Shown: one piece after another, positions 1 through 64,000 of the stretch | Layout of the letters: the number at the start of each line of letters is the position of its first letter | Position numbering within the stretch: position 1 is the stretch's first letter | From: an uncultured delta proteobacterium | Lineage (GTDB): Bacteria; Desulfobacterota; Desulfobacteria; Desulfobacterales; SG8-13 | Assembly: GCA_963848135.1 (NCBI GenBank) | Contig: CAWKCK010000003.1 | Span: forward strand, 558,001 to 622,000 | Length of the DNA stretch: 64,000 bases | Reading direction: 5' to 3' | The notes under the pieces: generated by a model | The model's database searches: none | What the model was told of the DNA's origin: nothing | The model's input: the letters and a program-made list of their open reading frames with translations, nothing else | Position numbers and translations under genes: made by a program

Positions 1-367
1 AGCCTTGGATATCGCCGGCCTGAACCGCCTTTCTTACTCGGCCGATGTCCGCTTCATTCCGATCCGCTGCCTTGGTTCTATGAATGTCATCTGGATCAAA
101 GACGCCCTTTCCCAGGGTATGGACGGGGTATTTCTGCTGGGGTGCAAACATGGTGATGATTACCAGTGCCATTTTATTAAAGGGAGCGAACTGGCCGAGA
201 TCCGCATCAAAAAAATCGGTGACGCTTTGGCCAGTCTGGCCCTGGAAAACGAACGCGTTGCCCAGTTTGAACTGGCTATCGATGAGTACGATAAGATCCC
301 GCAGATGGTAAATGATTTTGTGGCCTCTATCGAAGAGCTCGGACCGAACCCGTTCAAGGGATTCTAA
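1..367 (+). CDS. qmoB: QmoB, C-terminal MvhD-like domain (5' truncated by the window edge)
   Basis: IPIRCLGS...GCKHGDDYQCHF...GPNPFKGF MvhD-like C-terminus directly upstream of qmoC. Confidence 0.88.
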   Translation, partial: ALDIAGLNRLSYSADVRFIPIRCLGSMNVIWIKDALSQGMDGVFLLGCKHGDDYQCHFIKGSELAEIRIKKIGDALASLALENERVAQFELAIDEYDKIPQMVNDFVASIEELGPNPFKGF

Positions 368-433
368 CATACAAGGAGAGACGGTCGGCTGCCGTCATCG
401 GCTGTTGACCGTCTTTGATGCAGGAGGTTACCA

Positions 434-1582
434 ATGGCGGATACCATTACGCTTGAACCCGATGTGGGATTTATCAGAGAAGTCGGTAAGCTGGGCGGCG
501 GTGATTTGAAAAAGTGCTATCAGTGTGCGACCTGCTCGGTGGCCTGCCCGATCTCACCGGATAACAAACCCTTTCCCCGCAAGGAGATGATTGCGGCATC
601 CTGGGGATTGAAAGATCGGCTTATTGCCGATTACGATGTCTGGCTCTGCCACAACTGTGGCGACTGCACCACATTGTGCCCAAGGGGCGCCAAGCCCGGG
701 GAAGTGCTGGGTGCCCTGCGCGCCTATGCCGTCAGAGAATATGCCACCCCCAAGGCCCTGGCCAAGGCAGTGGCCAATCCCAAAATGCTACCCATTTTGT
801 TTGCCGTTCCAGCGTTTATTTTTATTGCGATGGGTCTGATTTTCAACTCTCTTGGAGTCAACTGGCTCAACTTTTCACCGCATGCAGGAGAGATTTGGCA
901 ATCCCATTTCATCAACAACTACCTGGTCGACATCATCATGATTCCCACTTTTTTCGGAGCCATCGCTGTGTTCGCCCTGGGTCTGAAGAGATTTCTCAAT
1001 GATATGCATCAGCAGGCGATTAAGTCCGGAAAAGCCGAAGACAAACCCCTGGATATGGGCGGTGTCCTTGCGGCTCTGGTGCGCACCATCGTAACCATTC
1101 TGACGCACCGGAAATTTAACGAGTGCGGGGAGAACAAAGGTCGCGCTACAGCCCACATGATGGTGCTGTTCAGCTTTATCGGCTTGTTCATCGTAACCAA
1201 CTGCTTTTTCTTTGCCGAGTGGGTACTGCACATCGAAGGGCCATACAGTCAGCTCAACCCGGTCAAATGGCTCGGTAATATCGCCGGTGTTGCCCTGGTC
1301 GTCGGATCGATATTGCTGTGGCGGAGTCGGTTGGCCAATAAAGACCAGGGCTCGTCGTATTGGGACTGGTATCTGGTTGTACTGGCTTTTTCGCTGGGGG
1401 CCACCGGGCTGGGAACAGAAATTACCCGGCTGATGGGGTTATCCGGTGTTTCTTATTTCATTTACTTTTTACACCTGATGTTCATCTGGAGTTTGTTTGC
1501 GTACACCCCGTTTTCGAAACTGGCCCATTTGGTTTACCGCACGACGGCCATGGCTTACGCGGAATATACGAATCGGAAATAG
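434..1582 (+). CDS. qmoC: Quinone-interacting membrane-bound oxidoreductase subunit C
   Basis: N-terminal 2x[4Fe-4S] motifs (CYQCATCSVAC, CHNCGDCTTLC) followed by a multi-TM cytochrome b-like domain with conserved His; GGAGG RBS. Confidence 0.93.
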   Translation: MADTITLEPDVGFIREVGKLGGGDLKKCYQCATCSVACPISPDNKPFPRKEMIAASWGLKDRLIADYDVWLCHNCGDCTTLCPRGAKPGEVLGALRAYAVREYATPKALAKAVANPKMLPILFAVPAFIFIAMGLIFNSLGVNWLNFSPHAGEIWQSHFINNYLVDIIMIPTFFGAIAVFALGLKRFLNDMHQQAIKSGKAEDKPLDMGGVLAALVRTIVTILTHRKFNECGENKGRATAHMMVLFSFIGLFIVTNCFFFAEWVLHIEGPYSQLNPVKWLGNIAGVALVVGSILLWRSRLANKDQGSSYWDWYLVVLAFSLGATGLGTEITRLMGLSGVSYFIYFLHLMFIWSLFAYTPFSKLAHLVYRTTAMAYAEYTNRK

Positions 1583-1613
1583 CGTATAACAGTCGAACAG
1601 ATAAAGAATCAAA

Positions 1614-1650
1614 AATGGGGCTCGGTGTGTTTATCCGGCCCCCTTTTTAT
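1614..1650 (+). terminator. Rho-independent terminator after qmoC
   Basis: GGGGCTCGG...CCGGCCCC hairpin followed by a T-run. Confidence 0.55.
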
Positions 1651-1659
1651 TGATGGAAA

Positions 1660-1806
1660 TGTGTTTGGTGTTTGGTTTTTAGAAATTTGTAATTGAGGTT
1701 TTATCCGTCGCCGGACTGGCAGCACAGACTTTAAACGAGGGTTATCACCTTTGGTATTAATCGAAAAGATTCATGACAAGCACCATTCAATAAACACCAA
1801 ACACAA
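1660..1806. repeat. Palindromic element with inverted heptamer-like arms
   Basis: TGTGTTTGGTGTTT at the left end and AAACACCAAACACA at the right end. Confidence 0.5.
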
Positions 1807-1808
1807 AT

Positions 1809-1845
1809 AAAAAGGGGCAACTCATTGAGAGTCACCCCTTTTTTA
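1809..1845 (-). terminator. Rho-independent terminator after sat
   Basis: AAAAAAGGGG...CCCTTTTTT hairpin flanked by A and T runs. Confidence 0.6.
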
Positions 1846-1864
1846 GTTGTACTAAATAAGATTA

Positions 1865-3139
1865 TCAATCACCCGTTGCGGCTTTGTGGGTCTTGATTTC
1901 GACCTTCTCGGTCAGGCCTTCGTAGTAATCGCGCAGAATGGCCACGACCTCATCACGTCCGAAGTGATCCGGAAGCTCGCCGCCTTCGGAGAGAAGTTTG
2001 CGCAGCATGGTACCTGAGAGCAGAACCCGGTCTTCCTTGGCGTGGTTGCAGGTTCGCAGGGAAGCCATCCCGTCGCACTTGTAGCAGTAGAAGGTCCAGT
2101 CGATTTTCAGCGGCTTGCAGGCCAGGGCTTTGCCGGGCTCGGTCGGGTACGGGATTTTATCGAAGATGGTCTGGGCTTCGAACATGCCATAGAAATCGCC
2201 GACACCGGCGTGGTCACGACCGATAATCATGCGCGAACAGCCGTAGTTCTGACGGAAAACAGCGTGCAGCAGCCCTTCCCGCGGACCGGCATAGCGCATA
2301 TCCAGCGGATATCCACCCTGAACGACGTTGTCTTCCACAAAGTAATTCTTCACCAACGAATCGATGCATTTAACGCGCACCGAAGCTGGGATGTCGCCCG
2401 GTTTGAGATTTCCGACCAGAGAGTGAATATAGACCCCGTCGCAAACTTCAACGGCGATTTTGCACAGGTACTCGTGGGACCGGTGCATGGGATTTCGCAA
2501 CTGTAATGCCGCCACTTCGCTCCATCCGCGGTCATCGAAAATCTTGCGGGATTCCTCCGGTCGGTGGTAAACGCCGGCATATCTTGTGGGATACTCGCCT
2601 TCGCTGAGCACCTTGACCGGACCGGCCAGGTTAAAGTCTTTCTGCTGCATAACCATCTGTACACCGGGATGATCTTCTTCGGCAATTTTCCAGAATTCTT
2701 CCGCCGTTGGTGTCCCTTCGCCCATGAAGACCTTTTCACATTCGTATTTTTTGTCGGCTGCAGTCAATTCGTACTTTTCGGAAACCTTCATGGTCGCCAT
2801 GATTTCGTTGCTCTCCGGGTCGAAGAGTGCAACCTCGTCACCAACTTTTATGGCATCCGCATCTTCTTTAGTGACATCCAGAGTCACAGGAACCGGCCAG
2901 AAGGTGCCGTCAGCCGTAAGGTAGTTATCACAGACGCTTTTCCAATCGGCTTTGGTCATGAAACCGGTCAGGGGGCTGAACCCGCCGATGCCGATCATGA
3001 TGAGATCGCCTTTTACACGCTGTGAAATGGCAACTTTTTTAAGCCCCGCAGCTTTTTTCTTTTCCGCTTCCAGCTCAGCACCCTCAAGAAGGCACTTGGT
3101 TAACCCTTTTCCGCCATGTGGTGGCATTAAGTTCGACAT
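1865..3139 (-). CDS. sat: Sulfate adenylyltransferase (dissimilatory ATP sulfurylase)
   Basis: PPHGGK N-terminus, [11 protein letters not shown] and GRDHAGVG motifs; start set at ATG 3139 behind a GAAAGGAG RBS. Confidence 0.97.
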
Positions 3140-3174
3140 GTGCTCTAATCTCCTTTCATCCAATGTTATTTTTT

Positions 3175-3192
3175 GTGGTAATTTTTTACCAC
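3175..3192. promoter_or_regulatory. Perfect 18-bp palindrome in the sat leader (candidate operator)
   Basis: GTGGTAA-TTTT-TTACCAC between a TTGACA-N17-TAAACA promoter candidate (about 3228-3256, minus strand) and the sat RBS. Confidence 0.45.
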
Positions 3193-3478
3193 CCACTACT
3201 TGCCCTTTTATGGATTGAAGCTGGTATGTTTATTCGGTTGAAATGAATTTGTCAAGCGTAATTCGGGGCTTGGGCAACATGCGGAGAGATTATAGCGATT
3301 GTCCTCCGGTAAAAAATATGCTTTCCAAGTGGGTCACGGCCGAACCGTTCTGTGGCTTGTTTGCTATGGTAAAAAATCCCTCTATATTGTGTAAATAAAT
3401 ACTTGACATACATCATATTGTATGTAATGGGATTGTCGAATCCTTAATGATGACGTTAAAACAATAGGCGGATAGGAT

Positions 3479-3841
3479 ATGGAGCGGCGAAAATCGGCTC
3501 GCTACCCACTGTGGGAATACCGTTATGAGATTTATGACAACGACAACAATGCCATTGGCTGGATAACCGACATCAGCGACGGTGGGTTGTCATTTGAATA
3601 TATCCCGGCTGATATTGAAATTGGTAAGCGCAGCGTCATCAGTATTTTTCCCAAACAAGGCAATGGATCATATCTGCCGGGCATAAAATGCAAACGCGTA
3701 TATGACATAAAAATCGAGGATGAAGAAATCTATCATATCCCGGTGGAATTCAGACGCTGTGGTGTGAAGCTGTTCGCACTTTTGGGTGAGAAGAAAAAAA
3801 AGTTTAAAAGTATTGTAGAGGAAATAAAAACTGCCAGATAG
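3479..3841 (+). CDS. PilZ-domain protein (putative c-di-GMP receptor)
   Basis: ERRKSAR (RxxxR) and DISDGG (D/NxSxxG) motifs. Confidence 0.75.
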   Translation: MERRKSARYPLWEYRYEIYDNDNNAIGWITDISDGGLSFEYIPADIEIGKRSVISIFPKQGNGSYLPGIKCKRVYDIKIEDEEIYHIPVEFRRCGVKLFALLGEKKKKFKSIVEEIKTAR

Positions 3842-3974
3842 TCGTTCCCGTTCTCCCGCCAAGCCGATCTATACCCGCGATCAGATGACTTTGTGCCCGT
3901 GATTCGTTAAAGAAAATGGCCCCTATCCATCTGAATGTTTCCGTCGGTCTGAGTCCAGATTGAAATCAAGCGGT

Positions 3975-4517
3975 TTATCTTAAAAGCTGGATAACTCCGC
4001 CACCGCTGCAGTTTGCCGATGAGCCGCCCTCAAAAGGTCCTTTGTATTCTTTCTGATAGTCATAGATAACCCGGCCGTTCGGAGAGGCGATTTTCTGCTG
4101 CTGGTTTTTCGGTATGTGGCCGCTCCATAATTTGGGACCCTGGTCACCATATGTGTCCGGTGCCCAGACCCGGACGTACACATCGATGTCCGGTGCCTGC
4201 AGGTAACAATAATTATCTTCGGCAACTGCTTCTTCCATCTTTTCGCTTTGATAGGTATCGGTGCCCGGCTGCATCGACTCTTCGTTCTCGTAATTACCTT
4301 TTCTGCGCTCATTTCGCTCTATCTTTGTCGGCGTCTGGTCGCTGCTGGTATAGTCCATGACATCATTTAGCCGACCTTCTGCGGGAGGCGGGTTCTGGGT
4401 GAGATGGGCAACCCCGGACTTGTCGGTCCAGTGATAGATCCTTTCGGCATAACTTACTGTTGCAGCCAGCCCCGCCGCGGCGGCCAGCAAAATGATTGTT
4501 TTCATTCGGTTCGGCAT
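3975..4517 (-). CDS. Exported DUF4124-like protein
   Basis: Signal peptide followed by IYHWTDKSGVAHLTQNPPP. Confidence 0.7.
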   Translation of the reverse strand: MPNRMKTIILLAAAAGLAATVSYAERIYHWTDKSGVAHLTQNPPPAEGRLNDVMDYTSSDQTPTKIERNERRKGNYENEESMQPGTDTYQSEKMEEAVAEDNYCYLQAPDIDVYVRVWAPDTYGDQGPKLWSGHIPKNQQQKIASPNGRVIYDYQKEYKGPFEGGSSANCSGGGVIQLLR

Positions 4518-4721
4518 TTCAATCACCCCCTACTTGTTTGGTACTTTATCGTGCCACCATGTCACTTGATAACCCGGCTAAACGGGGTTTGTTGCTCAGA
4601 ACGTGCGGCAAATATTAGGAAATATTGGACCCGGAATCCTCGCTTCAGCCAGCTTTTACTGAATCCAAATCGTCTCATCTTTAACACTTGCAGGGTTCAA
4701 TTTTTAACCCAACGGCGTCTA

Positions 4722-5813
4722 TTATTCTTCAGTATTTTCCGAATCCGGTGATGCGGTTGCAACTTCCGGCAGGACATCCTTAAAAGCAATGCCGTAAATA
4801 TCCCATACCGTCACAAACAGGGCCGCCACAATTGGGCCGATGATTATTCCGGCGACGCCGAACATCAAAATGCCGCCGAGAGTGCCGAAAAAAATCATCA
4901 ATTCGTGCAGCTGCGTGCTTTTTCCGACCAGAACTGGACGCAGCAGGTTGTCCAAACTGCCCACGACGACACCACAAAAGATTCCGAGACCCACGCCTTT
5001 GGCCAACTGACCGGTGGTGATTAGAATGATTGCGGCAGGACCCCAGACCAATGCCGAACCGATACCGGGGATGATTGACAGCACGGCCATGATGGCACCC
5101 CAGAAAACTGCGCTGGGAATACCGACAACGGCGAAAGCGGCCCCGGCCAGTCCACCCTGCAGCAACCCGATGACGATAGTGCCCTTGAGAGTGGCCCGTG
5201 TGACCGAAGTGAATTTTCCCAGCATGCTCTCTTCATCCTTGCTCTCCAGGGGCAGGTAGTAGAGAATCTTGTGGAGCAGTTTGGGCCCGTCCATGAGAAA
5301 AAAGAACATGCAGTAGAGCATGACAAAAGCCATAAAAAAGAGTTGCACCGTACCGAAAGTTACCATGGACAATCGATCCACGATAAATCCGCTTGTCGTA
5401 CTGACCAGTTCTCCGAGTTTGGTCGCGATTTGGTTGCGATAGGGCTCTATCGTATCATAGAAAGGTAGGGATTGGAGCGTTGTCGTTAAAGTGCCGGGTT
5501 CTGACAAATGCTGTTTGACCCATGGCTTGGCTATTTCGGCAACTTTTATGGCCTGAGTGGCGATGATGCCGAGTAGAAAGCCCAACGGCACCAGAAAGAC
5601 TGTAAGGATAAGCAAAATAGTGGTCATAGACGCTGGAACTCTGCGGCCGCCGAACCATCTCACGAATCGGTCGTAGATGGGATGTGATAGTGCTGCGAAA
5701 ATCCCGGATAGCAGAATCGCCATTAAAAACTGGCGGATCATCAGAAGGAACACCGAGGTGATTAGAAACACGATAAGCAGCAACACCCATTTATTTATGG
5801 TATCTTTATTCAT
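4722..5813 (-). CDS. AI-2E (PerM) family transporter
   Basis: Multi-TM protein with IPGIG...DNLLRP...GIIIGP motifs. Confidence 0.88.
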   Translation of the reverse strand: MNKDTINKWVLLLIVFLITSVFLLMIRQFLMAILLSGIFAALSHPIYDRFVRWFGGRRVPASMTTILLILTVFLVPLGFLLGIIATQAIKVAEIAKPWVKQHLSEPGTLTTTLQSLPFYDTIEPYRNQIATKLGELVSTTSGFIVDRLSMVTFGTVQLFFMAFVMLYCMFFFLMDGPKLLHKILYYLPLESKDEESMLGKFTSVTRATLKGTIVIGLLQGGLAGAAFAVVGIPSAVFWGAIMAVLSIIPGIGSALVWGPAAIILITTGQLAKGVGLGIFCGVVVGSLDNLLRPVLVGKSTQLHELMIFFGTLGGILMFGVAGIIIGPIVAALFVTVWDIYGIAFKDVLPEVATASPDSENTEE

Positions 5814-6126
5814 CCATAATTCTCCCGCATGGCTGTCGATCTTATAAAAAAATTTGCCGTACGACGAAAAGCTGGTGTAGACTCTTTTGCCCCACCAGTG
5901 GTGCATAACATTTTTTCAGGCATGCTGCATCAACTTTACGGCCACGGATTCCTGCCTGTTAATCTCTGTCGCGAGAAAGGCTTCCTGATTGGGGGAATCG
6001 TAATTAATTCTGTTACAATCGGAAATCAGCGCAGAACACTGCTCAGCGGGAAAAAGACGATCATTGTGAGAATAGCAATGCAGAGAGCCGATTTCAGTTT
6101 AATGAAACCGGCTCTCGAATATGATC

Positions 6127-6219
6127 TGGCGGAGAGACAGGGATTCGAACCCTGGAATCAGGTTTCCCCGATTACTCGCTTAGCAGGCGAGCGCCTTCAG
6201 CCGACTCGGCCATCTCTCC
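6127..6219 (-). tRNA. tRNA-Ser(GCT)
   Basis: Minus strand reads GGAGAGATGGCCGAGTCGG...CT-GCT-AA...long variable arm...GGTTCGAATCCC...CCA. Confidence 0.96.
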
Positions 6220-6346
6220 GTATTTTAAACAAATAAGCGGGATGGGCTCAATTCCCAGTTTGAGTTACAAATAATCGACGTTTTGAAGAATGCCGGGTCC
6301 ACACGTCGGGCTGTGGACGTTTTGTTTAAACGCATTGCAATGCTGT

Positions 6347-6434
6347 TGGCGGAGGGAGTAGGATTCGAACCCACGGAGGTGTTACCCTCAACGGTTTTCA
6401 AGACCGCCGCTTTCGACCACTCAGCCATCCCTCC
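6347..6434 (-). tRNA. tRNA-Ser(TGA)
   Basis: Minus strand reads GGAGGGATGGCTGAGTGG...CT-TGA-AA...variable arm...GGTTCGAATCC...CCA. Confidence 0.96.
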
Positions 6435-6669
6435 GTGTTTGCAACGAAGATTTTTTTATCACCTCATTGGGTAGGGGTCAATATTTTTTGTTGGTATGGG
6501 GGGCGATACTTCCGGAACCTTATCGGTTATCAGCCCCCACCGGCTGCTGCCAAGGTAAATTCGTCGGTGGATCGTGTGGCCTTTTGGCCATTGACAGATG
6601 CATTTTGGTGTGCTTTTCTTACCTGTTTAAACCGTAACTAAAAAACCGCTATTGAGAGGGACCATTTAC

Positions 6670-7146
6670 ATGAAACAAAAATACGAATTCATCAAAGACA
6701 CGGAAAAAGACATTCTAATTTTGCGGGAATATGCAGAGCTGGATAAAGATATCCTGTCACCGCTGTGTGAAGAGCAATACAATATCAAGGCGATTGAAGC
6801 GGCCATGACAGAAGGCAAAGACATGCTCATGGCAGCACTTAGAACCAAAAACATGTATCCACCGGGGCTGTATGCCGAAAAAATTGCCGATGTCGTTACG
6901 GAATTTTTGGGCGCGGCAGACCAGGATACGACCGAACTGCTGTTCGATGATATCGATTTGCTGAAATTGGAGCGAGAGCAAGAAGCCCTTGAATTGGCTG
7001 CCGAAGAAGAGGCGGAGAATATTGACGATTTGCTTTCGGAAGAAGATGATTACGACGGGGATTTCGAATCTGGCGGCGATTTAAAGGGCGTTGGTTCCTT
7101 CAAAGTTGCCGATGATGAATACGGAGATGTGGATGATGATTCTTAA
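6670..7146 (+). CDS. Hypothetical protein with highly acidic C-terminal tail
   Basis: ORF behind a GAGGG RBS; D/E-rich C-terminus. Confidence 0.75.
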   Translation: MKQKYEFIKDTEKDILILREYAELDKDILSPLCEEQYNIKAIEAAMTEGKDMLMAALRTKNMYPPGLYAEKIADVVTEFLGAADQDTTELLFDDIDLLKLEREQEALELAAEEEAENIDDLLSEEDDYDGDFESGGDLKGVGSFKVADDEYGDVDDDS

Positions 7147-7740
7147 TGCTGAATTGAGAATATCGCACGCATAATAGACAGCGAAAGCGTATTAACCTAA
7201 GAATTTCCGTTTGTTTTTAAATTTAAAGAAACCCACCAGGACTGTCGAATTCTGCCACGCCCACGGTGTTCGCTGGCATTCCGCAATAGACAGCGACAGC
7301 GTGACAATATCTTCCATGTTTTTACGGTGACTACGACCACCACTTTAAATTTTGAAGAGATGGGCAGCTATCAACTAAGCGCTGCGCTTGCGTTTTGCTG
7401 ACAGCATACTCCGGCGTGGCGAGATCCAAGGATACTTGCCCCCCTGCCCGCGACGCATGCCCCAAAAGCGCGAATGGCTTCACTCGCACCGAGTTTTGCC
7501 TTGACATCGAGTACTTATTGAAATAAACGGTTGGGCTGACAATGCACTGATCCGGGAAATATTTACCCCCGGTTCACAGCAACTGTGTTTTTCGCCGGAG
7601 GGAACGACCGATGGGGAGAGAAAAGAGCCACTGTTGGCCGCGTGCCGCCAAGTGGTTTTTTTGTATTTATTGCGGTCGATAGAGGCCCGTATCGTACGGG
7701 AGTAAACCGACAGCACTATGTTCGCATCAAGGAGGTGCCG

Positions 7741-8682
7741 ATGGAAAAGGAAAAACAGTTTTATGAGAGGCTGGCGGAGAGGGGTGTAAGCAGGCGGGAT
7801 TTTATGAAATACTGCACCTTCCTCACGGCGACCATGGGGCTGTCGTCTTCATTCGTCCCTAAGGTGGCCGAGGTGTTTGCCGCTCCTAAACAGAGACCCC
7901 CGGTCATCTGGCTGCATTTCGGAGAATGTACCGGATGCTCTGAATCATTGCTGAGATCACAGTATCCTTACATTGATGACCTGGTTTTGGAAATTCTGTC
8001 ACTCGAATATCACGAAACCGTCATGGCGGCAGCCGGCCAGCAGGCGGAAGACCAGCTTCACATGTCGATGAAAAAGCACAATGGGAATTTTATTTGTGTG
8101 GTCGAAGGGGCGATTCCGACCAAATACGACGGAGGTTACGGAAAAATCGGCGGCCGGACCTTCCTGGAAATTGCCAAGGAAGTCTGCCCGAAAGCCGCTG
8201 CCGTAATAGCGATCGGTGCCTGTGCCACTTATGGCGGCATCCCGGCGGCAGCCCCCAATCCCGGCGGATATGTGAGTGTAAGTGAAGCTATCGGTATCAA
8301 GACCATCAACCTTGCCGGATGCCCTCCCAATCCGGTCAACACGGTGGGCACCATCGTGAATTATCTTCTCTTAGGCAAATTACCGGCCATCGATGATCAG
8401 GGACGGCCGCTGTTTGCGTATGGAAAGACCATCCATGACCAGTGCCCCAGACGGTCCCATTTCGAAAACGAAGAATTTGTCGAGGAGTTTGGATCCGAAG
8501 AAGCGGCTATGGGTTACTGCCTATACAAAGTGGGATGCAGAGGTCCGGAAACCTATAACAATTGTCCGGTAGCCAAATTCAATGACGGCACCAGCTGGCC
8601 GATTGAGGCCGGTGCTCCCTGTCTCGGCTGCAGTGAGCCCAAGTTCTGGGATAAGTTCACGCCGTTTTATGAAGAACTGTAG
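7741..8682 (+). CDS. Periplasmic [NiFe] hydrogenase small subunit (group 1b/Hyn type)
   Basis: Tat signal SRRDFMK; ECTGCSES, GCPP, HDQC, CLYKVGC; SWP (Pro) indicates a medial [3Fe-4S] cluster; no C-terminal TM anchor; GGAGG RBS. Confidence 0.95.
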   Translation: MEKEKQFYERLAERGVSRRDFMKYCTFLTATMGLSSSFVPKVAEVFAAPKQRPPVIWLHFGECTGCSESLLRSQYPYIDDLVLEILSLEYHETVMAAAGQQAEDQLHMSMKKHNGNFICVVEGAIPTKYDGGYGKIGGRTFLEIAKEVCPKAAAVIAIGACATYGGIPAAAPNPGGYVSVSEAIGIKTINLAGCPPNPVNTVGTIVNYLLLGKLPAIDDQGRPLFAYGKTIHDQCPRRSHFENEEFVEEFGSEEAAMGYCLYKVGCRGPETYNNCPVAKFNDGTSWPIEAGAPCLGCSEPKFWDKFTPFYEEL

Positions 8683-8734
8683 GTTATGGTTTAATCGACT
8701 AACATTTCCTTTTTGAGGTAAAGGGAGGACCAAT

Positions 8735-10384
8735 ATGGCTCAGAGAGTAACAATAGATCCAATTACCAGAATCGAAGGCCACCTTCGCATTGAGGTCGAG
8801 GTTTCCGGTGGGAAGGTTGTCAATGCCTGGAGCTCCGGTCAGATGTTCCGTGGCATTGAAATGATTTTACTGGGACGCGATCCCCGCGATGCCCATCATT
8901 TTGTACAGCGTTCCTGCGGAGTCTGAACGTACACCCATGCACTGTCCTCGGTGAGGGCAGCCGAAATGGCCGTTGGCGTCAAAATCCCTGAGAACGCACG
9001 CATTATCAGAAATCTCTTGATGGGCGCGCAATTCCAGCATGACCATCTCGTTCATTTCTACCATCTGCACGCTCTTGATTGGGTGGACATCGTCAGTGCT
9101 TTAAAAGCCGATCCGGCCAAAACCGCTCAGCTCGCAGACAATGTCAGCAATGCCCAGGTCGGTGGAAGCGCTTATTTCAAACAGGTGCAACAGCGGCTGC
9201 AGACCTTTGTCGACAGTGGTCAGTTGGGCCCCTTTTCGAATGCCTACTGGGGCCATCCGGCTTACAAACTGCCACCGGAAGCCAATTTGATGGCCGCGGC
9301 GCACTACATCGAAGCCCTGCGGTTGCAGGCCAGAACCGCCAGGCTGCATGCCATATTTGGTGCGAAAAATCCCCATTTGCAATCTCTGGTTGTGGGCGGT
9401 GTCACATCCGTGAGAGACTTGAGGGCAGACCGCATTGCTGAATTTCTTTACATCACCAAAGAAACCCAGGAATTCATCAAGAACGTCTATATTCCCGATT
9501 TGCTCGCGGTTGCGTCCTTTTACAAGGATTGGGGTGGCATCGGCGGGACGACCAATTTCCTGGCCTGGGGAGAATTTCCTCTGAGTGATGCTGAGCCCGA
9601 AAGTCTTTACATGCCGCGCGGATACATCAAAAAGAAAGATATAGCCGGCGTCAGCATGCCGTTGCAGGACAATGTCACCGAAGACGTTACCCGCGGCTGG
9701 TATGAAAAGGGCGGTGCAAAGCACCCGTTCCAGGGGGAGACCAAACCGATTCAAAAGGATCCCGAGTACCGTCCCGAAAAAGGCCAGTACACCTGGTTCA
9801 AGGCCCCACGTTATGAAGGCGATCCGGCTGAGGTCGGCCCGCTGACACGTGTTTTGGTGGCCTATGCCAAGGGACACAAGGATATCAAGCCGATAGTCGA
9901 CAAGGTCCTCACGGACCTCGGGATTCCGGCAACGGCATTGTTCTCCACCCTCGGCAGAACGGCAGCAAGAGGGATTGAAACCATCGCCATCGGTGACGCC
10001 ATGCAGGGTTGGGTCATGGAGTTGGTGGAAAATGTCAAGAACGGTGATACCAAGACCTACCAGGCCTGGACCATGCCGGACAAAGGCATGGGCGTCGGGC
10101 TGAACGATGTGCCCAGGGGTTCTTTGGGCCACTGGATGGAAATCGAGGGTGGGAAGATAAAGAACTATCAGTATGTGGTCCCATCCACTTGGAATCTAGG
10201 TCCCAGGGATGCCAAAGGCAAACTGGGTCCTGTGGAGGAAGCACTCATCGGAACCCCGATAGCTGATCCGAAAAAACCGCTCGAGGTCCTCAGAACGGTG
10301 CACTCTTTCGATCCGTGCATTGCCTGCGGTGTGCACGTTATCGATCCCGATTCGAACGAGGTTTATAAAATTAAAGTTCTCTAA
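8735..10384 (+). CDS. [NiFe] hydrogenase large subunit with in-frame TGA (codon 64), probably selenocysteine
   Basis: ORFs 8735-8926 and 8951-10384 share a frame. Read-through gives RIEGH...QRSCGV(U)TYTH...VPRG...[11 protein letters not shown] plus a 15-aa cleavable extension. Confidence 0.92.
8924..8969 (+). promoter_or_regulatory. Bacterial SECIS-like hairpin
   Basis: TGA at 8924-8926; stem CTGTCCTC(8942-8949)/GAGGGCAG(8953-8960) with GGT loop; lower pairing CCAT/ATGG. Confidence 0.75.
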
Positions 10385-10393
10385 CTGTCATTG

Positions 10394-10434
10394 ATGCTCG
10401 TCAGCCTGGCCTCTCAAGGACTGACGAGCATCTC
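10394..10434 (+). terminator. Stem-loop after the hydrogenase structural genes (terminator or mRNA stabiliser)
   Basis: ATGCTCGTCAG...CTGACGAGCAT inverted repeat; weak U-tract. Confidence 0.45.
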
Positions 10435-10591
10435 TCCACCAGCTCCCCAAGCCGAGCGGCAAGAAAGGCCTTCGGGTGTTGTGTTCTTGCCGATTCACCA
10501 AGCCGGAATGCTCCCTTTGCCAAGTTAAGATCTTGCTTTGCCGACAACCCGGTGCGCTATAATGGCGGAGCGGCGGGGCTCAGTGAAAACA

Positions 10592-11113
10592 ATGAGCAAC
10601 CCATCCAATCAAATAATGATACTCGGTGTCGGGTGCATCCTTTACTCCGACGAGGGGTTCGGCGTCCGTGTCGTACAGGAAATGCAAAGGAGATATGCGT
10701 TTCCCGAAAATGTCTCCTTGGTTGACGGCGGCGTTTTGGGTGTCAACCTCTTGGGCGTGATATCTCAACCGGATAACCTGATCGTTGTGGATGTTATTCG
10801 CAACAAAGGCAACCCTGGGGATATCTATCGACTTGAAGGTGAACAGATACCCGAACGGATACGAGCCAAAAACTCCCTCCATCAGGTTGACTTTCTTGAA
10901 GCGCTGACCTTGTGCCAGGCTCTGGACAAGGTTCCCGAAACCGTAATAATCGGCGTAGAACCGAAAGATATCGAAACCCTCAGTATCGCGCTGACACCGA
11001 CAACTCAGTCACGAATGGAGGATGTCGTCACAATGGTTCTATCCGAACTGGATCGCCTGGGGATTCCCTATACGGAAGGAAATTCGGAAGATGTGCCTCG
11101 CTATCCCATCTAA
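10592..11113 (+). CDS. Hydrogenase maturation endopeptidase (HyaD/HybD family)
   Basis: LGVGCILYSDEGFGV, VDGG, VVD, SLHQ motifs; adjacent to the large subunit. Confidence 0.92.
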   Translation: MSNPSNQIMILGVGCILYSDEGFGVRVVQEMQRRYAFPENVSLVDGGVLGVNLLGVISQPDNLIVVDVIRNKGNPGDIYRLEGEQIPERIRAKNSLHQVDFLEALTLCQALDKVPETVIIGVEPKDIETLSIALTPTTQSRMEDVVTMVLSELDRLGIPYTEGNSEDVPRYPI

Positions 11114-11336
11114 AATCATCAACATCAAGGACGGTATGGGTACCATTGATGTTGACGGAGTCAGAAGGTCTTGCAGTCTATTGCTACTCGAAGATCCCAA
11201 AGTGGGCGACTGGGTCATTGTTCATGCCGGTTTCGCGCTACATAAAATCGACGAGATTGCGGCAATGGAATCTCTATCGATTCTGAAAGAAGCAGCGGCC
11301 CTTGCCGAAGGGAAAAAACACCCCGATTCGAAATGA
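11091..11336 (+). CDS. hypC: Hydrogenase maturation chaperone HypC
   Basis: MCLAIPSK...VGDWVIVHAGFA. Confidence 0.96.
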   Translation: MCLAIPSKIINIKDGMGTIDVDGVRRSCSLLLLEDPKVGDWVIVHAGFALHKIDEIAAMESLSILKEAAALAEGKKHPDSK

Positions 11337-11440
11337 AATCAGGCGAAGGCGTTGGTGTTTTTGAATAGTATTAAACCAACGCCCATGAGCACGGGCATCT
11401 CGCAATAAATTAAAGGGTAATTGCATGAAAGCTCTGCCTG

Positions 11441-11560
11441 GGGCGGAAGGGGCGACCAGCGGTGAAAGCGGGCACCTGTTTGAATGCATTCGGCAGCGCT
11501 TAAGAAAAGCGCCAACTGAAGCACTTACATATAACAACCGACCAAGCCAGCCCCTAACCT
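11441..11560. repeat. Degenerate/partial copy of the ~200-bp palindromic element family A
   Basis: AAGCGGGCACCTGTTTGAATGCATTCGGCAGC matches the arm of the 62902-63112 copy. Confidence 0.6.
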
Positions 11561-11687
11561 TCTGATTAAATTTTGGTACCCTGTTCTCTGACACATCCTT
11601 ATATGAGATTACGCGCCGCAGTCACTGATGATCATCCCTTCCACGCCAAATGCCACAAAACTGCCCCGAGGATTCAAATAATCCGCC

Positions 11688-13990
11688 ATGGAACATGTTG
11701 CCGCCAGGATTGTGGTTAACGGTATAGTGCAAGGTGTCGGATTCCGTCCGTTCGTTTTCAACCTGGCCAATCGTCACGGCCTCACCGGAGAGGTTGCCAA
11801 CACCTCCTCGGGAGTGGTGATCCTGATCGAAGGTGCTGCCGATCACATCAATGCATTTGCGACAGATCTTACTGCCAAGCCACCTCCTTTGGCGCATATT
11901 GTCGACGTTTCCCGGCGGGCGGTTGCCGTGACCGGTTATTCGGCATTCACAATCATCGAGAGCAGGGGTGATGAGGTGATGTCCACCCTCATATCTCCGG
12001 ATGTTTCCATCTGCGAAGACTGCCGGCGAGAACTTTTCGACCCGAACAATCGTCGCTTTCATTATCCTTTCATCAACTGCACCAACTGCGGTCCCCGCTA
12101 TACCATCATCGAGGATATTCCCTACGACCGAATCAAGACGTCGATGAGGCATTTCGAACTGTGCGCCGAATGCCGCGCGGAATACGAAGACCCTACAAAC
12201 CGTCGTTTTCATGCGCAACCCAATGCCTGCGCCGAATGTGGTCCCCGGGTAACGATTTACGACAACCAGCGCCAACGAATCGACCACCATAATCCCATAA
12301 AAAAAATCGTAACCCTACTAAAGAAGGGCGGTATCATTGCTGTTAAAGGACTGGGTGGTTTCCATCTTGCGGTTGATGCCGAGAACAATGAGGCCGTCAC
12401 CACTCTACGCTCCCGAAAACACCGTGAGGAAAAACCCCTCGCCCTCATGTCACCTAACCTTTCCGCCATCCGGGAATATGCCCATATCACCGATGATGAA
12501 AAGCGGTTGCTGACCGCCATTCATCGCCCCATCGTGCTGTTGAAAAAAAAGGAACCGAATACCATTGCCGCCAATGTGGCGCCCGGCAATCGCTCCTTCG
12601 GGGTTATGTTGCCATACACACCGTTGCACTATCTGTTGATGGAACAGGGGTTTAACGCCTTGGTAATGACCAGCGGGAACCTGAGCGAAGAACCGATTGC
12701 CATCGACAATGAGGACGCTTTTCACAGACTGGCCGGTATTGCGGATGTCTTTCTGATGCACAATCGTGGTATCTACCTGCGCAGTGACGACTCCATCGTT
12801 CGCCATGCCGCCGGGGCAACCCGATATTTGCGCCGTTCGAGGGGCTATGTCCCGGTACCGATTTTTTTGAGGCGTACATCCCCTGTTGTTCTCGGGGTCG
12901 GTGCTGAACTGAAAAGCACCGTGTGCTTGACCAAAGGGAAGATGGCCTTCCTGAGCCAGCATATCGGCGACCTGGAAAATTTGGCCACCAGTGAATACTT
13001 CGAAAAAACAATCGGGCACATGCGACGGATTCTGGAAATAGAGCCTGAGATCATCGCTTACGATATGCATCCCGACTACCTAAGCAGCCGCTGGGCAATG
13101 GAACAGCGGGGTATCAAGAAGGTCGCCGTCCAGCACCACCACGCACATATTGTCAGTGCCATGGCCGAAAATCATGTATCCGGTACGGTGATCGGGTTGT
13201 CCTTTGACGGTACAGGGTACGGCACCGATGGCCACATCTGGGGGGAGAGGTGCTCCTGGTTGATGAGCGGACGTTTGAGCGTGCAGCGCATGTTTCTTTG
13301 CTGCCGATGCCGGGGAGCGCATTTGCCATCAAGCAGCCCTGGCGCATGGGCTTGAGCTACCTCTATTCTGCCTTTGGTGATGATATTGGGAAATTATCAT
13401 TGCCCTTTTTGGACAGCATCGGGACCATCCGAATGTCGACTATTCTGGAGATGATCAGAAAGCGCATCAATTCGCCGCTTACTTCTAGTTTGGGCCGGTT
13501 GTTCGATGGTATCGCGGCTATTGCCGGACTCAGGCAAGAGGTGGCTTTTGAAGGCCAGGCGGCCATGGCGCTCGAAATGATCGCGGATACATCCGCCGGT
13601 GATGCCTATGACGTCCACTGGGAAACCGGACATCCGATCCAAATTCCTCCGGCACCGATCATCCGCAGCGTAGTGAATGATTTGATGCGGGGGACCCCCT
13701 TGCCGATCATCAGTGGGCGTTTCCACCTGACCCTTGTAAAAATTTTCGGCGAAATTTGTGATCATGTCCGCCGGGAGAGGGGGTTGACCCGGGTTGTCCT
13801 CAGTGGCGGGGTGTTTCAAAACGTTATAATGTTGCGCGAATTGATGCGCTATCTTGAAAACCGGAGATTTGAGGTCTACACTCACACACAGGTTCCGACC
13901 AATGATGGGGGAATTTGTCTGGGTCAGGCGGTAGTCGCGGCGGCGCAAACACACTCGCCGACACCAATCCAAGCAACCATCGATCTATAG
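11688..13990 (+). CDS. hypF: Carbamoyltransferase HypF (frameshifted at a G-run near 13240, probable sequencing error)
   Basis: Acylphosphatase VQGVGFR, two CxxC zinc fingers, HHHAH, DGTGYG, DGGICLGQ; G6 where WGGE requires G7. Confidence 0.93.
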
Positions 13991-14048
13991 CCCGCAAACC
14001 ATATGAAATGAATATAGAAATCATCATCAGCTGTTAGGAATACCTAAA

Positions 14049-15140
14049 ATGGCGCTCAAACACATTGACGAATACAGAGATGCCGGGCTGACCGGACCGC
14101 TGGCTGATAAGATTCACCGGATCAACACCAAATCTATCCGACTGATGGAGGTCTGCGGAACCCATACGGTATCGATTTTTCGCAGTGGCGTTCGTTCGAT
14201 CTTGCCGAAGACCATATCACTACTATCGGGTCCCGGTTGCCCTGTCTGTGTAACCGACCAAACCGAGGTAGACGCTTTCATAGCTCTGGCAAAATCCAAG
14301 GATGTCATTCTCACAACCTTCGGAGACCTCATGCGGGTGCCCGGCACGGTATCTTCACTCCAAAAGGAGCGTGCCGAAGGGCGGGACATTCGGGTCGTCT
14401 ACTCAACGACGGATGCCATAGAAATTGCACAAAAGAACCGGGGCAAGAAGGTTGTTTTCTTGGGGGTCGGCTTTGAAACCACGGCACCGACCATCGCCGC
14501 AGCGATTCTTTCTGCCAAGCAGTCAGGTCTCGACAATTTTTTCGTCTACTCTGCTCACAAGCTCGTGCCACCAGCCTTGACCGCTCTGATGTCACTGGAG
14601 GGGGTTATGATCGACGGGTTTATATTGCCGGGACACGTGTCGGTGATCATCGGTTTGAATGGATACCGGGATTTTTTCGACACCTATCGGATTCCCTGTG
14701 TGGTGGCCGGGTTTGAGCCGGTAGATTTGCTGCGGGCGGTTGCCATGCTTGTCGAGCAGGTGGAAAATGGTACACCGGCTCTGGAAAATGCTTACGGGCG
14801 AGCGGTAGCGGAATCAGGCAACGCCATGGCCCAGAGCATACTCGGGCAGGTATTTGAAATAACCGATACGGCCTGGCGGGGAATCGGTGTCATCCCAGGC
14901 AGCGGTCTGAAAATCCATCCGACCTATGCCGCCTATGACGCTGAAAGGGTTTTTTCTTTGGACCTTCCCGAAATCAGCAAGGAACCGGCAGGCTGTGCCT
15001 GCGGCGCGGTTCTCACCGGCTCAAAGATTCCACCTGAGTGCGCACTGTTTAAAACCGTGTGTACACCCATCGATCCGGTAGGTCCGTGCATGGTGTCGAG
15101 TGAGGGGACATGTGCAGCATATTACCGCTACCACAGTTGA
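14049..15140 (+). CDS. hypD: Hydrogenase maturation protein HypD
   Basis: MEVCGTHT, GPGCPVC, GFETT, PGHVS, GPCMVSSEGTCAAYY. Confidence 0.97.
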   Translation: MALKHIDEYRDAGLTGPLADKIHRINTKSIRLMEVCGTHTVSIFRSGVRSILPKTISLLSGPGCPVCVTDQTEVDAFIALAKSKDVILTTFGDLMRVPGTVSSLQKERAEGRDIRVVYSTTDAIEIAQKNRGKKVVFLGVGFETTAPTIAAAILSAKQSGLDNFFVYSAHKLVPPALTALMSLEGVMIDGFILPGHVSVIIGLNGYRDFFDTYRIPCVVAGFEPVDLLRAVAMLVEQVENGTPALENAYGRAVAESGNAMAQSILGQVFEITDTAWRGIGVIPGSGLKIHPTYAAYDAERVFSLDLPEISKEPAGCACGAVLTGSKIPPECALFKTVCTPIDPVGPCMVSSEGTCAAYYRYHS

Positions 15141-15147
15141 AATCGTT

Positions 15148-15278
15148 ATGAGACCTCACATTAAGCTCAATGACTGCGTTGCGAGGGGGCCTTCAAAATG
15201 CTCACGTACTTTCGTATTGTACGCTCTGCTTTTGAAACCCCCTCACGCCGTGTCCTTGAACTTAATCTAAGGTCTCAT
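15148..15278. repeat. Palindromic intergenic element (family B, GTAC-core hairpin)
   Basis: Terminal IR ATGAGACCT/AGGTCTCAT; nested arms around CGTAC...GTACG. Confidence 0.7.
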
Positions 15279-15403
15279 TGCGATTTTGGAGATTGCAATT
15301 GCATCTCAATATTAATAGAAATAATCGCCACCGACGGCATGGTGCAAGAATTCTAAACAAGAGGTTAGCGCTGAAGCCCAATTTAAATATACGGAATTAT
15401 GAA

Positions 15404-16414
15404 ATGAAATTTGACAAGGTGTTGCTCGATCACGGCAGCGGGGGGAAAATTTCCCACAGTTTGGTGACGGACGTTCTGTTACCGGTTTTTGACAACCCAA
15501 TTCTGGCCGATCTTCACGATGGGGCCATATTTGAACTAAATGGCAGACGGCTGGCTTTTACGACCGATAGTTATACCGTCGACCCCATATTTTTCCCTGG
15601 TGGTCATATCGGCGATTTGGCCATTAACGGGACAGTTAACGATATCGCCATGTGCGGGGGGTCTCCACTCTATTTAAGTGTCGGAATGATTATCGAAGAG
15701 GCTTTCCCCATGGCGGATCTGGAGAGGATTGTGGCGGGAATGGGTGCGGCTGCCCGTAAAGCCGGTGTAACCGTTGTCACCGGTGATACCAAGGTCGTTC
15801 CCAAGGGTGCAGCCGACAAGATTTTCATCAACACCTCCGGCATCGGGCTGATCCCGGAGGATGTGGACGTCGGCAGTACCAAGGCCCGTATCGGTGACCG
15901 TATTATTGTGAGTGGTACGGTTGCCGATCATGGCGTTACGATTCTCACGCAACGGGAAGGTCTTACCTTCGAGTCGACACTGACGAGTGACAGTGCTCCG
16001 CTAAATTATATGGTTGCTGACATGCTGGCACTGAAAGGGTCAGTGCATGTGCTGCGGGATCCCACCCGTGGCGGTGTCGGAACGGCTTTGAATGAGATCG
16101 CGCAAAAATCTGAAGTCGCTATCAAGATCGTTGAGGAGCGAATCCCGCTTAAACAGGAGGTGAACGGAATCTGTGAGCTGTTGGGTTTTGACCCCCTCTA
16201 TTTGGCCAACGAGGGCAAACTCCTGGTATTTGTTGCGTCGCACGATGCCGACCGGATGCTTGATATCATCCGTCAGAATGAGTACGGTCATGATGCAGCC
16301 ATCATCGGTGAGGTGGTGGCGGGAAATCCGGGCCGCGTTTATATGCAAACCCGTATTGGCGGCACCCGGATGGTCGATATGCTCGTCGGCGAGCAGTTAC
16401 CGAGAATTTGCTAG
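15404..16414 (+). CDS. hypE: Hydrogenase maturation protein HypE
   Basis: HGSGG, GDTKVV, RDPTRGG, C-terminal LPRIC. Confidence 0.97.
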   Translation: MKFDKVLLDHGSGGKISHSLVTDVLLPVFDNPILADLHDGAIFELNGRRLAFTTDSYTVDPIFFPGGHIGDLAINGTVNDIAMCGGSPLYLSVGMIIEEAFPMADLERIVAGMGAAARKAGVTVVTGDTKVVPKGAADKIFINTSGIGLIPEDVDVGSTKARIGDRIIVSGTVADHGVTILTQREGLTFESTLTSDSAPLNYMVADMLALKGSVHVLRDPTRGGVGTALNEIAQKSEVAIKIVEERIPLKQEVNGICELLGFDPLYLANEGKLLVFVASHDADRMLDIIRQNEYGHDAAIIGEVVAGNPGRVYMQTRIGGTRMVDMLVGEQLPRIC

Positions 16415-16432
16415 AATCCACCTTAAAAAATA

Positions 16433-16540
16433 GTAAGCATTCACAGGGCACCGCATCTGCTTTGTTGTCGGACACTTGAAGTACAAAAGTACGTCTGCGC
16501 GCCCGACGCCTTGCATTTGCGTCAGCCTGTAAATGCTTAC
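16433..16540. repeat. Palindromic intergenic element (family B)
   Basis: Terminal IR GTAAGCATT/AATGCTTAC; CATCTGCTTTGTTG...GTACAAAAGTACG...CGCCTTGCAT shared with the 57051 copy. Confidence 0.7.
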
Positions 16541-16793
16541 AAATAGGTGGCTTGATGCGCCTTGGACGTTGCAACCCCGTGAACGGCTACAATAAATATT
16601 ATAGGCGTCCATGGCGCTGTTACGAACCGTCGCAAAATGCTCACATACTGCATTGAGGTTTTTAATTGACAGGCCGACGTTTTCTGAATAGTCATTTCAA
16701 TTGGGACCGGGAATCCGCGACGAACAGAATTCTTTGAAATGAAAGACCACTTATGGATGGAGCCGCTTAAAGTCGGATATCTATGAGAAGGCA

Positions 16794-19700
16794 ATGCTGC
16801 AGAGATTATTCAGGCATTTTTCCTATATAGACTATTTGCAAAAGATCGTTCGCCGACCGGCGGTCGTCGTATTATTAACCCTGGCGATCACCATCATTTT
16901 TGCCACCCAAGTTCCCCGCCTTTCCTTCAAAACTTCCATATATGACCTTGAAATAGAAAATCTTCCAGAAACCGTTCGCTATGACGCTTTCAAGAAGTTG
17001 TTCGGTTCAGACGAGATTATCAGAATTGTCGTCACCGCCGACGATGTTTTTGATCCGCTCACCTTTGGCAAGATCAGTGAAATTGCCAATACACTTTCAA
17101 AGATCGATGGGGTCCGGCGGGTGATCAGCTTGCCGGGAATAAAACAGACGGTCGATCTCTCCGGGAATTGGAGCCTGGAAAAGTTTTTCACGGTCATCTC
17201 TCCGGTTCAATTGTTCAAGAAGTATCTTTTGGCCAGCGAACGCAAAACAACGGCATTGACCCTGGTTCTCGATGGCAAGGTCGATCAGGAACTGGTTATC
17301 CGAAGTGTAGAACAAGTCCTCGCTGCGGCACCGGAGGATATAGCACTCTACCAGGTGGGTATGCCCCTGGTGTCCCAGGCGCTCATGCAATATACCGCTA
17401 ACGATTTTTTCAGGTTGCCCCCGATAACTTTTATACTGATAGCGGCTGTTCTTCTTTTTCTCTTCCGCAAGATTCGTTTTGTATTGATTCCTCTCGGTTG
17501 CGTGACCCTGGCGCTGATCTGGACTTTCGGACTCATGGCCCTTATCAGGGTACCCCTGTCCATGCTCACCATGATCGTGCCCGTGTTTCTCATTGCCGTG
17601 GGTACGGCCTACTGCCTTCACATCATCACGGAATACATTGCATGCCTTCAGCATTCCGACTCACCGAAACAAGCGTGTGTAAAAACTTTTTCGAATATAT
17701 ACTTTCCGACATTCCTCGCCGTCTTAACCACTATTTTCGGGTTAGGATCTCTTCTGATCAACCGTATCCCCGCCATTCGTGAGTTCGCGCTGTTTTCATG
17801 TTTCGGTATGCTCAGCCTGCTGGCCATTACCCTTGTGTTTCTGCCGGCAGCGCTGACGTTATTACCAATGCCCGCTCAAAGACCGCGAGAGGGAGAAAAA
17901 AGATCCAAGACTTACAATCAATTCATCGAAAAAATCATCGATATCAACCTGAAGAAACAGAAGATCGTTCTCCCTATTCTCGCCGCGTTTGCCGTTTTTT
18001 GCGCCGTCGGGGTGTTACGCATCCGAGTAGAGACCAATCCGATCGACTATTTCAAAGAAGACACTTCTGTCAAACGCCATTTCCATGACATACACCGGGA
18101 TTTGTCCGGGAGTTTTCCCATAAATGTCACCGTGGAAAGTAAGGATGACGACTACTTCGAAAACCCCCAAAATGTCGCCGAGATCGAACATCTCCAACAA
18201 TTTCTGGAGACATTGCCCGGCGTTGATAAAAGCCTGTCATTCGCTGATTACATGAAGCTTGTCAATTATGCACTCAATGAATTCAATCCGGAATTCTACG
18301 CGCTTCCGGCTGAAGGCTTTGAAGCGCGAATGGTGATAAACAATTACGCCACCATGCTCGGCGAGGACGTGTTCACCAGTTTCATGAGTCAAAATTTATC
18401 ACAGGCGAACATCGTGCTGCTGACCCATCTTTCGAGCTCCCGAGAATTTCTGCAAACCCGAGACCAAATCATTAAATTCGCAAGACAAAATATGCCCAAA
18501 GATCTTACCGTGGATGTCACCGGTTTCGGAATCGTCATTTCAGCAAGCAGTCATCAATTGACTACCGGTCAAATCAAAAGTCTTTCACTGACGATGGTTC
18601 TGGTTTTTGCCATCATGTTCGCCTTATTTCTCTCTTTCAAAGTGGGATTGATCGCTATTATACCAAACATGTTCCCGATTGTCGTCAACTTCGGGATTAT
18701 GGGATGGCTCGGCTTAGAACTGTCGATGGTGACCAGTCTTATCGCCAGCATCGCCATTGGACTGGCAGTAGATGATACCATTCACTATCTGTTCCGATAC
18801 AACCGCGAATTCAGAAAGGATCTCGATAGCAACCGGGCGTTGAGTGAAACATTGAAACATGTGGGCCGGCCGATCGTATTTACGACGTTGACCATCTGTC
18901 TTGGTTTCTCAATTCTTATATTCTCCAGTTTCAAGCCGACGGCTGTATTCGGCATTATGATGGCCATCACAATGCTCTCGGCCCTTGTCGGAGATTTGAT
19001 TCTGCTACCCTCACTTATGCAGCACGTGCAACTGGTGACCTTGTGGGATTTGGTTCGATTAAAACTCGGCCAGGAACCTGCAAAAGGAATTCCTCTTTTT
19101 AAGGGCCTTTCACGAACCGAAGTGCACTACCTCATTTTGGCCGGATCGTTAAAAAATATCGAAGCCGGTGAAGTTCTTTTTCGAAAAGGCGATCCCAGCA
19201 ATTCGATGTATACGATCATTTCGGGTCAGATGGACGTGCTTGACTCTGTCACTGACGACACGACGTGTTTGGGATCAGCCAGTGATCGGTTGATCAATCG
19301 GATGAAAGCCGGTGATGTACTGGGTGAAATGGGTCTTCTCCGATCGGCACCACGGTCCGCTACAGTTGTTGCCTGCGAGCCGGTAGAACTTTTGCCGATA
19401 AATTGGGCGATGATCAAGCGTTTGCAATGGTTGTACCCGCCGACGGCTCGGAAATTTATGTACAATCTTTTGACGATCCTTTGTAATCGGGTCGAAAGAT
19501 TGACGACGTGCCTTGCCGAAGTTAAGGTTCTCGACGATGCGACCGGTTTGTGCAACAGGGAAAACTTTATTAAACTCCTGAATGGCGAAATCCATCGTTC
19601 GCGATGCTATAAAAACAACCTCTCTCTCTGCTTGATGACGATTGAATTTGAGAGCACTGACGGTGAACTCGACTTATGGCAACAAGAGAGCATACTGCAG

Positions 19701-19967
19701 TCTGTCAGCGAGACACTGATCCACAATGTTCGCGCCTTTGATGTCCTCGGGCGTTGTCATCGTCAACTCTTCGGTTTGTATTTTCCTCAAACACCGCGAG
19801 AGGAAGCCCGCGAGATCTGCATTCGTTTACAAAGCTATTTACAGAACAAGCATTACGATATCGATGGGCTCCAACTGAAGATAACTCTGGGCTTTGCGGG
19901 TTTAGATGACGACCAGATAGCGTCCGCAGATGAATTTATGAAGAAAGCCGTCGAAATGGTTGAATGA
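16794..19967 (+). CDS. MMPL/RND-family transporter fused to a cNMP-binding domain and a degenerate GGDEF domain
   Basis: Two TM blocks with IAVGTAY and GLAVDDTIH; GEMGLLRSAPRSATV cNMP cassette; DATGLCNR...GRCHRQLF in place of RxGGDEF. Confidence 0.85.
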   Translation: MLQRLFRHFSYIDYLQKIVRRPAVVVLLTLAITIIFATQVPRLSFKTSIYDLEIENLPETVRYDAFKKLFGSDEIIRIVVTADDVFDPLTFGKISEIANTLSKIDGVRRVISLPGIKQTVDLSGNWSLEKFFTVISPVQLFKKYLLASERKTTALTLVLDGKVDQELVIRSVEQVLAAAPEDIALYQVGMPLVSQALMQYTANDFFRLPPITFILIAAVLLFLFRKIRFVLIPLGCVTLALIWTFGLMALIRVPLSMLTMIVPVFLIAVGTAYCLHIITEYIACLQHSDSPKQACVKTFSNIYFPTFLAVLTTIFGLGSLLINRIPAIREFALFSCFGMLSLLAITLVFLPAALTLLPMPAQRPREGEKRSKTYNQFIEKIIDINLKKQKIVLPILAAFAVFCAVGVLRIRVETNPIDYFKEDTSVKRHFHDIHRDLSGSFPINVTVESKDDDYFENPQNVAEIEHLQQFLETLPGVDKSLSFADYMKLVNYALNEFNPEFYALPAEGFEARMVINNYATMLGEDVFTSFMSQNLSQANIVLLTHLSSSREFLQTRDQIIKFARQNMPKDLTVDVTGFGIVISASSHQLTTGQIKSLSLTMVLVFAIMFALFLSFKVGLIAIIPNMFPIVVNFGIMGWLGLELSMVTSLIASIAIGLAVDDTIHYLFRYNREFRKDLDSNRALSETLKHVGRPIVFTTLTICLGFSILIFSSFKPTAVFGIMMAITMLSALVGDLILLPSLMQHVQLVTLWDLVRLKLGQEPAKGIPLFKGLSRTEVHYLILAGSLKNIEAGEVLFRKGDPSNSMYTIISGQMDVLDSVTDDTTCLGSASDRLINRMKAGDVLGEMGLLRSAPRSATVVACEPVELLPINWAMIKRLQWLYPPTARKFMYNLLTILCNRVERLTTCLAEVKVLDDATGLCNRENFIKLLNGEIHRSRCYKNNLSLCLMTIEFESTDGELDLWQQESILQSVSETLIHNVRAFDVLGRCHRQLFGLYFPQTPREEAREICIRLQSYLQNKHYDIDGLQLKITLGFAGLDDDQIASADEFMKKAVEMVE

Positions 19968-20164
19968 TCCGTGAGAGTTGGAACCCGCCGGGCTACATAT
20001 TCGGTCGTCACGACGACCCGAATTCCTCATCCTGCAGGCCCAACGGATGACTCCTTGAACCGATTTATTCGCAGCTCGTGGGAGACGGGCGAAAGATTCG
20101 ACGCAAAGTGCGTTGACCATGCGAGCCTCCATTTGGTGAGCCCTTCAGGCTAAGGTCCCTTGAG

Positions 20165-22049
20165 ATGGCTATTGCAACCCAGCTTTTTGGAAGAACCATA
20201 GAAAAGGGTGAAACAATCTTTCATCAGGGTGATCCCGGTGATGAGATGTATATCATTCAATCCGGTGCGGTTGAAGTCTCCAAGTTACGGCAAGGCCGCA
20301 AGGTTGTTTTAACCCTGCTGGAGAAAGGTGATTTTTTCGGCGAGGTCGCCCTGCTCGACAGCAAACCCCGTTCAGCCACGGTTACCGCGATAACCCGCAC
20401 GCGATTGTTGCCGCTAGCGCGCACTACTTTTCTGAAAAGAATCGCATACAATCCAGATGTTGTCTTACGCGTTCTTCGCGCCCTCAGCCGGCGAGTCGAT
20501 CGGATGACCGAAACGATCCGATCGTTGATTGATAGCGATGAAAAGTTACGCCAAAAAGTGTTCTCCAGGAGTTATGACCTCCAAGACGATCAATTACTGC
20601 CTGGCGATAGCATTGTTCAAACCAACAGGAGGCGCCCGGAGTTACCTCAATCAAAGGCTGAAGAGACCCGGCGGGTGTCCCCGCCAATTTTCGGAACAGC
20701 GCGCCATTTTAATTCTCAAAATCCCATTTTCTTCCAACCCAATCAAATTATTTTTGAACTCGGTGATGCCGGCCACAATATGTACCTCATCATCCAGGGA
20801 GTGGTTGAAATTTTTCAAGCCGGGCAAAACGGAGATGACGTCCGCATGGCTCTGCTCGGTCCGGGTGATTGTTTCGGAGAAATGGCATTGATTACCGGCG
20901 ACCCGCGTACGGCATCGGCAAGGGCAATTTCAGCGGTGGCGCTTTTACCGGCGAATCAAGAAGACATGTTCAACGGTATCCGATCCGATCCGGAAGCGGG
21001 TCTTTTTTTCCTCCAGGTCTTAATTAACCGCCTGCGAACCATAACAGAGGCATTGGAACAGCCCGAGAAATCTTTGCAGACGCTTCGGCAGGCGATTATA
21101 CCGGTTATCAAAAGAACCGAGTAGTGTCTCCATCGGCATCAGTTCGCTTTCTTCCTGTGGCGGTTGTACCGCCGTTTTCGTCCGTAATCCACAAGAACTG
21201 AGTTGGATCACCGGCAATATTGATGTCCGCTATTGTCCAATGTTGATGGATCAGGAAAAGATTACGGAGGTAAATTTCGCTGTCGTCGATGGTGCGGTTC
21301 GAACTCGCAAAGACGAAGAAAAGCTCACCGAGGTGCGCCGTAAGAGCCGTTATTTGATTGCTATGGGGACATGTGCCGTTTTCGGCGGAATTCCTGCACT
21401 GGCCAATTCCTACGACCTCGAGGAATTGATTAGCGAGAGTTATGGGCGAACCACGGATCCGTTTTTATATTACCTGGCAGATAATGGGCTTGGAAATGAA
21501 TCTGATACCCCCGACATAGAGGCGCACCTCCAGCGAAAGGTCCGCAATTTATCCGACGTTGTTAAAGTAGACTACTTCTTACCCGGTTGCCCTCCTGCCC
21601 TTGATTTACTGATCGATCTACTAAAGGAACTGAAAAGCGAGCACCCTAGTGGCGCCAACCGGCAGATCGTATGCACGGAATGCGCACGAAACCAAAAAAA
21701 AGGTTCGATTGACACCATTCGGGTATCGCCGACAGCGGATATCGACAAAGAGTCATGTTTCTTGTCCAAGGGCATCCTTTGTTTGGGATTTTGGACGCGC
21801 GGGGGGTGCACGGCAGCATGCCCCGGGGGGGGACTTACGTGCTGGGGTTGCCGTGGACCGTCCAACAACGTCATCGCCAAACTCAACAAAGGAGAAACCC
21901 TTGAAGAAGTAATGCTGCATTCACTCGCTCGCCGTATGAAAAAAGATGAATCGAAGATCAAGCTCCCGATAAAGATCCTTCGACTCAAAGGTGGCAGTGC
22001 CCTGAGTTTTGATCAGAATTTTATCAAGGATGTGTCGAAAATAAGATGA
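20165..22049 (+). CDS. Tandem cNMP-binding domains apparently fused to an MvhG-like (group 3) [NiFe] hydrogenase small subunit; frameshift near 21110
   Basis: Two cNMP cassettes (FGEVALLDSKPRSAT, FGEMALITGDPRTAS). The frame of ORF 21240-22049 is open upstream and encodes SSCGGC, then GTCA..GG, PGCPP, VCTEC, CFL..G..CLG..TRGGC...CP...CWGCRGP. Confidence 0.8.
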
Positions 22050-23347
22050 ATGATAACCTGATATTACGAAAAGCGACCCGCATCGAGGGGAATGCCGACA
22101 TTCATATAGAATACGAAGAAAATCGGTTGAAGTCGGCACGGTTTCAGATTTATGAGTTTCGCGGTTTCGAAAAATTCGTCAGTGGTCGCCGGGCTGAGTG
22201 GGTACCGCAACTGGTATCACGCATTTGCGGGTTATGTTCGGTCGCTCATCAGGTGGCAGGTATACGGGCGGTTGAAAATGCCCTGGGGATCGAAGCCGAT
22301 TCGTGCACGAACAAGCTGAGAGATGTTCTCGTGCTGGCTGAATGGATCAGCAGCCATTCTTTGAGTTATTTTTTTCTTACCGTACCTGATTTCGTGGGTG
22401 AAAAAGGCGGGGTGTTTGAATTGCAAAAATATTACCCCGAAATCTTCAAGGAGGCTTTTGAACTGCGTCAGGCCGCGATGAAGATTATAACTCTATTTGG
22501 GAAAAGAGAAACACATCCGGTAACAATCGGTTTGGGACGATTTCTAGACCCGCCCGGTGCTGACGAATTGAATCTGGCCTGCGATATTGCGGGTGTTGTT
22601 AAAGAAAAACTTCGGACGATCCTTTTAAAAGTATCTTCCCAGTGGCGACTGGAAAAAGCCATCGAATTTCCAGAGGATCTCACGGTCCATTTTGTGGCCT
22701 TGTCAAAAGGTAAAGAACGCGACGACTTTTTTGTGTTTGACCGCAAAGGACAGTTGGTCAGACAGTTTTCGGTCGACGAGTTCGAAGACAATATCGAAGA
22801 AATGAGAGTTGACTGGAGCTTGTCCAAGATTCCTTACATCCATTCACTCGGCTTTCCCGATGGCATAATGCTGGTGGGGCCCCTGTCCCGAAGTTTTCTT
22901 GAAAACGGTTTTCTTTCCGATCCTGAGATCAGGCAGTTTGGAATCAGTGACATACTTATGGATCGCTCCAGTATTACTCTTGAAAGCTACGACGTATGTC
23001 GACTTCTTGAAATGTTTTGGTCAGCAAAAAGAATTGAATTCTTGTTGAAAAGTATCGGCAATTTTGGCTCTCCGCCGGAACCGGATTGGTCGGTTGCAGG
23101 CCAAGGCCTTGGTGCATTGGAAGCGCCGCGGGGACTCTTGATTCACAAGTACCTATTGAAAAACGGGTGTGTCGAGAAAGTCAGGTTGCTGGTAGCCACG
23201 CAGTTTAATAACGCGTTCATTAATTTGCTTATTACCGATCTGGCCCAGCGTCACAGCCACGGCGGGCAACTTACCACCAAAGGAAGCCGGCTAATCGGAC
23301 GTTGCATACGGTTATTGGATCCCTGTTTAAGTTGTGCTACCCATTAA
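22046..23347 (+). CDS. Group-3-like [NiFe] hydrogenase large subunit lacking a C-terminal extension
   Basis: RIEG, FRGFE, RICGLCSVAH, EAPRG, VAT, DPCLSCATH-stop; ATGA overlap with the small subunit. Confidence 0.9.
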   Translation: MNDNLILRKATRIEGNADIHIEYEENRLKSARFQIYEFRGFEKFVSGRRAEWVPQLVSRICGLCSVAHQVAGIRAVENALGIEADSCTNKLRDVLVLAEWISSHSLSYFFLTVPDFVGEKGGVFELQKYYPEIFKEAFELRQAAMKIITLFGKRETHPVTIGLGRFLDPPGADELNLACDIAGVVKEKLRTILLKVSSQWRLEKAIEFPEDLTVHFVALSKGKERDDFFVFDRKGQLVRQFSVDEFEDNIEEMRVDWSLSKIPYIHSLGFPDGIMLVGPLSRSFLENGFLSDPEIRQFGISDILMDRSSITLESYDVCRLLEMFWSAKRIEFLLKSIGNFGSPPEPDWSVAGQGLGALEAPRGLLIHKYLLKNGCVEKVRLLVATQFNNAFINLLITDLAQRHSHGGQLTTKGSRLIGRCIRLLDPCLSCATH

Positions 23348-23352
23348 CTCAT

Positions 23353-23510
23353 TTCCGTCCTTATATGGTCTTATTCCTCAAATTAGGCCTCAACCCGAGG
23401 AATCGCTTGTGCGGCATACGAAAGTTTGCCTCCGCACATTTTCTTGATCTTGCAGAAAATGGCACTTTTCTGGATCGGAAACGGACCCGTTTTCTTTATA
23501 GTTACTTGGA
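23353..23510. repeat. Degenerate palindromic intergenic element (family B-related)
   Basis: TTTCCGTCC...GGATCGGAAA outer arms; central TGTGCGGCATAC...GTTTGCCTCCGCACA hairpin. Confidence 0.5.
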
Positions 23511-23559
23511 AACGATTTTTTACATCAATGATCTCAATCCGCCCAAGTTGAGCAGGACA

Positions 23560-24600
23560 ATGCCAAAAGCAGATAAAAGGGCCGGTAAAATTTTACGGTT
23601 TTTCATCATTTTTCTTATCTTCGCATCCTTTAATTTAGGGTGCGGCCCGAAAGAATATGTCTTCAGCGGCCGCACAATGGGTACGAACTATACCGTTAAA
23701 GTGGTCAGCGGTTTTTTTCAGCAGGATGCGGGGTTGCAGGAAAAGATAAATGCGCGTCTTGAAGAGATCAACCACAGCATGTCCACGTATATCACAGACA
23801 GCGAAATCAGCCGATTTAATACCCAAGTCTCCGTTGGCGAAAAATTCAGAATATCAACCGATTTCATGCAAGTCATGCAGATGGCACAAAAGATTTACCT
23901 TCTTTCCGACGGCGCTTGGGACGGAACCCTGAAGCCGATGGTTGACCTCTGGGGATTCGGCCCAGCAGGAACTCGGCGCATGCCTCCGACCGCGGAGGAG
24001 ATCCGCCAAGGGTTACAGAGCGTGGGATTTCCATCGGTGCAGCTCATTGACGATTGTTGTCTTGCCAAGACCAAATCATCTGTCAGTCTCGATCTGGCGT
24101 CGATTGCCAAAGGATATGCTGTCGATCAAATTGCGGCACTGTTGAAGGCCAATGGTGCCGATAACTTTCTGGTCGAAATCGGGGGCGAGATTTATGCTGA
24201 AGGTCATCGCAGGGATCGCAATCCCTGGCGCGTCGGTATCAATACGCCACGGCCGGAGGCCTCCGACAACCAGGTATACCGGGCTGTCAGTCTGAGTGGT
24301 CGGGCGATGGCCACCAGTGGCGATTACCGCAATTTTTTTGAGTTGGGCGGCAAACGCTATACCCATGTAATTGATCCTCGCAATGGTTACCCTGTTGACA
24401 ACGGTGTTGTCAGCGCAACTGTACTGGCAGATAATTGCGCTCTCGCGGACGGTTTGGCTACAGCGCTGATGGTCATGGGACCCGGGAAAGGTCTGGCCCT
24501 GGTGAACCGGCTCGACAGCGTGGAATGTTTGATCGTCGTCATGCAGACGGACGGGACATTCACCGATCATTATTCTACCGGATTTAGGGAGGGAAAGTAA
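23560..24600 (+). CDS. apbE: FAD:protein FMN transferase (ApbE family lipoprotein)
   Basis: Lipobox LGC; TMGT, DLASIAKGYAVD, EIGGE, ATSGDY, HVIDP, ADGLATA. Confidence 0.93.
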   Translation: MPKADKRAGKILRFFIIFLIFASFNLGCGPKEYVFSGRTMGTNYTVKVVSGFFQQDAGLQEKINARLEEINHSMSTYITDSEISRFNTQVSVGEKFRISTDFMQVMQMAQKIYLLSDGAWDGTLKPMVDLWGFGPAGTRRMPPTAEEIRQGLQSVGFPSVQLIDDCCLAKTKSSVSLDLASIAKGYAVDQIAALLKANGADNFLVEIGGEIYAEGHRRDRNPWRVGINTPRPEASDNQVYRAVSLSGRAMATSGDYRNFFELGGKRYTHVIDPRNGYPVDNGVVSATVLADNCALADGLATALMVMGPGKGLALVNRLDSVECLIVVMQTDGTFTDHYSTGFREGK

Positions 24601-24780
24601 CCGGGCGGCACGGCACCCGAGACTTGACATTAATCGTCCGGTCGGGTAGTCTACATCTTTTAAATCTATTTATTTAAAGAGTTTATACCGTAATTGCCTT
24701 CCGGTGACAGGCTGAAACTCCTGGGATATCGGATGTGGCACGTTTGATTTAAACCGAAATCATGCAGAAAGGAAAAAGCA

Positions 24781-25563
24781 GTGGAAATTGTGGTCTTATT
24801 GAAACAGGTCCCCGCAACCGAATCGATGATCAGCATTGCCGATGACGGTATTTCAATCAAAACGGCGGATCTAAAATGGGTTATCAATCCCTACGATGAG
24901 TTTGCCGTAGAGGAGGCGCTGCGAATTAAAGAAGCCCAGGGTGGCAAGGTCACGATCCTCACCGTTGGGACAGATAAAGCCACCGAGGCGGTGCGAACCG
25001 CATTGGCCATGGGAGCGGACGAGGGTGTACTGATCAATGATCCGGCAGCCCTAAAATACGACGGCCTTGGGATTGCAAGAATTCTCGCAGCGGCATTGAA
25101 AAGCATGCCACACGACCTGATCATCGCCGGTCAGCGGGCCGTCGATGACGACAATTTCCTGGTCGGTACTGCTGTGGCCGAAATGCTGGAAATTCCCAAT
25201 ATCTCTCTTGTCAATAATCAGGAGATCGTCGACGGAAAAATTCGCTGCCGGCGGACCGTTGAAGGGGGTATCGTCGTATTGGAAGCATCTCTACCGGTGC
25301 TGTTGACTACCCAGCGAGGGCTGAACGAGCCGCGATACGCCTCTTTGCCGGGAATCATGAAAGCCAAAAAGAAGCCGCTAGCCGCAAAGAGCCTCGCAGA
25401 TATCGGACTGGGTGAAGCCGATATCGGTGAACCGAAAACAAAGATTATTTCCTTGAAGAAACCCGCGGAAAGAAAAGGCGGAAGAATTGTCGAGGGTGAA
25501 ACTGCTGCCGAAAAAGCGGCGACGCTGGTTAGGTTGCTGGCCGAAGAAGCGAAAGTCATATAG
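24781..25563 (+). CDS. etfB: Electron transfer flavoprotein beta subunit
   Basis: LKQVP, INPYDEFAVEEAL, ALAMGAD, NEPRYASLPGIMKAKKK. Confidence 0.95.
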   Translation: MEIVVLLKQVPATESMISIADDGISIKTADLKWVINPYDEFAVEEALRIKEAQGGKVTILTVGTDKATEAVRTALAMGADEGVLINDPAALKYDGLGIARILAAALKSMPHDLIIAGQRAVDDDNFLVGTAVAEMLEIPNISLVNNQEIVDGKIRCRRTVEGGIVVLEASLPVLLTTQRGLNEPRYASLPGIMKAKKKPLAAKSLADIGLGEADIGEPKTKIISLKKPAERKGGRIVEGETAAEKAATLVRLLAEEAKVI

Positions 25564-25630
25564 CAACGGGCAGACATAAACGGCATCCCTGTTATAAAAT
25601 TTATAGAAAAAATTTTATCTGGAGACGAAT

Positions 25631-26590
25631 ATGAGCGTTTTAGCCATTACTGAGCAGAGAGATGGAAGATTCAGAAAAACCACATATGAGGTAATGAGTG
25701 CAGGCCGTAGGCTGGCGGACAGCTTGGGAACCGAATTAACCGCACTCCTTGTCGGCGCTGGCGTCGAAGGGCTTGCCGCTGAACTGAGCAAGTATGGGGC
25801 CGATAAGATTCTTGTCGCGGATCATGCGAGCCTGGCGGAGTATCTGACCGACATATACACGAAAGTGGTTACGGATATCAGCGCAAAGGTCAATCCTCAA
25901 GTGATCATCCTGGGCGCATCGAGCCAGGGCAAGGACCTTGCGGCACGGCTTGCGGCACGCCTGGATGCCGGTTTGGCAATGGACTGTGTGGCGGTACGAG
26001 TGGAGGGCAGTGACATCATCGCCACCCGACCGTTATACGGCGGCAAGGTTCAAGCGGAAGTCGCACTCAGCGGTAAGCCGCAAATCATCGCCACCCGGCC
26101 TAACGCCATGAGCATTGAAGAGTCAGCCAAAGCCGGCACCGTGGAAAAAATTGAGGTCGATCCGGGAGACAGCCAGCTGCGGTTTGTCGAAAAATCATTG
26201 GAAACCGGTAAATTAGAACTTACTGAAGCCGACGTTGTCGTATCTGGCGGCAGAGGTATGGGGGGCTCCGATTACAGTTTGGTCGAGGATCTGGCCGAGG
26301 CTCTGGGTGGCGCCGTGGGGGCTTCACGGTCGGCAGTCGATGAGGGCTGGCGCTCCCATGCAGATCAGGTGGGGCAGACCGGCAAGGTGGTTTCGCCGAA
26401 TCTGTATGTGGCGCTTGGCATATCCGGAGCCATTCAGCATCTGGCCGGTATGTCGTCATCCAAAGTCATCGTGGCCGTCAACAAGGATGCTGAGGCGCCG
26501 ATTTTTTCGAAGGCTGACTATGGTGTTGTGGGCGACCTTTTCGAGATCGTTCCTTTGATCACTGAGGAAGTGAAAAAAATTAAGAGCTAA
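25631..26590 (+). CDS. etfA: Electron transfer flavoprotein alpha subunit
   Basis: SGGRG, GASR, QVGQTGK, GISGAIQHLAGM. Confidence 0.95.
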   Translation: MSVLAITEQRDGRFRKTTYEVMSAGRRLADSLGTELTALLVGAGVEGLAAELSKYGADKILVADHASLAEYLTDIYTKVVTDISAKVNPQVIILGASSQGKDLAARLAARLDAGLAMDCVAVRVEGSDIIATRPLYGGKVQAEVALSGKPQIIATRPNAMSIEESAKAGTVEKIEVDPGDSQLRFVEKSLETGKLELTEADVVVSGGRGMGGSDYSLVEDLAEALGGAVGASRSAVDEGWRSHADQVGQTGKVVSPNLYVALGISGAIQHLAGMSSSKVIVAVNKDAEAPIFSKADYGVVGDLFEIVPLITEEVKKIKS

Positions 26591-26764
26591 GCAGCAACGA
26601 GTCAGGCAGGATTAACGGCTGGATCGGACGAGACTTTCAACGGTGTAACCACCAATACGGAACCAAGCCATTTGCTGGATTGCCAGAGGCTGCCTGCGGG
26701 CAGCCTTTTGCAATCGTTCACCCCGATCGTTTCACATGCGTCTGCGCAATGAAAAGAATAAGAT

Positions 26765-28123
26765 ATGAAATTACATCTTGCCAGTCTCGGTTGCGCCAGG
26801 AATCAGATTGACAGCGAGATTATGCTCGGACGCCTGGAAAGAATTGGAGCGATGATCACCGACGATCCTGCTGAAGCGGAGGTCATTGTCGTCAACACGT
26901 GCAGTTTCATCGAATCGGCCGCCGATGAATCGATCGATACAATCCTGAATCTGGCTAAGTACAAACAACGGGGCGTGTGCCGCCGACTGGTCGTTACCGG
27001 CTGTTTGCCGGAAAGATATCGCGAAGATATTTCCAGGGCCCTCCCCGAAGTGGACATATTCCTGGGGACGGGGGCCTTTGCGCAAATTGTCGACGCTGTC
27101 GATGGGTATCTGGACACCACCAAGTGTATCCTGCCGGATCCGGACGCGATTTCAGTATCGACCCCCGGGGCGGAGCCGCGTGTCAGGAGCGGCTCCCACA
27201 TGGCCTATCTCAAAACGGCCGAAGGGTGCGACCGACACTGCACGTATTGTATCATTCCTAAATTGCGCGGGCGGCAGAAAAGCCGGCCGCTCGAAGATAT
27301 CTTAAGCGAAGCCCGGCAGCTGATTCAATCCGGTGTCAGAGAACTGGTTCTTGTTTCCCAGGAGACGACGGCTTACGGAAAGAACGCCACGAAACCTGTC
27401 GATTTCTCCTGCTTGCTGGAAGCCCTTGCCGGACTGGCCCAAGAGTCTGTTGGCGGACCAGCAGCGTCGGCAGACAACCGTCGGTTCTGGATTCGTTTCC
27501 TTTACGGTCACCCCGAAAGCCTCGACCAGAAGACGATTGCGGCGGTGGCGCAACATACCAACATTTGTTCATATATCGATGTGCCGATCCAACACGCCAG
27601 CCGTTCGGTACTCAAACGGATGGGCCGCCAATACGGCCCAGAAGAGCTGCGCGAAATGGTTGACCATATCCGGCGGAAAATCCCGGATGTGGCCGTGCGA
27701 ACCACTGTCATCGTCGGTTTCCCGGGCGAAACGGATAAAGAATTCAAAGAATTGATGGATTTTGTCGAATCCATGCAGTTCGAGCATCTGGGAAGTTTTA
27801 TTTATTCTGATGCCGAAGACCTGCCATCCCATTTCTTGACGGGCCACGTGCCGGCTGCAAAAGCCAGAGAACGATACCGCCACTTGATGATGCGCCAGCA
27901 GGAGATATCCGCAACTTTGAATCGCAGATACCGTGACCGGACACTGACGGTTCTGGTCGAGAATCACCCCGAGAAAGGTTTATACACGGGACGGACCGAG
28001 TTTCAGGCGCCGGAAGTTGACGGAATGACTTACATTCATGCCGATAATCTGCAAACGGGTTCCTTTACGACGGTAAGAATTACCGATACGCTCGAGTATG
28101 ATCTGGTGGGAGTGACGGCATGA
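26765..28123 (+). CDS. rimO: Ribosomal protein S12 methylthiotransferase
   Basis: SLGCARN, NTCSFIE, EGCDRHCTYCIIP radical SAM motif, APEVDG TRAM domain. Confidence 0.93.
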   Translation: MKLHLASLGCARNQIDSEIMLGRLERIGAMITDDPAEAEVIVVNTCSFIESAADESIDTILNLAKYKQRGVCRRLVVTGCLPERYREDISRALPEVDIFLGTGAFAQIVDAVDGYLDTTKCILPDPDAISVSTPGAEPRVRSGSHMAYLKTAEGCDRHCTYCIIPKLRGRQKSRPLEDILSEARQLIQSGVRELVLVSQETTAYGKNATKPVDFSCLLEALAGLAQESVGGPAASADNRRFWIRFLYGHPESLDQKTIAAVAQHTNICSYIDVPIQHASRSVLKRMGRQYGPEELREMVDHIRRKIPDVAVRTTVIVGFPGETDKEFKELMDFVESMQFEHLGSFIYSDAEDLPSHFLTGHVPAAKARERYRHLMMRQQEISATLNRRYRDRTLTVLVENHPEKGLYTGRTEFQAPEVDGMTYIHADNLQTGSFTTVRITDTLEYDLVGVTA

Positions 28124-29103
28124 ACAATAATCTGAAAAACGGCATATTAGAGCGGGTCAATCAGGATTTGACTGAAATTGAGTCCGCGTTGGCCGGGAAT
28201 CTTTGCCCCCATCTCGAGTTGGTGTCGAAAATCGGCCGACACATTCTGTTCAGCGGCGGCAAGCGGTTGCGTCCGCTGATGATGGTCATCAGTGCCAGGC
28301 TTTGCGGATACGGCGGCGCGAACGCCTATAAGTTTTCAACTATTTTCGAATTCCTGCATGCTGCGACTCTGTTGCATGATGATGTTGTCGATGGGTCCAG
28401 ATTCCGCAGAGGCAACCCGGTGGCCCACGCCGTCTGGGATAGTGCGACAGCTGTTCTCGTGGGAGATTATCTGCTGGCACGGTCCTTAGTGTTGGCCGCC
28501 GAGACTGGTTCTCCTCGAATCATTCGGGTGATCGCGGAGATTACCGAAAACATGTCCCAGGGAGAGATCCACCAACTCATGCGGAAGGGTGCCGTGGACG
28601 TAACGGAAACGGAGTACCTGGAAATTATCCGACGTAAGACCGCGGTTCTATTTGCGGGTGCTTGCCGATCCAGCGCAATCTTGGCCAATGTGTCTCCTGA
28701 AAAAGAGGATGCGTTACATAATTTCGGATTGAATTTAGGGCTTGCATTTCAAATGGCTGATGACCTGCTCGACTATACGGCTGACAGTGCCGCACTGGGA
28801 AAACGTGTCGGTGCCGACATGCGGGAAGGCAAACTAACCCTGCCGGTCATTCATGCCTTACAAACAGCGGGGGCAGAAGACCGCGATCGGATGCTGCGTA
28901 TTTTTCGAGATAAGAACTTCTCCCGAGAGAAGTTCGAGATGCTGGTTGAACGGCTCGCCAATTATGGAAGCATTGACTACACCCGTGTTCAAGCGGCCAA
29001 TTACATTCGCAAAGCCAAACAATCACTCATGGCTTTCGGATCGGGTCCGGATAAAGCGCTTCTTTACGACATCGCCGACTATGCGCTGGTTCGAAAAATC
29101 TAA
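28120..29103 (+). CDS. ispB: Long-chain polyprenyl diphosphate synthase (IspB-like)
   Basis: GGKRLRP, LLHDDVVD, FQMADD, EGKLTLP. Confidence 0.85.
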   Translation: MNNNLKNGILERVNQDLTEIESALAGNLCPHLELVSKIGRHILFSGGKRLRPLMMVISARLCGYGGANAYKFSTIFEFLHAATLLHDDVVDGSRFRRGNPVAHAVWDSATAVLVGDYLLARSLVLAAETGSPRIIRVIAEITENMSQGEIHQLMRKGAVDVTETEYLEIIRRKTAVLFAGACRSSAILANVSPEKEDALHNFGLNLGLAFQMADDLLDYTADSAALGKRVGADMREGKLTLPVIHALQTAGAEDRDRMLRIFRDKNFSREKFEMLVERLANYGSIDYTRVQAANYIRKAKQSLMAFGSGPDKALLYDIADYALVRKI

Positions 29104-29159
29104 ATATGGTAAAATAGATACGTCCTAAAACACCCACTTTAAACCGGAACAAAGGACCC

Positions 29160-30383
29160 ATGATGTTCGCCCGAAAAAAAACACTTCCGAAAACAACGTT
29201 CAGTATCATGGTACTGGTCGTATTTTTAGCCGCTTTTCAAGCCGCGGCCCAGCCGCCGTCTCAAACCTATGTCGTTATCGGTACGGAAACCATCTCCACG
29301 GAGAATATCACCGCAGCCAGAAAAGAGGCGATTGCCAACGGCCTGGTTTCTGCTGTCGGGCTTGCCGTGGCGGATGTGCTCACAGTGGATGCCATCGTGG
29401 CGAATTATGAGAAACTCAACCAGACCGTTTTCGATAATCCCGGCCGATTTATCCAGGATTACAAAGTACTTACCGAATCGAGCCTGGAAAATGGGTATCG
29501 CGTCGTTGTTCAGGCCACTGTTTTCGTAAGCAAGGTCAAAAACGAACTGATCCGCTCCGGCGTTCTTCTCACCCAGGAGAAGATGCCGGCGGTACTTTTC
29601 TTCATAGTCGAGCAGAATCTCGAAACCCCCTTTCCCCAATACTGGTGGGGACGAAATATGCCCTTTGAGAAAACACTCGCAGAGTCGGCTATGGACGAAA
29701 CGATGCGGGAAAAGGGATTCCGGATCGTTGAGCACGGACCCCAGGTCCAACTCATGGCCCGACAGTCTGTCCCGGACGCACCACAGGTTACCGTAGCAGA
29801 AGCGATTGAATTGGGTAAGGGCCTTCGCGCCGATGCGGTTGTTATTGGCCGGGCCGTGGCCGATAATGCCCCCAATATGATGGGTTCGGATCTACGGTCA
29901 TTCAAGGGTGGGATTATTGTCCGTGCGTATCTTATTGACACCGGTGAGGAAATAACCGCTGTTGACAAGACCGCCGTAACGGCCAATGCGGATGTCATTG
30001 CCGGTAGCCGGGAAGCTCTGCGCGCCGCGGGAGAACTGGCGGGAGAGGGGTTGTCCGCCCAAATGGCTGCCGCCTGGCAAAAGAAAGGGCTGGCGGCCGG
30101 CAAAGTCGAAATCCAACTGACCGGAACCCGCAATCTGGCCAATTTTGTTCAATTTAGACGGATGCTGACATCATTGTCGGGGGTCGAAGACGTGCAGGTG
30201 AAGGAACTCAAAGCCGACGATGCGACCCTGAGAATCGCTTACAGGGGGAAAACACGGGAGTTAGCGGATGCCATGATGATCCAACCCTTTGAAACCTTTG
30301 GAATTAACATTTACGATGTTTCAGAAGACCGCTTGCGGGTCCAGCTCGTTCCATACGGGCCGGGTTCGGTTCAGCAGCAATAA
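29160..30383 (+). CDS. Exported hypothetical protein (FlgT-like N-terminus possible)
   Basis: Signal peptide; ARKEAIANGL motif; long ORF. Confidence 0.65.
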   Translation: MMFARKKTLPKTTFSIMVLVVFLAAFQAAAQPPSQTYVVIGTETISTENITAARKEAIANGLVSAVGLAVADVLTVDAIVANYEKLNQTVFDNPGRFIQDYKVLTESSLENGYRVVVQATVFVSKVKNELIRSGVLLTQEKMPAVLFFIVEQNLETPFPQYWWGRNMPFEKTLAESAMDETMREKGFRIVEHGPQVQLMARQSVPDAPQVTVAEAIELGKGLRADAVVIGRAVADNAPNMMGSDLRSFKGGIIVRAYLIDTGEEITAVDKTAVTANADVIAGSREALRAAGELAGEGLSAQMAAAWQKKGLAAGKVEIQLTGTRNLANFVQFRRMLTSLSGVEDVQVKELKADDATLRIAYRGKTRELADAMMIQPFETFGINIYDVSEDRLRVQLVPYGPGSVQQQ

Positions 30384-30474
30384 ATCCGGCGAAACAGAAG
30401 AGAATCCGCAAAGAATCAGCGTTTTGATTCTGCTTGACAGTCGAGACAACCGGTGGTAACAAAAACCGCACAAT

Positions 30475-30549
30475 AGGCACGTAGCTCAGGGGGAGAGCGC
30501 TACCCTGACACGGTAGAAGTCGCTGGTTCAAATCCAGTCGTGCCTACCA
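30475..30549 (+). tRNA. tRNA-Val(GAC)
   Basis: AGGCACGTAGCTCAG...CT-GAC-AC...GGTTCAAATCC...GTGCCTACCA. Confidence 0.96.
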
Positions 30550-30558
30550 GAAAATTCA

Positions 30559-30591
30559 AGGGGTTACGGTTGATACCGTGGCCCCTTTTTT
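30559..30591 (+). terminator. Terminator after tRNA-Val
   Basis: AGGGGTTACGG/CCGTGGCCCCT hairpin followed by a T-run. Confidence 0.7.
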
Positions 30592-30712
30592 AATCGATCT
30601 ATATCGTGTTGCCATTGTGAGTTTAAAACGCCCTGTATCCAGCTATTGAATAATGCGTTGTGATGTTGAAGCGGAGAGGGTGAACGTATTTCCACATACT
30701 AAAACGACCCTA

Positions 30713-31813
30713 TTAGTTAAAGGCATTGGTTACGTTGTTACAATAACGATGGAAAAAAGGCATCTCGGTTTGTGTAAATGTCCCCATGGCAATCGATTGG
30801 GCGATTATTTCTGCAACCGGAACCGAGTAATGGATTTGATCCAGAAAATTTTCATCCCGGGTCGTGATCGGCGATTTAATCATAAAATCGATGAGGGCCG
30901 TATTCGGGTAACGGCATACAATAGCTGCAACGCGACGTTTGAATTCTTTCCATTTAATGTCATCCATAGAGCCCGGTGCAGCCTGGTGATAATAGTGAAA
31001 CGGAGGGAAAATAACAACTTTGAGCGTACTTTTCGGCAAACGGTTAAGCATTTTTTCCAGATGGCCAACCGCTGGGAATTTGAAAGCCTCGAGCTGCTCT
31101 GCAGTGGTCTGGATCGGAGGCTCTAAAGATACTTTATTTTTTGGCGTCTTGGAACCGTAAATGATTTTCCTTGCTCGGTCGACATCATATGGACGTTGCT
31201 TGGTAAAATCCTCGTAACCGTCGAATCGGTACTTAAATGTCGTCATACCCGTAAGGCCCCGGAGCTGTTTGATGGCTTGCTGGATTGTACGCCAATTATA
31301 GGGCGGCAGGTCATTGACATACGTATCATCATACAACCATTTCGGGAATGGCTCTGGCAACCGGTCAAGGTATTTTGCATGATAGTTGCTGCTATCAAAG
31401 TTGAGATGATCCACACCGATGACAACAGATTTAGGGTCTGGGTGATATTTTAAAAAGACATCCAAAATGGCCTTCTGCTCGGACAGGAAAGCAGCGTTCA
31501 TCGCCAAGTTGACGAAGCGGCCATTTAATAGTGAGTTCAAATCTTCCGGGTTGAGCAAACGAACCGTCGATGTTCCGATGATGGCACTGTCGAACTGCCG
31601 CCTTTTTGCTAAATTCGGCAAGAAGAAACGAGGATCTGTGGCAAAGCCGCGATCTTTACTCAGTGATACGGGTATAATACCGTAAGGATCGACAACTAAC
31701 ACAAACAGGTATCCGGCGGCAAAAAGGCCGATAAGAGAAATGATCAATACCTTGAAAAACCGTTTCCATTGGTTATCAGGATTGGATATCGTTGCTGTCA
31801 CGACAGTCTCCAC
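30713..31813 (-). CDS. Membrane-anchored SGNH-like protein (MBOAT partner), paralog 1
   Basis: N-terminal TM followed by DPYG; IIGTS; NLA; D-x-x-H-Y (DQIHY). Confidence 0.7.
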   Translation of the reverse strand: METVVTATISNPDNQWKRFFKVLIISLIGLFAAGYLFVLVVDPYGIIPVSLSKDRGFATDPRFFLPNLAKRRQFDSAIIGTSTVRLLNPEDLNSLLNGRFVNLAMNAAFLSEQKAILDVFLKYHPDPKSVVIGVDHLNFDSSNYHAKYLDRLPEPFPKWLYDDTYVNDLPPYNWRTIQQAIKQLRGLTGMTTFKYRFDGYEDFTKQRPYDVDRARKIIYGSKTPKNKVSLEPPIQTTAEQLEAFKFPAVGHLEKMLNRLPKSTLKVVIFPPFHYYHQAAPGSMDDIKWKEFKRRVAAIVCRYPNTALIDFMIKSPITTRDENFLDQIHYSVPVAEIIAQSIAMGTFTQTEMPFFHRYCNNVTNAFN

Positions 31814-31985
31814 AACCGAAAGAAACCGATCTCATTAATATCATTATAAGTTATTACAGAACCAACCAGTAGAAAAAAGTTGGAATAATATCAAACGGGG
31901 AGCCGAACCCAAAAAATGTATCACTGGTCCCGGTTGAAAGAGGTAAAATGATGAATTCTGTAATAGGAACAAGTGCTGTATCCTT

Positions 31986-33125
31986 TTATTTCGGTATAAA
32001 GTCATCCAACACAGCGGTCTGGGCTGGTGCGGCCTTGATACTGTTGCAGTACCGGGTATAATTCGGACTGTTGGCCTGTGAAACCACCTCTCTGGCTATT
32101 GCGCGCGCCATTTCCTTTGCGATCGGCACCGTATAGTGGATATGATCAAAGTAATTTTCATCCTTCGTGGTGATTGGCGATTTGATCATAAAGTCAATCA
32201 GCAGCGCATTTTCATATCGGCAGGTGACTTCAGTCAGGCGGCGTTTGAATTCTTCCCACTTAAGGGCATCCATAGATCCGGGCGCGGCTTGGCGATAATG
32301 ATGAAACGGCGGGATGATGACAATTTTATTTGTCGTGTCCGGCAATTGGTTAAGCATCCGATCCAAATGAGCTATAGCCGGAAACTCAAAAGATTGAATT
32401 AGTTTCGGGGAGGCATGGACCGGAGGTTCCACGGGACTTTTTTCTTTCGGTGTCTTTGATCCGTAAATAATTTCCCTTATATGATCGATATCATGTGAGA
32501 ACATTGACTTTGTATAATCTTCATAACCGTCGACCCGAAATTTAGATGGCTTCATTCCCGTGATGCATTTAAACTGTTTTATGGTGATTTGCATCGTTCG
32601 CCAGTTATAGGGCAGCAAATCGTTGAAGGGGTTTTCATCGTACATCCATTCAGGGAAATGCTCAGATTTTACTGTGCCAATATGTGGCGAATAGTTGTTT
32701 TTATCGAAATAAGCCAGATCCGCATCGAAAATTACCGTTTTGGGATTCGGATGGGACCTTATAAAGACATTGAAGATAGCTTCCTGTTCAAACACGGATG
32801 CCGCATTCATGGCCAGGTTTACGAATTTGCTTTCCAGAAGTGGGTTCAAGTCATCCGGATTGAGCAATCGAATTGTTGAAGTTCCAATGATGGTGCTGTC
32901 GAACTGCGTTTTTTGGGCCAGGTTCGGATAAAAAAAGCGTTGTTCTGCGGTAATCGTGCCCCGATCAAAGTCAAACGATATCGGCAACATGCCATAAGGA
33001 TCTATAATCAGTATAAACAGGTATCCGGCGGTAAAAAGGCTGATAAGAGAAATAATCAATATCCTGAAAAACCTTTTCCAAGGGGCATCAGAATTGGAAA
33101 TAGATGAATTCACTGTAATTTCCAT
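31986..33125 (-). CDS. Membrane-anchored SGNH-like protein (MBOAT partner), paralog 2
   Basis: Clearly paralogous to 30713-31813; IIGTS, DHIHY; start overlaps the MBOAT stop. Confidence 0.7.
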   Translation of the reverse strand: MEITVNSSISNSDAPWKRFFRILIISLISLFTAGYLFILIIDPYGMLPISFDFDRGTITAEQRFFYPNLAQKTQFDSTIIGTSTIRLLNPDDLNPLLESKFVNLAMNAASVFEQEAIFNVFIRSHPNPKTVIFDADLAYFDKNNYSPHIGTVKSEHFPEWMYDENPFNDLLPYNWRTMQITIKQFKCITGMKPSKFRVDGYEDYTKSMFSHDIDHIREIIYGSKTPKEKSPVEPPVHASPKLIQSFEFPAIAHLDRMLNQLPDTTNKIVIIPPFHHYRQAAPGSMDALKWEEFKRRLTEVTCRYENALLIDFMIKSPITTKDENYFDHIHYTVPIAKEMARAIAREVVSQANSPNYTRYCNSIKAAPAQTAVLDDFIPK

Positions 33126-34470
33126 CACCGGCTCTGAGGGCCAAGTAAAATAAAGCACAGGCAACGATTACGGCATAAATCGGCCGAGGGCGAAGCCAGT
33201 GTGTCGCCAAGCGTTGACTGGTCGGTCCGATGAATGCCGGTAAGGCATAATAAAGGATTTGTCCCGGTGGATTGATATCGGGTAAATTAAATGAAAAGCC
33301 ATTGAAACCCACCATCGACCGCATTATCGTGCTGGCCGTTTCCAGGTTATCGGCACGAAAAATGACCCAGCCGAACATGACAAACGCTAAAGTTAAAACC
33401 CAGCCGATTGATTTGGGCATCGGTATGCCAGTTTTTTCCCAAAAGTGGTTGAGAACCAGAGCCAGGCCATGAAGTCCACCCCAGATGACAAACGTCCAAC
33501 CGGCACCGTGCCACAATCCACCGAGTAGCATCGTCACCATCAAAGCCACAACCTGTCGCGACAGGCCGAACCGATTTCCGCCCATCGGAATGTAAAGGTA
33601 ATCCCGCAAAAATCGGGAGAGGGTGATGTGCCAGCGCCGCCAGAAATCTCTTATGGATATCGCCAGATAGGGCGCATTGAAGTTTATGGGTATGGTCAGG
33701 CCGAACATTAAGCCCAACCCGATGGCCATATCGGAATATCCCGAAAAGTCATAATATATTTGAAGCGTGTAAGCCGCCGCAGCCACCCACGATCCATAGA
33801 ATGACAGCGTATTTCCGGTGGCGGCATCGTTGAACAGAAAACTGGCGGTTTCCGCCATGGTATCGGCGAGGATCATTTTTTTGAAAAGGCCGATGAATAG
33901 CAGGCTAAATCCCCTCGACAGGCGTTCATAGACGCCGTCTCTAAAAGGATCGAAAGCATACTGGGCAATAATTTCATTGTGTCGAACGATCGGTCCGGCA
34001 ATTAGCTGCGGGAAAAAGGTGACATAGAGCACGTACTTATGGAAAGGATAAATGGGTGCAGTACCCCTCTTTAAATCGACCAGGTAGGAAATTTGTTGAA
34101 ACGTAAAAAAACTGATGCCCAGGGGCAGAATAATATTCCAGGGCGCGAACTCGATACCAGATGTTGCGGAAACGTTGCCAAGGATAAAATCCGTATACTT
34201 AAAAAAGCCGATGATCAATAGATTCACAGCGACGCCGGCAAATAAAATCGTTTTGTTTGGATATAATGCATGCCATTTTGAACAAAACCAGTTGAAGGCC
34301 ACAGAGATAACGAGCAAGGGCAGGAACCGAAGGTCCCAATAAGCATAAAAAACCAAAGATGCCGAAATCAGAACCCAGATGCGCAGGGTTTCTTTTTTAG
34401 CGAAGGCAAAATAGAGTATGAGCGTGAGGGGTAAAAAAATTAGCAAAAATTCTTGCGAGTTAAACAACAT
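33088..34470 (-). CDS. MBOAT O-acyltransferase (AlgI/PatA/DltB family)
   Basis: LPLGISFFTFQ, FFPQLIAGPI, DFSGYSD, FWRRWHITLS, GLWHGA, C-terminal FIYFQF. Confidence 0.93.
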   Translation of the reverse strand: MLFNSQEFLLIFLPLTLILYFAFAKKETLRIWVLISASLVFYAYWDLRFLPLLVISVAFNWFCSKWHALYPNKTILFAGVAVNLLIIGFFKYTDFILGNVSATSGIEFAPWNIILPLGISFFTFQQISYLVDLKRGTAPIYPFHKYVLYVTFFPQLIAGPIVRHNEIIAQYAFDPFRDGVYERLSRGFSLLFIGLFKKMILADTMAETASFLFNDAATGNTLSFYGSWVAAAAYTLQIYYDFSGYSDMAIGLGLMFGLTIPINFNAPYLAISIRDFWRRWHITLSRFLRDYLYIPMGGNRFGLSRQVVALMVTMLLGGLWHGAGWTFVIWGGLHGLALVLNHFWEKTGIPMPKSIGWVLTLAFVMFGWVIFRADNLETASTIMRSMVGFNGFSFNLPDINPPGQILYYALPAFIGPTSQRLATHWLRPRPIYAVIVACALFYLALRAGDGNYSEFIYFQF

Positions 34471-34862
34471 AGCGTAGACCTTACTGGCAATTGAAGTTCC
34501 GCGAAATATATGGGTCTATTGACGATTTCGGTTTTATATAACAGTCCGTTCGTATCTGCAATACGAAACACTGCCGGAGTGGGACACCGTGTCAGTGCTC
34601 CCATTTTGCTTGGTATATCAGGCACCGCTTGGGACTGAATATAGCCCACATGCCGGGCGATTATGTCGTCTGATTCCGCCAGATATTCCCCTGACAATCC
34701 CGCGGTTCCGCCATGTTCGGTATTAAATCGGGTTGACAGTTCCGATAAGCCTTACTAAATATGTTAAGTTAGGCTCATTTTTTGGGTAGTTACTGTTATT
34801 CTAAAAATTCTCGTTTTCGACAGTTCTGGAGAGTCGAACCCGGGTCTTGAAACCAGCGTCGC

Positions 34863-35627
34863 GTGATAGGGGCTATGGATAAAAAACCAAAAAGCGATTT
34901 TGTCGGTATTGCCGGCTTATTTGAGGCGACTCAGATAAAAAAATATTTTATTACCTATGTTTATTTCATGGTTGGGGTCGAAGTCCTCATCCTATGGCTC
35001 ACCTTTCTCGGGAATATGGGGGGCCAGTTTCCGGTTAAATTTTACTTCCTGATGGCATTTTCCATACCATTGGCACTCACCTTTCTTCTGGGTGTGTTCA
35101 TTATTGCCTTCAACAAATTTGTTTTTGGAAAGGATCCTATCGAAGAAGACCGCCCCGATTCAGACCCCGAAGGGGCCACGGAATCCATAGGACCGAAGCA
35201 GAGCATATACCTGCAGCACGTCTGGCGCTTGCCCCTTTTTATAAAAATTGCGCTTCTTATTGCGGTTGCTTTCATCGTTTACAAAATGGAAGCTATTTTC
35301 AATTTTTTTATCAGTTTTGGGGAAAAAACAGCATGGTACGCGATGATTGCCGCCGGTGCCATTCTGGCGGGTGCATTCATATTCAGCCTCGTGTGGATTA
35401 TCGCCAGTTACCGGTTGCGGAAAAAGTATATGGAGTTTCAGTATCAGTATAAAAAGGACATTATGGAGCAACTTGGGCTGCTTGTTCTCAATGATGACAC
35501 CGTCATTGACAAACAGGGCAATACCGTATCTGATAAAGGGATCAAATACATTGAAACAGATGAACCCGGGTATCTTCTTAACGACGTCTCCACGTCTGCG
35601 GATGTGGAGACACGCCGGCCGCAGTAG
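34863..35627 (+). CDS. Hypothetical membrane protein (about 4 TM), paralog A
   Basis: Hydrophobic segments; similar to the downstream ORF. Confidence 0.7.
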   Translation: MIGAMDKKPKSDFVGIAGLFEATQIKKYFITYVYFMVGVEVLILWLTFLGNMGGQFPVKFYFLMAFSIPLALTFLLGVFIIAFNKFVFGKDPIEEDRPDSDPEGATESIGPKQSIYLQHVWRLPLFIKIALLIAVAFIVYKMEAIFNFFISFGEKTAWYAMIAAGAILAGAFIFSLVWIIASYRLRKKYMEFQYQYKKDIMEQLGLLVLNDDTVIDKQGNTVSDKGIKYIETDEPGYLLNDVSTSADVETRRPQ

Positions 35628-35706
35628 TGGATGCGCGTGTCGACAATACCACCGCCGGCATGAGGCTCTCCCGCCAATTGCCACAATATGAAACTTAGGT
35701 AATCCA

Positions 35707-36468
35707 ATGAAGAAAAAACTTAAAAAGGGTAAACTGGTAGGCGTTGCCAGTCTCTTTGACGAAATACAGCTGCGAAGTTATTTTTTAAACTATCTTTACA
35801 TCGTTGTCGGGATAGAGGTGTTGATTTTTCTTGTTACCTATATCGGTACCATAACCCCAACAGAACAGCCATTTCCATGGAAACTCTATTTCTTCCTGGC
35901 GTTTACCGTGCCGGTGGCATTCACTTTTTTACTTGGCCTTTTGGTTTTAGCGTTCAATTACTTTTGCTTTGGTGACGCGAAAGCCAATGAAAAAGATGAA
36001 ACCCTGGTCGCCGGGAATCAGGAGAACAAATCCTATCTGCTGAAATTCAATTCGTTTCTCTATACAACACGCAAACTGCCTTTTTTATTTATTATGCTGT
36101 TGCTGCTGATCGGTGCGCTGATTGTATATAAGATGGACGTTATTTTGATGTTCGTGGTCAATGCCAGCGAAAAAATGGTCCAGTATCTTCTCATTGCCGG
36201 TGGCGTGCTCCTGGTTGCTGGTGTTGTATTTGGCGGTATTTGGCTTTTTATTAACTACAGACTGAGAAAAAAGCATATGGATTACCAGTACCAATACCGC
36301 AATCAGGTTATGGAGCGCCTCGAGTTCCTGGTAATGGATGATCACACCGTCGTTAAAAAAGATGGTGAGGTGATCAGCTTGTCCGAACCCAGAATGATCG
36401 CCAGAGGCGGATCGGGTAAGCAGAGATTTCAGGTTTTGCCGGGACCGGCAGACTTGTCCGGAAAGTGA
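35707..36468 (+). CDS. Hypothetical membrane protein (about 4 TM), paralog B
   Basis: Shares VGxEVLI, FPxKxYF, TFLLG, YRLRKKxMxxQYQY with the upstream ORF. Confidence 0.7.
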   Translation: MKKKLKKGKLVGVASLFDEIQLRSYFLNYLYIVVGIEVLIFLVTYIGTITPTEQPFPWKLYFFLAFTVPVAFTFLLGLLVLAFNYFCFGDAKANEKDETLVAGNQENKSYLLKFNSFLYTTRKLPFLFIMLLLLIGALIVYKMDVILMFVVNASEKMVQYLLIAGGVLLVAGVVFGGIWLFINYRLRKKHMDYQYQYRNQVMERLEFLVMDDHTVVKKDGEVISLSEPRMIARGGSGKQRFQVLPGPADLSGK

Positions 36469-36621
36469 CCCTTTATAATTTCGCCGGCAGGGCACGATCA
36501 GCCGAACGCTGCATTATTCCAGAACTTGATACCTCTGATATTCCTGTATTCCTGCTTAAATGATCATCGTATCAGATGTACCATCGGCAATTAAAACTTC
36601 CCGCTCGGGATTGCCTCGTTC

Positions 36622-37548
36622 ATGCTAAAGTCGTCGTTGCTCAAACAGACTGTCATCCCTAACAATAAAAAAGGTATCCTGGCGGGGCCCCTCATATTTT
36701 CGGCGTTTGCCGGACTGCTGCTGATAGTTGTGCTCTATCCCATCCTGATGAAACTGGATTTTTCTTCTAAGTTGAGACACGGCCTGGAAGGCACAATATT
36801 GATCTTTGTTGTGTTTATGGTCGTGTTGGCCTATCAGGTCGCCAAGGCAATTAAAATTCGCAAATTTTTAAAAGGTGCGGAAGCACCATTACTGGTGCGA
36901 GAGCTGATGTCGGTTTGCCTCGAAGGAGATATTGGGTGTTTGCAGAAACTGCTCGCTGAACAGGAACCGTCTGATTTTCACATCATGTTGGCGTTGCTGC
37001 AGGCCAAAGCCGAAAGTATTCTGCAAACCGATATTGCGCACATGACGGATATCCATAAAAAGATCGGTTTAAGAATCTTCAATAAAAAATGTAACCCGTC
37101 AACCCACCTTTTTTTTAGAAAGCCGGATGAATATTCGCGGGCCGCGCTACCCCGGGAAATCGTCTTGCTTCGAAAAGCCCTTAAAGAGGATTGGCCGACG
37201 TCAATATCGCGCAACTTGGAGGAAATTGAGAGTTCTCGTCGCGCACTGTTCACGTTGTTTAATGACTATCTCGATATTGTCCCCGAGCAGGTCACGCACC
37301 TTCGTTTTCTCCGCCAAACTTACAAATATCGGTCTCCGGCACCGGACATCGCCCGTAAAATTACATTTTGCCTCGACGTGTTTGATTGTGTTGACCGGCT
37401 GAAGGAAAATGGAGATAAATCACCACTGATGAATAAAATTGAATCGACGGCCCTCATCCGGATACCGTTGCTCCGTGAGGCCATGGACCGTTACCAGACC
37501 GCTTGGGAAGCAATGGTCGACACATATGAATTTAGCTTGTCGTATTGA
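36622..37548 (+). CDS. Hypothetical protein with 2 N-terminal TM helices
   Basis: 308-aa ORF with no recognised motif. Confidence 0.6.
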   Translation: MLKSSLLKQTVIPNNKKGILAGPLIFSAFAGLLLIVVLYPILMKLDFSSKLRHGLEGTILIFVVFMVVLAYQVAKAIKIRKFLKGAEAPLLVRELMSVCLEGDIGCLQKLLAEQEPSDFHIMLALLQAKAESILQTDIAHMTDIHKKIGLRIFNKKCNPSTHLFFRKPDEYSRAALPREIVLLRKALKEDWPTSISRNLEEIESSRRALFTLFNDYLDIVPEQVTHLRFLRQTYKYRSPAPDIARKITFCLDVFDCVDRLKENGDKSPLMNKIESTALIRIPLLREAMDRYQTAWEAMVDTYEFSLSY

Positions 37549-37818
37549 TGGACGGAAACGATTTCTGTACCCTGTCTGAGCGCGTTTTTTAGCAAGGCCT
37601 TATAAATGACAACCATACATTCCGATTGACAAACGCAGTTCTGAATTGATACAAAGAAGCGTCCGACTGCAATTATTCCTACTTCGCTTGAGCTGATAAG
37701 TTAACGGGCCGATCAAACCAGATCGGCCCGTTCAATTTTAGCATTCCAAATTAGAGCTAATTTTGCTGTTTTAGACCGCGTTTCTAAAATAAATTCCAAA
37801 ATACCAAAACCAAAGACA

Positions 37819-39195
37819 ATGGCATTTTCATTTTTTCAAAACAACCGTGCGGTTAATCTGAAAAAAAGTAGCGGGCTTACGACCAATACGTCCTTCCAAA
37901 AACAACTGCTTCTGCGGTTGGCTTTGGCTTCGGCTGTCATTGCTGCGATTCTTGCCGTTGTGGTCTTTTTCAACGAACGCAGCAAGGTGGGAAATATTGT
38001 CAGCAACCGTGCCAACCAGATCGCTATGCGTTTCAACGATCAGATCATCGAACTGCTCGACACGCCGGGGCTTGCCGATCGCGAGGCGCTGCAACAGGAA
38101 CTAGACATCCTTTTCATTGCCGGAAACCTCAAACAATTCATCGGACATCTGGTCTGTGTGAGCATTTACGATTCCGTCGATCGAAAATTGGCCACCGCGG
38201 CCGATGGCGGTTTTGTCCACATCACCGCGGTCCAAAGGGACCTGGAGAAATTTCACCGTGCACGGGCACACAATGGAAAAACATGGTTCGATGTCATGCG
38301 GATCGACGGTGAGATGTATGTTCATGTCGCTATTCCTCTGACCAACAGCCGCCGTGAGGTGGTGGCCCATGCGGAAGGAATGGTCGCTGTCAACCCGGAC
38401 ACGGTGGACGAAATCGAGAACCGGATTGTCAAAACCGTCGTCGAGGTGATCCTGATCGTTTTCGTCGTCACCGCCTTCTTGTATCCAGTAATCCTTTCCC
38501 TGATCGGCAAGCTGACCAGGGTGACAGACGGCCTTCTGGATTCCAACCTGGAAACCCTGCGCGTGCTTGGCAGTGCGATTGCCAAACGCGATAGTGAAAC
38601 CGATATCCACAATTACCGTGTCACCATCTATGCGGTCCGCCTCGCGGAGGCTGTCGGGCTGGATCGCCGGTCCATCAGATCTCTGATCAAGGGCGCCTTC
38701 CTCCATGATGTGGGGAAGATCGGGATCAGTGATCGCATCCTGATGAAACCGAACCGACTCACGGATGAGGAATTCGAAGTGATGAAAAGCCATGTAAAAC
38801 ACGGGGTGGACATCGTCGAGCGCTCGGTTTGGTTAAAGGATGCCACCCAGGTTGTAGGGTATCACCATGAGAAGTACGCCGGCGATGGATATCCTGCCGG
38901 TATTGGTGGAGAAAACATACCGGTTACCGCTCGGATTTTCGCCATCGCGGATGTGTTTGATGCCTTGACGTCAAAGCGGCCCTACAAAGAACCGATTGAC
39001 TTTGAAATAGCCATCGACACCCTCAAAAAGAAGCGTGGTTGCCATCTCGACCCGATGTTGGTCGACGCATTCGTCTTGATTTCCCGGCCTCTTTTTGAAG
39101 ATTTAATCAACGGCGACCATGACAAACCACACCGGAAGCTCGAAGAAATCCTGCAGCGGTATTTTCCCACCGGATTTGAAACTTTCAGGCCGTAG
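37819..39195 (+). CDS. Membrane-anchored HD-GYP cyclic-dinucleotide phosphodiesterase
   Basis: TM-sensor-TM architecture; LHDVGKIGI, HHEKYAGDGYP, ADVFDALTSKRPYK. Confidence 0.9.
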   Translation: MAFSFFQNNRAVNLKKSSGLTTNTSFQKQLLLRLALASAVIAAILAVVVFFNERSKVGNIVSNRANQIAMRFNDQIIELLDTPGLADREALQQELDILFIAGNLKQFIGHLVCVSIYDSVDRKLATAADGGFVHITAVQRDLEKFHRARAHNGKTWFDVMRIDGEMYVHVAIPLTNSRREVVAHAEGMVAVNPDTVDEIENRIVKTVVEVILIVFVVTAFLYPVILSLIGKLTRVTDGLLDSNLETLRVLGSAIAKRDSETDIHNYRVTIYAVRLAEAVGLDRRSIRSLIKGAFLHDVGKIGISDRILMKPNRLTDEEFEVMKSHVKHGVDIVERSVWLKDATQVVGYHHEKYAGDGYPAGIGGENIPVTARIFAIADVFDALTSKRPYKEPIDFEIAIDTLKKKRGCHLDPMLVDAFVLISRPLFEDLINGDHDKPHRKLEEILQRYFPTGFETFRP

Positions 39196-39365
39196 GAATC
39201 AAGGGGCGCGATGTCGTCTTCACTGAACATCTTTTGAAATGATAAGTGTTATACTGTTTTTTAATAATAGATTCCGATGTACAGATGGAGTGCTGTCACG
39301 ATTAAAGATACGCCTGATAAGTACTTGCCAAGATTAAAGGCCGGCGGGAGAGCCAGCCCCGTCCG

Positions 39366-41585
39366 TTACCTGTCTTCCAGCATCCTGATTTCATCGGTGC
39401 GAACCCGTAGCCGCTGACTCAGCACTAAGGCAATATTTGTCAAAAATTTGGCCGCGACATGGGGGAAATTTCGGCAGAGCGACTGAAAATCGGATTGTGA
39501 CAGCCGATGAACTTCACAATTGTCTTCCGCCCATACATCGGCAGATCGCGGTTTTCCGTCCAGAAAGGCCACTTCCCCGAAGATCGTTCCGGCACTATAA
39601 GTAAACAATCTTTTTTTGCGGTTACTGCTGGGAAGGTTCAATCCGACGCACACCTCACCGCGGGTGAGCAGGAATAAGTCGCACTCAGTTTGCCCCTCTC
39701 GTATGATATACTCTCCCTTTACAAATGTCATTCGATCCAGCTTCGACTTGAATACCTCCAGGTCGCTTGAACTCAACCCTTTGAGGATGTCCTGGGTTTC
39801 TACTTGACCCGGATCCGTTTCACCAGTTGCCGGGTAACTTTTTAAAAGTTCGTCTTCCGCCCATTCAAGCGCCTTGTCCGTATCGACAAAAAAGTATTCC
39901 GTGGGCAGGGCGCTGACAGCACCAATGGCATCCAGAAATCCCCACAATGAATTGTCATTTTCTATGTGGCTGATCAGCAGACATTTGTTACGGTTTTTGA
40001 TGCTTCTTGCCAGCCGGATGAGTATATTGGCACCGGTGCTGTCGATTTCATTGACATGTTTCATATCCAGTATGCAGTAGTCTATTCCGGAAACCTCGGT
40101 TTCGATAACCTGGGCAAGGCGATCCGCCGATCCGAAAAATATGGGACCTTGAAGCTCGAACACCCGAATTTTATGACCGTTTTCCTTGAGGTACTGACAT
40201 TGATCGAGGACCCGGACTTTATTTGAGGTGACGCGATTCCCAGAGTATTGACGCCGAACGATCGAAGTCCCCATCTTGGTTACAAAATAGGCGGTTGAAA
40301 TGGCCAATCCGATGATAACGGCAGTCATAAGATTGGCGCTTACCGTAATAACGGCCACACTGATATTGATGATGAGGGTGACCAAAATGTCTTTCCGGAA
40401 TGCGTTGGGGCGCTGCAGAGATTTTAGCATGCGAACTGTCGAGCGATCGAAAAGGTTAATACCGACAGCAATGATGATGCCGGAAAATACGGCCAGGGGT
40501 ATCCGTCCGATCAGGGGCGCCATGGTCAAGAATATTATCAGAAGCAGAAAACTGCACAGCATGCCCGACATTCTGCCACGCGCACCGGCACGAAAATTGG
40601 CAACCGATCTCGGAATCGATGCTGCTGAGAACAGCGCGCCGAAAAACGAAGCAATGACGTTGCCGACGCCCTGTCCGACGAGTTCCCGGTTACTATCGTG
40701 CCGCCTGCTGTTAAGGCTATCCATGACGACTGAACTGAAAAGAGATTCCATGGAGCCGATCAGGCCGAGTACGATTCCGTATGCGACCAGTTCGGATATC
40801 AGTGCCGGAGAAAAGACGCTCTTGATCTGACGAAAGATATGAACAAATGCTACCGGACCGGGAATGGATGCTTGAAGATTACCGATGGAAGGGGGGAGGT
40901 CTGGTGATTTCAAGACAAGCCAAATGACGAGGTAGACACCGGTACCGCTGAGAAATCCGAACAGCAATGACGGGACTCGCTTTATGTACGTTCTGGACAG
41001 AAAAATGGATATCACTGTCACCAAACCGGTAATTACAGCTATCGGGTTCACGATGGCGGATTCGGCCAGAATTTCTTTCAGGCCGATGCCATTCTGCAGA
41101 CCAAATAAGGCGGGCAGTTGTTTCCAGATCAGTAGTAGGGCAATGCCATTCATGAATCCAGCCACCACCGGATGGGGGACATATTTTACTATGTTGCCCA
41201 GTTTGAAATATCCGAACAGTATTTGGGCGACACCGCCGATCAAAACACAAATCATGGTCAGCCCGACGATCACGGATTGGTTTGAGGCCAGCTGCGGGGG
41301 AAGGTGAGAACCGCTAACAAGGATGATCACAACCGAAGCCAATATTAGTGTGAGTGGCGCCTTGGGGCCAGATATTTGTGCCGGGGTTCCACCGAAAAAG
41401 GCGGCGAAAAAGCCACCGATGATTGCGGCATTCAACCCGATGAGGGCCGCGGTGGGAAAGAATTCCTTACCCAGTGGCGCGAAGGCGGTAACGCCGTAGC
41501 CAATCGCCATAGGAAGGGTGATAATTGCGGCCGAAAGCGCACCGACAAATTCACTTCTGACGTAGAGTGCGTTTTTAGTTGGCAT
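39366..41585 (-). CDS. SulP-family anion transporter with STAS and cNMP-binding domains
   Basis: ISGP, GQGVGN TM core; LQGPIFFGS/EIDSTG STAS; FGEVAFLDGKPRSA cNMP cassette. Confidence 0.9.
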   Translation of the reverse strand: MPTKNALYVRSEFVGALSAAIITLPMAIGYGVTAFAPLGKEFFPTAALIGLNAAIIGGFFAAFFGGTPAQISGPKAPLTLILASVVIILVSGSHLPPQLASNQSVIVGLTMICVLIGGVAQILFGYFKLGNIVKYVPHPVVAGFMNGIALLLIWKQLPALFGLQNGIGLKEILAESAIVNPIAVITGLVTVISIFLSRTYIKRVPSLLFGFLSGTGVYLVIWLVLKSPDLPPSIGNLQASIPGPVAFVHIFRQIKSVFSPALISELVAYGIVLGLIGSMESLFSSVVMDSLNSRRHDSNRELVGQGVGNVIASFFGALFSAASIPRSVANFRAGARGRMSGMLCSFLLLIIFLTMAPLIGRIPLAVFSGIIIAVGINLFDRSTVRMLKSLQRPNAFRKDILVTLIINISVAVITVSANLMTAVIIGLAISTAYFVTKMGTSIVRRQYSGNRVTSNKVRVLDQCQYLKENGHKIRVFELQGPIFFGSADRLAQVIETEVSGIDYCILDMKHVNEIDSTGANILIRLARSIKNRNKCLLISHIENDNSLWGFLDAIGAVSALPTEYFFVDTDKALEWAEDELLKSYPATGETDPGQVETQDILKGLSSSDLEVFKSKLDRMTFVKGEYIIREGQTECDLFLLTRGEVCVGLNLPSSNRKKRLFTYSAGTIFGEVAFLDGKPRSADVWAEDNCEVHRLSQSDFQSLCRNFPHVAAKFLTNIALVLSQRLRVRTDEIRMLEDR

Positions 41586-41685
41586 GTAAATAGTTATTCG
41601 AGAAGGATAGAAAGAATCACAGAATTAATAACAATCACCAGTGAATGAGTTCGCCTTAAAAAGCAAGTGTAATGTTATTATTTTT

Positions 41686-43037
41686 GGATCATATCCGAAT
41701 TAGTTGTAGTGAAGCAGGGCAAAAAAAGTGTGTAATAGATTAAAACAGAATGGACATCCGGTATCTCTTATGGGTATTGGTTTTTTCGCCCAAGAAAAAA
41801 CATATCCAAAGGAGGCCTGCGATGTCCGTTCCCACCATAGCACCTTATTTCCCTTTTGGTCGAATCAAAATTACCAATCAGAGTGTTACAGCCGATGCCG
41901 GCACTGCACACATCCAGATGCAGCCCGACGGACGCTATGCACCAGTCTGCCACGGCTGCGGCCGCAGGGCCACTGGCGTTCACAGCTGGACCCAGCGCAA
42001 GGTGCGGGACCTGAACATGGCCACCGCCCGGGTCTGGCTGGCTTGTCGCTACCGCAAAGTGTTCTGCGCTCACTGCCATGGCATTCATATCGAGGATCTG
42101 GAGCTCTTTCATCCCTATTTGAGAGTCACCCAACGGATGGCGCGTTACGTATATCAATTATGCCGATTTATGACCGTCTCCGAGGTCGCTCGGCACCTGG
42201 GGTTGAATTGGAAAACGGTCAAGAACATCGACAAATATTACTTGGAGCACGACTACGGGCAGCCCGATTTAAACGGCCTGCGTATTTTGGCGGTAGACGA
42301 GATCTCCGTGCGCAAGGGCCATCGCTACCTGACGGTGGTCCTGGATTATCTGAGCGGCCGGGTGGTCTATGTCGGAAAACATCGCCAGGCCGACACGCTC
42401 AAACGCTTTTTCAATCAGCTCAGCCGGAAGCAACTCGCCGGCATCGAGGCGGTTGTGATGGACATGTGGAAGCCGTTCATCAAAGCCGTTAAAAAAAAGT
42501 GCCTCACGCTAAAATCGTGTTCGATCTGTTCCATGTGGTCGCCAAATTTAATCGCGTCATCGACAAAGTACGAAACAGCGAATATCGCAATGCCGCCAAG
42601 GAAGATAAAAACGTTTACAAAGGCACCAAGTATCTGTTGCTGAAAAACCGAAAAAATCTGAAGACCCAGGAGCAAAGGCAGCATCTCAAAGAACTTCTGG
42701 CACTAAACGAAACCATCAACACTGTCATGATCCTAAAAGAGAAGCTCAAACATATCTGGACTTACCGTTCACGAACCTGGGCGATCAAGGCACTTGATGA
42801 CTGGTGCTCACTGGCTCGATCCTTGAATCATCCATCTGTAAACGCCTTTGCTAAAACTCTGGAACGATATATCTACGGTATCCTCAACCACTGTGATTAC
42901 CCCATTCATACCGGTAAACTTGAAGGGGTAAATAACAAAATAAAGGTCATTAAACGTAAAGCCTATGGGTTCCACGATTTACGCTACTTTACATTAAAAA
43001 TCTACCAGGCTTTCTCCCACTAATCGGGAGAAGAACC
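41686..43037 (+). mobile_element. ISL3-family insertion sequence, 1352 bp, with 8-bp TSD TTATTTTT
   Basis: Imperfect IRs GGATCATATCCGAATTAGT and (reverse complement) GGTTCTTCTCCCGATTAGT; TTATTTTT at 41678-41685 and 43038-43045. Confidence 0.92.
41822..43023 (+). CDS. ISL3 transposase (frameshift at the A8 run, 42491-42498)
   Basis: CHGCG...CAHC zinc finger, AVDE, MDMW, FDLFHV, EGVNNKIKVIKRKAYGF. Confidence 0.9.
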
Positions 43038-43169
43038 TTATTTTTTGAAAATTTGATAAGGGATATAGGGGGATTAACGCTAAATTGCTGATAGCATATT
43101 CCACGAATAGTGCAGATAAGCCATTCGGGGATCAGGCGAGTTTCGAAATAATGGACAAAGAGAAGGGAG

Positions 43170-43535
43170 TTATTCACAGTCGGGGTTGTCGCCCCGGCAG
43201 GACACCTGGTAAATTCTTTGAAGTCTTTGATGAATAAAAGCAAAATATTGGATAAAATTCGACTGCTCGAAACGGTAAATCCAGACTTCGTGCGGCTCGT
43301 TCGCCATCCGGGTTTCTCGCATCGGTTCCCCGCATCGGTCCCTGACATCCCGCATGAGATCACCGGTTCTGACGATCCTTCCGGCGCAGCGTATGTTCGT
43401 TAAATCCGATCCGCTGGGTATTTGGTCGCGGCGAAGAGTATCCGCTCCGATTAGAAATATTGATAAAATCAATATTATAAATACGATACCAAGGAGACGT
43501 TTGATAAACAGTCGGTCAGGGATTGTATCTTTCAT
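43170..43535 (-). CDS. DUF2845-like exported protein
   Basis: N-terminal TM; RCAGRIVRTGD...V..RCGEP...WIY pattern. Confidence 0.65.
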   Translation of the reverse strand: MKDTIPDRLFIKRLLGIVFIILILSIFLIGADTLRRDQIPSGSDLTNIRCAGRIVRTGDLMRDVRDRCGEPMRETRMANEPHEVWIYRFEQSNFIQYFAFIHQRLQRIYQVSCRGDNPDCE

Positions 43536-43779
43536 CGTTGCCCTCTGCAATAAATTTCCTTTAGATATTTCAATGATGAGGGAAGGCGAATAGCTTACCG
43601 AAATTGTCGGTAACAGCTTACCTCTGAAGGGTTGCAATTTATAGCAGCGCGGATCGACACTGGATAGCAAAAGGGGTATGATTTGGAAAGACGATCAGTT
43701 TTGGTTTAGTGTGGCCAGTTGGAAAAACGAATCTTCTGCTGGGGCGTTGGAGATACACTTAAGGGGAGTTGCATAGTCT

Positions 43780-43926
43780 TCAGCGTGGCGTGGAGTTGTG
43801 GAGACCTAATGATTTCTTAAACTCAAACCACAAATGCGAGAGTGAATCAAATTTTATTATCTTGATTATAGCGGCGATGGCGATTAATCCTATTCCTATA
43901 ATGAGCAGTGACAGCGGTGTCGACAT
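43780..43926 (-). CDS. Small single-TM protein, 48 aa (not in the ORF track)
   Basis: AGGGG RBS; MSTPLSLLIIGIGLIAIAAIIKIIKFDSLSHLWFEFKKSLGLHNSTPR. Confidence 0.5.
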   Translation of the reverse strand: MSTPLSLLIIGIGLIAIAAIIKIIKFDSLSHLWFEFKKSLGLHNSTPR

Positions 43927-43935
43927 TTATTTCCC

Positions 43936-44070
43936 CTATTGTAACAACCACAAAACAAAGCTATTAAACAGAAACCAAATCGGGATAGCAAAGAAAGCTG
44001 AAATCAAAAGACCCTGGATGCAACTTATGTTCGTTTCTGCAATATTCTGACGGCAGGTAAATTTATTCAT
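43936..44070 (-). CDS. Small single-TM protein, 44 aa (not in the ORF track)
   Basis: AGGA RBS; MNKFTCRQNIAETNISCIQGLLISAFFAIPIWFLFNSFVLWLLQ; its stop overlaps the next RBS. Confidence 0.45.
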   Translation of the reverse strand: MNKFTCRQNIAETNISCIQGLLISAFFAIPIWFLFNSFVLWLLQ

Positions 44071-44102
44071 TTGGCAAGTTTCCTAATTATTTATATCCGG
44101 GC

Positions 44103-44174
44103 TTAATACTTTGTTATGAAGATCGTGAATACGGCTATTATCGCCAGGATCACCATCATTATAATTTCCAGCAT
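44103..44174 (-). CDS. Small hydrophobic peptide, 23 aa (not in the ORF track)
   Basis: AGGGGA RBS; MLEIIMMVILAIIAVFTIFITKY. Confidence 0.4.
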   Translation of the reverse strand: MLEIIMMVILAIIAVFTIFITKY

Positions 44175-44313
44175 GCTCTATATCGTCCCCTAAAATCCCT
44201 GCCCCCGTATTTAGAAAATATTTCCCGAAATACCATGGCGGAATCAAATGTTGATCTGTTCACCTTATAAAATGAAGAGCAGTTACTGATCTAATGATTA
44301 TGGCGATAGAAAT

Positions 44314-44329
44314 TGCAATCAGGATGCCA
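44314..44329 (-). promoter_or_regulatory. Sigma54 -24/-12 promoter candidate
   Basis: Minus strand TGGCATCCTGATTGCA has exact GG/GC spacing and is preceded by an AT-rich tract. Confidence 0.65.
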
Positions 44330-44401
44330 AATATTTAAAATTTTTAACTATCTGTAAATATGTAACATTCGTATTAACAGACTTTATACTACAGGGATTA
44401 C

Positions 44402-44453
44402 TGTATGGATTAGCATACAAATTGGTGATTTGAAGTGTATGAAATCCTATACA
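44402..44453. promoter_or_regulatory. Two palindromic enhancer-like sites (TGT-N12-ACA)
   Basis: TGTATG-GATTAG-CATACA (44402-44419) and TGTATG-AAATCC-TATACA (44436-44453), 34 bp apart. Confidence 0.55.
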
Positions 44454-44752
44454 GAAACGATATCTGGATAGTTATGTGCAATTGAGAGCCAGCACATCAA
44501 CTTCCAGGGATTAAAAACCAAAGTGGTGACTGGCAGAGGGGTGAAGGCGAAGAGACACGAAATAGAAAAGGCCTCACCGCAATTGGATTCAGACATATCG
44601 GGTTTCACATCACCGTGCGGCGATAAAAAGAACCTGACTTCCCGACAAAACTAGCTGTCCTACAGTAGAATACCGTGTTTCAAAAATACATTCCGGAATT
44701 CGGAAGGATGGTATAGGTGGGTGTAGAAAAAAACATTCATGAAAATTGCGGG

Positions 44753-45808
44753 TTAAAACACGATGGCGTATACAAATCCAATCAGGATGAGACTGGCGAT
44801 ACGGGCACCCTGTCCTAACAAGAGAAGCTGAAGGCCTGTTTTGGGCTCGTAGATACCCATGTAGTGGGGGAGTTGGTGGCGCAGGGCACGGATCGGGAAG
44901 GCGATGATGTTGCCGATGAGAAGGGCCAGAACGGTTTGCTTGGTCGTGAGGACACCGGCTTGCATCAGGGCGCCGGCGGCGGCGAAACCGGAGGTGAACT
45001 CCGCGGCAAAACTGATGACCACCAACGATAAAGATTCCAGAGGGATGAACGCCACCGAAGTGAACCGAGCAAGCGCGGCCTGGATCGTTTCGAAGAATCC
45101 CATGGCGTTCAGCATGAAAACCGCGATGTAGATCGGGATCACATATACCGCGATGGTGGTCAGGCGACCGGGCAACCGGCGGCGGATGCCCTCCCAAATA
45201 CCGGTTGTCTTCCTGCGCGGGCCGGAAACGATATTTTCTATAGGCTTCGATTCGGTGGCGACCGGTTGTTCAAGCCGGAAATGACCGTATATCAATAATA
45301 GGATCGATCTGATGAGGGCGGCCAGGAAGGTCAGAAGGAAGTAAAGAGCCCCGGCGCGTCCGGTGAGAGGGATGACGATGAAGAAGGTGGTGGGAAGATG
45401 GAGAAAATACGCCGGAAACTGATTAAGGAGATTAGATAGAAAGAGTTGTTTGCGTGAGATAGTGCCATCTTTGTAGAATTCCATCAGCATGGCATTGGCG
45501 GCCACTCCGGAGAAAAATGCCGTCGTGAACACCGCACTGCAATGGGGGCCGAGATGGCCATAGCGAAAGGCCGGCATCGCCACCGCTGCCAGGTACCGTG
45601 TCCATCCCGTTGCCTCGATGACCTGCCCGATGACCAAGCCGATCCCGATGAAAAAAAGCAGGCGCAAGAGCGGCCAGAAAAGCCGCTTGAACAGCGAGTG
45701 GTAGTGAATGCTTTCCACCGCATAGTATCCGACGATCAGCGCGGTGGCCGAGACCAGCAGGGAGATAATGACGGCGCGAAGGCGTGGTTTACTTCTCTTG
45801 CGGGACAT
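44753..45808 (-). CDS. Membrane protein (nucleoside-recognition Gate-like) at the end of the cobalamin-regulated operon
   Basis: Multi-TM ORF overlapping the cbiL stop. Confidence 0.65.
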   Translation of the reverse strand: MSRKRSKPRLRAVIISLLVSATALIVGYYAVESIHYHSLFKRLFWPLLRLLFFIGIGLVIGQVIEATGWTRYLAAVAMPAFRYGHLGPHCSAVFTTAFFSGVAANAMLMEFYKDGTISRKQLFLSNLLNQFPAYFLHLPTTFFIVIPLTGRAGALYFLLTFLAALIRSILLLIYGHFRLEQPVATESKPIENIVSGPRRKTTGIWEGIRRRLPGRLTTIAVYVIPIYIAVFMLNAMGFFETIQAALARFTSVAFIPLESLSLVVISFAAEFTSGFAAAGALMQAGVLTTKQTVLALLIGNIIAFPIRALRHQLPHYMGIYEPKTGLQLLLLGQGARIASLILIGFVYAIVF

Positions 45809-46526
45809 CGCCTTTTTTCCGCTTGGCCAGAATCAGCGTCCAGTAATTGGGTGGGCTGCTTTTGAGTCCCCGGACGTCTGTGATGATCTCCTGTTCCGGC
45901 AGTCCACATTTCTGTATGGCTACACTGCCATCCGCCAGGTCAAATTCTTCCAAACAACTGACGATATCTTTGACGTTGCGGTAACTTTTCATGAAAACCA
46001 GGTTGTCGGGGGCCGTATTGAATTTTCTGAGGCAATCGCCGCCATGGACTCCCGACAGGATCAATAAGGACTCTTCGCTTTCAACCAGGGGTTTGTTCAG
46101 ACAGGCGGACGCTGCTTGGTAAGAGGTGATTCCCGGCACGCTGATGACCGATACGTCGGGTGCCAGCTCTTGGATGTACTGCAGGACATATCCGTATGTG
46201 GAGTAGGTCATGGAGTCGCCCAGGGTGATAAAGGCCACTACTTTGCTTCGCTTCAGCTCCTCGATCAGAATAGCGGCGTTTTTCTTCCAGGCCGATATTT
46301 TCTTTTTCTCATCGTTGGTCATGGGGAAGTGCAGCATCTTCACCGGCGTTAAATCCGGAATGTGGGGTCGTGCTATGGAGACGGCAAGGCTGTAGCTGTT
46401 TTTGGTGGATGCCGCGGCGTAGACGACATCCGCGCTGTTGAGAATCCGTGCGGCCTTCAGGGTGATCAGTTCGGGGTCTCCCGGTCCCACACCCAATCCG
46501 TATAGTATGCCAGATTTGCGTGTCAT
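45789..46526 (-). CDS. cbiL: Cobalt-precorrin-2 C20-methyltransferase (CbiL/CobI)
   Basis: GLGVGPGDPELITLKA, FPM, TLGDSMTYST, VPGITS, FMK. Confidence 0.9.
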   Translation of the reverse strand: MTRKSGILYGLGVGPGDPELITLKAARILNSADVVYAAASTKNSYSLAVSIARPHIPDLTPVKMLHFPMTNDEKKKISAWKKNAAILIEELKRSKVVAFITLGDSMTYSTYGYVLQYIQELAPDVSVISVPGITSYQAASACLNKPLVESEESLLILSGVHGGDCLRKFNTAPDNLVFMKSYRNVKDIVSCLEEFDLADGSVAIQKCGLPEQEIITDVRGLKSSPPNYWTLILAKRKKGDVPQEK

Positions 46527-46549
46527 TTTGCCCTCAAAAATGTAATGGG

Positions 46550-47539
46550 TTAAGGTTGCTTACCGTTATGGATTATCGCTTCCTTTGAGAATATCTCCGG
46601 GTAAAGCGTGTTGCCGATTTCCCGAATCCCGTCCAACAGCCGCAGGGTTGGCCGCGAAACGATCCTTTCATCGATCAGATAGACTTCGTTGTTCTGAACC
46701 GCCTTGATGGCGTTGAACCCCGGCTCGTTCTTGATCATTTCGACTGTTGGCCGGTTCATCTCCCCGAATTGCGATAGGTAGACATCGATCCGGTCTGCAT
46801 GTGACAGGATCCGCTCCTTGCCGTATGCGGCGATGTTGGTTCGCCGGACCGGTTCGGCATCGGCAGCGATATTGATACCACCGGCGGTGTGCAATACAAA
46901 GATGGCCATTGAACCGGGCGCAAAGGTTTTCATCTTGCTGTGGATGGCCTCAAAGAAGACCTTTTTTTTCGGAGCGATTTTACTCACTACGGAGTTGTAT
47001 GCGGCCACGGACTTGTCAAACTGGTTGATCATTGCCAGAGCCTGCTGCTGGTGTCCGGTAAGTACACCCAATATCTTCCAGTAGATGCGCAACTGATCCA
47101 CAGAGGATGGCTGCAGTGAGATCACCGTTATGCCGCTGGCCTCGAGGCGAGCGACCAGCTGGGGGTATCCGCGGTCGATCATGGGGCGGATCAGCACCAG
47201 GTCGGGACGGGCGGCAAGAAATTTTTCGGGATCGTCATGGTAAGAAAAAACCGGCTTCTGCAGTGCTTCCGGCGGGTAGGCCTCGTTTTTGGAGACCCCG
47301 ATCACCTGGCGACCGGTACCGAGCTTGAAGAGGTTTTCGGTGTGCGCGCCGTACAGGGAAATAATCCGCTGGAACGGCTGCGCGACAGTGACCTCGCGGC
47401 CGGCCTGGTCCTGTATCGTCTGGTTGTCGACACGGGATGGGTCGGCCTGGCAGGTGTTGCTGCTTGAAAAGAATACCGCCCCAAAAGTTAGAAAGGAGCA
47501 GAAGACGACCCTGCCAATATTTCTTGGTAATAAGTTCAC
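46550..47539 (-). CDS. ABC transporter periplasmic binding protein (BtuF/FepB type)
   Basis: DQAGREV...QRIISL...TENL, PDLVL, SRPTLR. Confidence 0.88.
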   Translation of the reverse strand: MNLLPRNIGRVVFCSFLTFGAVFFSSSNTCQADPSRVDNQTIQDQAGREVTVAQPFQRIISLYGAHTENLFKLGTGRQVIGVSKNEAYPPEALQKPVFSYHDDPEKFLAARPDLVLIRPMIDRGYPQLVARLEASGITVISLQPSSVDQLRIYWKILGVLTGHQQQALAMINQFDKSVAAYNSVVSKIAPKKKVFFEAIHSKMKTFAPGSMAIFVLHTAGGINIAADAEPVRRTNIAAYGKERILSHADRIDVYLSQFGEMNRPTVEMIKNEPGFNAIKAVQNNEVYLIDERIVSRPTLRLLDGIREIGNTLYPEIFSKEAIIHNGKQP

Positions 47540-47546
47540 TTGTCGA

Positions 47547-48368
47547 CTATACTTTGCGTTGGTCGAAGGACATGCTCGGCATTTCCGATGGTGCCTCTTT
47601 GCGAAAGACCACCTGTTTTCGATTCGAAAACGGGTCGAAGGACACTTTTGCCGTCACGTTGAATACGGTGCTGATCGTTTCCGGGTTTAAAACCGCCTCA
47701 ATATTTCCCTGTTCCACGATCCCGCCGTTTTTCATGAATATGAGATGATCGCAGTAGAGTGCCGCCAGGTTGATGTCCTGGAGCACCGCGATGACGGTCT
47801 TGCCGCGTTTGTTTACGCCCTCAGCGGCCAGGCCCAGAAGACCCAACGTGTGATTGATGTCGAGGTTGGATGAGGCTTCATCCAGGAGCAACACCGGTGT
47901 GCTCTGGGCCAGGGCTCTTGCGAAAACCACGCGTTGGCGTTCGCCGCCGCTCAACGCGGTCACAAAGCGATGTTCGAATTGCGCCACATCGGTTTTCTCC
48001 ATCACGTCCCTGACAATCCGGTGGTCTTCTTCAGACGGGGCCGCGAAGCGCGGCATGTGGGGATAGCGCCCCATCATGACGATTTCTGCCGCCGTATACG
48101 GAAAATTGATGTAAAAATTCTGTGGAACCAGCGCGGTCTGCCGTGACAGACTTTTTTTGTGGAAATGGACCAGCTCTTTTCCGTTGAGTAGAATCTGGCC
48201 CCGGGTCGGTTCCTTGTGTCGCATCAATAGGTCCAGCAGGGTGGTTTTGCCGCAGCCGTTAGGGCCAACGATGCCATAGAATTTACCCGGAGGCATGACA
48301 AGTGAAACATCGTCGAGGATCTTTTTATCTCCGTAGAAAAAAGAGACATTGCGGACGTCATAGGCCAT
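47547..48368 (-). CDS. ABC transporter ATPase (BtuD/FepC type)
   Basis: GPNGCGKTT, LSGGERQR, LLLDE. Confidence 0.92.
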   Translation of the reverse strand: MAYDVRNVSFFYGDKKILDDVSLVMPPGKFYGIVGPNGCGKTTLLDLLMRHKEPTRGQILLNGKELVHFHKKSLSRQTALVPQNFYINFPYTAAEIVMMGRYPHMPRFAAPSEEDHRIVRDVMEKTDVAQFEHRFVTALSGGERQRVVFARALAQSTPVLLLDEASSNLDINHTLGLLGLAAEGVNKRGKTVIAVLQDINLAALYCDHLIFMKNGGIVEQGNIEAVLNPETISTVFNVTAKVSFDPFSNRKQVVFRKEAPSEMPSMSFDQRKV

Positions 48369-48370
48369 GG

Positions 48371-49453
48371 TCAATCGCTTCGCATCACTTTCTGTCGTTT
48401 CCGGAATATGTAACAGAAAAAGGGGCCGCCGATGAGGGCGGTCAAAACGCCGATCGGGATTTCTGCCGGCAACACCGCCCGGGTGATCGTATCGGCGCTC
48501 AGAAGCAATATGGCGCCAACCAAAAGCGATACCGGAATCAAGCGCCGGTTGTCGGGCCCAGTGATGAATCTCACCATGTGGGGCACCAGAAGACCGACAA
48601 AACCGATGATGCCGCTGATAGACACACAGACACCCGCTACCAGTGAAGCGGTGATCAGAAGAATCAGGGGCACCCTGCGCGTATCGACCCCCAATGAGGC
48701 TGCGGTACGTGTTCCCAAGGACATAAGGTTCAAGTCTCGGGCGAAAAAGACACAAACCATAAACCCGAACACAACAAAGGCAAAGACCAGGCCGACGTCA
48801 ACCCAGGTTTTGGAGCCGAAGCTGCCCATAAGCCAGAAGATGATCACGCCCACCTGCTCATCGGCCAGGTATTTCATAAAGCTGATGCCGGCTGACAGAA
48901 TGGCGGCGACGATGATACCGGACAATATCAGGTTGTTGGAGGAAAGTCCCTCCCCGGACGCCGACAGGTAAATCACGAAAAACAGTGTCGCAACGGCACC
49001 GCAGAATGCGAACAGGGTGATCGAGTAGGTCCCCAGAAAACCAAGGTTGAGCAATATGGCCACCGATGCACCGAACGCGGCCCCGGCCGATACCCCCAGA
49101 GTGTACGGATCGGCCAATGGGTTGAGAAGAATCCCCTGAAAAACGGCGCCTGACATTGCCAGCCCGCTGCCCACAATCGTCGCCGCGAGGATACGCGGCA
49201 GGCGGACATCGAGTACCACGACGGGAAAGAGTTCATCGACACCGGCCATCATTCCTGGATCCCCGGAAAGAGCGGCCGCGATGATTTTGAGGACGTCGGA
49301 CGGTGGAATGGCAATATAGCCCATCGTTGCCGCTGTGATCACCGCAGCGAAAAGCAGACCCGCCAGAACGAGCACCTGAGTGATGAAGGCGCTCTGAAAT
49401 TTTCTCTTTGTGGTGTCCGGTGTCGACAATGAGATAATTCCCGTTTGAAACAA
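48371..49453 (-). CDS. ABC transporter permease (BtuC/FecCD type); exact start uncertain
   Basis: RLPR, NPLADPYTLGVS, GIIGFVGLLVPH, EIPIG. Confidence 0.92.
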   Translation of the reverse strand: MFQTGIISLSTPDTTKRKFQSAFITQVLVLAGLLFAAVITAATMGYIAIPPSDVLKIIAAALSGDPGMMAGVDELFPVVVLDVRLPRILAATIVGSGLAMSGAVFQGILLNPLADPYTLGVSAGAAFGASVAILLNLGFLGTYSITLFAFCGAVATLFFVIYLSASGEGLSSNNLILSGIIVAAILSAGISFMKYLADEQVGVIIFWLMGSFGSKTWVDVGLVFAFVVFGFMVCVFFARDLNLMSLGTRTAASLGVDTRRVPLILLITASLVAGVCVSISGIIGFVGLLVPHMVRFITGPDNRRLIPVSLLVGAILLLSADTITRAVLPAEIPIGVLTALIGGPFFCYIFRKRQKVMRSD

Positions 49454-49479
49454 AATCTGGGATCTAATATGGACAATCC

Positions 49480-49592
49480 GAGAATTTTAGAATTTGGTTT
49501 TAAGGAATTCTGCCTGATTTATCAGAACGAAAGGCAAAGCGATACCGCCAATCCAAACTCCAAAATACAAACTCCAAAATCCAAATTGAAAT
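49480..49592. repeat. Element with inverted heptamer arms in the riboswitch-operon leader
   Basis: GAATTTT-AGAATTTGG left arm; CCAAACT-CCAAAAT-ACAAACT-CCAAAAT-CCAAATT right arm. Confidence 0.6.
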
Positions 49593-49656
49593 ACTGGAAC
49601 CTTATTCAGGCATCGTCTATAGTCCTTTGGTGCGCCAATCTCCTGGCTTATAAATA

Positions 49657-49693
49657 AAAAAACCCTTCAAATCCCAATAGACTTGAAGGGCTG
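49657..49693 (-). terminator. Attenuator terminator of the cobalamin riboswitch
   Basis: Minus strand CCCTTCAAGTC...GATTTGAAGGG followed by TTTTTT. Confidence 0.7.
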
Positions 49694-49759
49694 CACCCAG
49701 TTTTCTTGACCCCCTGGCGCCGGTGTTCTTTTCGACCGTAATAAACCGGCAGACAATTA

Positions 49760-50029
49760 TTCAGGCAGGTCTTCTGGCTTCCCCGCCCATTCAGCAGCCT
49801 TCCCATTCCGGTAGCGGGGAACAGTGGCAAACTTAAGCTGAATGGGTTCATTCGAAAGGCGGTCTGCCGGTCAATGACCCTTTTCTGCTGCGCAATTAAC
49901 GGCGCTCGCTATGAGGCATTGATCCGGTAAACAGGTAAGTCTTTCTGCAAGGGCAGGGGTTACAGCGGCGGGACCGCTCCCGACTTTAACGGGATTCCCT
50001 ATTAAGCATATTGGCGATATGCACCTGAA
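49760..50029 (-). ncRNA. Cobalamin (B12) riboswitch
   Basis: Minus strand CAGGTGC...AATAGGGAATCCCGTTAAAGTCGGGAGCGGTCCCGCCGCTGTAA...GCCACTG...GGGAAGG...AAGCCAGAAGACCTGCCTGAA. Confidence 0.93.
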
Positions 50030-50353
50030 CTTTTTCTGATCCTTTACGAAATACCGGCGCAGGTGTCAAGCTAAACCTGCCCATAGACAGCGTGTCCGTT
50101 GAAGATGCCAGCATGAACCTCTCCCCTCCAATGGCCAACCGAGGTAATGGACATCGCCATCGGTCATCGAAGCGTCTGCAATATTTCGTGGTTGTAGGAC
50201 AAACGTTCCGTTATTCTAAACGTTTGTCCTACAACCACTGATATCACTCGTCCGTATTTCCGAATTAATTCATGAATAGCGGTATAATCGGACCCACTGT
50301 TTTCGCAAGCAGGGGGGAAGATGATGATTGTATCAACCCGAAGGCACTCTAAT

Positions 50354-51079
50354 TTATTTGTGATTGTGGGGGTGTGTGCCGTATTCGTGTGCATGCACGT
50401 GTTCGTGGAGGTGGGCGTCGGTGTCCACCTGAATCCGGCCTTCTCGGAGAGTGTAGATCGTATCGGTGATTTCAGAAAGAAAATCGAACTCATGGGAAAC
50501 GATGACATAACTGATGTCGAGGTTCTTCAAGATGTCTATCAGCCTGATCTTGGTCGCTTCGTCTAGACCGGCGCTCGGTTCGTCCAAAAGCATGGCCTGG
50601 GGCTCCATGGCCAGTACCGTCGCCATCGACACCAGACGTTTCTCTCCGCCGGAGAGCCGGATCGTGATTCGGTCTTCAAATCCCTCGAGCCCCAGAAACG
50701 AGAGGGTTTTACGGGATATTGCGATGGCCTCTTCTTTGCTTTTTCCAATATTGAGTGGCCCGAAGGCGACGTCCTCCAACACCGTCGGGCTGAAGAGCTG
50801 GTCGTCGGAATCTTGAAAAAGGAGCCCGATCTGGCGCCTCACGGCGACAAAGTCCTTTTCCTCAACCACCCGCTGTCCGAAAATTTCGATGTGCCCCGCC
50901 GTTGGCTTGAGTAGCCCCATGATAATGTGAAAAAGTGTGGTCTTGCCGCTGCCATTGGGCGCAATGAGACCGATGCGATCCCTCTCGAAAAGGGAAAAGT
51001 CGAGATCCTGCAGCACGGTCGGCGCACCCGGGTATGAAAAAGAGATGCCGTCAAGCTTTATGATCGGAGTTTTATTCAA
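50354..51079 (-). CDS. cbiO: ECF Ni/Co transporter ATPase (NikO/CbiO) with His-rich tail
   Basis: APNGSGKTT, FQDSDDQLFSPTV, LSGGEKR, DEP; tail HLHEHVHAHEYGTHPHNH. Confidence 0.88.
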   Translation of the reverse strand: MNKTPIIKLDGISFSYPGAPTVLQDLDFSLFERDRIGLIAPNGSGKTTLFHIIMGLLKPTAGHIEIFGQRVVEEKDFVAVRRQIGLLFQDSDDQLFSPTVLEDVAFGPLNIGKSKEEAIAISRKTLSFLGLEGFEDRITIRLSGGEKRLVSMATVLAMEPQAMLLDEPSAGLDEATKIRLIDILKNLDISYVIVSHEFDFLSEITDTIYTLREGRIQVDTDAHLHEHVHAHEYGTHPHNHK

Positions 51080-51147
51080 TTGATGTATGACCTTAAATGA
51101 AGTGTCGAGCCTAATCAGATTGATTGGTCCTAAAATTACTCAAAACT

Positions 51148-51360
51148 GGAAAGGAGGGGTGATCAGCAGCGCAAGCGGGCACTGTATGAGCGCATTAGGC
51201 AGCGTTATAAAAGAACAGCGTCAAAGCCAGGAATTATGTGACTGGAACAATAGCTGTTGATACCCTAACAGATTATTACAATAATGGAATTCTGTTTTTT
51301 CTTTAGGCTGCTATATGCGCGAGTTTGCACGCTGAAGTCGCTGATCACCCCTTCCTTTCC
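51148..51360. repeat. Palindromic element family A
   Basis: GGAAAGGAGGGGTGATCAGC...GCTGATCACCCCTTCCTTTCC with conserved inner arms. Confidence 0.85.
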
Positions 51361-51426
51361 GGGGGCTACGGAAAAGCCCTGATTGTTCAACTATGTATAT
51401 CTGAGGTCAATTAAAAAGCAAATCTT

Positions 51427-52185
51427 TCAAAGGCTTCTGCCCCACTCCAGCAGTGCCAGCCCGAGGACCGCACCCGCCATAACGCCTGCAAAAATCCAGT
51501 TGGCGCGGCGGGGCGGAAAGTCGGCCAGGCAATACAGGCGACCGTTAAAACCGCGGCAGCGCATGGCGCGATAGACACGGTCGGCGCGGGATGCGGCGCG
51601 CACAAAGAGCATGGCTACGAAGTAGGCAAACGTCTTATATGTGTGCAGGTTTGCGCGCGGACGAAAACCGCGGATTTTTGCCGCCCGGAGCATGCGCTGG
51701 TATTCCTGCTCGATGACGAATATATACCGATAGGTCATCAGCAAAAGGTGGACGAATTTTCCCGAGAGGTGCAATCGGTCGAGCGCATGACCAAAAGTTG
51801 TGAAGTTCATGGTCGTGATAAGAGCGATGAACGCCAGCAGAATGGCCACCGACTTGAGGGAGATCTGAGCGGCCAGAATCACCCCGGGTCTGGAAACGGT
51901 CAGCGGACCGATACGCGTGAGGGCGTTCCCTTCGAAGGTTAACGGTAAAAGGATCCACAGCAAAACGAGAAAGACGATGACCACCAATAGCCGCCGGGCA
52001 ACGGCTTTTAGATTCAGATGTGCCGCCAATGTCAAACTGACAGCCGCAAAAAGTGCGGCGAGAAGGGTGGGAAACCGATACGATACGGCCACAATAGACG
52101 AAAACACGACCGCAGCGACCACCTTGAAACGCGGATCGATTTGGTGAATGACCGAATCGCCAATCGCGAAGGTTTCGTTGAACAT
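51427..52185 (-). CDS. cbiQ: ECF Ni/Co transporter T component (NikQ/CbiQ)
   Basis: IHQIDPRFK, YRYI, RGF...AMRCRGFNG. Confidence 0.88.
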   Translation of the reverse strand: MFNETFAIGDSVIHQIDPRFKVVAAVVFSSIVAVSYRFPTLLAALFAAVSLTLAAHLNLKAVARRLLVVIVFLVLLWILLPLTFEGNALTRIGPLTVSRPGVILAAQISLKSVAILLAFIALITTMNFTTFGHALDRLHLSGKFVHLLLMTYRYIFVIEQEYQRMLRAAKIRGFRPRANLHTYKTFAYFVAMLFVRAASRADRVYRAMRCRGFNGRLYCLADFPPRRANWIFAGVMAGAVLGLALLEWGRSL

Positions 52186-52315
52186 CGGGCACCGAATCAA
52201 CAACCTGCTCAATTATATGGCAGACTGAATTTATGGACCGCAAGGTTTCAATGAAAACGGGCACCCATTGCCCGGTTTTTTAAGTAGGGCACGCACCGGC
52301 TGAAAGGTCTATCAT

Positions 52316-52987
52316 TCAAGATTTCCGGCGCTTGGCGCTGAAATAAGCGGCCACACCGATCAAACCGAAGATGTACCCGATACCGCCGAGAATATCGTTG
52401 ACCGAAGGCCCACTCTGACGCGTATCAACCAGCAGTTTCATGACCGGTTGTAACTTTTTGTCCAATGCCTCCTCAACGACTTCCTGGATCTGGGCGGTGG
52501 ACACGTATCCGGCGGGTACCAAATTGCCGCTCACACCGGGAGCCGTAGCCATCGCTTGATCCGAAGCGGTTGCGAGGGGTGGCTTTGCGTCGGGTTCCGC
52601 CGCTTGAGGCGGTGTGTCGATACTGAGACCTGCAAGGTCTGAAAGCAAAATTGTCCACTCACCCTTGTGGCCCATACCGGCCTGAAGTACGACTTTCATT
52701 TCGGTTATCTCGGGCACTTTAAAGGAAAATTCGCCTTTGTCGTCCGTCACACCCTTCAGAAGGAGTTTGCCTTGGGAGTCGTAAACTTCAACGGGTGCGG
52801 CCACCGGCTTTCGTCCACCGCTGAATTTGCTCTCGACGTGCACTGTTTCCCCATCGACCCATGCGAAAACGGTCACATTGTGAGCTATAGCCTGACTGCA
52901 GACGAGCAGCGAAATCACAGCCATGACGAGTGACATCTGTCCGATATTTTTCCTTTGGCGCCGCATTATCAAGTGCATAAAGAACAT
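52316..52987 (-). CDS. Accessory Ni/Co transport component (NikL-like); true start probably further downstream
   Basis: Signal peptide then AH-NVTVFAW, GHKG, C-terminal TM GGIGYIFGLIG; located within the ECF operon. Confidence 0.65.
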   Translation of the reverse strand: MFFMHLIMRRQRKNIGQMSLVMAVISLLVCSQAIAHNVTVFAWVDGETVHVESKFSGGRKPVAAPVEVYDSQGKLLLKGVTDDKGEFSFKVPEITEMKVVLQAGMGHKGEWTILLSDLAGLSIDTPPQAAEPDAKPPLATASDQAMATAPGVSGNLVPAGYVSTAQIQEVVEEALDKKLQPVMKLLVDTRQSGPSVNDILGGIGYIFGLIGVAAYFSAKRRKS

Positions 52988-53054
52988 GATGCATTCTGCC
53001 TGCTTTTGTGTTTATATCGTCAATCGGGGATTTCTTCCCGTAAATGCTGCCCCA

Positions 53055-53242
53055 GAGCGGGGGGAACGATCAGCAGCGAAAGCGAGCACTTTAGGCAGCT
53101 TTGGGAAAGAACAGCGGCTACCTCGACTGTGCGTTGTAACCACAATGGTGAAAGGTCCTTTACTATTATGAAAACTGTTCTTTCGTTAGGTTGCCTTATG
53201 CATGAGTATGCGCGCTGAAGTCGCTGATCATTCCCTCCGCTC
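53055..53242. repeat. Palindromic element family A
   Basis: GAGCGGGGGGAACGATCAGC...GCTGATCATTCCCTCCGCTC. Confidence 0.85.
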
Positions 53243-53302
53243 CCGGTTGATGATACCTTCCCTATGACTCATTGATATAAATCGACTCTTAATCGAATAG
53301 AT

Positions 53303-53899
53303 TTATGGCAGCATGGCCGGCTGAACCTTTTTAAGAAACGCCACGCTGAATGACGTTACGATGCCTTCGATAACCATGACCGGCAGATGAGCCGTTACCA
53401 CCAGTTTGGCAATATTTAGAAAATTTTCTCCCGTGAACAGGAGCGCGAGGCCAACAAGTAAACCACTCATGAGGACCGCAAAAAAACCACAGCCGAATCC
53501 GGCGACAAGAAGCATTTTTGGGCTTTTTTGTAATAGCGGGGAAAAAAGATAATAAACGCTGACAGCCGGCAGTGCCATAATAACGGTGTTAACGCCCAGC
53601 GTGGTAATCCCACCGAACTGAAAGAAAACGGCCTGCAGCAGAAGGGCGACCACAATTGCCGGAAACGCGGCCCACCCCAGCAGTAGTCCCACCATCCCGT
53701 TCATGATCAAATGGATACTGACCGGGCCGAAGAGGGGCACATGTACCAAAGATGCCACGAAGAAGGCCGCTGCCAGGATGCCGACTTGGGCGATTTTGTC
53801 GTAGTCGATTTTTTTGAGGCCGATCACCGTTCCGGCGGTGGCAAGAACACCGCCGGAAATCAGCACCGGCGCGGACAAGACTCCTTCGGAAATATGCAT
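53303..53899 (-). CDS. cbiM: ECF Ni/Co transporter S component (NikM/CbiM)
   Basis: N-terminal MHISEG metal-binding motif; FFVASLVHVP, GGITTLGVN, IEG. Confidence 0.9.
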   Translation of the reverse strand: MHISEGVLSAPVLISGGVLATAGTVIGLKKIDYDKIAQVGILAAAFFVASLVHVPLFGPVSIHLIMNGMVGLLLGWAAFPAIVVALLLQAVFFQFGGITTLGVNTVIMALPAVSVYYLFSPLLQKSPKMLLVAGFGCGFFAVLMSGLLVGLALLFTGENFLNIAKLVVTAHLPVMVIEGIVTSFSVAFLKKVQPAMLP

Positions 53900-54136
53900 G
53901 GATTCCCGTTTCGCGTCAATCCGGATCGCCCCGAAAATTTCACGAGATCTTTTCAGGAGCTGGTTAAAAAGGAGCACCGTCGATACGATCTGCCATATTT
54001 GGTGCAATCGCCGGGTACCTGTTCTGTCAGACTTTTTCACATTGATTGAACCAGAGTCAAGAAAAACCCCCACACTTTTTTGTCCTTCATAAAAGGGGCC
54101 GGTATATTACTCAACCGTTGCCCTCATGCGGTGTTT

Positions 54137-54913
54137 TCATTTTTCTGTCCATGGTTCGAAGTGCACCCATAGAACGGCGCCGATTTCGACCCCCTTGTCC
54201 TGACCGTCCTTTTTGATTGTGAAGTCTGCGTGATTCAAGGCGGCAAAACCCCACCAGCCAGCCCTGGGCGCCGCGTAGGTGAATATGCCGTTCTGATCGG
54301 CTTTAATGGTTTGGGTGATCATGTAATCGGTTGGGGCAACGGCCTTCTTTTCCTTGTTGTAGTATTCAATTTCGACTTCAGCATGCGGTACCGGTTTGCC
54401 TGCCAACTTGACGATGCCTTGGAAGACATTGCCGGCATAGAGACCGTAAGGTTTCGACAGGGGCACGATCTCGGTTTTCAAACCAACCTCACCGTCCCAG
54501 CCTTCATCGTCGCCGAAGGCCGTGACCACCGTTTTGGTGTAGTGGATAATGAAGAGATCTTCAGACGGCTCCCAATAGGGTTGCGGTTCCATGTAAAACG
54601 TGTAGACCCCCGGTCGCTTTATGGCATATTCCGTTTGCCAGGCACGCTGATCCATGACTTCTATCGGTTTAAGGGCGCTGGCGAGATCTTCTTTCTTGTC
54701 GCCGGCCACCACGCCGAAGGATTTCGGTTTGTCTAACGCCATGCCGATCATTTCAAAGGGGTGAGAAAACGACAGTTGCAGGGTGACCCGGCGATTATCT
54801 TTCTGCATGACCATGGAATCCGAGGGGATCACCATTCCGAAATGGGCCCAAACCGAAGAAGCCCAACACAATAGCGTCGAACACACCGAAACCAAGATGA
54901 ATCCCTTCCGCAT
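54137..54913 (-). CDS. DUF4198 periplasmic protein (NikK-like)
   Basis: Signal peptide cleaved before AH-FGMVIP; FSHPFE; GWWGFAAL. Confidence 0.8.
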   Translation of the reverse strand: MRKGFILVSVCSTLLCWASSVWAHFGMVIPSDSMVMQKDNRRVTLQLSFSHPFEMIGMALDKPKSFGVVAGDKKEDLASALKPIEVMDQRAWQTEYAIKRPGVYTFYMEPQPYWEPSEDLFIIHYTKTVVTAFGDDEGWDGEVGLKTEIVPLSKPYGLYAGNVFQGIVKLAGKPVPHAEVEIEYYNKEKKAVAPTDYMITQTIKADQNGIFTYAAPRAGWWGFAALNHADFTIKKDGQDKGVEIGAVLWVHFEPWTEK

Positions 54914-55380
54914 AAAGAACCTCCTTTTGCAAACCGAAAGCGGCCGTTTCAAATTTTAAAATTAAAGACAAAAAGCCACGTGGTTTCGACGCCTTCTTGA
55001 CGCCCGTCACTCGTGGTTTCCGATTTTGAGTATTCTATCATCCGCGTATCAGGCCAGCTTCGACCAACCGGTTTTATTTCGATGTATATACATCCGGTTT
55101 GAGTGTCAATAAAAAACGGTTGGCGGTAGTGGTTGCGATCATCAAGAAGGGTTACAAGGTTTATATTGCTCCTAAAATAAATAAACGCCGAATGACGGAA
55201 GGGCGATACAAGTGATATAGAAGACAACGTTCGAATAACGCAGCGTTTTTTTGACAAGGATGATTACCATCGTCCTATGGATCTCCCCGTTACCGTGGAT
55301 CGGTATTCTTGACTTGGCCTGCAAAATTAACTATCTATCAAAATTTTACACTTAATCGAACAAATTTGGCGTTTTCACCT

Positions 55381-57045
55381 ATGAAAGACACCATCAGACA
55401 GCTGATCGAAGCGGCTGCCACTCGTGCCCATGACAAAGGGTTTTTGCCCTCCGCCGATTTTCCCGAGGTGAATGTCGAAGTCCCCAAGCTGGAAGTCCAT
55501 GGCGATTTTTCAACAAACTTTGCCATGCTCATGCCAGCACTGCAGAAAATGTCGCCCCGCAAGATTGCCGAGGTGATTGTCGAACATTTGAACGACACGC
55601 ACAAGTTGTTGAATAAAGTCGACATTGCCGGGCCGGGATTTATCAATTTTTACCTTAAGCCCGCTGCTTGGCATCCCGTGCTGCGGGAAATCCACGATTC
55701 CGATCATCGTTATGGCGCTTCGGATCTCGGTCGGGCAAAAAAAATTCAGGTCGAGTTCGTCAGTTCCAATCCCACCGGACCATTGCATGTCGGCCACGGC
55801 CGCGGGGCTGCCGTCGGTGACAGCGTCGCCAACATTCTGGAATATTGCGGATATGACGTGCAGAGGGAATATTACATCAACGATTCCGGCCGTCAGATTC
55901 AGACCCTCGGGCGATCGGTTTTCCTGCGCTACCGGGAGCTGATGGGAGAGGCCGTAGATTTTCCGGAAGAATGCTACCAGGGGGATTACATTCGCGATAT
56001 CGCCGTGCGTATCAAAGACCAGCACGGTGAAGGGCTCCTCCACAAGGAGGAAATCGATGCTGTCCTGACCTGTGCTCGCGTTGCAGCGGACGAGATTCTG
56101 GCCGGGATCCGCGATGACCTCGAGGTCTTTGGGGTTGCATTCGATGAGTGGTTCAGCGAGCAGAGCCTGTATGATTCCGGCAAGGTGGATAAAATCATCA
56201 CAGATTTTCGTGCCAACGGTAACATATACGAACATGACGGTGCCCTCTGGTTCAAAACCAGTAAATATGGGGATGAGAAAGACCGCGTTGTCGTTCGTGG
56301 GAACGGACAGACCACTTATTTCGCCTCGGACATCGCCTACCATCAGGACAAGTATGCCCGCGGCCTTGAGCGGGTCATCGATGTCTGGGGTGCGGATCAT
56401 CATGGGTACATTCCACGGATGACGGCAGCTGTCGAAGCCTGCGGCCATGACCGCAGCCAATTCCACGTCATTCTGGTTCAATTGGTGAACCTTCTTCGGG
56501 GGGGAGAACCGGTGGCCATGTCCACCCGGGCGGGCGAGTTCGTAACCCTGCGGGAAGTTATCGACGAAGTTGGAAAAGACGCCGCCCGCTTTATTTTTCT
56601 AACGCGGCATTATGACAGCCCTCTCGATTTCGACCTCGAGATCGCCAAACAGCAGACCAACGAGAACCCGGTCTATTATGTCCAGTACGTGCACGCCCGG
56701 ATCTCGAGTATCGTCCGCAAGGCGACCGAACAGGGAATCGAAGACATCCGGTGGGAGGACGACGCCGTGGCGTTACTCCAGGAACCGGAGGAAATCCAGT
56801 TGATCAAAACCCTCGCCCGTTACCCGGAAACCGTTGCTGTCAGCGCGGAGAATTTGGAGCCGCACCGGATTACATATTTTCTTATGAGCCTGGCTGCTGC
56901 TTTCCACGCGTATTACAACAAGCACCGGGTGCTTTCGGATGACCCGGTGTTGAGCCGCGGACGATTGTATCTTGTGGAGGCGGTCCGAAAGGTTATCCGC
57001 AACGGATTGGGGTTGTTGGGGGTTGGGGCGCCGGAAAAAATGTAA
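55381..57045 (+). CDS. argS: Arginine--tRNA ligase
   Basis: [50 protein letters not shown]. Confidence 0.97.
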
Positions 57046-57050
57046 AGAGA

Positions 57051-57171
57051 CGACAAAGGATAAAGCCCATCTGCTTTGTTGCGTTTCACTTTGTGGCATT
57101 GCGGCGTACAAAATGTACGCCGCACTCCCCAAAGCTCACGCGCCTTGCATATAAGACTTTATCCTTTGCCG
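57051..57171. repeat. Palindromic intergenic element (family B)
   Basis: CAAAGGATAAAG/CTTTATCCTTTG arms; GCGGCGTAC-AAAAT-GTACGCCGC core. Confidence 0.75.
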
Positions 57172-57278
57172 CTTGTAAGATGTCATTTATTACTTGTACC
57201 ATATAATTGATTGATCTGAGACCACGTGTCACACGAATGGCATTCTGTTGAGTTACTAACTAAGTCGACGCTTTTAAA

Positions 57279-58055
57279 ATGGCTAACCGTCGTAAAAAAG
57301 ATGAAAAAAAGATTGGTTTGAAGGAAAAAATCCGCGGAATCGCATGGGGGCGATACCTTACGATTGTATTTATTTCGGCGTGGATGTTCATCCTCGGTGT
57401 ATTTGTCGGACGGGGGACGGCTCCGGTGAAGTTCGATATTAAGAAACTCTCCAGAGAGATTGAAGAACTCCGAACAGCCGACGTGAAAAAGCGGTTGGCC
57501 CCGGTGGAAGCTGTGACCGACGAGGAGAAGACAAAGACAACGCTCGGTTTTTACGAAGAACTAAAGAAGAGTGAACCGGTTTCGGTTACAGCAGTAAAAC
57601 CGCGCACGGTTTTAAATAAATCTACGGTGATAAAGCAGGAGAAGAATACATCCGTAAACGCCAAAGCGGCCCCAGGTGAAAAAAAAGAGTCTGTGCCCAA
57701 ATCTGCGCCGAAGGCACAAAAGGTAACAGCGGCAAAATCTGCGGCCAAAAAACCGGAAGTAAAAACAGTCGTTCCGGTACCAAAATCGGTGAAGCCTGTC
57801 GGCGAAAAGACGGCAAATACGAAAGAGATGACCATTCAAGTGGCATCCGTGAAGGCTCTGGACGATGCAGATGCGTTGGTAAAAAAACTCAACGACAAGG
57901 GGTATCCCGCATACAAATCCATTGCCATCGTGCCTGACAAGGGGATTTGGTTTCGCATCCGTGTCGGCCAATACAAGAGCCGCGAGGCGACAACCGACAT
58001 GATCGGGCGGCTAAAAAAAGATGGCTTCCGCCCCATGGTCGTGGACCGGAAGTGA
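57279..58055 (+). CDS. SPOR-domain cell-division protein (FtsN-like)
   Basis: TM, LGFYEEL, K/P/A-rich linker, TIQVAS...WFRIRVG SPOR domain; argS synteny. Confidence 0.88.
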   Translation: MANRRKKDEKKIGLKEKIRGIAWGRYLTIVFISAWMFILGVFVGRGTAPVKFDIKKLSREIEELRTADVKKRLAPVEAVTDEEKTKTTLGFYEELKKSEPVSVTAVKPRTVLNKSTVIKQEKNTSVNAKAAPGEKKESVPKSAPKAQKVTAAKSAAKKPEVKTVVPVPKSVKPVGEKTANTKEMTIQVASVKALDDADALVKKLNDKGYPAYKSIAIVPDKGIWFRIRVGQYKSREATTDMIGRLKKDGFRPMVVDRK

Positions 58056-58087
58056 AACAGAATACCAGTGCCGTTAGGGGAGAAAAT

Positions 58088-58375
58088 ATGAAAATTACCA
58101 AGGAGGAACTCCTCCATGTGGCCCATCTTGCCCGCCTTGATCTCGACGATGCGGCGATAGAGAAATTTGTCGATCAGATCGGCACGATTCTGGCGTACGT
58201 CGATCAGTTGAAAAGCGTCGATACCGCAGATGTCCGCCCGACCTCGCATGCGATCGCTCTCACCAACGCTTTCAGAGAAGACATTCTTAAAGATCACCTC
58301 GACACGGAGACGGCCTTGGCCAACGCCCCCGAAAAGGATGGTGGAAGTTTTATCGTGCCGAAGGTTGTGGGGTAG
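58088..58375 (+). CDS. gatC: Asp/Glu-tRNA amidotransferase subunit C
   Basis: HVAHLARL...PTSH...FRED...NAP...VPKVV. Confidence 0.95.
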
Positions 58376-58377
58376 TA

Positions 58378-58496
58378 GCGGGTTGCGAGTTGCGGGTTGC
58401 GAGTTGCGAGTTGCGAGTTGCGGGTTGCGAGTTGCGGGTTGCGTGTTGCGGGTTGCGAGTTGCGAGTTGCGGGTTACGGGTTGCGAGTTGCGGGTT
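58378..58496 (+). repeat. Heptamer tandem array (G/A)GTTGCG, about 16-17 units
   Basis: Seen directly between gatC and gatA. Confidence 0.95.
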
Positions 58497-58542
58497 AGGT
58501 GTTTGTCCGGGAAGTATACGGTACCGACAAAAGGATGAATTG

Positions 58543-60003
58543 ATGAACCTATACGAATTAACCATTCACGAGGCCCATGGTCTGCTGCGAAAGAAAGAAG
58601 TCAGCGCCGTGGAGCTTACCCGGGCCGTGCTGGAGAGAGTCGATGCCGTTGACGACAAAGTGGGCGCCTATCTGACTGTGGCTGGCGATCAGGCCCTGGA
58701 TCAGGCCCGGCATGCGGATGCCCTAATTGCCGCCGGAAACATTCGGCCCCTCACCGGCATCCCGCTAGCGATTAAGGATCTGATTTGTACCCAGGGCGTT
58801 CGTACATCATGTGCTTCCAGGATTTTGGAAAATTTTGTACCGCCTTACGATGCTTTTGTCATCGGGCGACTGCGGCAAGCCGGGGCTGTTTTCACCGGAA
58901 AGCTGAATATGGACGAGTTTGCCATGGGGTCGTCCACCGAAAACTCGGGGTTCAAGCTGACCCACAATCCATGGGATCTATCACGCATCCCGGGGGGGTC
59001 GAGCGGGGGATCGGCAGCGGCAGTAGCCGCCGATATGTGCCTGGCAGCGCTTGGTTCAGATACCGGCGGTTCCATCCGTCAGCCGGCTTCGCATTGCGGT
59101 GTGGTCGGTTTGAAGCCCACCTACGGCAGGGTGTCGCGATTCGGGCTGGTCGCTTTTGCGTCCTCGTTGGATCAGATCGGGCCGTTGGCCAAGGATGTCA
59201 CCGACGGCGCCCTGCTGTTAAATGCCATTGCCGGTTACGATCCGGGCGACTCCACCTCGGTGCCAAGGGACGTTCCGGATTACACCGCGTCACTCGGTCA
59301 AAGCCTGAAGGGTTTAAAGGTTGGGCTCCCTCAGGAATACTACGGCATGGAAGGCCTCGACCCGGAAGTTTCCGCAGCCGTGGAAGAGGCCACCCGGACG
59401 ATCGAGGCCCTGGGCGCTGAAAGGGTGCCCGTTTCCCTGCCCCATACGCGTTACGTCGTGGCCGTTTACTACGTGATTGCGCCCTCGGAGGCCAGCTCCA
59501 ACCTGGCCCGTTATGACGGCGTCAAATACGGCTACCGGGACAAAGGCCCCTCCGACCTTATCGAAATGTATCGCAGCACACGCTCAAAAGGTTTCGGCTC
59601 CCGAAGTACAGCGGCGCATCATTATCGGCACTTACTGCCTGTCGGCCGGATACTACGATGCCTATTATGGTAAGGCCAGCCAGGTGCGGACGTTGATCAT
59701 GGAAGATTTTAAAAAAGCGTTTGAACAGTGTGATGTCATTTTAACGCCGGTGGCGCCGACGCCGGCCTTCAAAATCGGAGAGAAAGTAAACGACCCGTTG
59801 ACCATGTACCTTTCGGACATCTTCACCCTGTCCGCCAATCTGGCGGGTATTCCGGGCATATCCCTTCCTTGCGGTTTCTCTTCTGACGGTCTTCCCATCG
59901 GACTGCAGATCCTGGGTAAACACTTTGACGAGGAGCGATTGCTCCAGGTTGCCTATGGTTTCGAGCAGGCGACTGCTTTTCACACGAAAAGCCAAAAATA
60001 TAA
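58543..60003 (+). CDS. gatA: Asp/Glu-tRNA amidotransferase subunit A (apparent indels near 59600 and 59990)
   Basis: [37 protein letters not shown]-terminus [10 protein letters not shown]...GLPIGLQ lies in another frame. Confidence 0.93.
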
Positions 60004-60065
60004 ATTTGGATTCGTTGTCATGATGGCAGAAGCAAATTCAAATATGTGGAAAGGAACAAGAGAAG

Positions 60066-60326
60066 ATGACGACAGTGCAACCGGACAGTGAAGACATAAG
60101 GAGAGCCGTGAAGTGGATCACCGAAGTGCGCAAGCACGAACCCGGCCGCACGATAGATCAGTTACTCGAAGAAGCCAGTCGAAAATTCGACCTCTCGCCC
60201 CTCGAGACGGAGTTTTTGCAGAGATTTGTGGTAGATGAGAAGATTGTAGAGTTTTGCGGGTTACGGTGTTGCGGGTTTGCGGGTTGCGGGTTGCAGGTTG
60301 TGAGAGGATATTTGCGTATTGTTTGA
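60066..60326 (+). CDS. Small hypothetical protein whose C-terminus runs into heptamer repeats
   Basis: AVKWI...[17 protein letters not shown] helical core; last ~25 aa are repeat-derived. Confidence 0.65.
60254..60300 (+). repeat. Short degenerate GGTTGCG heptamer array upstream of the four-helix-bundle gene
   Basis: TTGCGGGTTACGGTGTTGCGGGTTTGCGGGTTGCGGGTTGCAGGTTG. Confidence 0.85.
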
Positions 60327-60393
60327 ACCTGTAGAAGAGTTGTACAATCTATCTGAATATTTCATTTGTCAACAACACGAATCAATCAATGTG

Positions 60394-60759
60394 ATGAAAA
60401 GTTACAAAGAATTGGACATATATAAAATATCATTTGATCTTGCTGTGAAAATACATAGGTATTCAATGGCGCTTCCGAATTATGAATTGTACGAAGAAGG
60501 AAGTCAGGTGAGAAGATCTTCAAAAGGGATTACTGCATCCATCGTCGAAGGTTATGGAAGAAGAAGATATAAGGCTGACTTCATCAAATTTCTGATCTAT
60601 GCTCATGCTTCTTGCGACGAAACGATTCTCCATTTGAATTTCATTAAAGAAACTCATAGTAATAATGGAAGTGAATTTGACCATTTTCTGGAATCATACA
60701 ATGAATTGGGCGCTAAGATTAATCGTTTCATTCAGTATGTTGAATCGAATTGGAAATAA
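60394..60759 (+). CDS. Four-helix-bundle protein (23S rRNA IVP-like family)
   Basis: SYKELDIYK...LP..E.YE..SQVRRSS..I.ASIVEGYGRR...FIKFL.YAHASCDET. Confidence 0.9.
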   Translation: MKSYKELDIYKISFDLAVKIHRYSMALPNYELYEEGSQVRRSSKGITASIVEGYGRRRYKADFIKFLIYAHASCDETILHLNFIKETHSNNGSEFDHFLESYNELGAKINRFIQYVESNWK

Positions 60760-60767
60760 CACCATGT

Positions 60768-60942
60768 CCCGCAACCCGCAACCCGCAACCCGTAACCCGC
60801 AACCCGTAACCCGCAACCCGTAACAACCCGCAACCCGTAACCCGTAACCCGCAACCCGCAACCCGTAACCCGCAACCCGTAACCCGCAACCCGCAACCCG
60901 TAACCCGTAACCCGCAACCCGCAACCCGTAACCCGTAACCCG
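60768..60942 (-). repeat. Heptamer tandem array (CCCG(C/T)AA)n, about 24 units, inverted relative to the upstream arrays
   Basis: Seen directly; reverse complement of TT(G/A)CGGG; abuts the mutL start. Confidence 0.95.
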
Positions 60943-60951
60943 AAAAACCCC

Positions 60952-62875
60952 ATGTCCAAAATCAGAATCCTTCCTGAAATCATTTCAAACAAGATCGCGG
61001 CCGGTGAAGTGGTTGAACGACCGGCTTCCGTGGTCAAGGAGTTGGTGGAAAACGCTCTGGATGCGGGAAGCACAAGGATCGTCCTTGAGGTGGAAAAAGG
61101 GGGGCGCCGCCTCATCCGGGTTTCCGACAACGGCAGTGGCATGAACCGTGACGATGCATTGCTGGCCTTGGAACGGTATGCCACAAGCAAGATTTTCACG
61201 GATGCGGATCTTTTTTCGATTCAAAGCCTCGGGTTCAGAGGCGAAGCCCTTCCGAGCATTGCCTCGGTGTCTCGCTTCACGCTTGTCACCCGTGATTCGG
61301 AAGCCGCTGGCGGGACGGAAATTCGTGTGGCCGGCGGAAAAATTCTGAACGTTGCGGAAACCGGCGCGCCGCCGGGAACGATGGTGACGGTGGAAAGCCT
61401 GTTTTTCAACACCCCGGCGCGGCGAAAGTTCATGAAAACGGTCACCACCGAGATGGGGCACATCGCCGACATCGTGAACAGTATTGCCATGGGACGACCG
61501 GAGGTCTATTTCCGGCTGGTACACAACGGTAAAGCGCTGAAGAGCTGGCCGCCGGCTTCAGACCGGTTTGAGCGTATCGCCGATGTGTTGGGGGCGGATT
61601 TGCGCGCCGGATCTTTATCCGCTTGACCGGCGGACCGATGCGGTCAGCGTAGAGGGTTGGGTATCATCACCGCGGGTTTACCGCAGCACATCCCGCGGGG
61701 TTTATATTTATGTCAACGGCCGTTTCGTGCGCGACCGGGTCATTCAGCACGCCCTGTTTGCCGGCTACCGGCAGCGGTTGGTTAAAGGCCGGTTTCCGGT
61801 GGCAGCCCTTTTTGTCAGGCTTCCCAGCGACCAGTTGGACGTCAACGTTCATCCGACCAAGCGCGAGGTTCGTTTCTCACAGCAGCGCCTGATTCACGAC
61901 GTGGTACAGGCGGCGGTAGAGGAAACCCTCGATCGTGAGGACCGGCCGAAATGGGCCGGTGTGGATTTCGCGCCGACCGGACGTTTTACAGAAGAAAAGC
62001 AGATTTCCGAAAGAGGATCTGGCTATGAACCGCAAGGCTCAGAGTTTAGGGCTGAAAACGAGAAGGGGAAAACGGAAAGCGATAAGCATAGAGCTGAAAG
62101 CTCAAGGCTCAAAGCTGAAAGGAATAAGGAATACAAACATGGCCGTCGATTCGATCCGTTGAATGACGGTAGTTTTCAAATGCGGGGGTGGAATAAAAAA
62201 CCGGCGGCACGAGACCCGGATACCACCGACGAAGGGTGGAAATATGTACCGGGACCGCGTGGTGATCAGGCCCGTTTTTGGCCGGTTCAGCGTTTCGGTG
62301 ACCTGCAGGTCATCGGGCAGTTGAGAAATACCTATATCGCGTGTGAAACCCCTGCGGGATTGCTTCTTCTGGACCAGCATGCCGCCCACGAACGGGTGCT
62401 TTACGAGCAGCTTCAAAAACGATCTGGAGCCCTGACGAAGGAGGCCCAGCGACTGCTTGTGCCGGAGACGGTCGAACTGGGGTTCCGGGAGGCCGGCATT
62501 TTGGAAGAACTGCTGGCTGAGTTCAAATCCCTCGGGCTCGAGATCGAGCCTTTCGGCACCAACACGTTTGTCGTGCGAGCGGTTCCCGCTCTACTGACCG
62601 GTCGAGAGATTGAACCGCTGATCCGCGAAATCGTGGAAAAATTGGCGGCTGACGGATTTACAAACGGTCTTGAGCAATCCATTGACACCTGTTTAAAACT
62701 CATGGCCTGCCACGGGTCGATTCGGGCCAATCAGGCGCTCGATGAGCGACAGATCCGCCAACTGTTGCAGCAGCTCGATGCTTGCGAGAATCCTTCCCAT
62801 TGCCCTCACGGGCGGCCGACGTGGTTGCAGTGGACGCGCCAGGAGATAGAAAAAGCTTTCAGCCGAATTATATGA
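60952..62875 (+). CDS. mutL: DNA mismatch repair protein MutL (frameshift near 61605, probable sequencing error)
   Basis: IAAGEVVERPASVVKELVEN, GFRGEAL, DVNVHPTKREV, DQHAAHER, ACHGSI, CPHGRP. Confidence 0.95.
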
Positions 62876-62901
62876 GTCCTCGGGGAGTGTTCATCAACCG
62901 G

Positions 62902-63112
62902 GAGCGGAGGGAATGATCAGCGACTTCAGCGGGCAAACTCTTGCATAAGGCAACCTAAGGAAAGAACAGTTTTCATAATAATATTTAATTGTTAAACAAA
63001 CCTCACCAATTGTCGCCCCCACCTGACAGCGATTGTTTTCTCTGTTCTTTCCCAAGGCTGCCTAATGCATTCAAACAGTGCCCGCTTGCGCTGCTGATCA
63101 TTCCCTCCGCTC
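62902..63112. repeat. Palindromic element family A (opposite orientation to the 51148 and 53055 copies)
   Basis: GAGCGGAGGGAATGATCAGC...GCTGATCATTCCCTCCGCTC. Confidence 0.85.
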
Positions 63113-63155
63113 TGATGCCTCATTTGCGAGATAAACTCCCGATTATGAATTATAT

Positions 63156-63191
63156 AAAAAACCCCTGGAGGATTCGTCTCCAGGGGTTTTT
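63156..63191. terminator. Bidirectional rho-independent terminator
   Basis: AAAAAACCCCTGGAG-loop-CTCCAGGGGTTTTT. Confidence 0.8.
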
Positions 63192-63228
63192 ATGTTTTTT
63201 CACATAAATTTTTCGTCGAAAAATTTAT

Positions 63229-64000
63229 TTAGAAGAACTTCCAGGTCACACCGGCTGACAGGTTCCACACATTTTTGTCGTATTCGACAGGCACACCAAA
63301 TAACTGGGTTGGATCGTTAGACACGCCAGTCACGGTTTTGTAGAAGACGTATGCGCCACCCAAAGTGATGTCCCAGGCCGGGGTCGGGCTGAACACGACA
63401 CCGCCGCCGAGGGTGTTGGCACTCAGTTTGGGCTCTTCAGGTTCGTTGATCTGCTGGTTGTTGTCAATCTTGATGTCTGTGTACAGATACCCGAGGCTGG
63501 CCTTCCACTTGGGGGAGAAGATGTATTCGGCGGTCAGGCCCAGGTCCCAGCTGTTGCCTTCGCCTTCGTACGTGTCGATGGTGGCGCTTTTTTCAAGGTA
63601 GAGGACATAGTTGACATCCACTTTGAACTGGGGCAGGAATTGATAGGATGCCCCGATTCCAATTTGGCCCGGGACATCGATCCGCCGCCGCGAGCCGTCC
63701 GCAAACCCCAACGCCGGTGCAATACCGAGGGTGTCCTGCTTGACGTCCATCTTGTAGTCCATCTTGGTGTTCATGATGTACGTCACGGCCCCGTTGAACT
63801 TTTTATAGGCGAAGTTGGCGCCGAAGATTCCGGCCCACCCGTCGGCATCCTCCTCGAGGTTAAGGCTCGGGACGAGGGGGGCGTTTATACCCGCAGGAAA
63901 CGGGGGTGAAGGTGCGGGGTTGGCGGCACTGATGATGGCTCCGCCATCGAATTCGCGAGTGCCGGTGGAATAGCGCACGCCTGCTGCAAAAGAGAACATC
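63229..64000 (-). CDS. Outer-membrane beta-barrel, FadL/OmpP1 family (5' end outside the window)
   Basis: Amphipathic beta strands; DVPGQIGIGASY; aromatic C-terminus VTWKFF. Confidence 0.75.
   Translation of the reverse strand, partial: MFSFAAGVRYSTGTREFDGGAIISAANPAPSPPFPAGINAPLVPSLNLEEDADGWAGIFGANFAYKKFNGAVTYIMNTKMDYKMDVKQDTLGIAPALGFADGSRRRIDVPGQIGIGASYQFLPQFKVDVNYVLYLEKSATIDTYEGEGNSWDLGLTAEYIFSPKWKASLGYLYTDIKIDNNQQINEPEEPKLSANTLGGGVVFSPTPAWDITLGGAYVFYKTVTGVSNDPTQLFGVPVEYDKNVWNLSAGVTWKFF

What the first reader, a model, noticed from the sequence alone, without database searches (positions are those of the whole stretch)
8735..10384. [NiFe] hydrogenase with selenocysteine at the N-terminal bridging ligand (CxxU) instead of the canonical NiFeSe site
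Seen: the large subunit is interrupted by one in-frame TGA exactly at the second Cys of the N-terminal motif (QRSC61GV-U64-TYTH). A hairpin CTGTCCTC-GGT-GAGGGCAG follows, with its G-rich loop starting 23 nt after the UGA, matching bacterial SECIS geometry. The C-terminal motif is all-Cys (DPCIACGVH) with a cleavable extension, and the small subunit has the medial-cluster Pro. Known: characterised [NiFeSe] enzymes (group 1a Hys, Vhu/Fru) carry Sec at the terminal Ni ligand in DPUxxC, whereas the second Cys of the N-terminal motif bridges Ni and Fe. Inference: a group-1b enzyme independently acquired a bridging selenolate, giving a chemically distinct active site. I cannot exclude that this variant was already noted in selenoproteome surveys. 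The other apparent errors in this window are indels, not substitutions.
Basis: partly seen in the sequence, partly recalled or inferred. Interest (0 to 1): 0.85.

Follow-up and report, generated by a model that had tools for sequence, protein, structure and literature searches.

The report
Selenocysteine at a hydrogenase bridging ligand
The stop-like TGA inside this periplasmic nickel-iron hydrogenase gene is almost certainly a real selenocysteine codon at a residue that bridges nickel and iron; this variant was noted in print years ago, has not been studied biochemically in anything I could read, and is common in sulfate-reducer relatives.

Summary
The large-subunit gene (8735..10384) has one in-frame TGA (8924..8926) at the second Cys of RSCGV-U-TYTH. 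An 8-bp hairpin with a GGU loop starts 15 nt downstream. The C-terminal motif is all-Cys.

The TGA is not an error. It sits at the same codon in 24 of 30 ortholog loci from the same order and in 72 of 79 named public loci. Contigs of independent sequencing runs show no other letter there.

In 79 Sec-type genes the hairpin codons have zero synonymous variation. In 18 Cys-type genes of the same clade they vary freely.

The genome holds selA, selB, selD and one tRNA-Sec. The enzyme is closest to group 1b periplasmic [NiFe] hydrogenases, and residue 64 aligns with D. gigas Cys68.

A CxxU hydrogenase was reported from an Olavius symbiont in 2007 (PMC1976440). Two Group 1 CXXU sequences are credited to Baltazar et al. 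2011 (via PMC13582414). This scan has met the same variant in at least 10 other genomes.

What may be new is its extent, repeated Sec/Cys switching, and rare UxxU forms in Group 1.

The parts
7741..8682 (+). Small subunit (HynB-type), 313 aa from ATG 7741 (the open frame runs from GTG 7585), with a twin-arginine signal (SRRDFMKY)
   Evidence: translation. TIGR00391 hydA 410.5 bits (cut-off 179.5) and TAT signal TIGR01409 23.3 bits (cut-off 16.7); best solved match is D. vulgaris Miyazaki 1h2a_S at 391.9 bits, and the medial-cluster Pro is kept.
8735..10384 (+). Large subunit (HynA-type), 549 aa when TGA64 is read as Sec
   Evidence: Hyd-2 large 578 bits, NF033181 563 bits; 1frf_L 705 bits, 2frv_L 696 bits, 1h2a_L 694 bits. 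PF00374 707.6 bits with 1 TGA inside.
8909..8938 (+). N-terminal Ni-binding motif R-S-C61-G-V-U64-T-Y-T-H
   Evidence: ungapped alignment with D. gigas 1frv/2frv puts C61 on Cys65 and U64 on Cys68.
8924..8926 (+). In-frame TGA, read as selenocysteine 64
   Evidence: Same codon is TGA in 24 of 30 loci and 72 of 79 loci. No alternative letter is listed at this place in contigs of 4 runs.
8942..8960 (+). SECIS hairpin: 8-bp stem CUGUCCUC/GAGGGCAG with loop GGU. The stem starts 15 nt and the loop 23 nt after the UGA.
   Evidence: -11.7 kcal/mol for the local hairpin; zero synonymous variation at codons +7..+11 in 79 Sec-type genes against 0.94-2.29 bits in 18 Cys-type genes; mean local energy -11.2 against -6.0 kcal/mol.
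10310..10336 (+). C-terminal Ni-binding motif DPCIACGVH, all Cys (no Sec at the canonical [NiFeSe] position)
10337..10384 (+). 15-residue C-terminal extension ([15 protein letters not shown]) plus stop; expected to be cut off after His534 during maturation
   Evidence: In one search the mature solved chains end at query residue 534. That it is cleaved is inferred from the family.
10538..11113 (+). Hydrogenase maturation endopeptidase (HycI/HybD family)
   Evidence: PF01750 114.4 bits (cut-off 23).
11688..13990 (+). hypF, split into two overlapping frames (11688..13355 and 13250..13990) by a frameshift
   Evidence: acylphosphatase, zf-HYPF, Sua5 and HypF_C domains in the first frame, HypF_C_2 in the second; 1-nt gap at window 13244 against L047.
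14049..15140 (+). hypD
   Evidence: PF01924 495 bits.
15278..16414 (+). hypE-like (AIR synthase-related domains)
   Evidence: PF00586 and PF02769. One search also picked this place up as a weak SelD-family relative (C3:573431-574177).

Best explanation
This is the operon of a Tat-exported, periplasmic, group 1b-type uptake [NiFe] hydrogenase: small subunit, large subunit, maturation protease, then hypF, hypD and hypE.

Codon 64 of the large subunit is UGA and is read as selenocysteine. SelB carrying Sec-tRNA(Sec) binds the hairpin at 8942..8960 and delivers Sec to the ribosome paused at 8924..8926.

In the mature enzyme the selenolate of Sec64 takes the place of the thiolate that bridges Ni and Fe (D. 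gigas Cys68). The other three ligands (Cys61, Cys528, Cys531) stay sulfur. The small subunit keeps the standard cluster set.

Shown here:
- the codon, its conservation and the SECIS signature;
- the Sec machinery;
- the family placement and the residue equivalence.

Inferred:
- that selenium is actually inserted;
- that it bridges the metals;
- that it changes catalysis.

The Sec form most likely arose from a Cys ancestor within one Desulfobacterales-centred clade. It has since reverted to Cys several times.
For: (1) Conservation of the codon.
- TGA is at exactly this codon in 24 of 30 ortholog loci from 61 genomes of the same order.
- It is there in 72 of 79 named public loci: 71 CxxU and 1 UxxU. 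The other 7 have TGC or TGT.
- In an evenly drawn sample of 401 genomes of the phylum, 14 listed matches in 13 genomes carry it.

(2) SECIS signature.
- In 79 Sec-type genes of the main clade, codons +7..+11 (S-S-V-R-A) have zero synonymous entropy. In 18 Cys-type genes of the same clade the values are 0.94-2.29 bits.
- Mean entropy over codons +1..+13 is 0.52 against 1.29 elsewhere in Sec types. In Cys types it is 1.37 against 1.14.
- Local hairpin energy is at most -8 kcal/mol in 78 of 79 Sec types and in 5 of 18 Cys types.
- The loop has G at its first two positions, as PMC13582414 reports for bacterial SECIS elements.

(3) Sec machinery in the same genome.
- selB 374 bits, selA 622 bits, and selD 372 bits with its own in-frame TGA.
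- One tRNA-Sec, anticodon UCA and discriminator G, at 76.5 bits.

(4) The upstream 63 codons stay in frame. Their amino acids are conserved while synonymous sites vary.

(5) Independent data.
- A 363-nt contig of a run from another study matches 8600..8950 with 0 differences.
- No alternative letter is listed at 8924..8926 in any of 4 runs.
- Metatranscriptome contigs cover the codon.

(6) Family placement and residue equivalence.

(7) Need for the gene. It is the only group 1 large subunit found in this genome, so a broken copy would leave no periplasmic [NiFe] hydrogenase.

(8) Compatibility with function. The engineered E. coli Hyd-1 variant C79U kept 13% of native activity, the most of the four Sec variants (PMC8020662, passages read).
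Against: - No direct evidence of selenium insertion exists for this or any N-terminal CxxU hydrogenase in what I could read.
- The 67-nt region does not fold better than shuffled sequence (z = -0.59).
- The hairpin is nearly invariant in the main clade, so there is almost no base-pair covariation there. The variants seen are U-G wobbles and two single mismatches.
- The loop is only 3 nt.
- Rfam has no match, but I know of no general bacterial SECIS family in it, so this says little.
- The sequencing data laid were contigs, not raw reads.
- Cys-type orthologs occur in genomes that also hold selA (10 of 10). Sec is therefore not obligatory for this enzyme.
- Engineered Hyd-1 C79U was less active than the native enzyme and was not more O2-tolerant (PMC8020662).
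Confidence: 0.9

Rival explanations
1. The UGA is recoded through the SECIS and SelB, but as cysteine, by a non-canonical tRNA(ReC) of the kind described by Vargas-Rodriguez et al. 2018. The mature enzyme would then be an ordinary all-Cys [NiFe] hydrogenase.
For: PMC13582414 (passages read) points out that in genomes with tRNA(ReC) such UGA codons may be read as Cys, and calls this a limit of all in-silico work. A second selB-like gene appeared in this genome (C15:43659-45516).
Against: - ARAGORN at default settings finds one tRNA-Sec with discriminator G and only two ordinary 75-nt tRNA-Cys.
- The Rfam tRNA-Sec model finds one gene above threshold. All weaker matches whose places I checked against ARAGORN's list are ordinary tRNAs.
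- Low-threshold ARAGORN candidates have poor stems, and none was recovered by Rfam.
- The second selB is not a paralogue. The end of contig C15 matches the start of contig C4 at 95.9% over 6.7 kb, including the tRNA-His next to selB.
- Neither tool is validated for tRNA(ReC), so absence is not proven.
Confidence: 0.04
2. The UGA terminates translation. The locus would then be a pseudogene, or would yield a 63-residue peptide plus an N-terminally truncated protein, which is how databases annotate it.
For: Gene callers split it. Among the best 120 database proteins, all 10 with 89% identity or more are 472-aa fragments that start after the TGA.
Against: - A truncated protein would lack two of the four metal ligands.
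- The upstream 63 codons are conserved in frame across more than 70 genomes, with synonymous variation.
- A nonsense mutation would not recur at one codon with a co-conserved hairpin.
- This is the only group 1 hydrogenase of the genome, and its maturation genes lie next to it.
Confidence: 0.03
3. The TGA is an assembly or sequencing error for TGC or TGT.
For: The assembly has indel problems nearby: the hypF frameshift and a 1-nt gap at 13244 against a relative.
Against: - The errors seen are indels, not substitutions.
- The same TGA occurs in dozens of independent assemblies.
- A contig of a run from a different study is identical over 8600..8950.
- The hairpin's synonymous-site conservation is tied to the TGA.
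Confidence: 0.01

Closest known systems
Group 1 [NiFe] hydrogenase sequences with an N-terminal CXXU motif (Baltazar et al. 2011, Eur J Inorg Chem; seen only as cited in PMC13582414 and PMC8020662), and the CxxU 'FrhA' of the Olavius symbionts' metagenome (Zhang & Gladyshev 2007, PMC1976440, passages read)
   Same: Sec is encoded at the second Cys of the N-terminal Ni motif and is predicted to bridge Ni and Fe. An ortholog 83% identical to the query, with the same TGA and hairpin, lies in a record titled 'Olavius sp. associated proteobacterium Delta 1' (L062).
   Different: Those reports concern two or three sequences. Here the state is found in 81 of 123 distinct full-length relatives, a set biased towards the query. 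I could not read Baltazar 2011, so I cannot say whether its two Group 1 sequences belong to this clade. I could not see Fig. 3B of PMC1976440 either, so I cannot say whether its sequence is this ortholog.
Standard periplasmic [NiFe] hydrogenases of Desulfovibrio (D. gigas 1frv/2frv, D. fructosovorans 1frf, D. vulgaris Miyazaki 1h2a). The label 'group 1b' for these is recalled, not from a call.
   Same: These are the best solved relatives of both subunits (694-705 bits large, 326-392 bits small). Shared features are the Tat signal, the medial-cluster Pro, the all-Cys C-terminal motif, the C-terminal extension and the adjacent protease.
   Different: Sec replaces the Cys68 equivalent. The solved enzymes have four Cys ligands.
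Canonical [NiFeSe] hydrogenases (Desulfomicrobium baculatum 1cc1, D. vulgaris Hildenborough 2wpn; group 1a per PMC8020662)
   Same: A periplasmic hydrogenase that uses one Sec as a Ni ligand, decoded through a SECIS hairpin within the coding sequence.
   Different: Their Sec is the terminal ligand in the C-terminal DPUxxC motif; here it is the bridging ligand of the N-terminal motif. They are distant in sequence (about 320-335 bits against about 700). The HysA model scores 413 bits against a cut-off of 780. This small subunit keeps the Pro where those enzymes are said to have a fourth Cys for a medial [4Fe-4S] cluster; that residue detail is recalled.
Engineered E. coli Hyd-1 C79U (Evans et al. 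2021, PMC8020662, passages read)
   Same: Sec at the second Cys of the N-terminal motif of a group 1 enzyme. The variant was active (13% of native) and had a lower KM for H2.
   Different: It is an artificial substitution in an O2-tolerant group 1d enzyme, made through UAG suppression. Here the substitution is natural, conserved, and lies in a standard O2-sensitive-type scaffold.
Group 4 [NiFeSe] hydrogenases with N-terminal CXXU, UXXC or UXXU motifs (Front Microbiol 2026, PMC13582414, passages read)
   Same: Sec in the N-terminal motif, a SECIS hairpin with G in the first or second loop position, a mosaic of Sec and Cys types in the tree, and mis-annotation as truncated genes.
   Different: Those are membrane-bound, energy-converting, cytoplasm-facing Group 4 enzymes, found in about 0.2% of sequences. 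This is a periplasmic Group 1 enzyme, and Sec is the commoner state in its clade as sampled here.

Membership tests
Group 1 periplasmic uptake [NiFe] hydrogenase, standard (1b-like) type | Large subunit of the NiFeSe_Hases family with an N-terminal RxCGxCxxxH and a C-terminal DPCxxCxxH motif | tested here: met
   PF00374 707.6 bits. Both motifs are present, with U in place of the second Cys of the first.
Group 1 periplasmic uptake [NiFe] hydrogenase, standard (1b-like) type | Small subunit with a twin-arginine signal and standard cluster ligands (medial-cluster Pro) | tested here: met
   TIGR00391 410.5 bits and TAT signal 23.3 bits against a cut-off of 16.7. The Pro aligns with D. gigas 'WP'. 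The link from this Pro to a [3Fe-4S] cluster is recalled.
Group 1 periplasmic uptake [NiFe] hydrogenase, standard (1b-like) type | Closer to the Desulfovibrio periplasmic [NiFe] enzymes than to the other subgroups | tested here: met
   694-705 bits to 1frf, 2frv and 1h2a; 617 to A. vinosum 3myr; 525 to Hyd-2; 509 to Hyd-1; about 320-335 to [NiFeSe]. A formal HydDB classification was not available.
Group 1 periplasmic uptake [NiFe] hydrogenase, standard (1b-like) type | C-terminal extension and a dedicated endopeptidase | tested here: met
   15 residues follow His534. A HycI-family gene lies at 10538..11113. Cleavage itself was not tested.
Canonical [NiFeSe] hydrogenase (HysA, group 1a) | Sec at the first Cys of the C-terminal motif (DPUxxC) | tested here: not met
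   The motif is DPCIACGVH with TGC codons.
Canonical [NiFeSe] hydrogenase (HysA, group 1a) | Scores above the NCBIfam HysA (NF045518) or NiFeSe_hydrog (NF033181) cut-offs | tested here: not met
   412.7 bits against 780, and 563.4 bits against 600.
Bacterial selenoprotein gene (SelB-dependent UGA recoding) | In-frame UGA aligned with Cys in homologues | tested here: met
   38 of the 123 distinct full-length relatives have Cys at this codon (examples). All solved homologues aligned have Cys there.
Bacterial selenoprotein gene (SelB-dependent UGA recoding) | Stem-loop shortly downstream of the UGA with G in the first or second loop position | tested here: met
   8-bp stem, loop GGU, 23 nt from the UGA to the loop. 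The G rule is as stated in PMC13582414. The usual 16-37 nt spacing range is recalled. Conservation is tied to the TGA.
Bacterial selenoprotein gene (SelB-dependent UGA recoding) | selA, selB, selC and selD present in the genome | tested here: met
Bacterial selenoprotein gene (SelB-dependent UGA recoding) | Selenium shown in the protein | not testable with these tools
   Needs 75Se labelling, mass spectrometry or X-ray spectroscopy.
N-terminal CXXU-type [NiFeSe] variants of Group 1 | UGA at the second Cys of the N-terminal motif of a Group 1 large subunit | tested here: met

The most novel reading that the evidence does not exclude
N-terminal selenocysteine is not a curiosity of two or three sequences. 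It is the commoner state in a large clade of standard periplasmic hydrogenases of Desulfobacterales and Syntrophobacterales.

- It was probably gained once there, since one shared hairpin sequence is found throughout.
- It was lost to Cys at least about six times, in genomes that keep the Sec machinery.
- It was gained independently, with a different hairpin, in a second Group 1 clade.
- Both clades also hold double-Sec (UxxU) forms. These have so far been printed only for Group 4.

Nature would thus offer a matched series (C/C, C/U, U/U) in one scaffold, for asking what selenium does at each nickel ligand.
Probability: 0.55. Interest if true: 0.6.

Novelty: new member of a known kind. Interest (0 to 1): 0.4.

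Why it matters
What is known about selenium in hydrogenases, in everything I could read, comes from enzymes with Sec at one terminal Ni ligand. There it is credited with higher H2 production and with protection against O2 damage.

A natural, conserved enzyme with selenium at a Ni-Fe bridging position is a different experiment that evolution has already run many times. The only laboratory counterpart, E. coli Hyd-1 C79U, is an artificial construct in a different scaffold.

Close Sec-type and Cys-type orthologs (and rare double-Sec ones) exist side by side in organisms that can all make Sec. Comparing them could show whether a bridging selenolate changes redox tuning, CO/CN geometry, maturation or oxygen response.

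There is also a practical point. Public protein databases record the Sec forms as 472-residue fragments. Surveys of hydrogenase diversity in sulfate-reducing sediments therefore miss or misclassify a common enzyme.

Tried and rejected
- Thermodynamic test of the region. The 67-nt fold is no better than shuffles (z = -0.59), so I relied on comparative evidence.
- Rfam scan of 8700..9100 at E up to 10: no match.
- Formal covariation count. I did not run it. The hairpin is nearly invariant in the main clade, and the second clade's hairpin is shifted by one nucleotide, so one structure line cannot cover both. The only compensatory change seen is U-A to A-U between L155 and L156-L158, among 3 distinct sequences.
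- Hypothesis that Cys forms reflect loss of the Sec machinery: rejected. selA is present above cut-off in 10 of 10 Cys-type genomes tested.
- Second selB as a SelB* paralogue: rejected. It is a contig overlap.
- Search for tRNA(ReC). Nothing convincing was found. Seven low-threshold ARAGORN candidates were inspected and set aside.
- Raw reads. Only assembled contigs of runs were available, so no read-level allele frequencies. The RNA-run contigs are short and mostly come from relatives (4-31 differences). They show that the region is present in an RNA library, not that this organism expresses it.
- Papers not held: Baltazar 2011 and PMC3119410. Which two Group 1 sequences were reported in 2011 stays unknown to me.
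- Figures and supplements of PMC1976440 and PMC13582414 were not seen and may bear on what is already printed.
- Association of Thr at +3 with Sec. It is suggestive but not significant: 7 independent pairs, sign test median p = 0.125.
- A cultured carrier of the Sec form was not identified. Among the 80 named loci, the only one whose title names a cultured strain is Desulfosarcina alkanivorans PL12, and it has Cys.
Full report
**1. The observation**

Reading 8600..10500 and translating 8735..10384 with TGA as U gives a 549-residue [NiFe] hydrogenase large subunit.
- It has one in-frame TGA at 8924..8926, codon 64, in the motif R-S-C61-G-V-U64-T-Y-T-H.
23 nt lie between the UGA and the loop.
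- The C-terminal motif is DPCIACGVH (10310..10336), followed by 15 residues.
- The small subunit (7741..8682) has a twin-arginine signal. It keeps the Pro of 'SWPIEAGAPCLGC', which aligns with D. gigas 'NWPVQAGHPCIAC'.

Every descriptive statement of the finding is confirmed.

**2. Is the TGA real?**

Comparison with relatives:
- In a search of 61 genomes of the same order, 48 matches were listed and 30 of them, in 30 genomes, carry exactly one TGA.
- For the 30 loci returned, the TGA is at exactly this codon in 24. The other 6 have Cys.
- A scan of named public genomes gave 80 loci, 79 of which hold the N-terminal region. Of these, 71 read C-x-x-TGA, one reads TGA-x-x-TGA, and 7 read TGC or TGT.
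- In an evenly drawn sample of 401 genomes of the phylum, 186 have a relative at E of 1e-120 or better. Among the 150 listed matches, 14 matches in 13 genomes have the N-terminal TGA. All of these were checked at the codon.

Sequencing data:
- Contigs of four public runs were laid on 8600..9400: three DNA studies and one metatranscriptome.
- None lists any alternative letter at 8924..8926.
- One 363-nt contig, from a study other than the best holder's, is identical over 8600..8950.
- These are contigs, not raw reads.
- Summed contig depth spikes just at 8897..8977. That is what a nucleotide-conserved element shared by many strains would give.

**3. The SECIS**

The 67-nt region as a whole does not fold better than shuffles (z = -0.59). 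Rfam has no match. The case for the hairpin is comparative.
- All Sec-type genes of the main clade keep the 19-nt hairpin almost letter for letter. Cys-type genes encode the same L-S-S-V-R-A with other codons.
- Among 79 Sec-type genes, synonymous codon entropy at codons +7..+11 is zero. Among 18 Cys-type genes of the same clade it is 0.94-2.29 bits.
- Over codons +1..+13 the mean is 0.52 against 1.29 elsewhere in Sec types. In Cys types it is 1.37 against 1.14.
- The local hairpin is at most -8 kcal/mol in 78 of 79 Sec types and in 5 of 18 Cys types.
- Within the main clade the changes in the stem are U-G wobbles and two single mismatches, so covariation is nearly absent.
- Several Cys types nested among Sec types still show remnants, for example the AGG Arg codon. 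The basal Cys types use CGN. This fits Sec-to-Cys reversion followed by decay.

**4. The machinery**

- The genome (98.65% complete) holds selB (374 bits), selA (622 bits) and selD (372 bits, itself with one TGA).
- It holds one tRNA-Sec with anticodon UCA and discriminator G (Rfam 76.5 bits).
- A second selB-like hit on contig C15 is not a paralogue. The end of C15 matches the start of C4 at 95.9% over 6.7 kb.
- No convincing tRNA(ReC)-like gene was found, though the tools are not validated for it.

**5. What the enzyme is**

- The best solved relatives of the large subunit are the periplasmic [NiFe] enzymes of D. fructosovorans (705 bits), D. gigas (696) and D. vulgaris Miyazaki (694).
- Lower scores go to A. 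vinosum (617), Hyd-2 (525), Hyd-1 (509) and the [NiFeSe] enzymes (about 320-335).
- The HysA model scores 413 bits against 780, and NF033181 scores 563 against 600.
- An ungapped alignment puts C61 on D. gigas Cys65 and U64 on Cys68.
- That Cys68 bridges Ni and Fe is recalled from the D. gigas structure papers. It agrees with PMC13582414, which says Sec in an N-terminal CXXU motif is predicted to bridge Ni and Fe.
- Downstream lie the maturation protease, hypF (split by a frameshift), hypD and a hypE-like gene.
- Only one other [NiFe] large subunit, a short cytoplasmic-type one at 22046..23347, is found in the genome.

**6. Evolution**

A tree was built from 123 distinct full-length relatives: 81 CxxU, 38 CxxC and 4 UxxU. 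Nine partial rows were dropped and the Sec positions were masked.
- All but two CxxU forms fall in one starred clade of 101 sequences, which also holds 20 Cys forms and 2 UxxU forms.
- The clades outside it are all-Cys, except one distant clade described below.
- At least 8 CxxU/CxxC changes are needed, and 6 of them are forced by well-supported branches.
- The sample is biased towards the query, so the proportions are not frequencies in nature.
- One shared hairpin sequence argues for a single gain in the main clade and several losses. This is an inference.
- The losses are not explained by loss of Sec machinery: selA is present in 10 of 10 Cys-type genomes tested.

**7. Things beyond the finding**

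- A second Group 1 clade, about 52% identical (L155-L158), also has N-terminal TGA codons. Its hairpin is different: CAGCUC-CGUGA-GAGCUG, or CUGCUC-CGUGC-GAGCAG in L155, which gives one compensatory pair. This suggests an independent gain.
- Four genes read TGA at both N-terminal Cys positions, with one hairpin: L122 and L131 in the main clade, L155 and L156 in the second.

**8. What is known**

[quoted passage not shown] An ortholog with this TGA lies in a record titled Olavius-associated Delta 1 (L062).
- PMC13582414 (2026, passages read) says two Group 1 sequences and one Group 3 sequence with N-terminal CXXU were reported by Baltazar et al. 2011. It calls UXXC and UXXU 'previously unrecognized' and describes them for Group 4 only.
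- PMC8020662 (2021, passages read) mentions 'purported examples' of a substituted bridging Cys. It reports that engineered Hyd-1 C79U keeps 13% activity.
- Baltazar 2011 itself could not be read.
- A search for 'UXXU' plus 'hydrogenase' found 3 papers, and only the Group 4 paper is relevant.
- A 2026 review of prokaryotic selenoproteins lists only UxxC for hydrogenase catalytic (alpha) subunits in the passages shown.
- Databases hold the Sec forms as 472-residue fragments: all 10 of the best 120 hits with 89% identity or more.
- Earlier notes of this scan describe the same CxxU variant in at least 10 other genomes, and Group 1 UxxU forms in at least 3. These are AI notes, not independent evidence.

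**9. Verdict**

The TGA is a genuine selenocysteine codon at the bridging-ligand position of a standard periplasmic [NiFe] hydrogenase (confidence 0.9). The kind is already in print, so this gene is a new member of a known, uncharacterised kind. Its breadth, the repeated Sec/Cys switching and the Group 1 UxxU forms are the parts that may be new.

Noticed in passing
L122:3001-4641; L131 (G316:C61:14989-16626); L155 (G214:C139:1065-2768); L156 (G134:C78:1430-3127): Four Group 1 large-subunit genes read TGA at both Cys positions of the N-terminal motif (R-T-U-G-V-U or R-I-U-G-V-U), with a single downstream hairpin. In the papers I could search, the UxxU form is printed only for Group 4.
   Followed up: partly
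L155-L158 (G214, G134, G289, G372): A second Group 1 clade, about 52% identical to the query, carries N-terminal Sec codons with a different hairpin (6-bp stem, 5-nt loop CGUGA or CGUGC). L155 and L156-L158 differ by one compensatory pair. This is probably an independent gain.
   Followed up: partly
window 11688..13990: hypF is split into two overlapping frames. A 1-nt gap at about 13244 relative to the 92%-identical L047 marks the likely site. This is either an assembly indel or a real frameshift.
   Followed up: partly
window 20165..23347: A second, cytoplasmic-type [NiFe] hydrogenase lies here: small subunit 21240..22049 and a 433-aa large subunit 22046..23347 without TGA. It is preceded by a protein with two cNMP-binding domains (20165..21124).
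   Followed up: no
window 16794..19967: A 1057-aa fusion of an MMPL/RND-type membrane domain with a cNMP-binding domain and a GGDEF domain, directly after the hyp genes.
   Followed up: no
G000:C15:39315-46041 and G000:C4:1-6715: The end of contig C15 and the start of contig C4 match at 95.9% over 6.7 kb (selB, tRNA-His). This is assembly redundancy or a second strain, and it mimics a second selB.
   Followed up: yes
window 8933..8935 (residue 67) and relatives: The residue three positions after the Sec/Cys site is Thr in 74 of 81 CxxU forms (Ile in 5, Val in 2). It is Val in 35 of 38 CxxC forms. With 7 independent pairs the association is not significant (median p = 0.125).
   Followed up: partly
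L132 (G285:C89:13025-14665): A second TGA sits at the codon of a conserved Trp (AY-W-GHP). This is probably an error or an inactivating mutation, not Sec.
   Followed up: partly
L047, at the place matching window 8369: The 92%-identical relative has a 1-nt insertion inside its small-subunit gene relative to the window, whose frame is intact. So indels occur in related assemblies too.
   Followed up: no
G000:C3:479380-480300: The genome's selD has an in-frame TGA of its own, so it is probably a selenoprotein form of SelD.
   Followed up: no
window 8897..8977: The summed depth of metagenome contigs at 88% likeness or more rises 10- to 100-fold just over the TGA and hairpin (594, 1872 and 151 in three runs). 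This fits a nucleotide-conserved element shared by many sediment strains.
   Followed up: partly

Follow-up and report, generated by a model that had tools for sequence, protein, structure and literature searches.

Hydrogenases are known to be controlled at the levels of transcription and maturation. The H2 sensors HoxBC/HupUV have a large subunit without C-terminal extension as a defining trait, and the HydS [FeFe] hydrogenases are joined to signalling domains, the fused domain being PAS, and occur near PP2C-type phosphatases. Other enzymes and transporters are allosterically switched by cyclic nucleotide-binding (CNB) domains fused to them, and both Bd1971 and Pat are activated by cAMP. In the literature searched, neither a direct post-translational control of a hydrogenase by a second messenger nor a CNB domain fused to a hydrogenase Fe-S subunit was found described. 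In the HydDB table, group 2b is given as histidine-kinase-linked and group 2c, putatively, as diguanylate-cyclase-linked; [FeFe] group D has been called 'putatively sensory'.

The window, i.e. the whole stretch of 64,000 nucleotides analysed here, contains a hydrogenase module with a CNB tandem (Table 1). Judged from the sequence, there is about an even chance that the two genes of this locus form a translationally coupled operon encoding a cNMP-controlled cytoplasmic group-3 (Mvh-related) [NiFe] hydrogenase.

Table 1. Features of the module and its surroundings, with positions counted from the first nucleotide of the window.
Feature	Position	Strand	Description	Basis
MMPL/RND-type membrane protein	16794..19967	+	C-terminal cNMP-binding and GGDEF; upstream neighbour, kept in G006 only	Pfam
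CNB half of fusion gene	20165..21121	+	two cyclic-nucleotide-binding domains, CNB-A ~5-125, CNB-B ~180-300	PF00027 x2
Single extra base	21121..21125	+	creates TAG (21122-21124), splits fusion gene in the assembly	
Small-subunit half of fusion gene	21123..22049	+	MvhG-type [NiFe], Cys pattern of three [4Fe-4S] clusters	PF01058
[NiFe] hydrogenase large subunit	22046..23347	+	433 aa, four Ni-Fe Cys ligands, no C-terminal extension	PF00374
Terminator-like hairpin, large subunit/ApbE gap	23477..23494	+	weak	consensus scan only: 11 sites vs 6.2 +/- 2.5 in shuffles
Group-1 type hydrogenase, the only other [NiFe] hydrogenase of the genome	7585..16411	+	with HycI protease, hypC, hypF, hypD, hypE	

The first ORF of the module (20165-21124, 319 aa) carries PF00027 in two stretches (E 3.4e-50, 168 bits vs a cut-off of 27.5). 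No other Pfam domain, and hence no HTH family, was found in it, and due to the fact that the NCBIfam CRP model aligns over its nucleotide-binding portion alone (positions 30-140 of 214), a helix-turn-helix is considered absent. The frame of the small subunit is open from 21045 and its earliest ATG/GTG/TTG is the ATG at 21240, whereas position 1 of the PF01058 profile corresponds to the first Cys of SSCGGC, which is located 5' of this ATG; none of the three start codons is present in this frame of the window ahead of the first Cys motif. Deletion of one base joins both ORFs to 319 + 308 = 627 aa, the same length as the intact protein of the related genome G006. These observations bear out an earlier note on this DNA, which had described two cNMP domains with intact cassettes and without Crp HTH, SSCGGC upstream of the called start without evident start, and a fusion of ~627 aa restored by one indel. 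The indel was misplaced there, however, in the A-run of ATCAAAAGAA (~21110): in the closest relatives the reading frame runs on through 'VIKRTE', and the gap is situated at 21121-21125. At this junction the window, with its extra base, reads GAG TAGT GTC, compared to GAA ATT GTA in G006 and GAA AAT GTT in the metagenome contig L111. The insertion lies outside any homopolymer and is the sole gap in alignments of 3179 nt with G006 and 2779 nt with L111.

In all four relatives' genomes read, the CNB ORF and the small subunit form one ORF of ~590-670 aa, with intact fusion ORFs of 627 aa (G006), 636 aa (G004), and 634 aa (G029); G012, counted apart by its open frame, has a frame of 658 aa, read as a 636-aa ORF. 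Among metagenome loci, which were chosen by internal large-subunit peptides, both parts occur in one frame in 37 of the 40 informative contigs (27 complete and 10 5'-cut ORFs). Homologues are fused and not encoded separately, the case that the earlier note had put up against its own proposal. A sequence search yielded 482 clusters at E <= 1e-3, and the best 120 of them are nearly all of the PF00027 + PF01058 type. The fusion occurs as well in one Chloroflexota MAG and in a second delta-proteobacterial MAG. Among the genome-contig matches listed, which are dominated by the generic CNB pattern, L030-L033 are the only true fusions, and none of the 400 other genomes of a phylum-wide sample carries the family at E <= 1e-80. 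Few of the genomes sampled contain the fusion family, and its distribution among them is patchy; in metagenomes from sediment, groundwater, and wetland it comprises hundreds of sequence clusters. The gene family natively encodes the (cNMP)2-small-subunit fusion, and the two-gene hydrogenase with fused CNB domains exists and is widespread among sediment bacteria.

Within the 64 kb of the window, a 1-nt indel splits each of four further genes, hypF, gatA, mutL, and an ISL3 transposase gene; an assembly error as the probable cause of the break had not been considered when the break was first described. The splits of hypF, gatA, and mutL are evident against G006, in which hypF and gatA are whole, and that of the transposase gene was read from the window alone. 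Because four other genes of the window are split by single-base indels, the break in the fusion gene is most likely an assembly artefact, and we are fairly confident that the extra base is an assembly error and not a real mutation. In contigs of related strains (~87-95% identical to that of the window) from two runs of two studies, one base fewer was observed at 21121. Reads of the window's own strain were not found, the best run sharing 0.45 of the words. One X1 contig of the related strains additionally has a 4-nt gap at 21132, which is unexplained, and skips 204 nt. A genuine mutL defect, it should be added, could itself yield frameshifts.

If the TAG of the assembly were real, a recent 1-nt insertion would have set the (cNMP)2 protein free and deprived the small subunit of a proper start, and the hydrogenase would be a young pseudogene. 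We regard this as unlikely. The missing start codon ahead of the first Cys motif agrees with such a decay, as do the 3 of 40 informative metagenome contigs that are split too, at other places, and the disruption of mutL, since a real defect of this gene would make frameshifts more frequent. Both halves and the large subunit, however, are otherwise undamaged over 3.2 kb (one gap vs G006), the base is absent in close strains of two studies, and the essential gatA as well as hypF would have to be broken likewise, which is biologically implausible. Programmed +1 frameshifting or stop-codon recoding at GAG-TAG-T would allow readthrough of the break, and the shift falls exactly on the stop codon, comparable to prfB with its programmed frameshift located at a stop codon. 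Such a mechanism is nevertheless extremely improbable here: no relative (four relatives' genomes and L111) is shifted at the junction, 37 of the 40 contigs are in frame, a slippery sequence is not visible, and the splits in other contigs are situated at different places. With the break taken as a probable assembly error, which is also how annotation should treat the split gene in this genome, the intact fusion is considered in the following.

The phosphate-binding cassette Gly-Glu ... Arg-x-Ala is kept in both CNB domains of the window ORF. Across 43 family members (42-58% identity in the cassette comparison), G59, E60, R69, and A71 of CNB-A and G238, E239, and A250 of CNB-B are invariant, and R248 is present in >= 90%. 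The closest PDB matches of the tandem are the tandem CNB domains of PKA-R and PKG. In an AF2 monomer model of the 627-aa fusion of G006, pLDDT values of 80-90 were obtained in both CNB domains and <50 at residues 136-177, the linker between CNB-A and CNB-B being poorly conserved and disordered in the model; with a pTM of 0.52, the model gives good domains and does not inform on their mutual arrangement. Further effectors joined to CNB domains in these genomes are SulP transporters, an RND protein, PilZ, and sigma-54 activators. It is conceivable that the CNB-fold domains no longer bind cNMP and instead accept another ligand, or only provide dimerisation or a scaffold to a hydrogenase that is constitutively active, since some CNB-fold proteins (CooA, NtcA, CprK) use ligands other than cNMP and NtcA- and Fnr-type models match weakly. 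Considering the conservation across 43 proteins of Gly-Glu and Arg-x-Ala, which contact the cyclic phosphate, in both domains, the cAMP/cGMP-binding PKA-R and PKG as nearest solved relatives, and the adjoining genes for cyclases and PDE-like proteins, this is quite improbable.

The small subunit matches MvhG (5odc_E, E 9.8e-50), with a one-to-one match of every Cys in the aligned MvhG stretch, and its cluster Cys residues are invariant in the 43 members of the fusion family. The start of the large subunit overlaps the small-subunit stop by 4 nt (ATGA). As already noticed from the sequence alone, the large subunit keeps its Ni-Fe motifs (RIEGN, RICGLC, EAPRG) and ends with ...DPCLSCATH-stop. 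In a 12-row alignment C61, C64, E14, and R362 are invariant; C427 and C430 occur in all rows, except for the truncated P0123, and do not vary within the 8 clade members. The match to MvhA (9sw2_F, E 2.7e-56) extends over residues 4-448 of 472. In all 71 assessable relatives the C-terminus is located at the His without any extension, whereas VhuA-like representatives have 20-34 extra C-terminal residues. No Tat signal is present, the native fusion protein beginning with a CNB domain.

Mvh, Frh, NAD-reducing hydrogenase, and sulfhydrogenase, the top PDB matches, are group 3 relatives. In a FastTree phylogeny of the large subunit, a check called for by the earlier note, the fusion-associated sequences form a separate clade beside Mvh/Vhu (group 3c) with 100% SH-like support and a stem of 0.82. 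All of its members are tail-less, and it is sister to two representatives, outside the 40-row VhuA-like clade. Scores stayed below the cut-offs for VhuA (168 vs 800 bits) and VhuG (165 vs 450) as well as for the group 3b models ShyA (152 vs 700) and HydA (111 vs 880), and HydBG/ShyBC diaphorase partners are not among the neighbours in the window and the relatives' genomes. By tree and model scores, the fusion clade is a distinct group 3 [NiFe] lineage, missed by the curated NCBIfam models tested. Asn in place of His in the L1 motif was considered as a sensor mark and dismissed, the position varying widely among group 3 representatives.

Neighbouring genes were counted at 53 loci with >= 1 kb flank, four apparent CNB neighbours being excluded as split fusions. 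Independent CNB proteins occur near the module at 15, class III cyclases at 10, and class-II-PDE-like MBL proteins at 10 loci (9 of them within 400 nt and convergent); any of these is present at 26 of the 53 loci, counts that are not independent, given the relatedness of the metagenome loci. The base rate, taken from one genome, i.e. the window's own, is 22 PF00027 and 16 PF00211 (cyclase-domain) matches in 6.03 Mb. PP2C neighbours were found at 5 loci and overlap the large-subunit stop at 3 of them. Pfam searches of the window neighbours revealed no MvhD, HdrA, HoxEFU, FrhB or HydBG domain beside the large subunit, in line with the earlier note, and MvhD/Hdr is likewise not adjacent in the four relatives' genomes and the recurrent neighbour families of 80 metagenome loci. 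Conserved neighbours include no redox partner (window, relatives' genomes, metagenome loci) and no kinase (relatives' genomes, metagenome loci); 10 PF02662 matches are located elsewhere in the genome. The partners that the earlier note had left open do not hold up beyond the closest relatives: as 3' neighbour of the module, ApbE is restricted to the window, G006, and the three closest contigs (L111-L113), and Etf (EtfAB) to the window and G006. Due to its LGC motif, ApbE reads by eye as a lipoprotein.

A regulatory H2/redox-sensing hydrogenase, i.e. the input of a circuit and not a metabolic enzyme, would have several of these properties. H2 would reduce the Fe-S relay, and redox state together with CNB occupancy would set the interaction with a signalling partner, candidates being the PP2C phosphatase, the cyclase/phosphodiesterase pair or a transcription activator. 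Consistent with a sensor are the lack of a large-subunit extension in 71 of 71 relatives, as in HoxBC/HupUV, the lack of a conserved redox partner, the signalling genes as neighbours, and, for the window and G006, the ~10 kb that separate the module from the hyp genes and the single uptake hydrogenase. The large subunit of this group-1 hydrogenase contains an internal TGA, read as selenocysteine, and a group-1 NiFe(Se) hydrogenase is also present in 5 of 5 other module-bearing genomes tested. Furthermore, a related small subunit is fused to an output domain, a Ser/Thr kinase. Yet this relative looks like an ordinary Mvh enzyme, because its large subunit bears an extension and an MvhD/HdrA-like neighbour is present, and the module adjoins the uptake hydrogenase in one genus only, being located on other contigs in G029 and G441. 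A CNB domain serves as an input module for a ligand, and an output domain is lacking in the fusion protein. The extension is also absent from several group-3b-like large subunits, and its absence is therefore not diagnostic of a sensor. Of the traits of group 2b sensors, neither the group 2 affinity nor a partner histidine kinase was found, the affinity being to group 3. Altogether we consider a sensor possible but rather unlikely. The two functions put forward in the earlier note, gating of the enzyme by cNMP and relay of the H2/redox state, are still the leading candidates. It may be remarked that the extension-less large subunit, the signalling-domain fusion, and the PP2C neighbours fit a sensor equally well, and that a working hydrogenase needs an electron partner, none of which is conserved nearby.

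Returning to the cNMP-controlled enzyme, the large subunit would mature without C-terminal proteolysis, and cAMP or cGMP from nearby or other class III cyclases would bind to the CNB tandem. Binding would switch the hydrogenase allosterically, in its activity or in the access of the electron partner to the distal cluster. This partner would be encoded elsewhere, e.g., a ferredoxin or one of the MvhD-bearing Hdr-like complexes of the genome. The existence of the fusion suggests that cAMP/cGMP signalling may act directly on a hydrogen enzyme. With a chance that we put slightly below even, the module would represent the first hydrogenase directly switched by a nucleotide second messenger or, in the mirror version, an H2 receptor reporting into the cNMP network. 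If true, cAMP/cGMP on a PKA-R-like tandem opens or closes the electron flow from the [NiFe] site and, together with adjacent cyclase and phosphodiesterase genes, forms a self-contained circuit by which sediment sulfate reducers, Nitrospirota, and Chloroflexota couple cell signalling and the use of H2. The module would offer a compact two-protein system for the coupling of ligand binding to an Fe-S relay or Ni-Fe site, and it raises the question which role cNMP signalling plays in cyclase-rich anaerobes (16 cyclase-domain matches here).

Among described systems, Mvh/Vhu (group 3c; MvhAGD with HdrABC; PDB 5odc, 9sw2) is the nearest solved relative of both subunits. It is cytoplasmic as well and shares the Cys pattern for three [4Fe-4S] clusters and the Ni-Fe ligand motifs. 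With ~30% identity, the module belongs to a separate clade; it has no adjoining MvhD/Hdr gene, its small subunit bears the N-terminal CNB tandem, and its large subunit lacks the C-terminal extension, MvhA being ~24 residues longer. HoxBC/HupUV (2b) and the putative group 2c are likewise tied to signalling components instead of a redox module, and group 2b also has a large subunit without extension. In contrast to both, the module is group-3-like, group 1/2 chains matching the N-terminal 110-160 residues only (E 1e-14 to 1e-23), and in place of a histidine kinase the signalling module is a ligand-binding domain on the small subunit. The putative sensory [FeFe] hydrogenases HydS (groups C/D) also combine a hydrogenase with signalling domains and have PP2C-type phosphatases nearby, but their catalytic fold and cofactor are unrelated and PAS is fused there instead of CNB.

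Regarding the CNB tandem, PKA-R and PKG provide the best sequence and fold matches, likewise with two tandem domains and intact cassettes. Here the tandem is covalently linked to a metalloenzyme subunit, the inhibitor/pseudosubstrate segment is absent, and a long linker, modelled as disordered, separates the two domains. From Crp/Fnr transcription factors the window's CNB ORF differs in that no C-terminal DNA-binding domain follows (Pfam, NCBIfam CRP). The cNMP-EAL phosphodiesterase Bd1971 (PDB 6hq5) and the mycobacterial acetyltransferase Pat, both among the matches, similarly carry an N-terminal CNB domain on an enzyme, whereas the fused partner in the present family is the Fe-S electron-transfer subunit of a hydrogenase.

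The module comprises a reading frame with tandem cyclic-nucleotide-binding (CNB) domains, an MvhG-like small subunit frame, and a [NiFe] hydrogenase large subunit gene overlapping the small-subunit stop by 4 nt. Position 1 of PF01058 aligns to the SSCGGC motif, which is located upstream of the first small-subunit start codon. Pfam scans of all neighbors in the window revealed no MvhD, Hdr, HoxEFU, FrhB, or HydBG domains nearby. ORF layout and Pfam scans thus agree with the earlier note, which correctly described a two-CNB ORF, a small subunit with no evident start ahead of its first Fe-S motif, a large subunit lacking a C-terminal extension, and no adjacent redox partner.

Coordinates of the module and of associated features in the window and in contigs of relatives
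Feature	Location	Strand	Remarks
MvhD-bearing frame, 785 aa	window, 1-343	+	ends at window start, adjoins next feature
4Fe-4S dicluster protein	window, 434-1579		
Group-1-type [NiFe] hydrogenase, small subunit	window, 7585-8679	+	genome's only other [NiFe] hydrogenase (7585-11333)
Group-1-type large subunit	window, ~8849-10381	+	one in-frame TGA
HycI protease, hypC, then hypF, hypD, hypE	window, to 16411		3' of the group-1-type hydrogenase
hypF	window, 11688-13987		split
MMPL/RND-type membrane protein, 1057 aa	window, 16794-19967		C-terminal cNMP-binding and GGDEF domains
Tandem-CNB ORF, 319 aa	window, 20165-21124	+	PF00027 twice, no other Pfam domain
MvhG-like small subunit	window, frame open from 21045, first ATG/GTG/TTG 21240	+	PF01058
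Large subunit, 433 aa	window, 22046-23347	+	stop directly after DPCLSCATH
SulP-STAS-cNMP transporter	window, 39369-41585	-	16 kb from module
ISL3 transposase	window, 41750-43020		split
gatA	window, 58390-60088		split
mutL	window, 60952-62872		split
Ser/Thr protein kinase-small subunit fusion locus	L025 (genome G035), 8374-13513		fusion of 610 aa
SulP-STAS-cNMP transporters	L023, 1930-6487; L032, 10229-12481; L117, 9360-13941		directly downstream of module in several relatives
PDE-like MBL and class III cyclase genes	L141, 9293-10815; also L142, L145, L155, L163, L127		opposite strand, converging on large-subunit 3' end

Alignment of the module with the related genome G006 contains a single gap in 3179 nt, and with contig L111 (87% nucleotide and 95% large-subunit identity) a single gap in 2779 nt. 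The two gaps coincide in position (window ACC GAG TAGT GTC, G006 ACC GAA ATT GTA, L111 ACC GAA AAT GTT), and contigs of two runs, belonging to two studies, likewise lack one base at 21121. Due to this coincidence, the extra base is assigned to 21121-21125 and not to the A-run around 21110, where the earlier note had placed an indel. Upon its removal, the window encodes a 627-aa fusion. In a low-depth contig of metagenome run X1 (record 4), which may be chimeric or stem from a divergent strain, 4 nt at 21132, 1 nt at 21121, and a stretch of 204 nt (21170-21375) are absent.

At least five genes in the 64-kb window are split by single bases, i.e., the fusion gene, hypF, gatA, mutL, and the ISL3 transposase gene. 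In case of hypF, a G run at 13244 is one base short (window TGGGG-GGAG, G006 GGGGCGGGG), resulting in ORFs of 555 and 246 aa, and relatives possess single frames of 765-800 aa. One extra base is present in gatA at 59598, with the Amidase profile distributed over two frames (1-329 and 304-445), and in mutL at 61609. These three indels were placed against G006; the frame change of the transposase gene in an A8 run around 42495 was read from the window alone. Since 64 kb contain this many splits and two of the genes affected are normally indispensable, we presume consensus errors of the assembly, and the break in the fusion gene is probably one of them. Frameshifts accumulated by a mutator lineage with a defective mutL are a less likely explanation than an indel-prone assembly.

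When 40 related genomes were searched with the small-subunit part, the matches in G006, G004, G012, and G029 fell within open frames 643-678 aa long. The CNB-CNB-small-subunit ORFs of G006, G004, and G029 (627, 636, and 634 aa, respectively) each overlap by 4 nt at the 3' end with the gene of a 433-aa large subunit that ends in CATH, and G012 has the same gene pair (636 and 433 aa). In a large protein collection, the G006 protein matched 482 clusters at E <= 1e-3, and nearly all of the best 120 of these combine PF00027 and PF01058 in ~600-660 aa. Listed clusters are named only "cyclic nucleotide-binding domain-containing protein", these originating from MAGs of Desulfobacterales, Nitrospirota, Deltaproteobacteria, and Pseudomonadota, or "F420-non-reducing hydrogenase small subunit". 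The complete fusion is likewise present in one Chloroflexota MAG and a second delta-proteobacterial MAG, and two clusters among the matches listed, P0116 and P0121, carry an additional FHA domain at the N-terminus (FHA-(cNMP)2-small subunit, 726-732 aa).

Metagenomes were scanned with two peptides from the interior of the clade's large subunit, and therefore the choice of the 80 loci obtained is independent of the fusion and of the C-terminus. Forty loci are informative: 27 contain a complete ORF with two CNB domains and the small subunit, 10 an ORF cut at the 5' end in which CNB and small subunit share a frame, and 3 a broken small subunit, split at positions differing from one another. The remaining 40 have less than 60 aa upstream with the frame open (4), are cut inside the small subunit (11), or are without small subunit (25). 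The gene is fused in 37 of the 40 informative loci. Judging by these reading frames, the CNB-CNB-small-subunit fusion is the native state of the gene.

Both subunits are closest to Mvh/Vhu (MvhA, E 2.7e-56; MvhG, E 9.8e-50), but both fall far short of the curated models (large subunit with VhuA 168 bits, cut-off 800, and with ShyA 152 bits, cut-off 700). The close clusters of the large subunit are a handful among 1.84 billion representatives searched, with 71%, 45%, and 43% identity, beyond which the values fall to 36%. In a quick FastTree of 132 full-length sequences, midpoint-rooted and without curated references, the large subunits linked to CNB domains group in a single clade of 9 rows (SH-like support 100%, stem 0.82). 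Its sister group consists of two unnamed representatives, which have tails of 13 and 17 residues, and the CNB-linked clade belongs neither to the VhuA-like clade, where tails are 20-34 residues long, nor to the ShyA/HydA-like one. The N-terminal ligands C61 and C64, the proton-gate E14, and R362 of EAPRG are invariant in 12 rows; C427 and C430 occur in all of these except for the truncated P0123 and are invariant in 8 clade members. The small subunit matches the aligned MvhG stretch at every Cys, and these Cys are invariant in 43 family members, which indicates three predicted [4Fe-4S] clusters. The module encodes a conserved, cytoplasmic, and apparently catalytically competent [NiFe] hydrogenase of two subunits, in which the relay of three clusters is complete.

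In the metagenomes, each of the 71 large subunits whose contig includes the C-terminus ends at the His, in keeping with the lack of a second maturation protease in the genome, whose single HycI homolog adjoins the group-1-type hydrogenase, the in-frame TGA of which is probably a selenocysteine codon. Since the extension is also absent in several 3b-like representatives, this trait is not unique to the CNB-linked clade. The kinase fusion in G035 involves an MvhG-type small subunit as well; an MvhD/HdrA-like Fe-S protein is encoded upstream of it, and the accompanying large subunit, of 480 aa, has a C-terminal extension. The fusion's combination of PF00069 and PF01058 occurs in ~41 clusters (Desulfobacterales, Planctomycetota).

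Among 43 proteins of 42-58% identity, no variation is seen at the CNB-A cassette residues G59, E60, R69, and A71 or at G238, E239, and A250 of CNB-B, whose R248 is conserved to at least 90%. Such cassette residues hold the cyclic phosphate, and both domains are apparently ligand-competent. An AF2 model of the G006 protein is confident for CNB-A and CNB-B and disordered in the linker 136-177; it does not inform on domain packing on the hydrogenase.

Only the two genes form a conserved unit; of the 53 loci with both ends on the contig, 41 have a 4-nt overlap between stop and start. ApbE lies 3' of the module in the window and G006 and, apart from these, only in the three closest contigs, and EtfAB only in the window and G006. 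The MMPL/RND-type protein, whose GGDEF signature appears degenerate by eye, is kept upstream only in G006. In G029, a Mur ligase gene lies upstream and a ketoacyl synthase gene downstream. SulP-STAS-cNMP transporters follow the module in G012, G004, and L032, which hints at common cNMP control of an anion (sulfate?) transporter and the hydrogenase.

In the 53 metagenome loci whose flank measures 1 kb or more, neighbors include independent CNB proteins (15), class III adenylate/guanylate cyclases (10), and a 255-260-aa MBL-fold protein resembling class II cAMP phosphodiesterases (10, nine of them convergent and at most 400 nt downstream), the latter often followed by a cyclase gene. At least one of these three is present in 26 of the 53 loci. 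The own 6.03-Mb genome has 22 PF00027, 16 PF00211, and no PF02112 matches; therefore a flank of a few kb would hold a CNB or cyclase gene only a few percent of the time, an estimate from one genome, the loci being related to one another and other genomes possibly richer. Universal stress proteins occur in four loci and PP2C phosphatases in five, three overlapping the large-subunit stop. The hydrogenase is permanently tethered to two CNB domains and set among cNMP genes.

Cyclic nucleotide binding would be the input and the hydrogenase the regulated effector, a reading that we judge evenly balanced. It is based on the same genomes joining CNB domains to effectors (transporters, an RND protein, PilZ, sigma-54 activators) and on the analogy to Bd1971 and Pat, found among matches in profile and structure comparisons; in these bacterial CNB-enzyme fusions, cNMP input controls the fused enzyme. 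Its weak point is the absent electron partner. Speculatively, soluble ferredoxins or the ten MvhD/FlpD-domain proteins encoded away from the module (five with in-frame TGA, facing a single Mvh-like small subunit) may serve. As main rival, a sensory hydrogenase that signals H2 or the redox state to a cNMP/phosphorylation circuit would agree with the missing extension and redox partner, the PP2C neighbors, the proximity to uptake hydrogenase and hyp genes in the window's genus, and a group-1 NiFe(Se) enzyme in all five other carriers tested. We consider it rather unlikely; the fusion has no output domain, and the linkage to the uptake hydrogenase is limited to that one genus.

Among solved structures, the CNB tandem is closest, by sequence and fold, to the tandem CNB domains of PKA regulatory subunits and PKG. 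No description of a CNB-hydrogenase fusion was found in the full-text literature, with subscription journals and preprint supplements outside the coverage, and the accessible part of the HydDB scheme table lists no cNMP-linked class. Sensors in that part of the scheme are linked to histidine kinases (2b) or, putatively, to diguanylate cyclases (2c). We regard the CNB-linked hydrogenases as a separate lineage within group 3 whose regulatory architecture is new.
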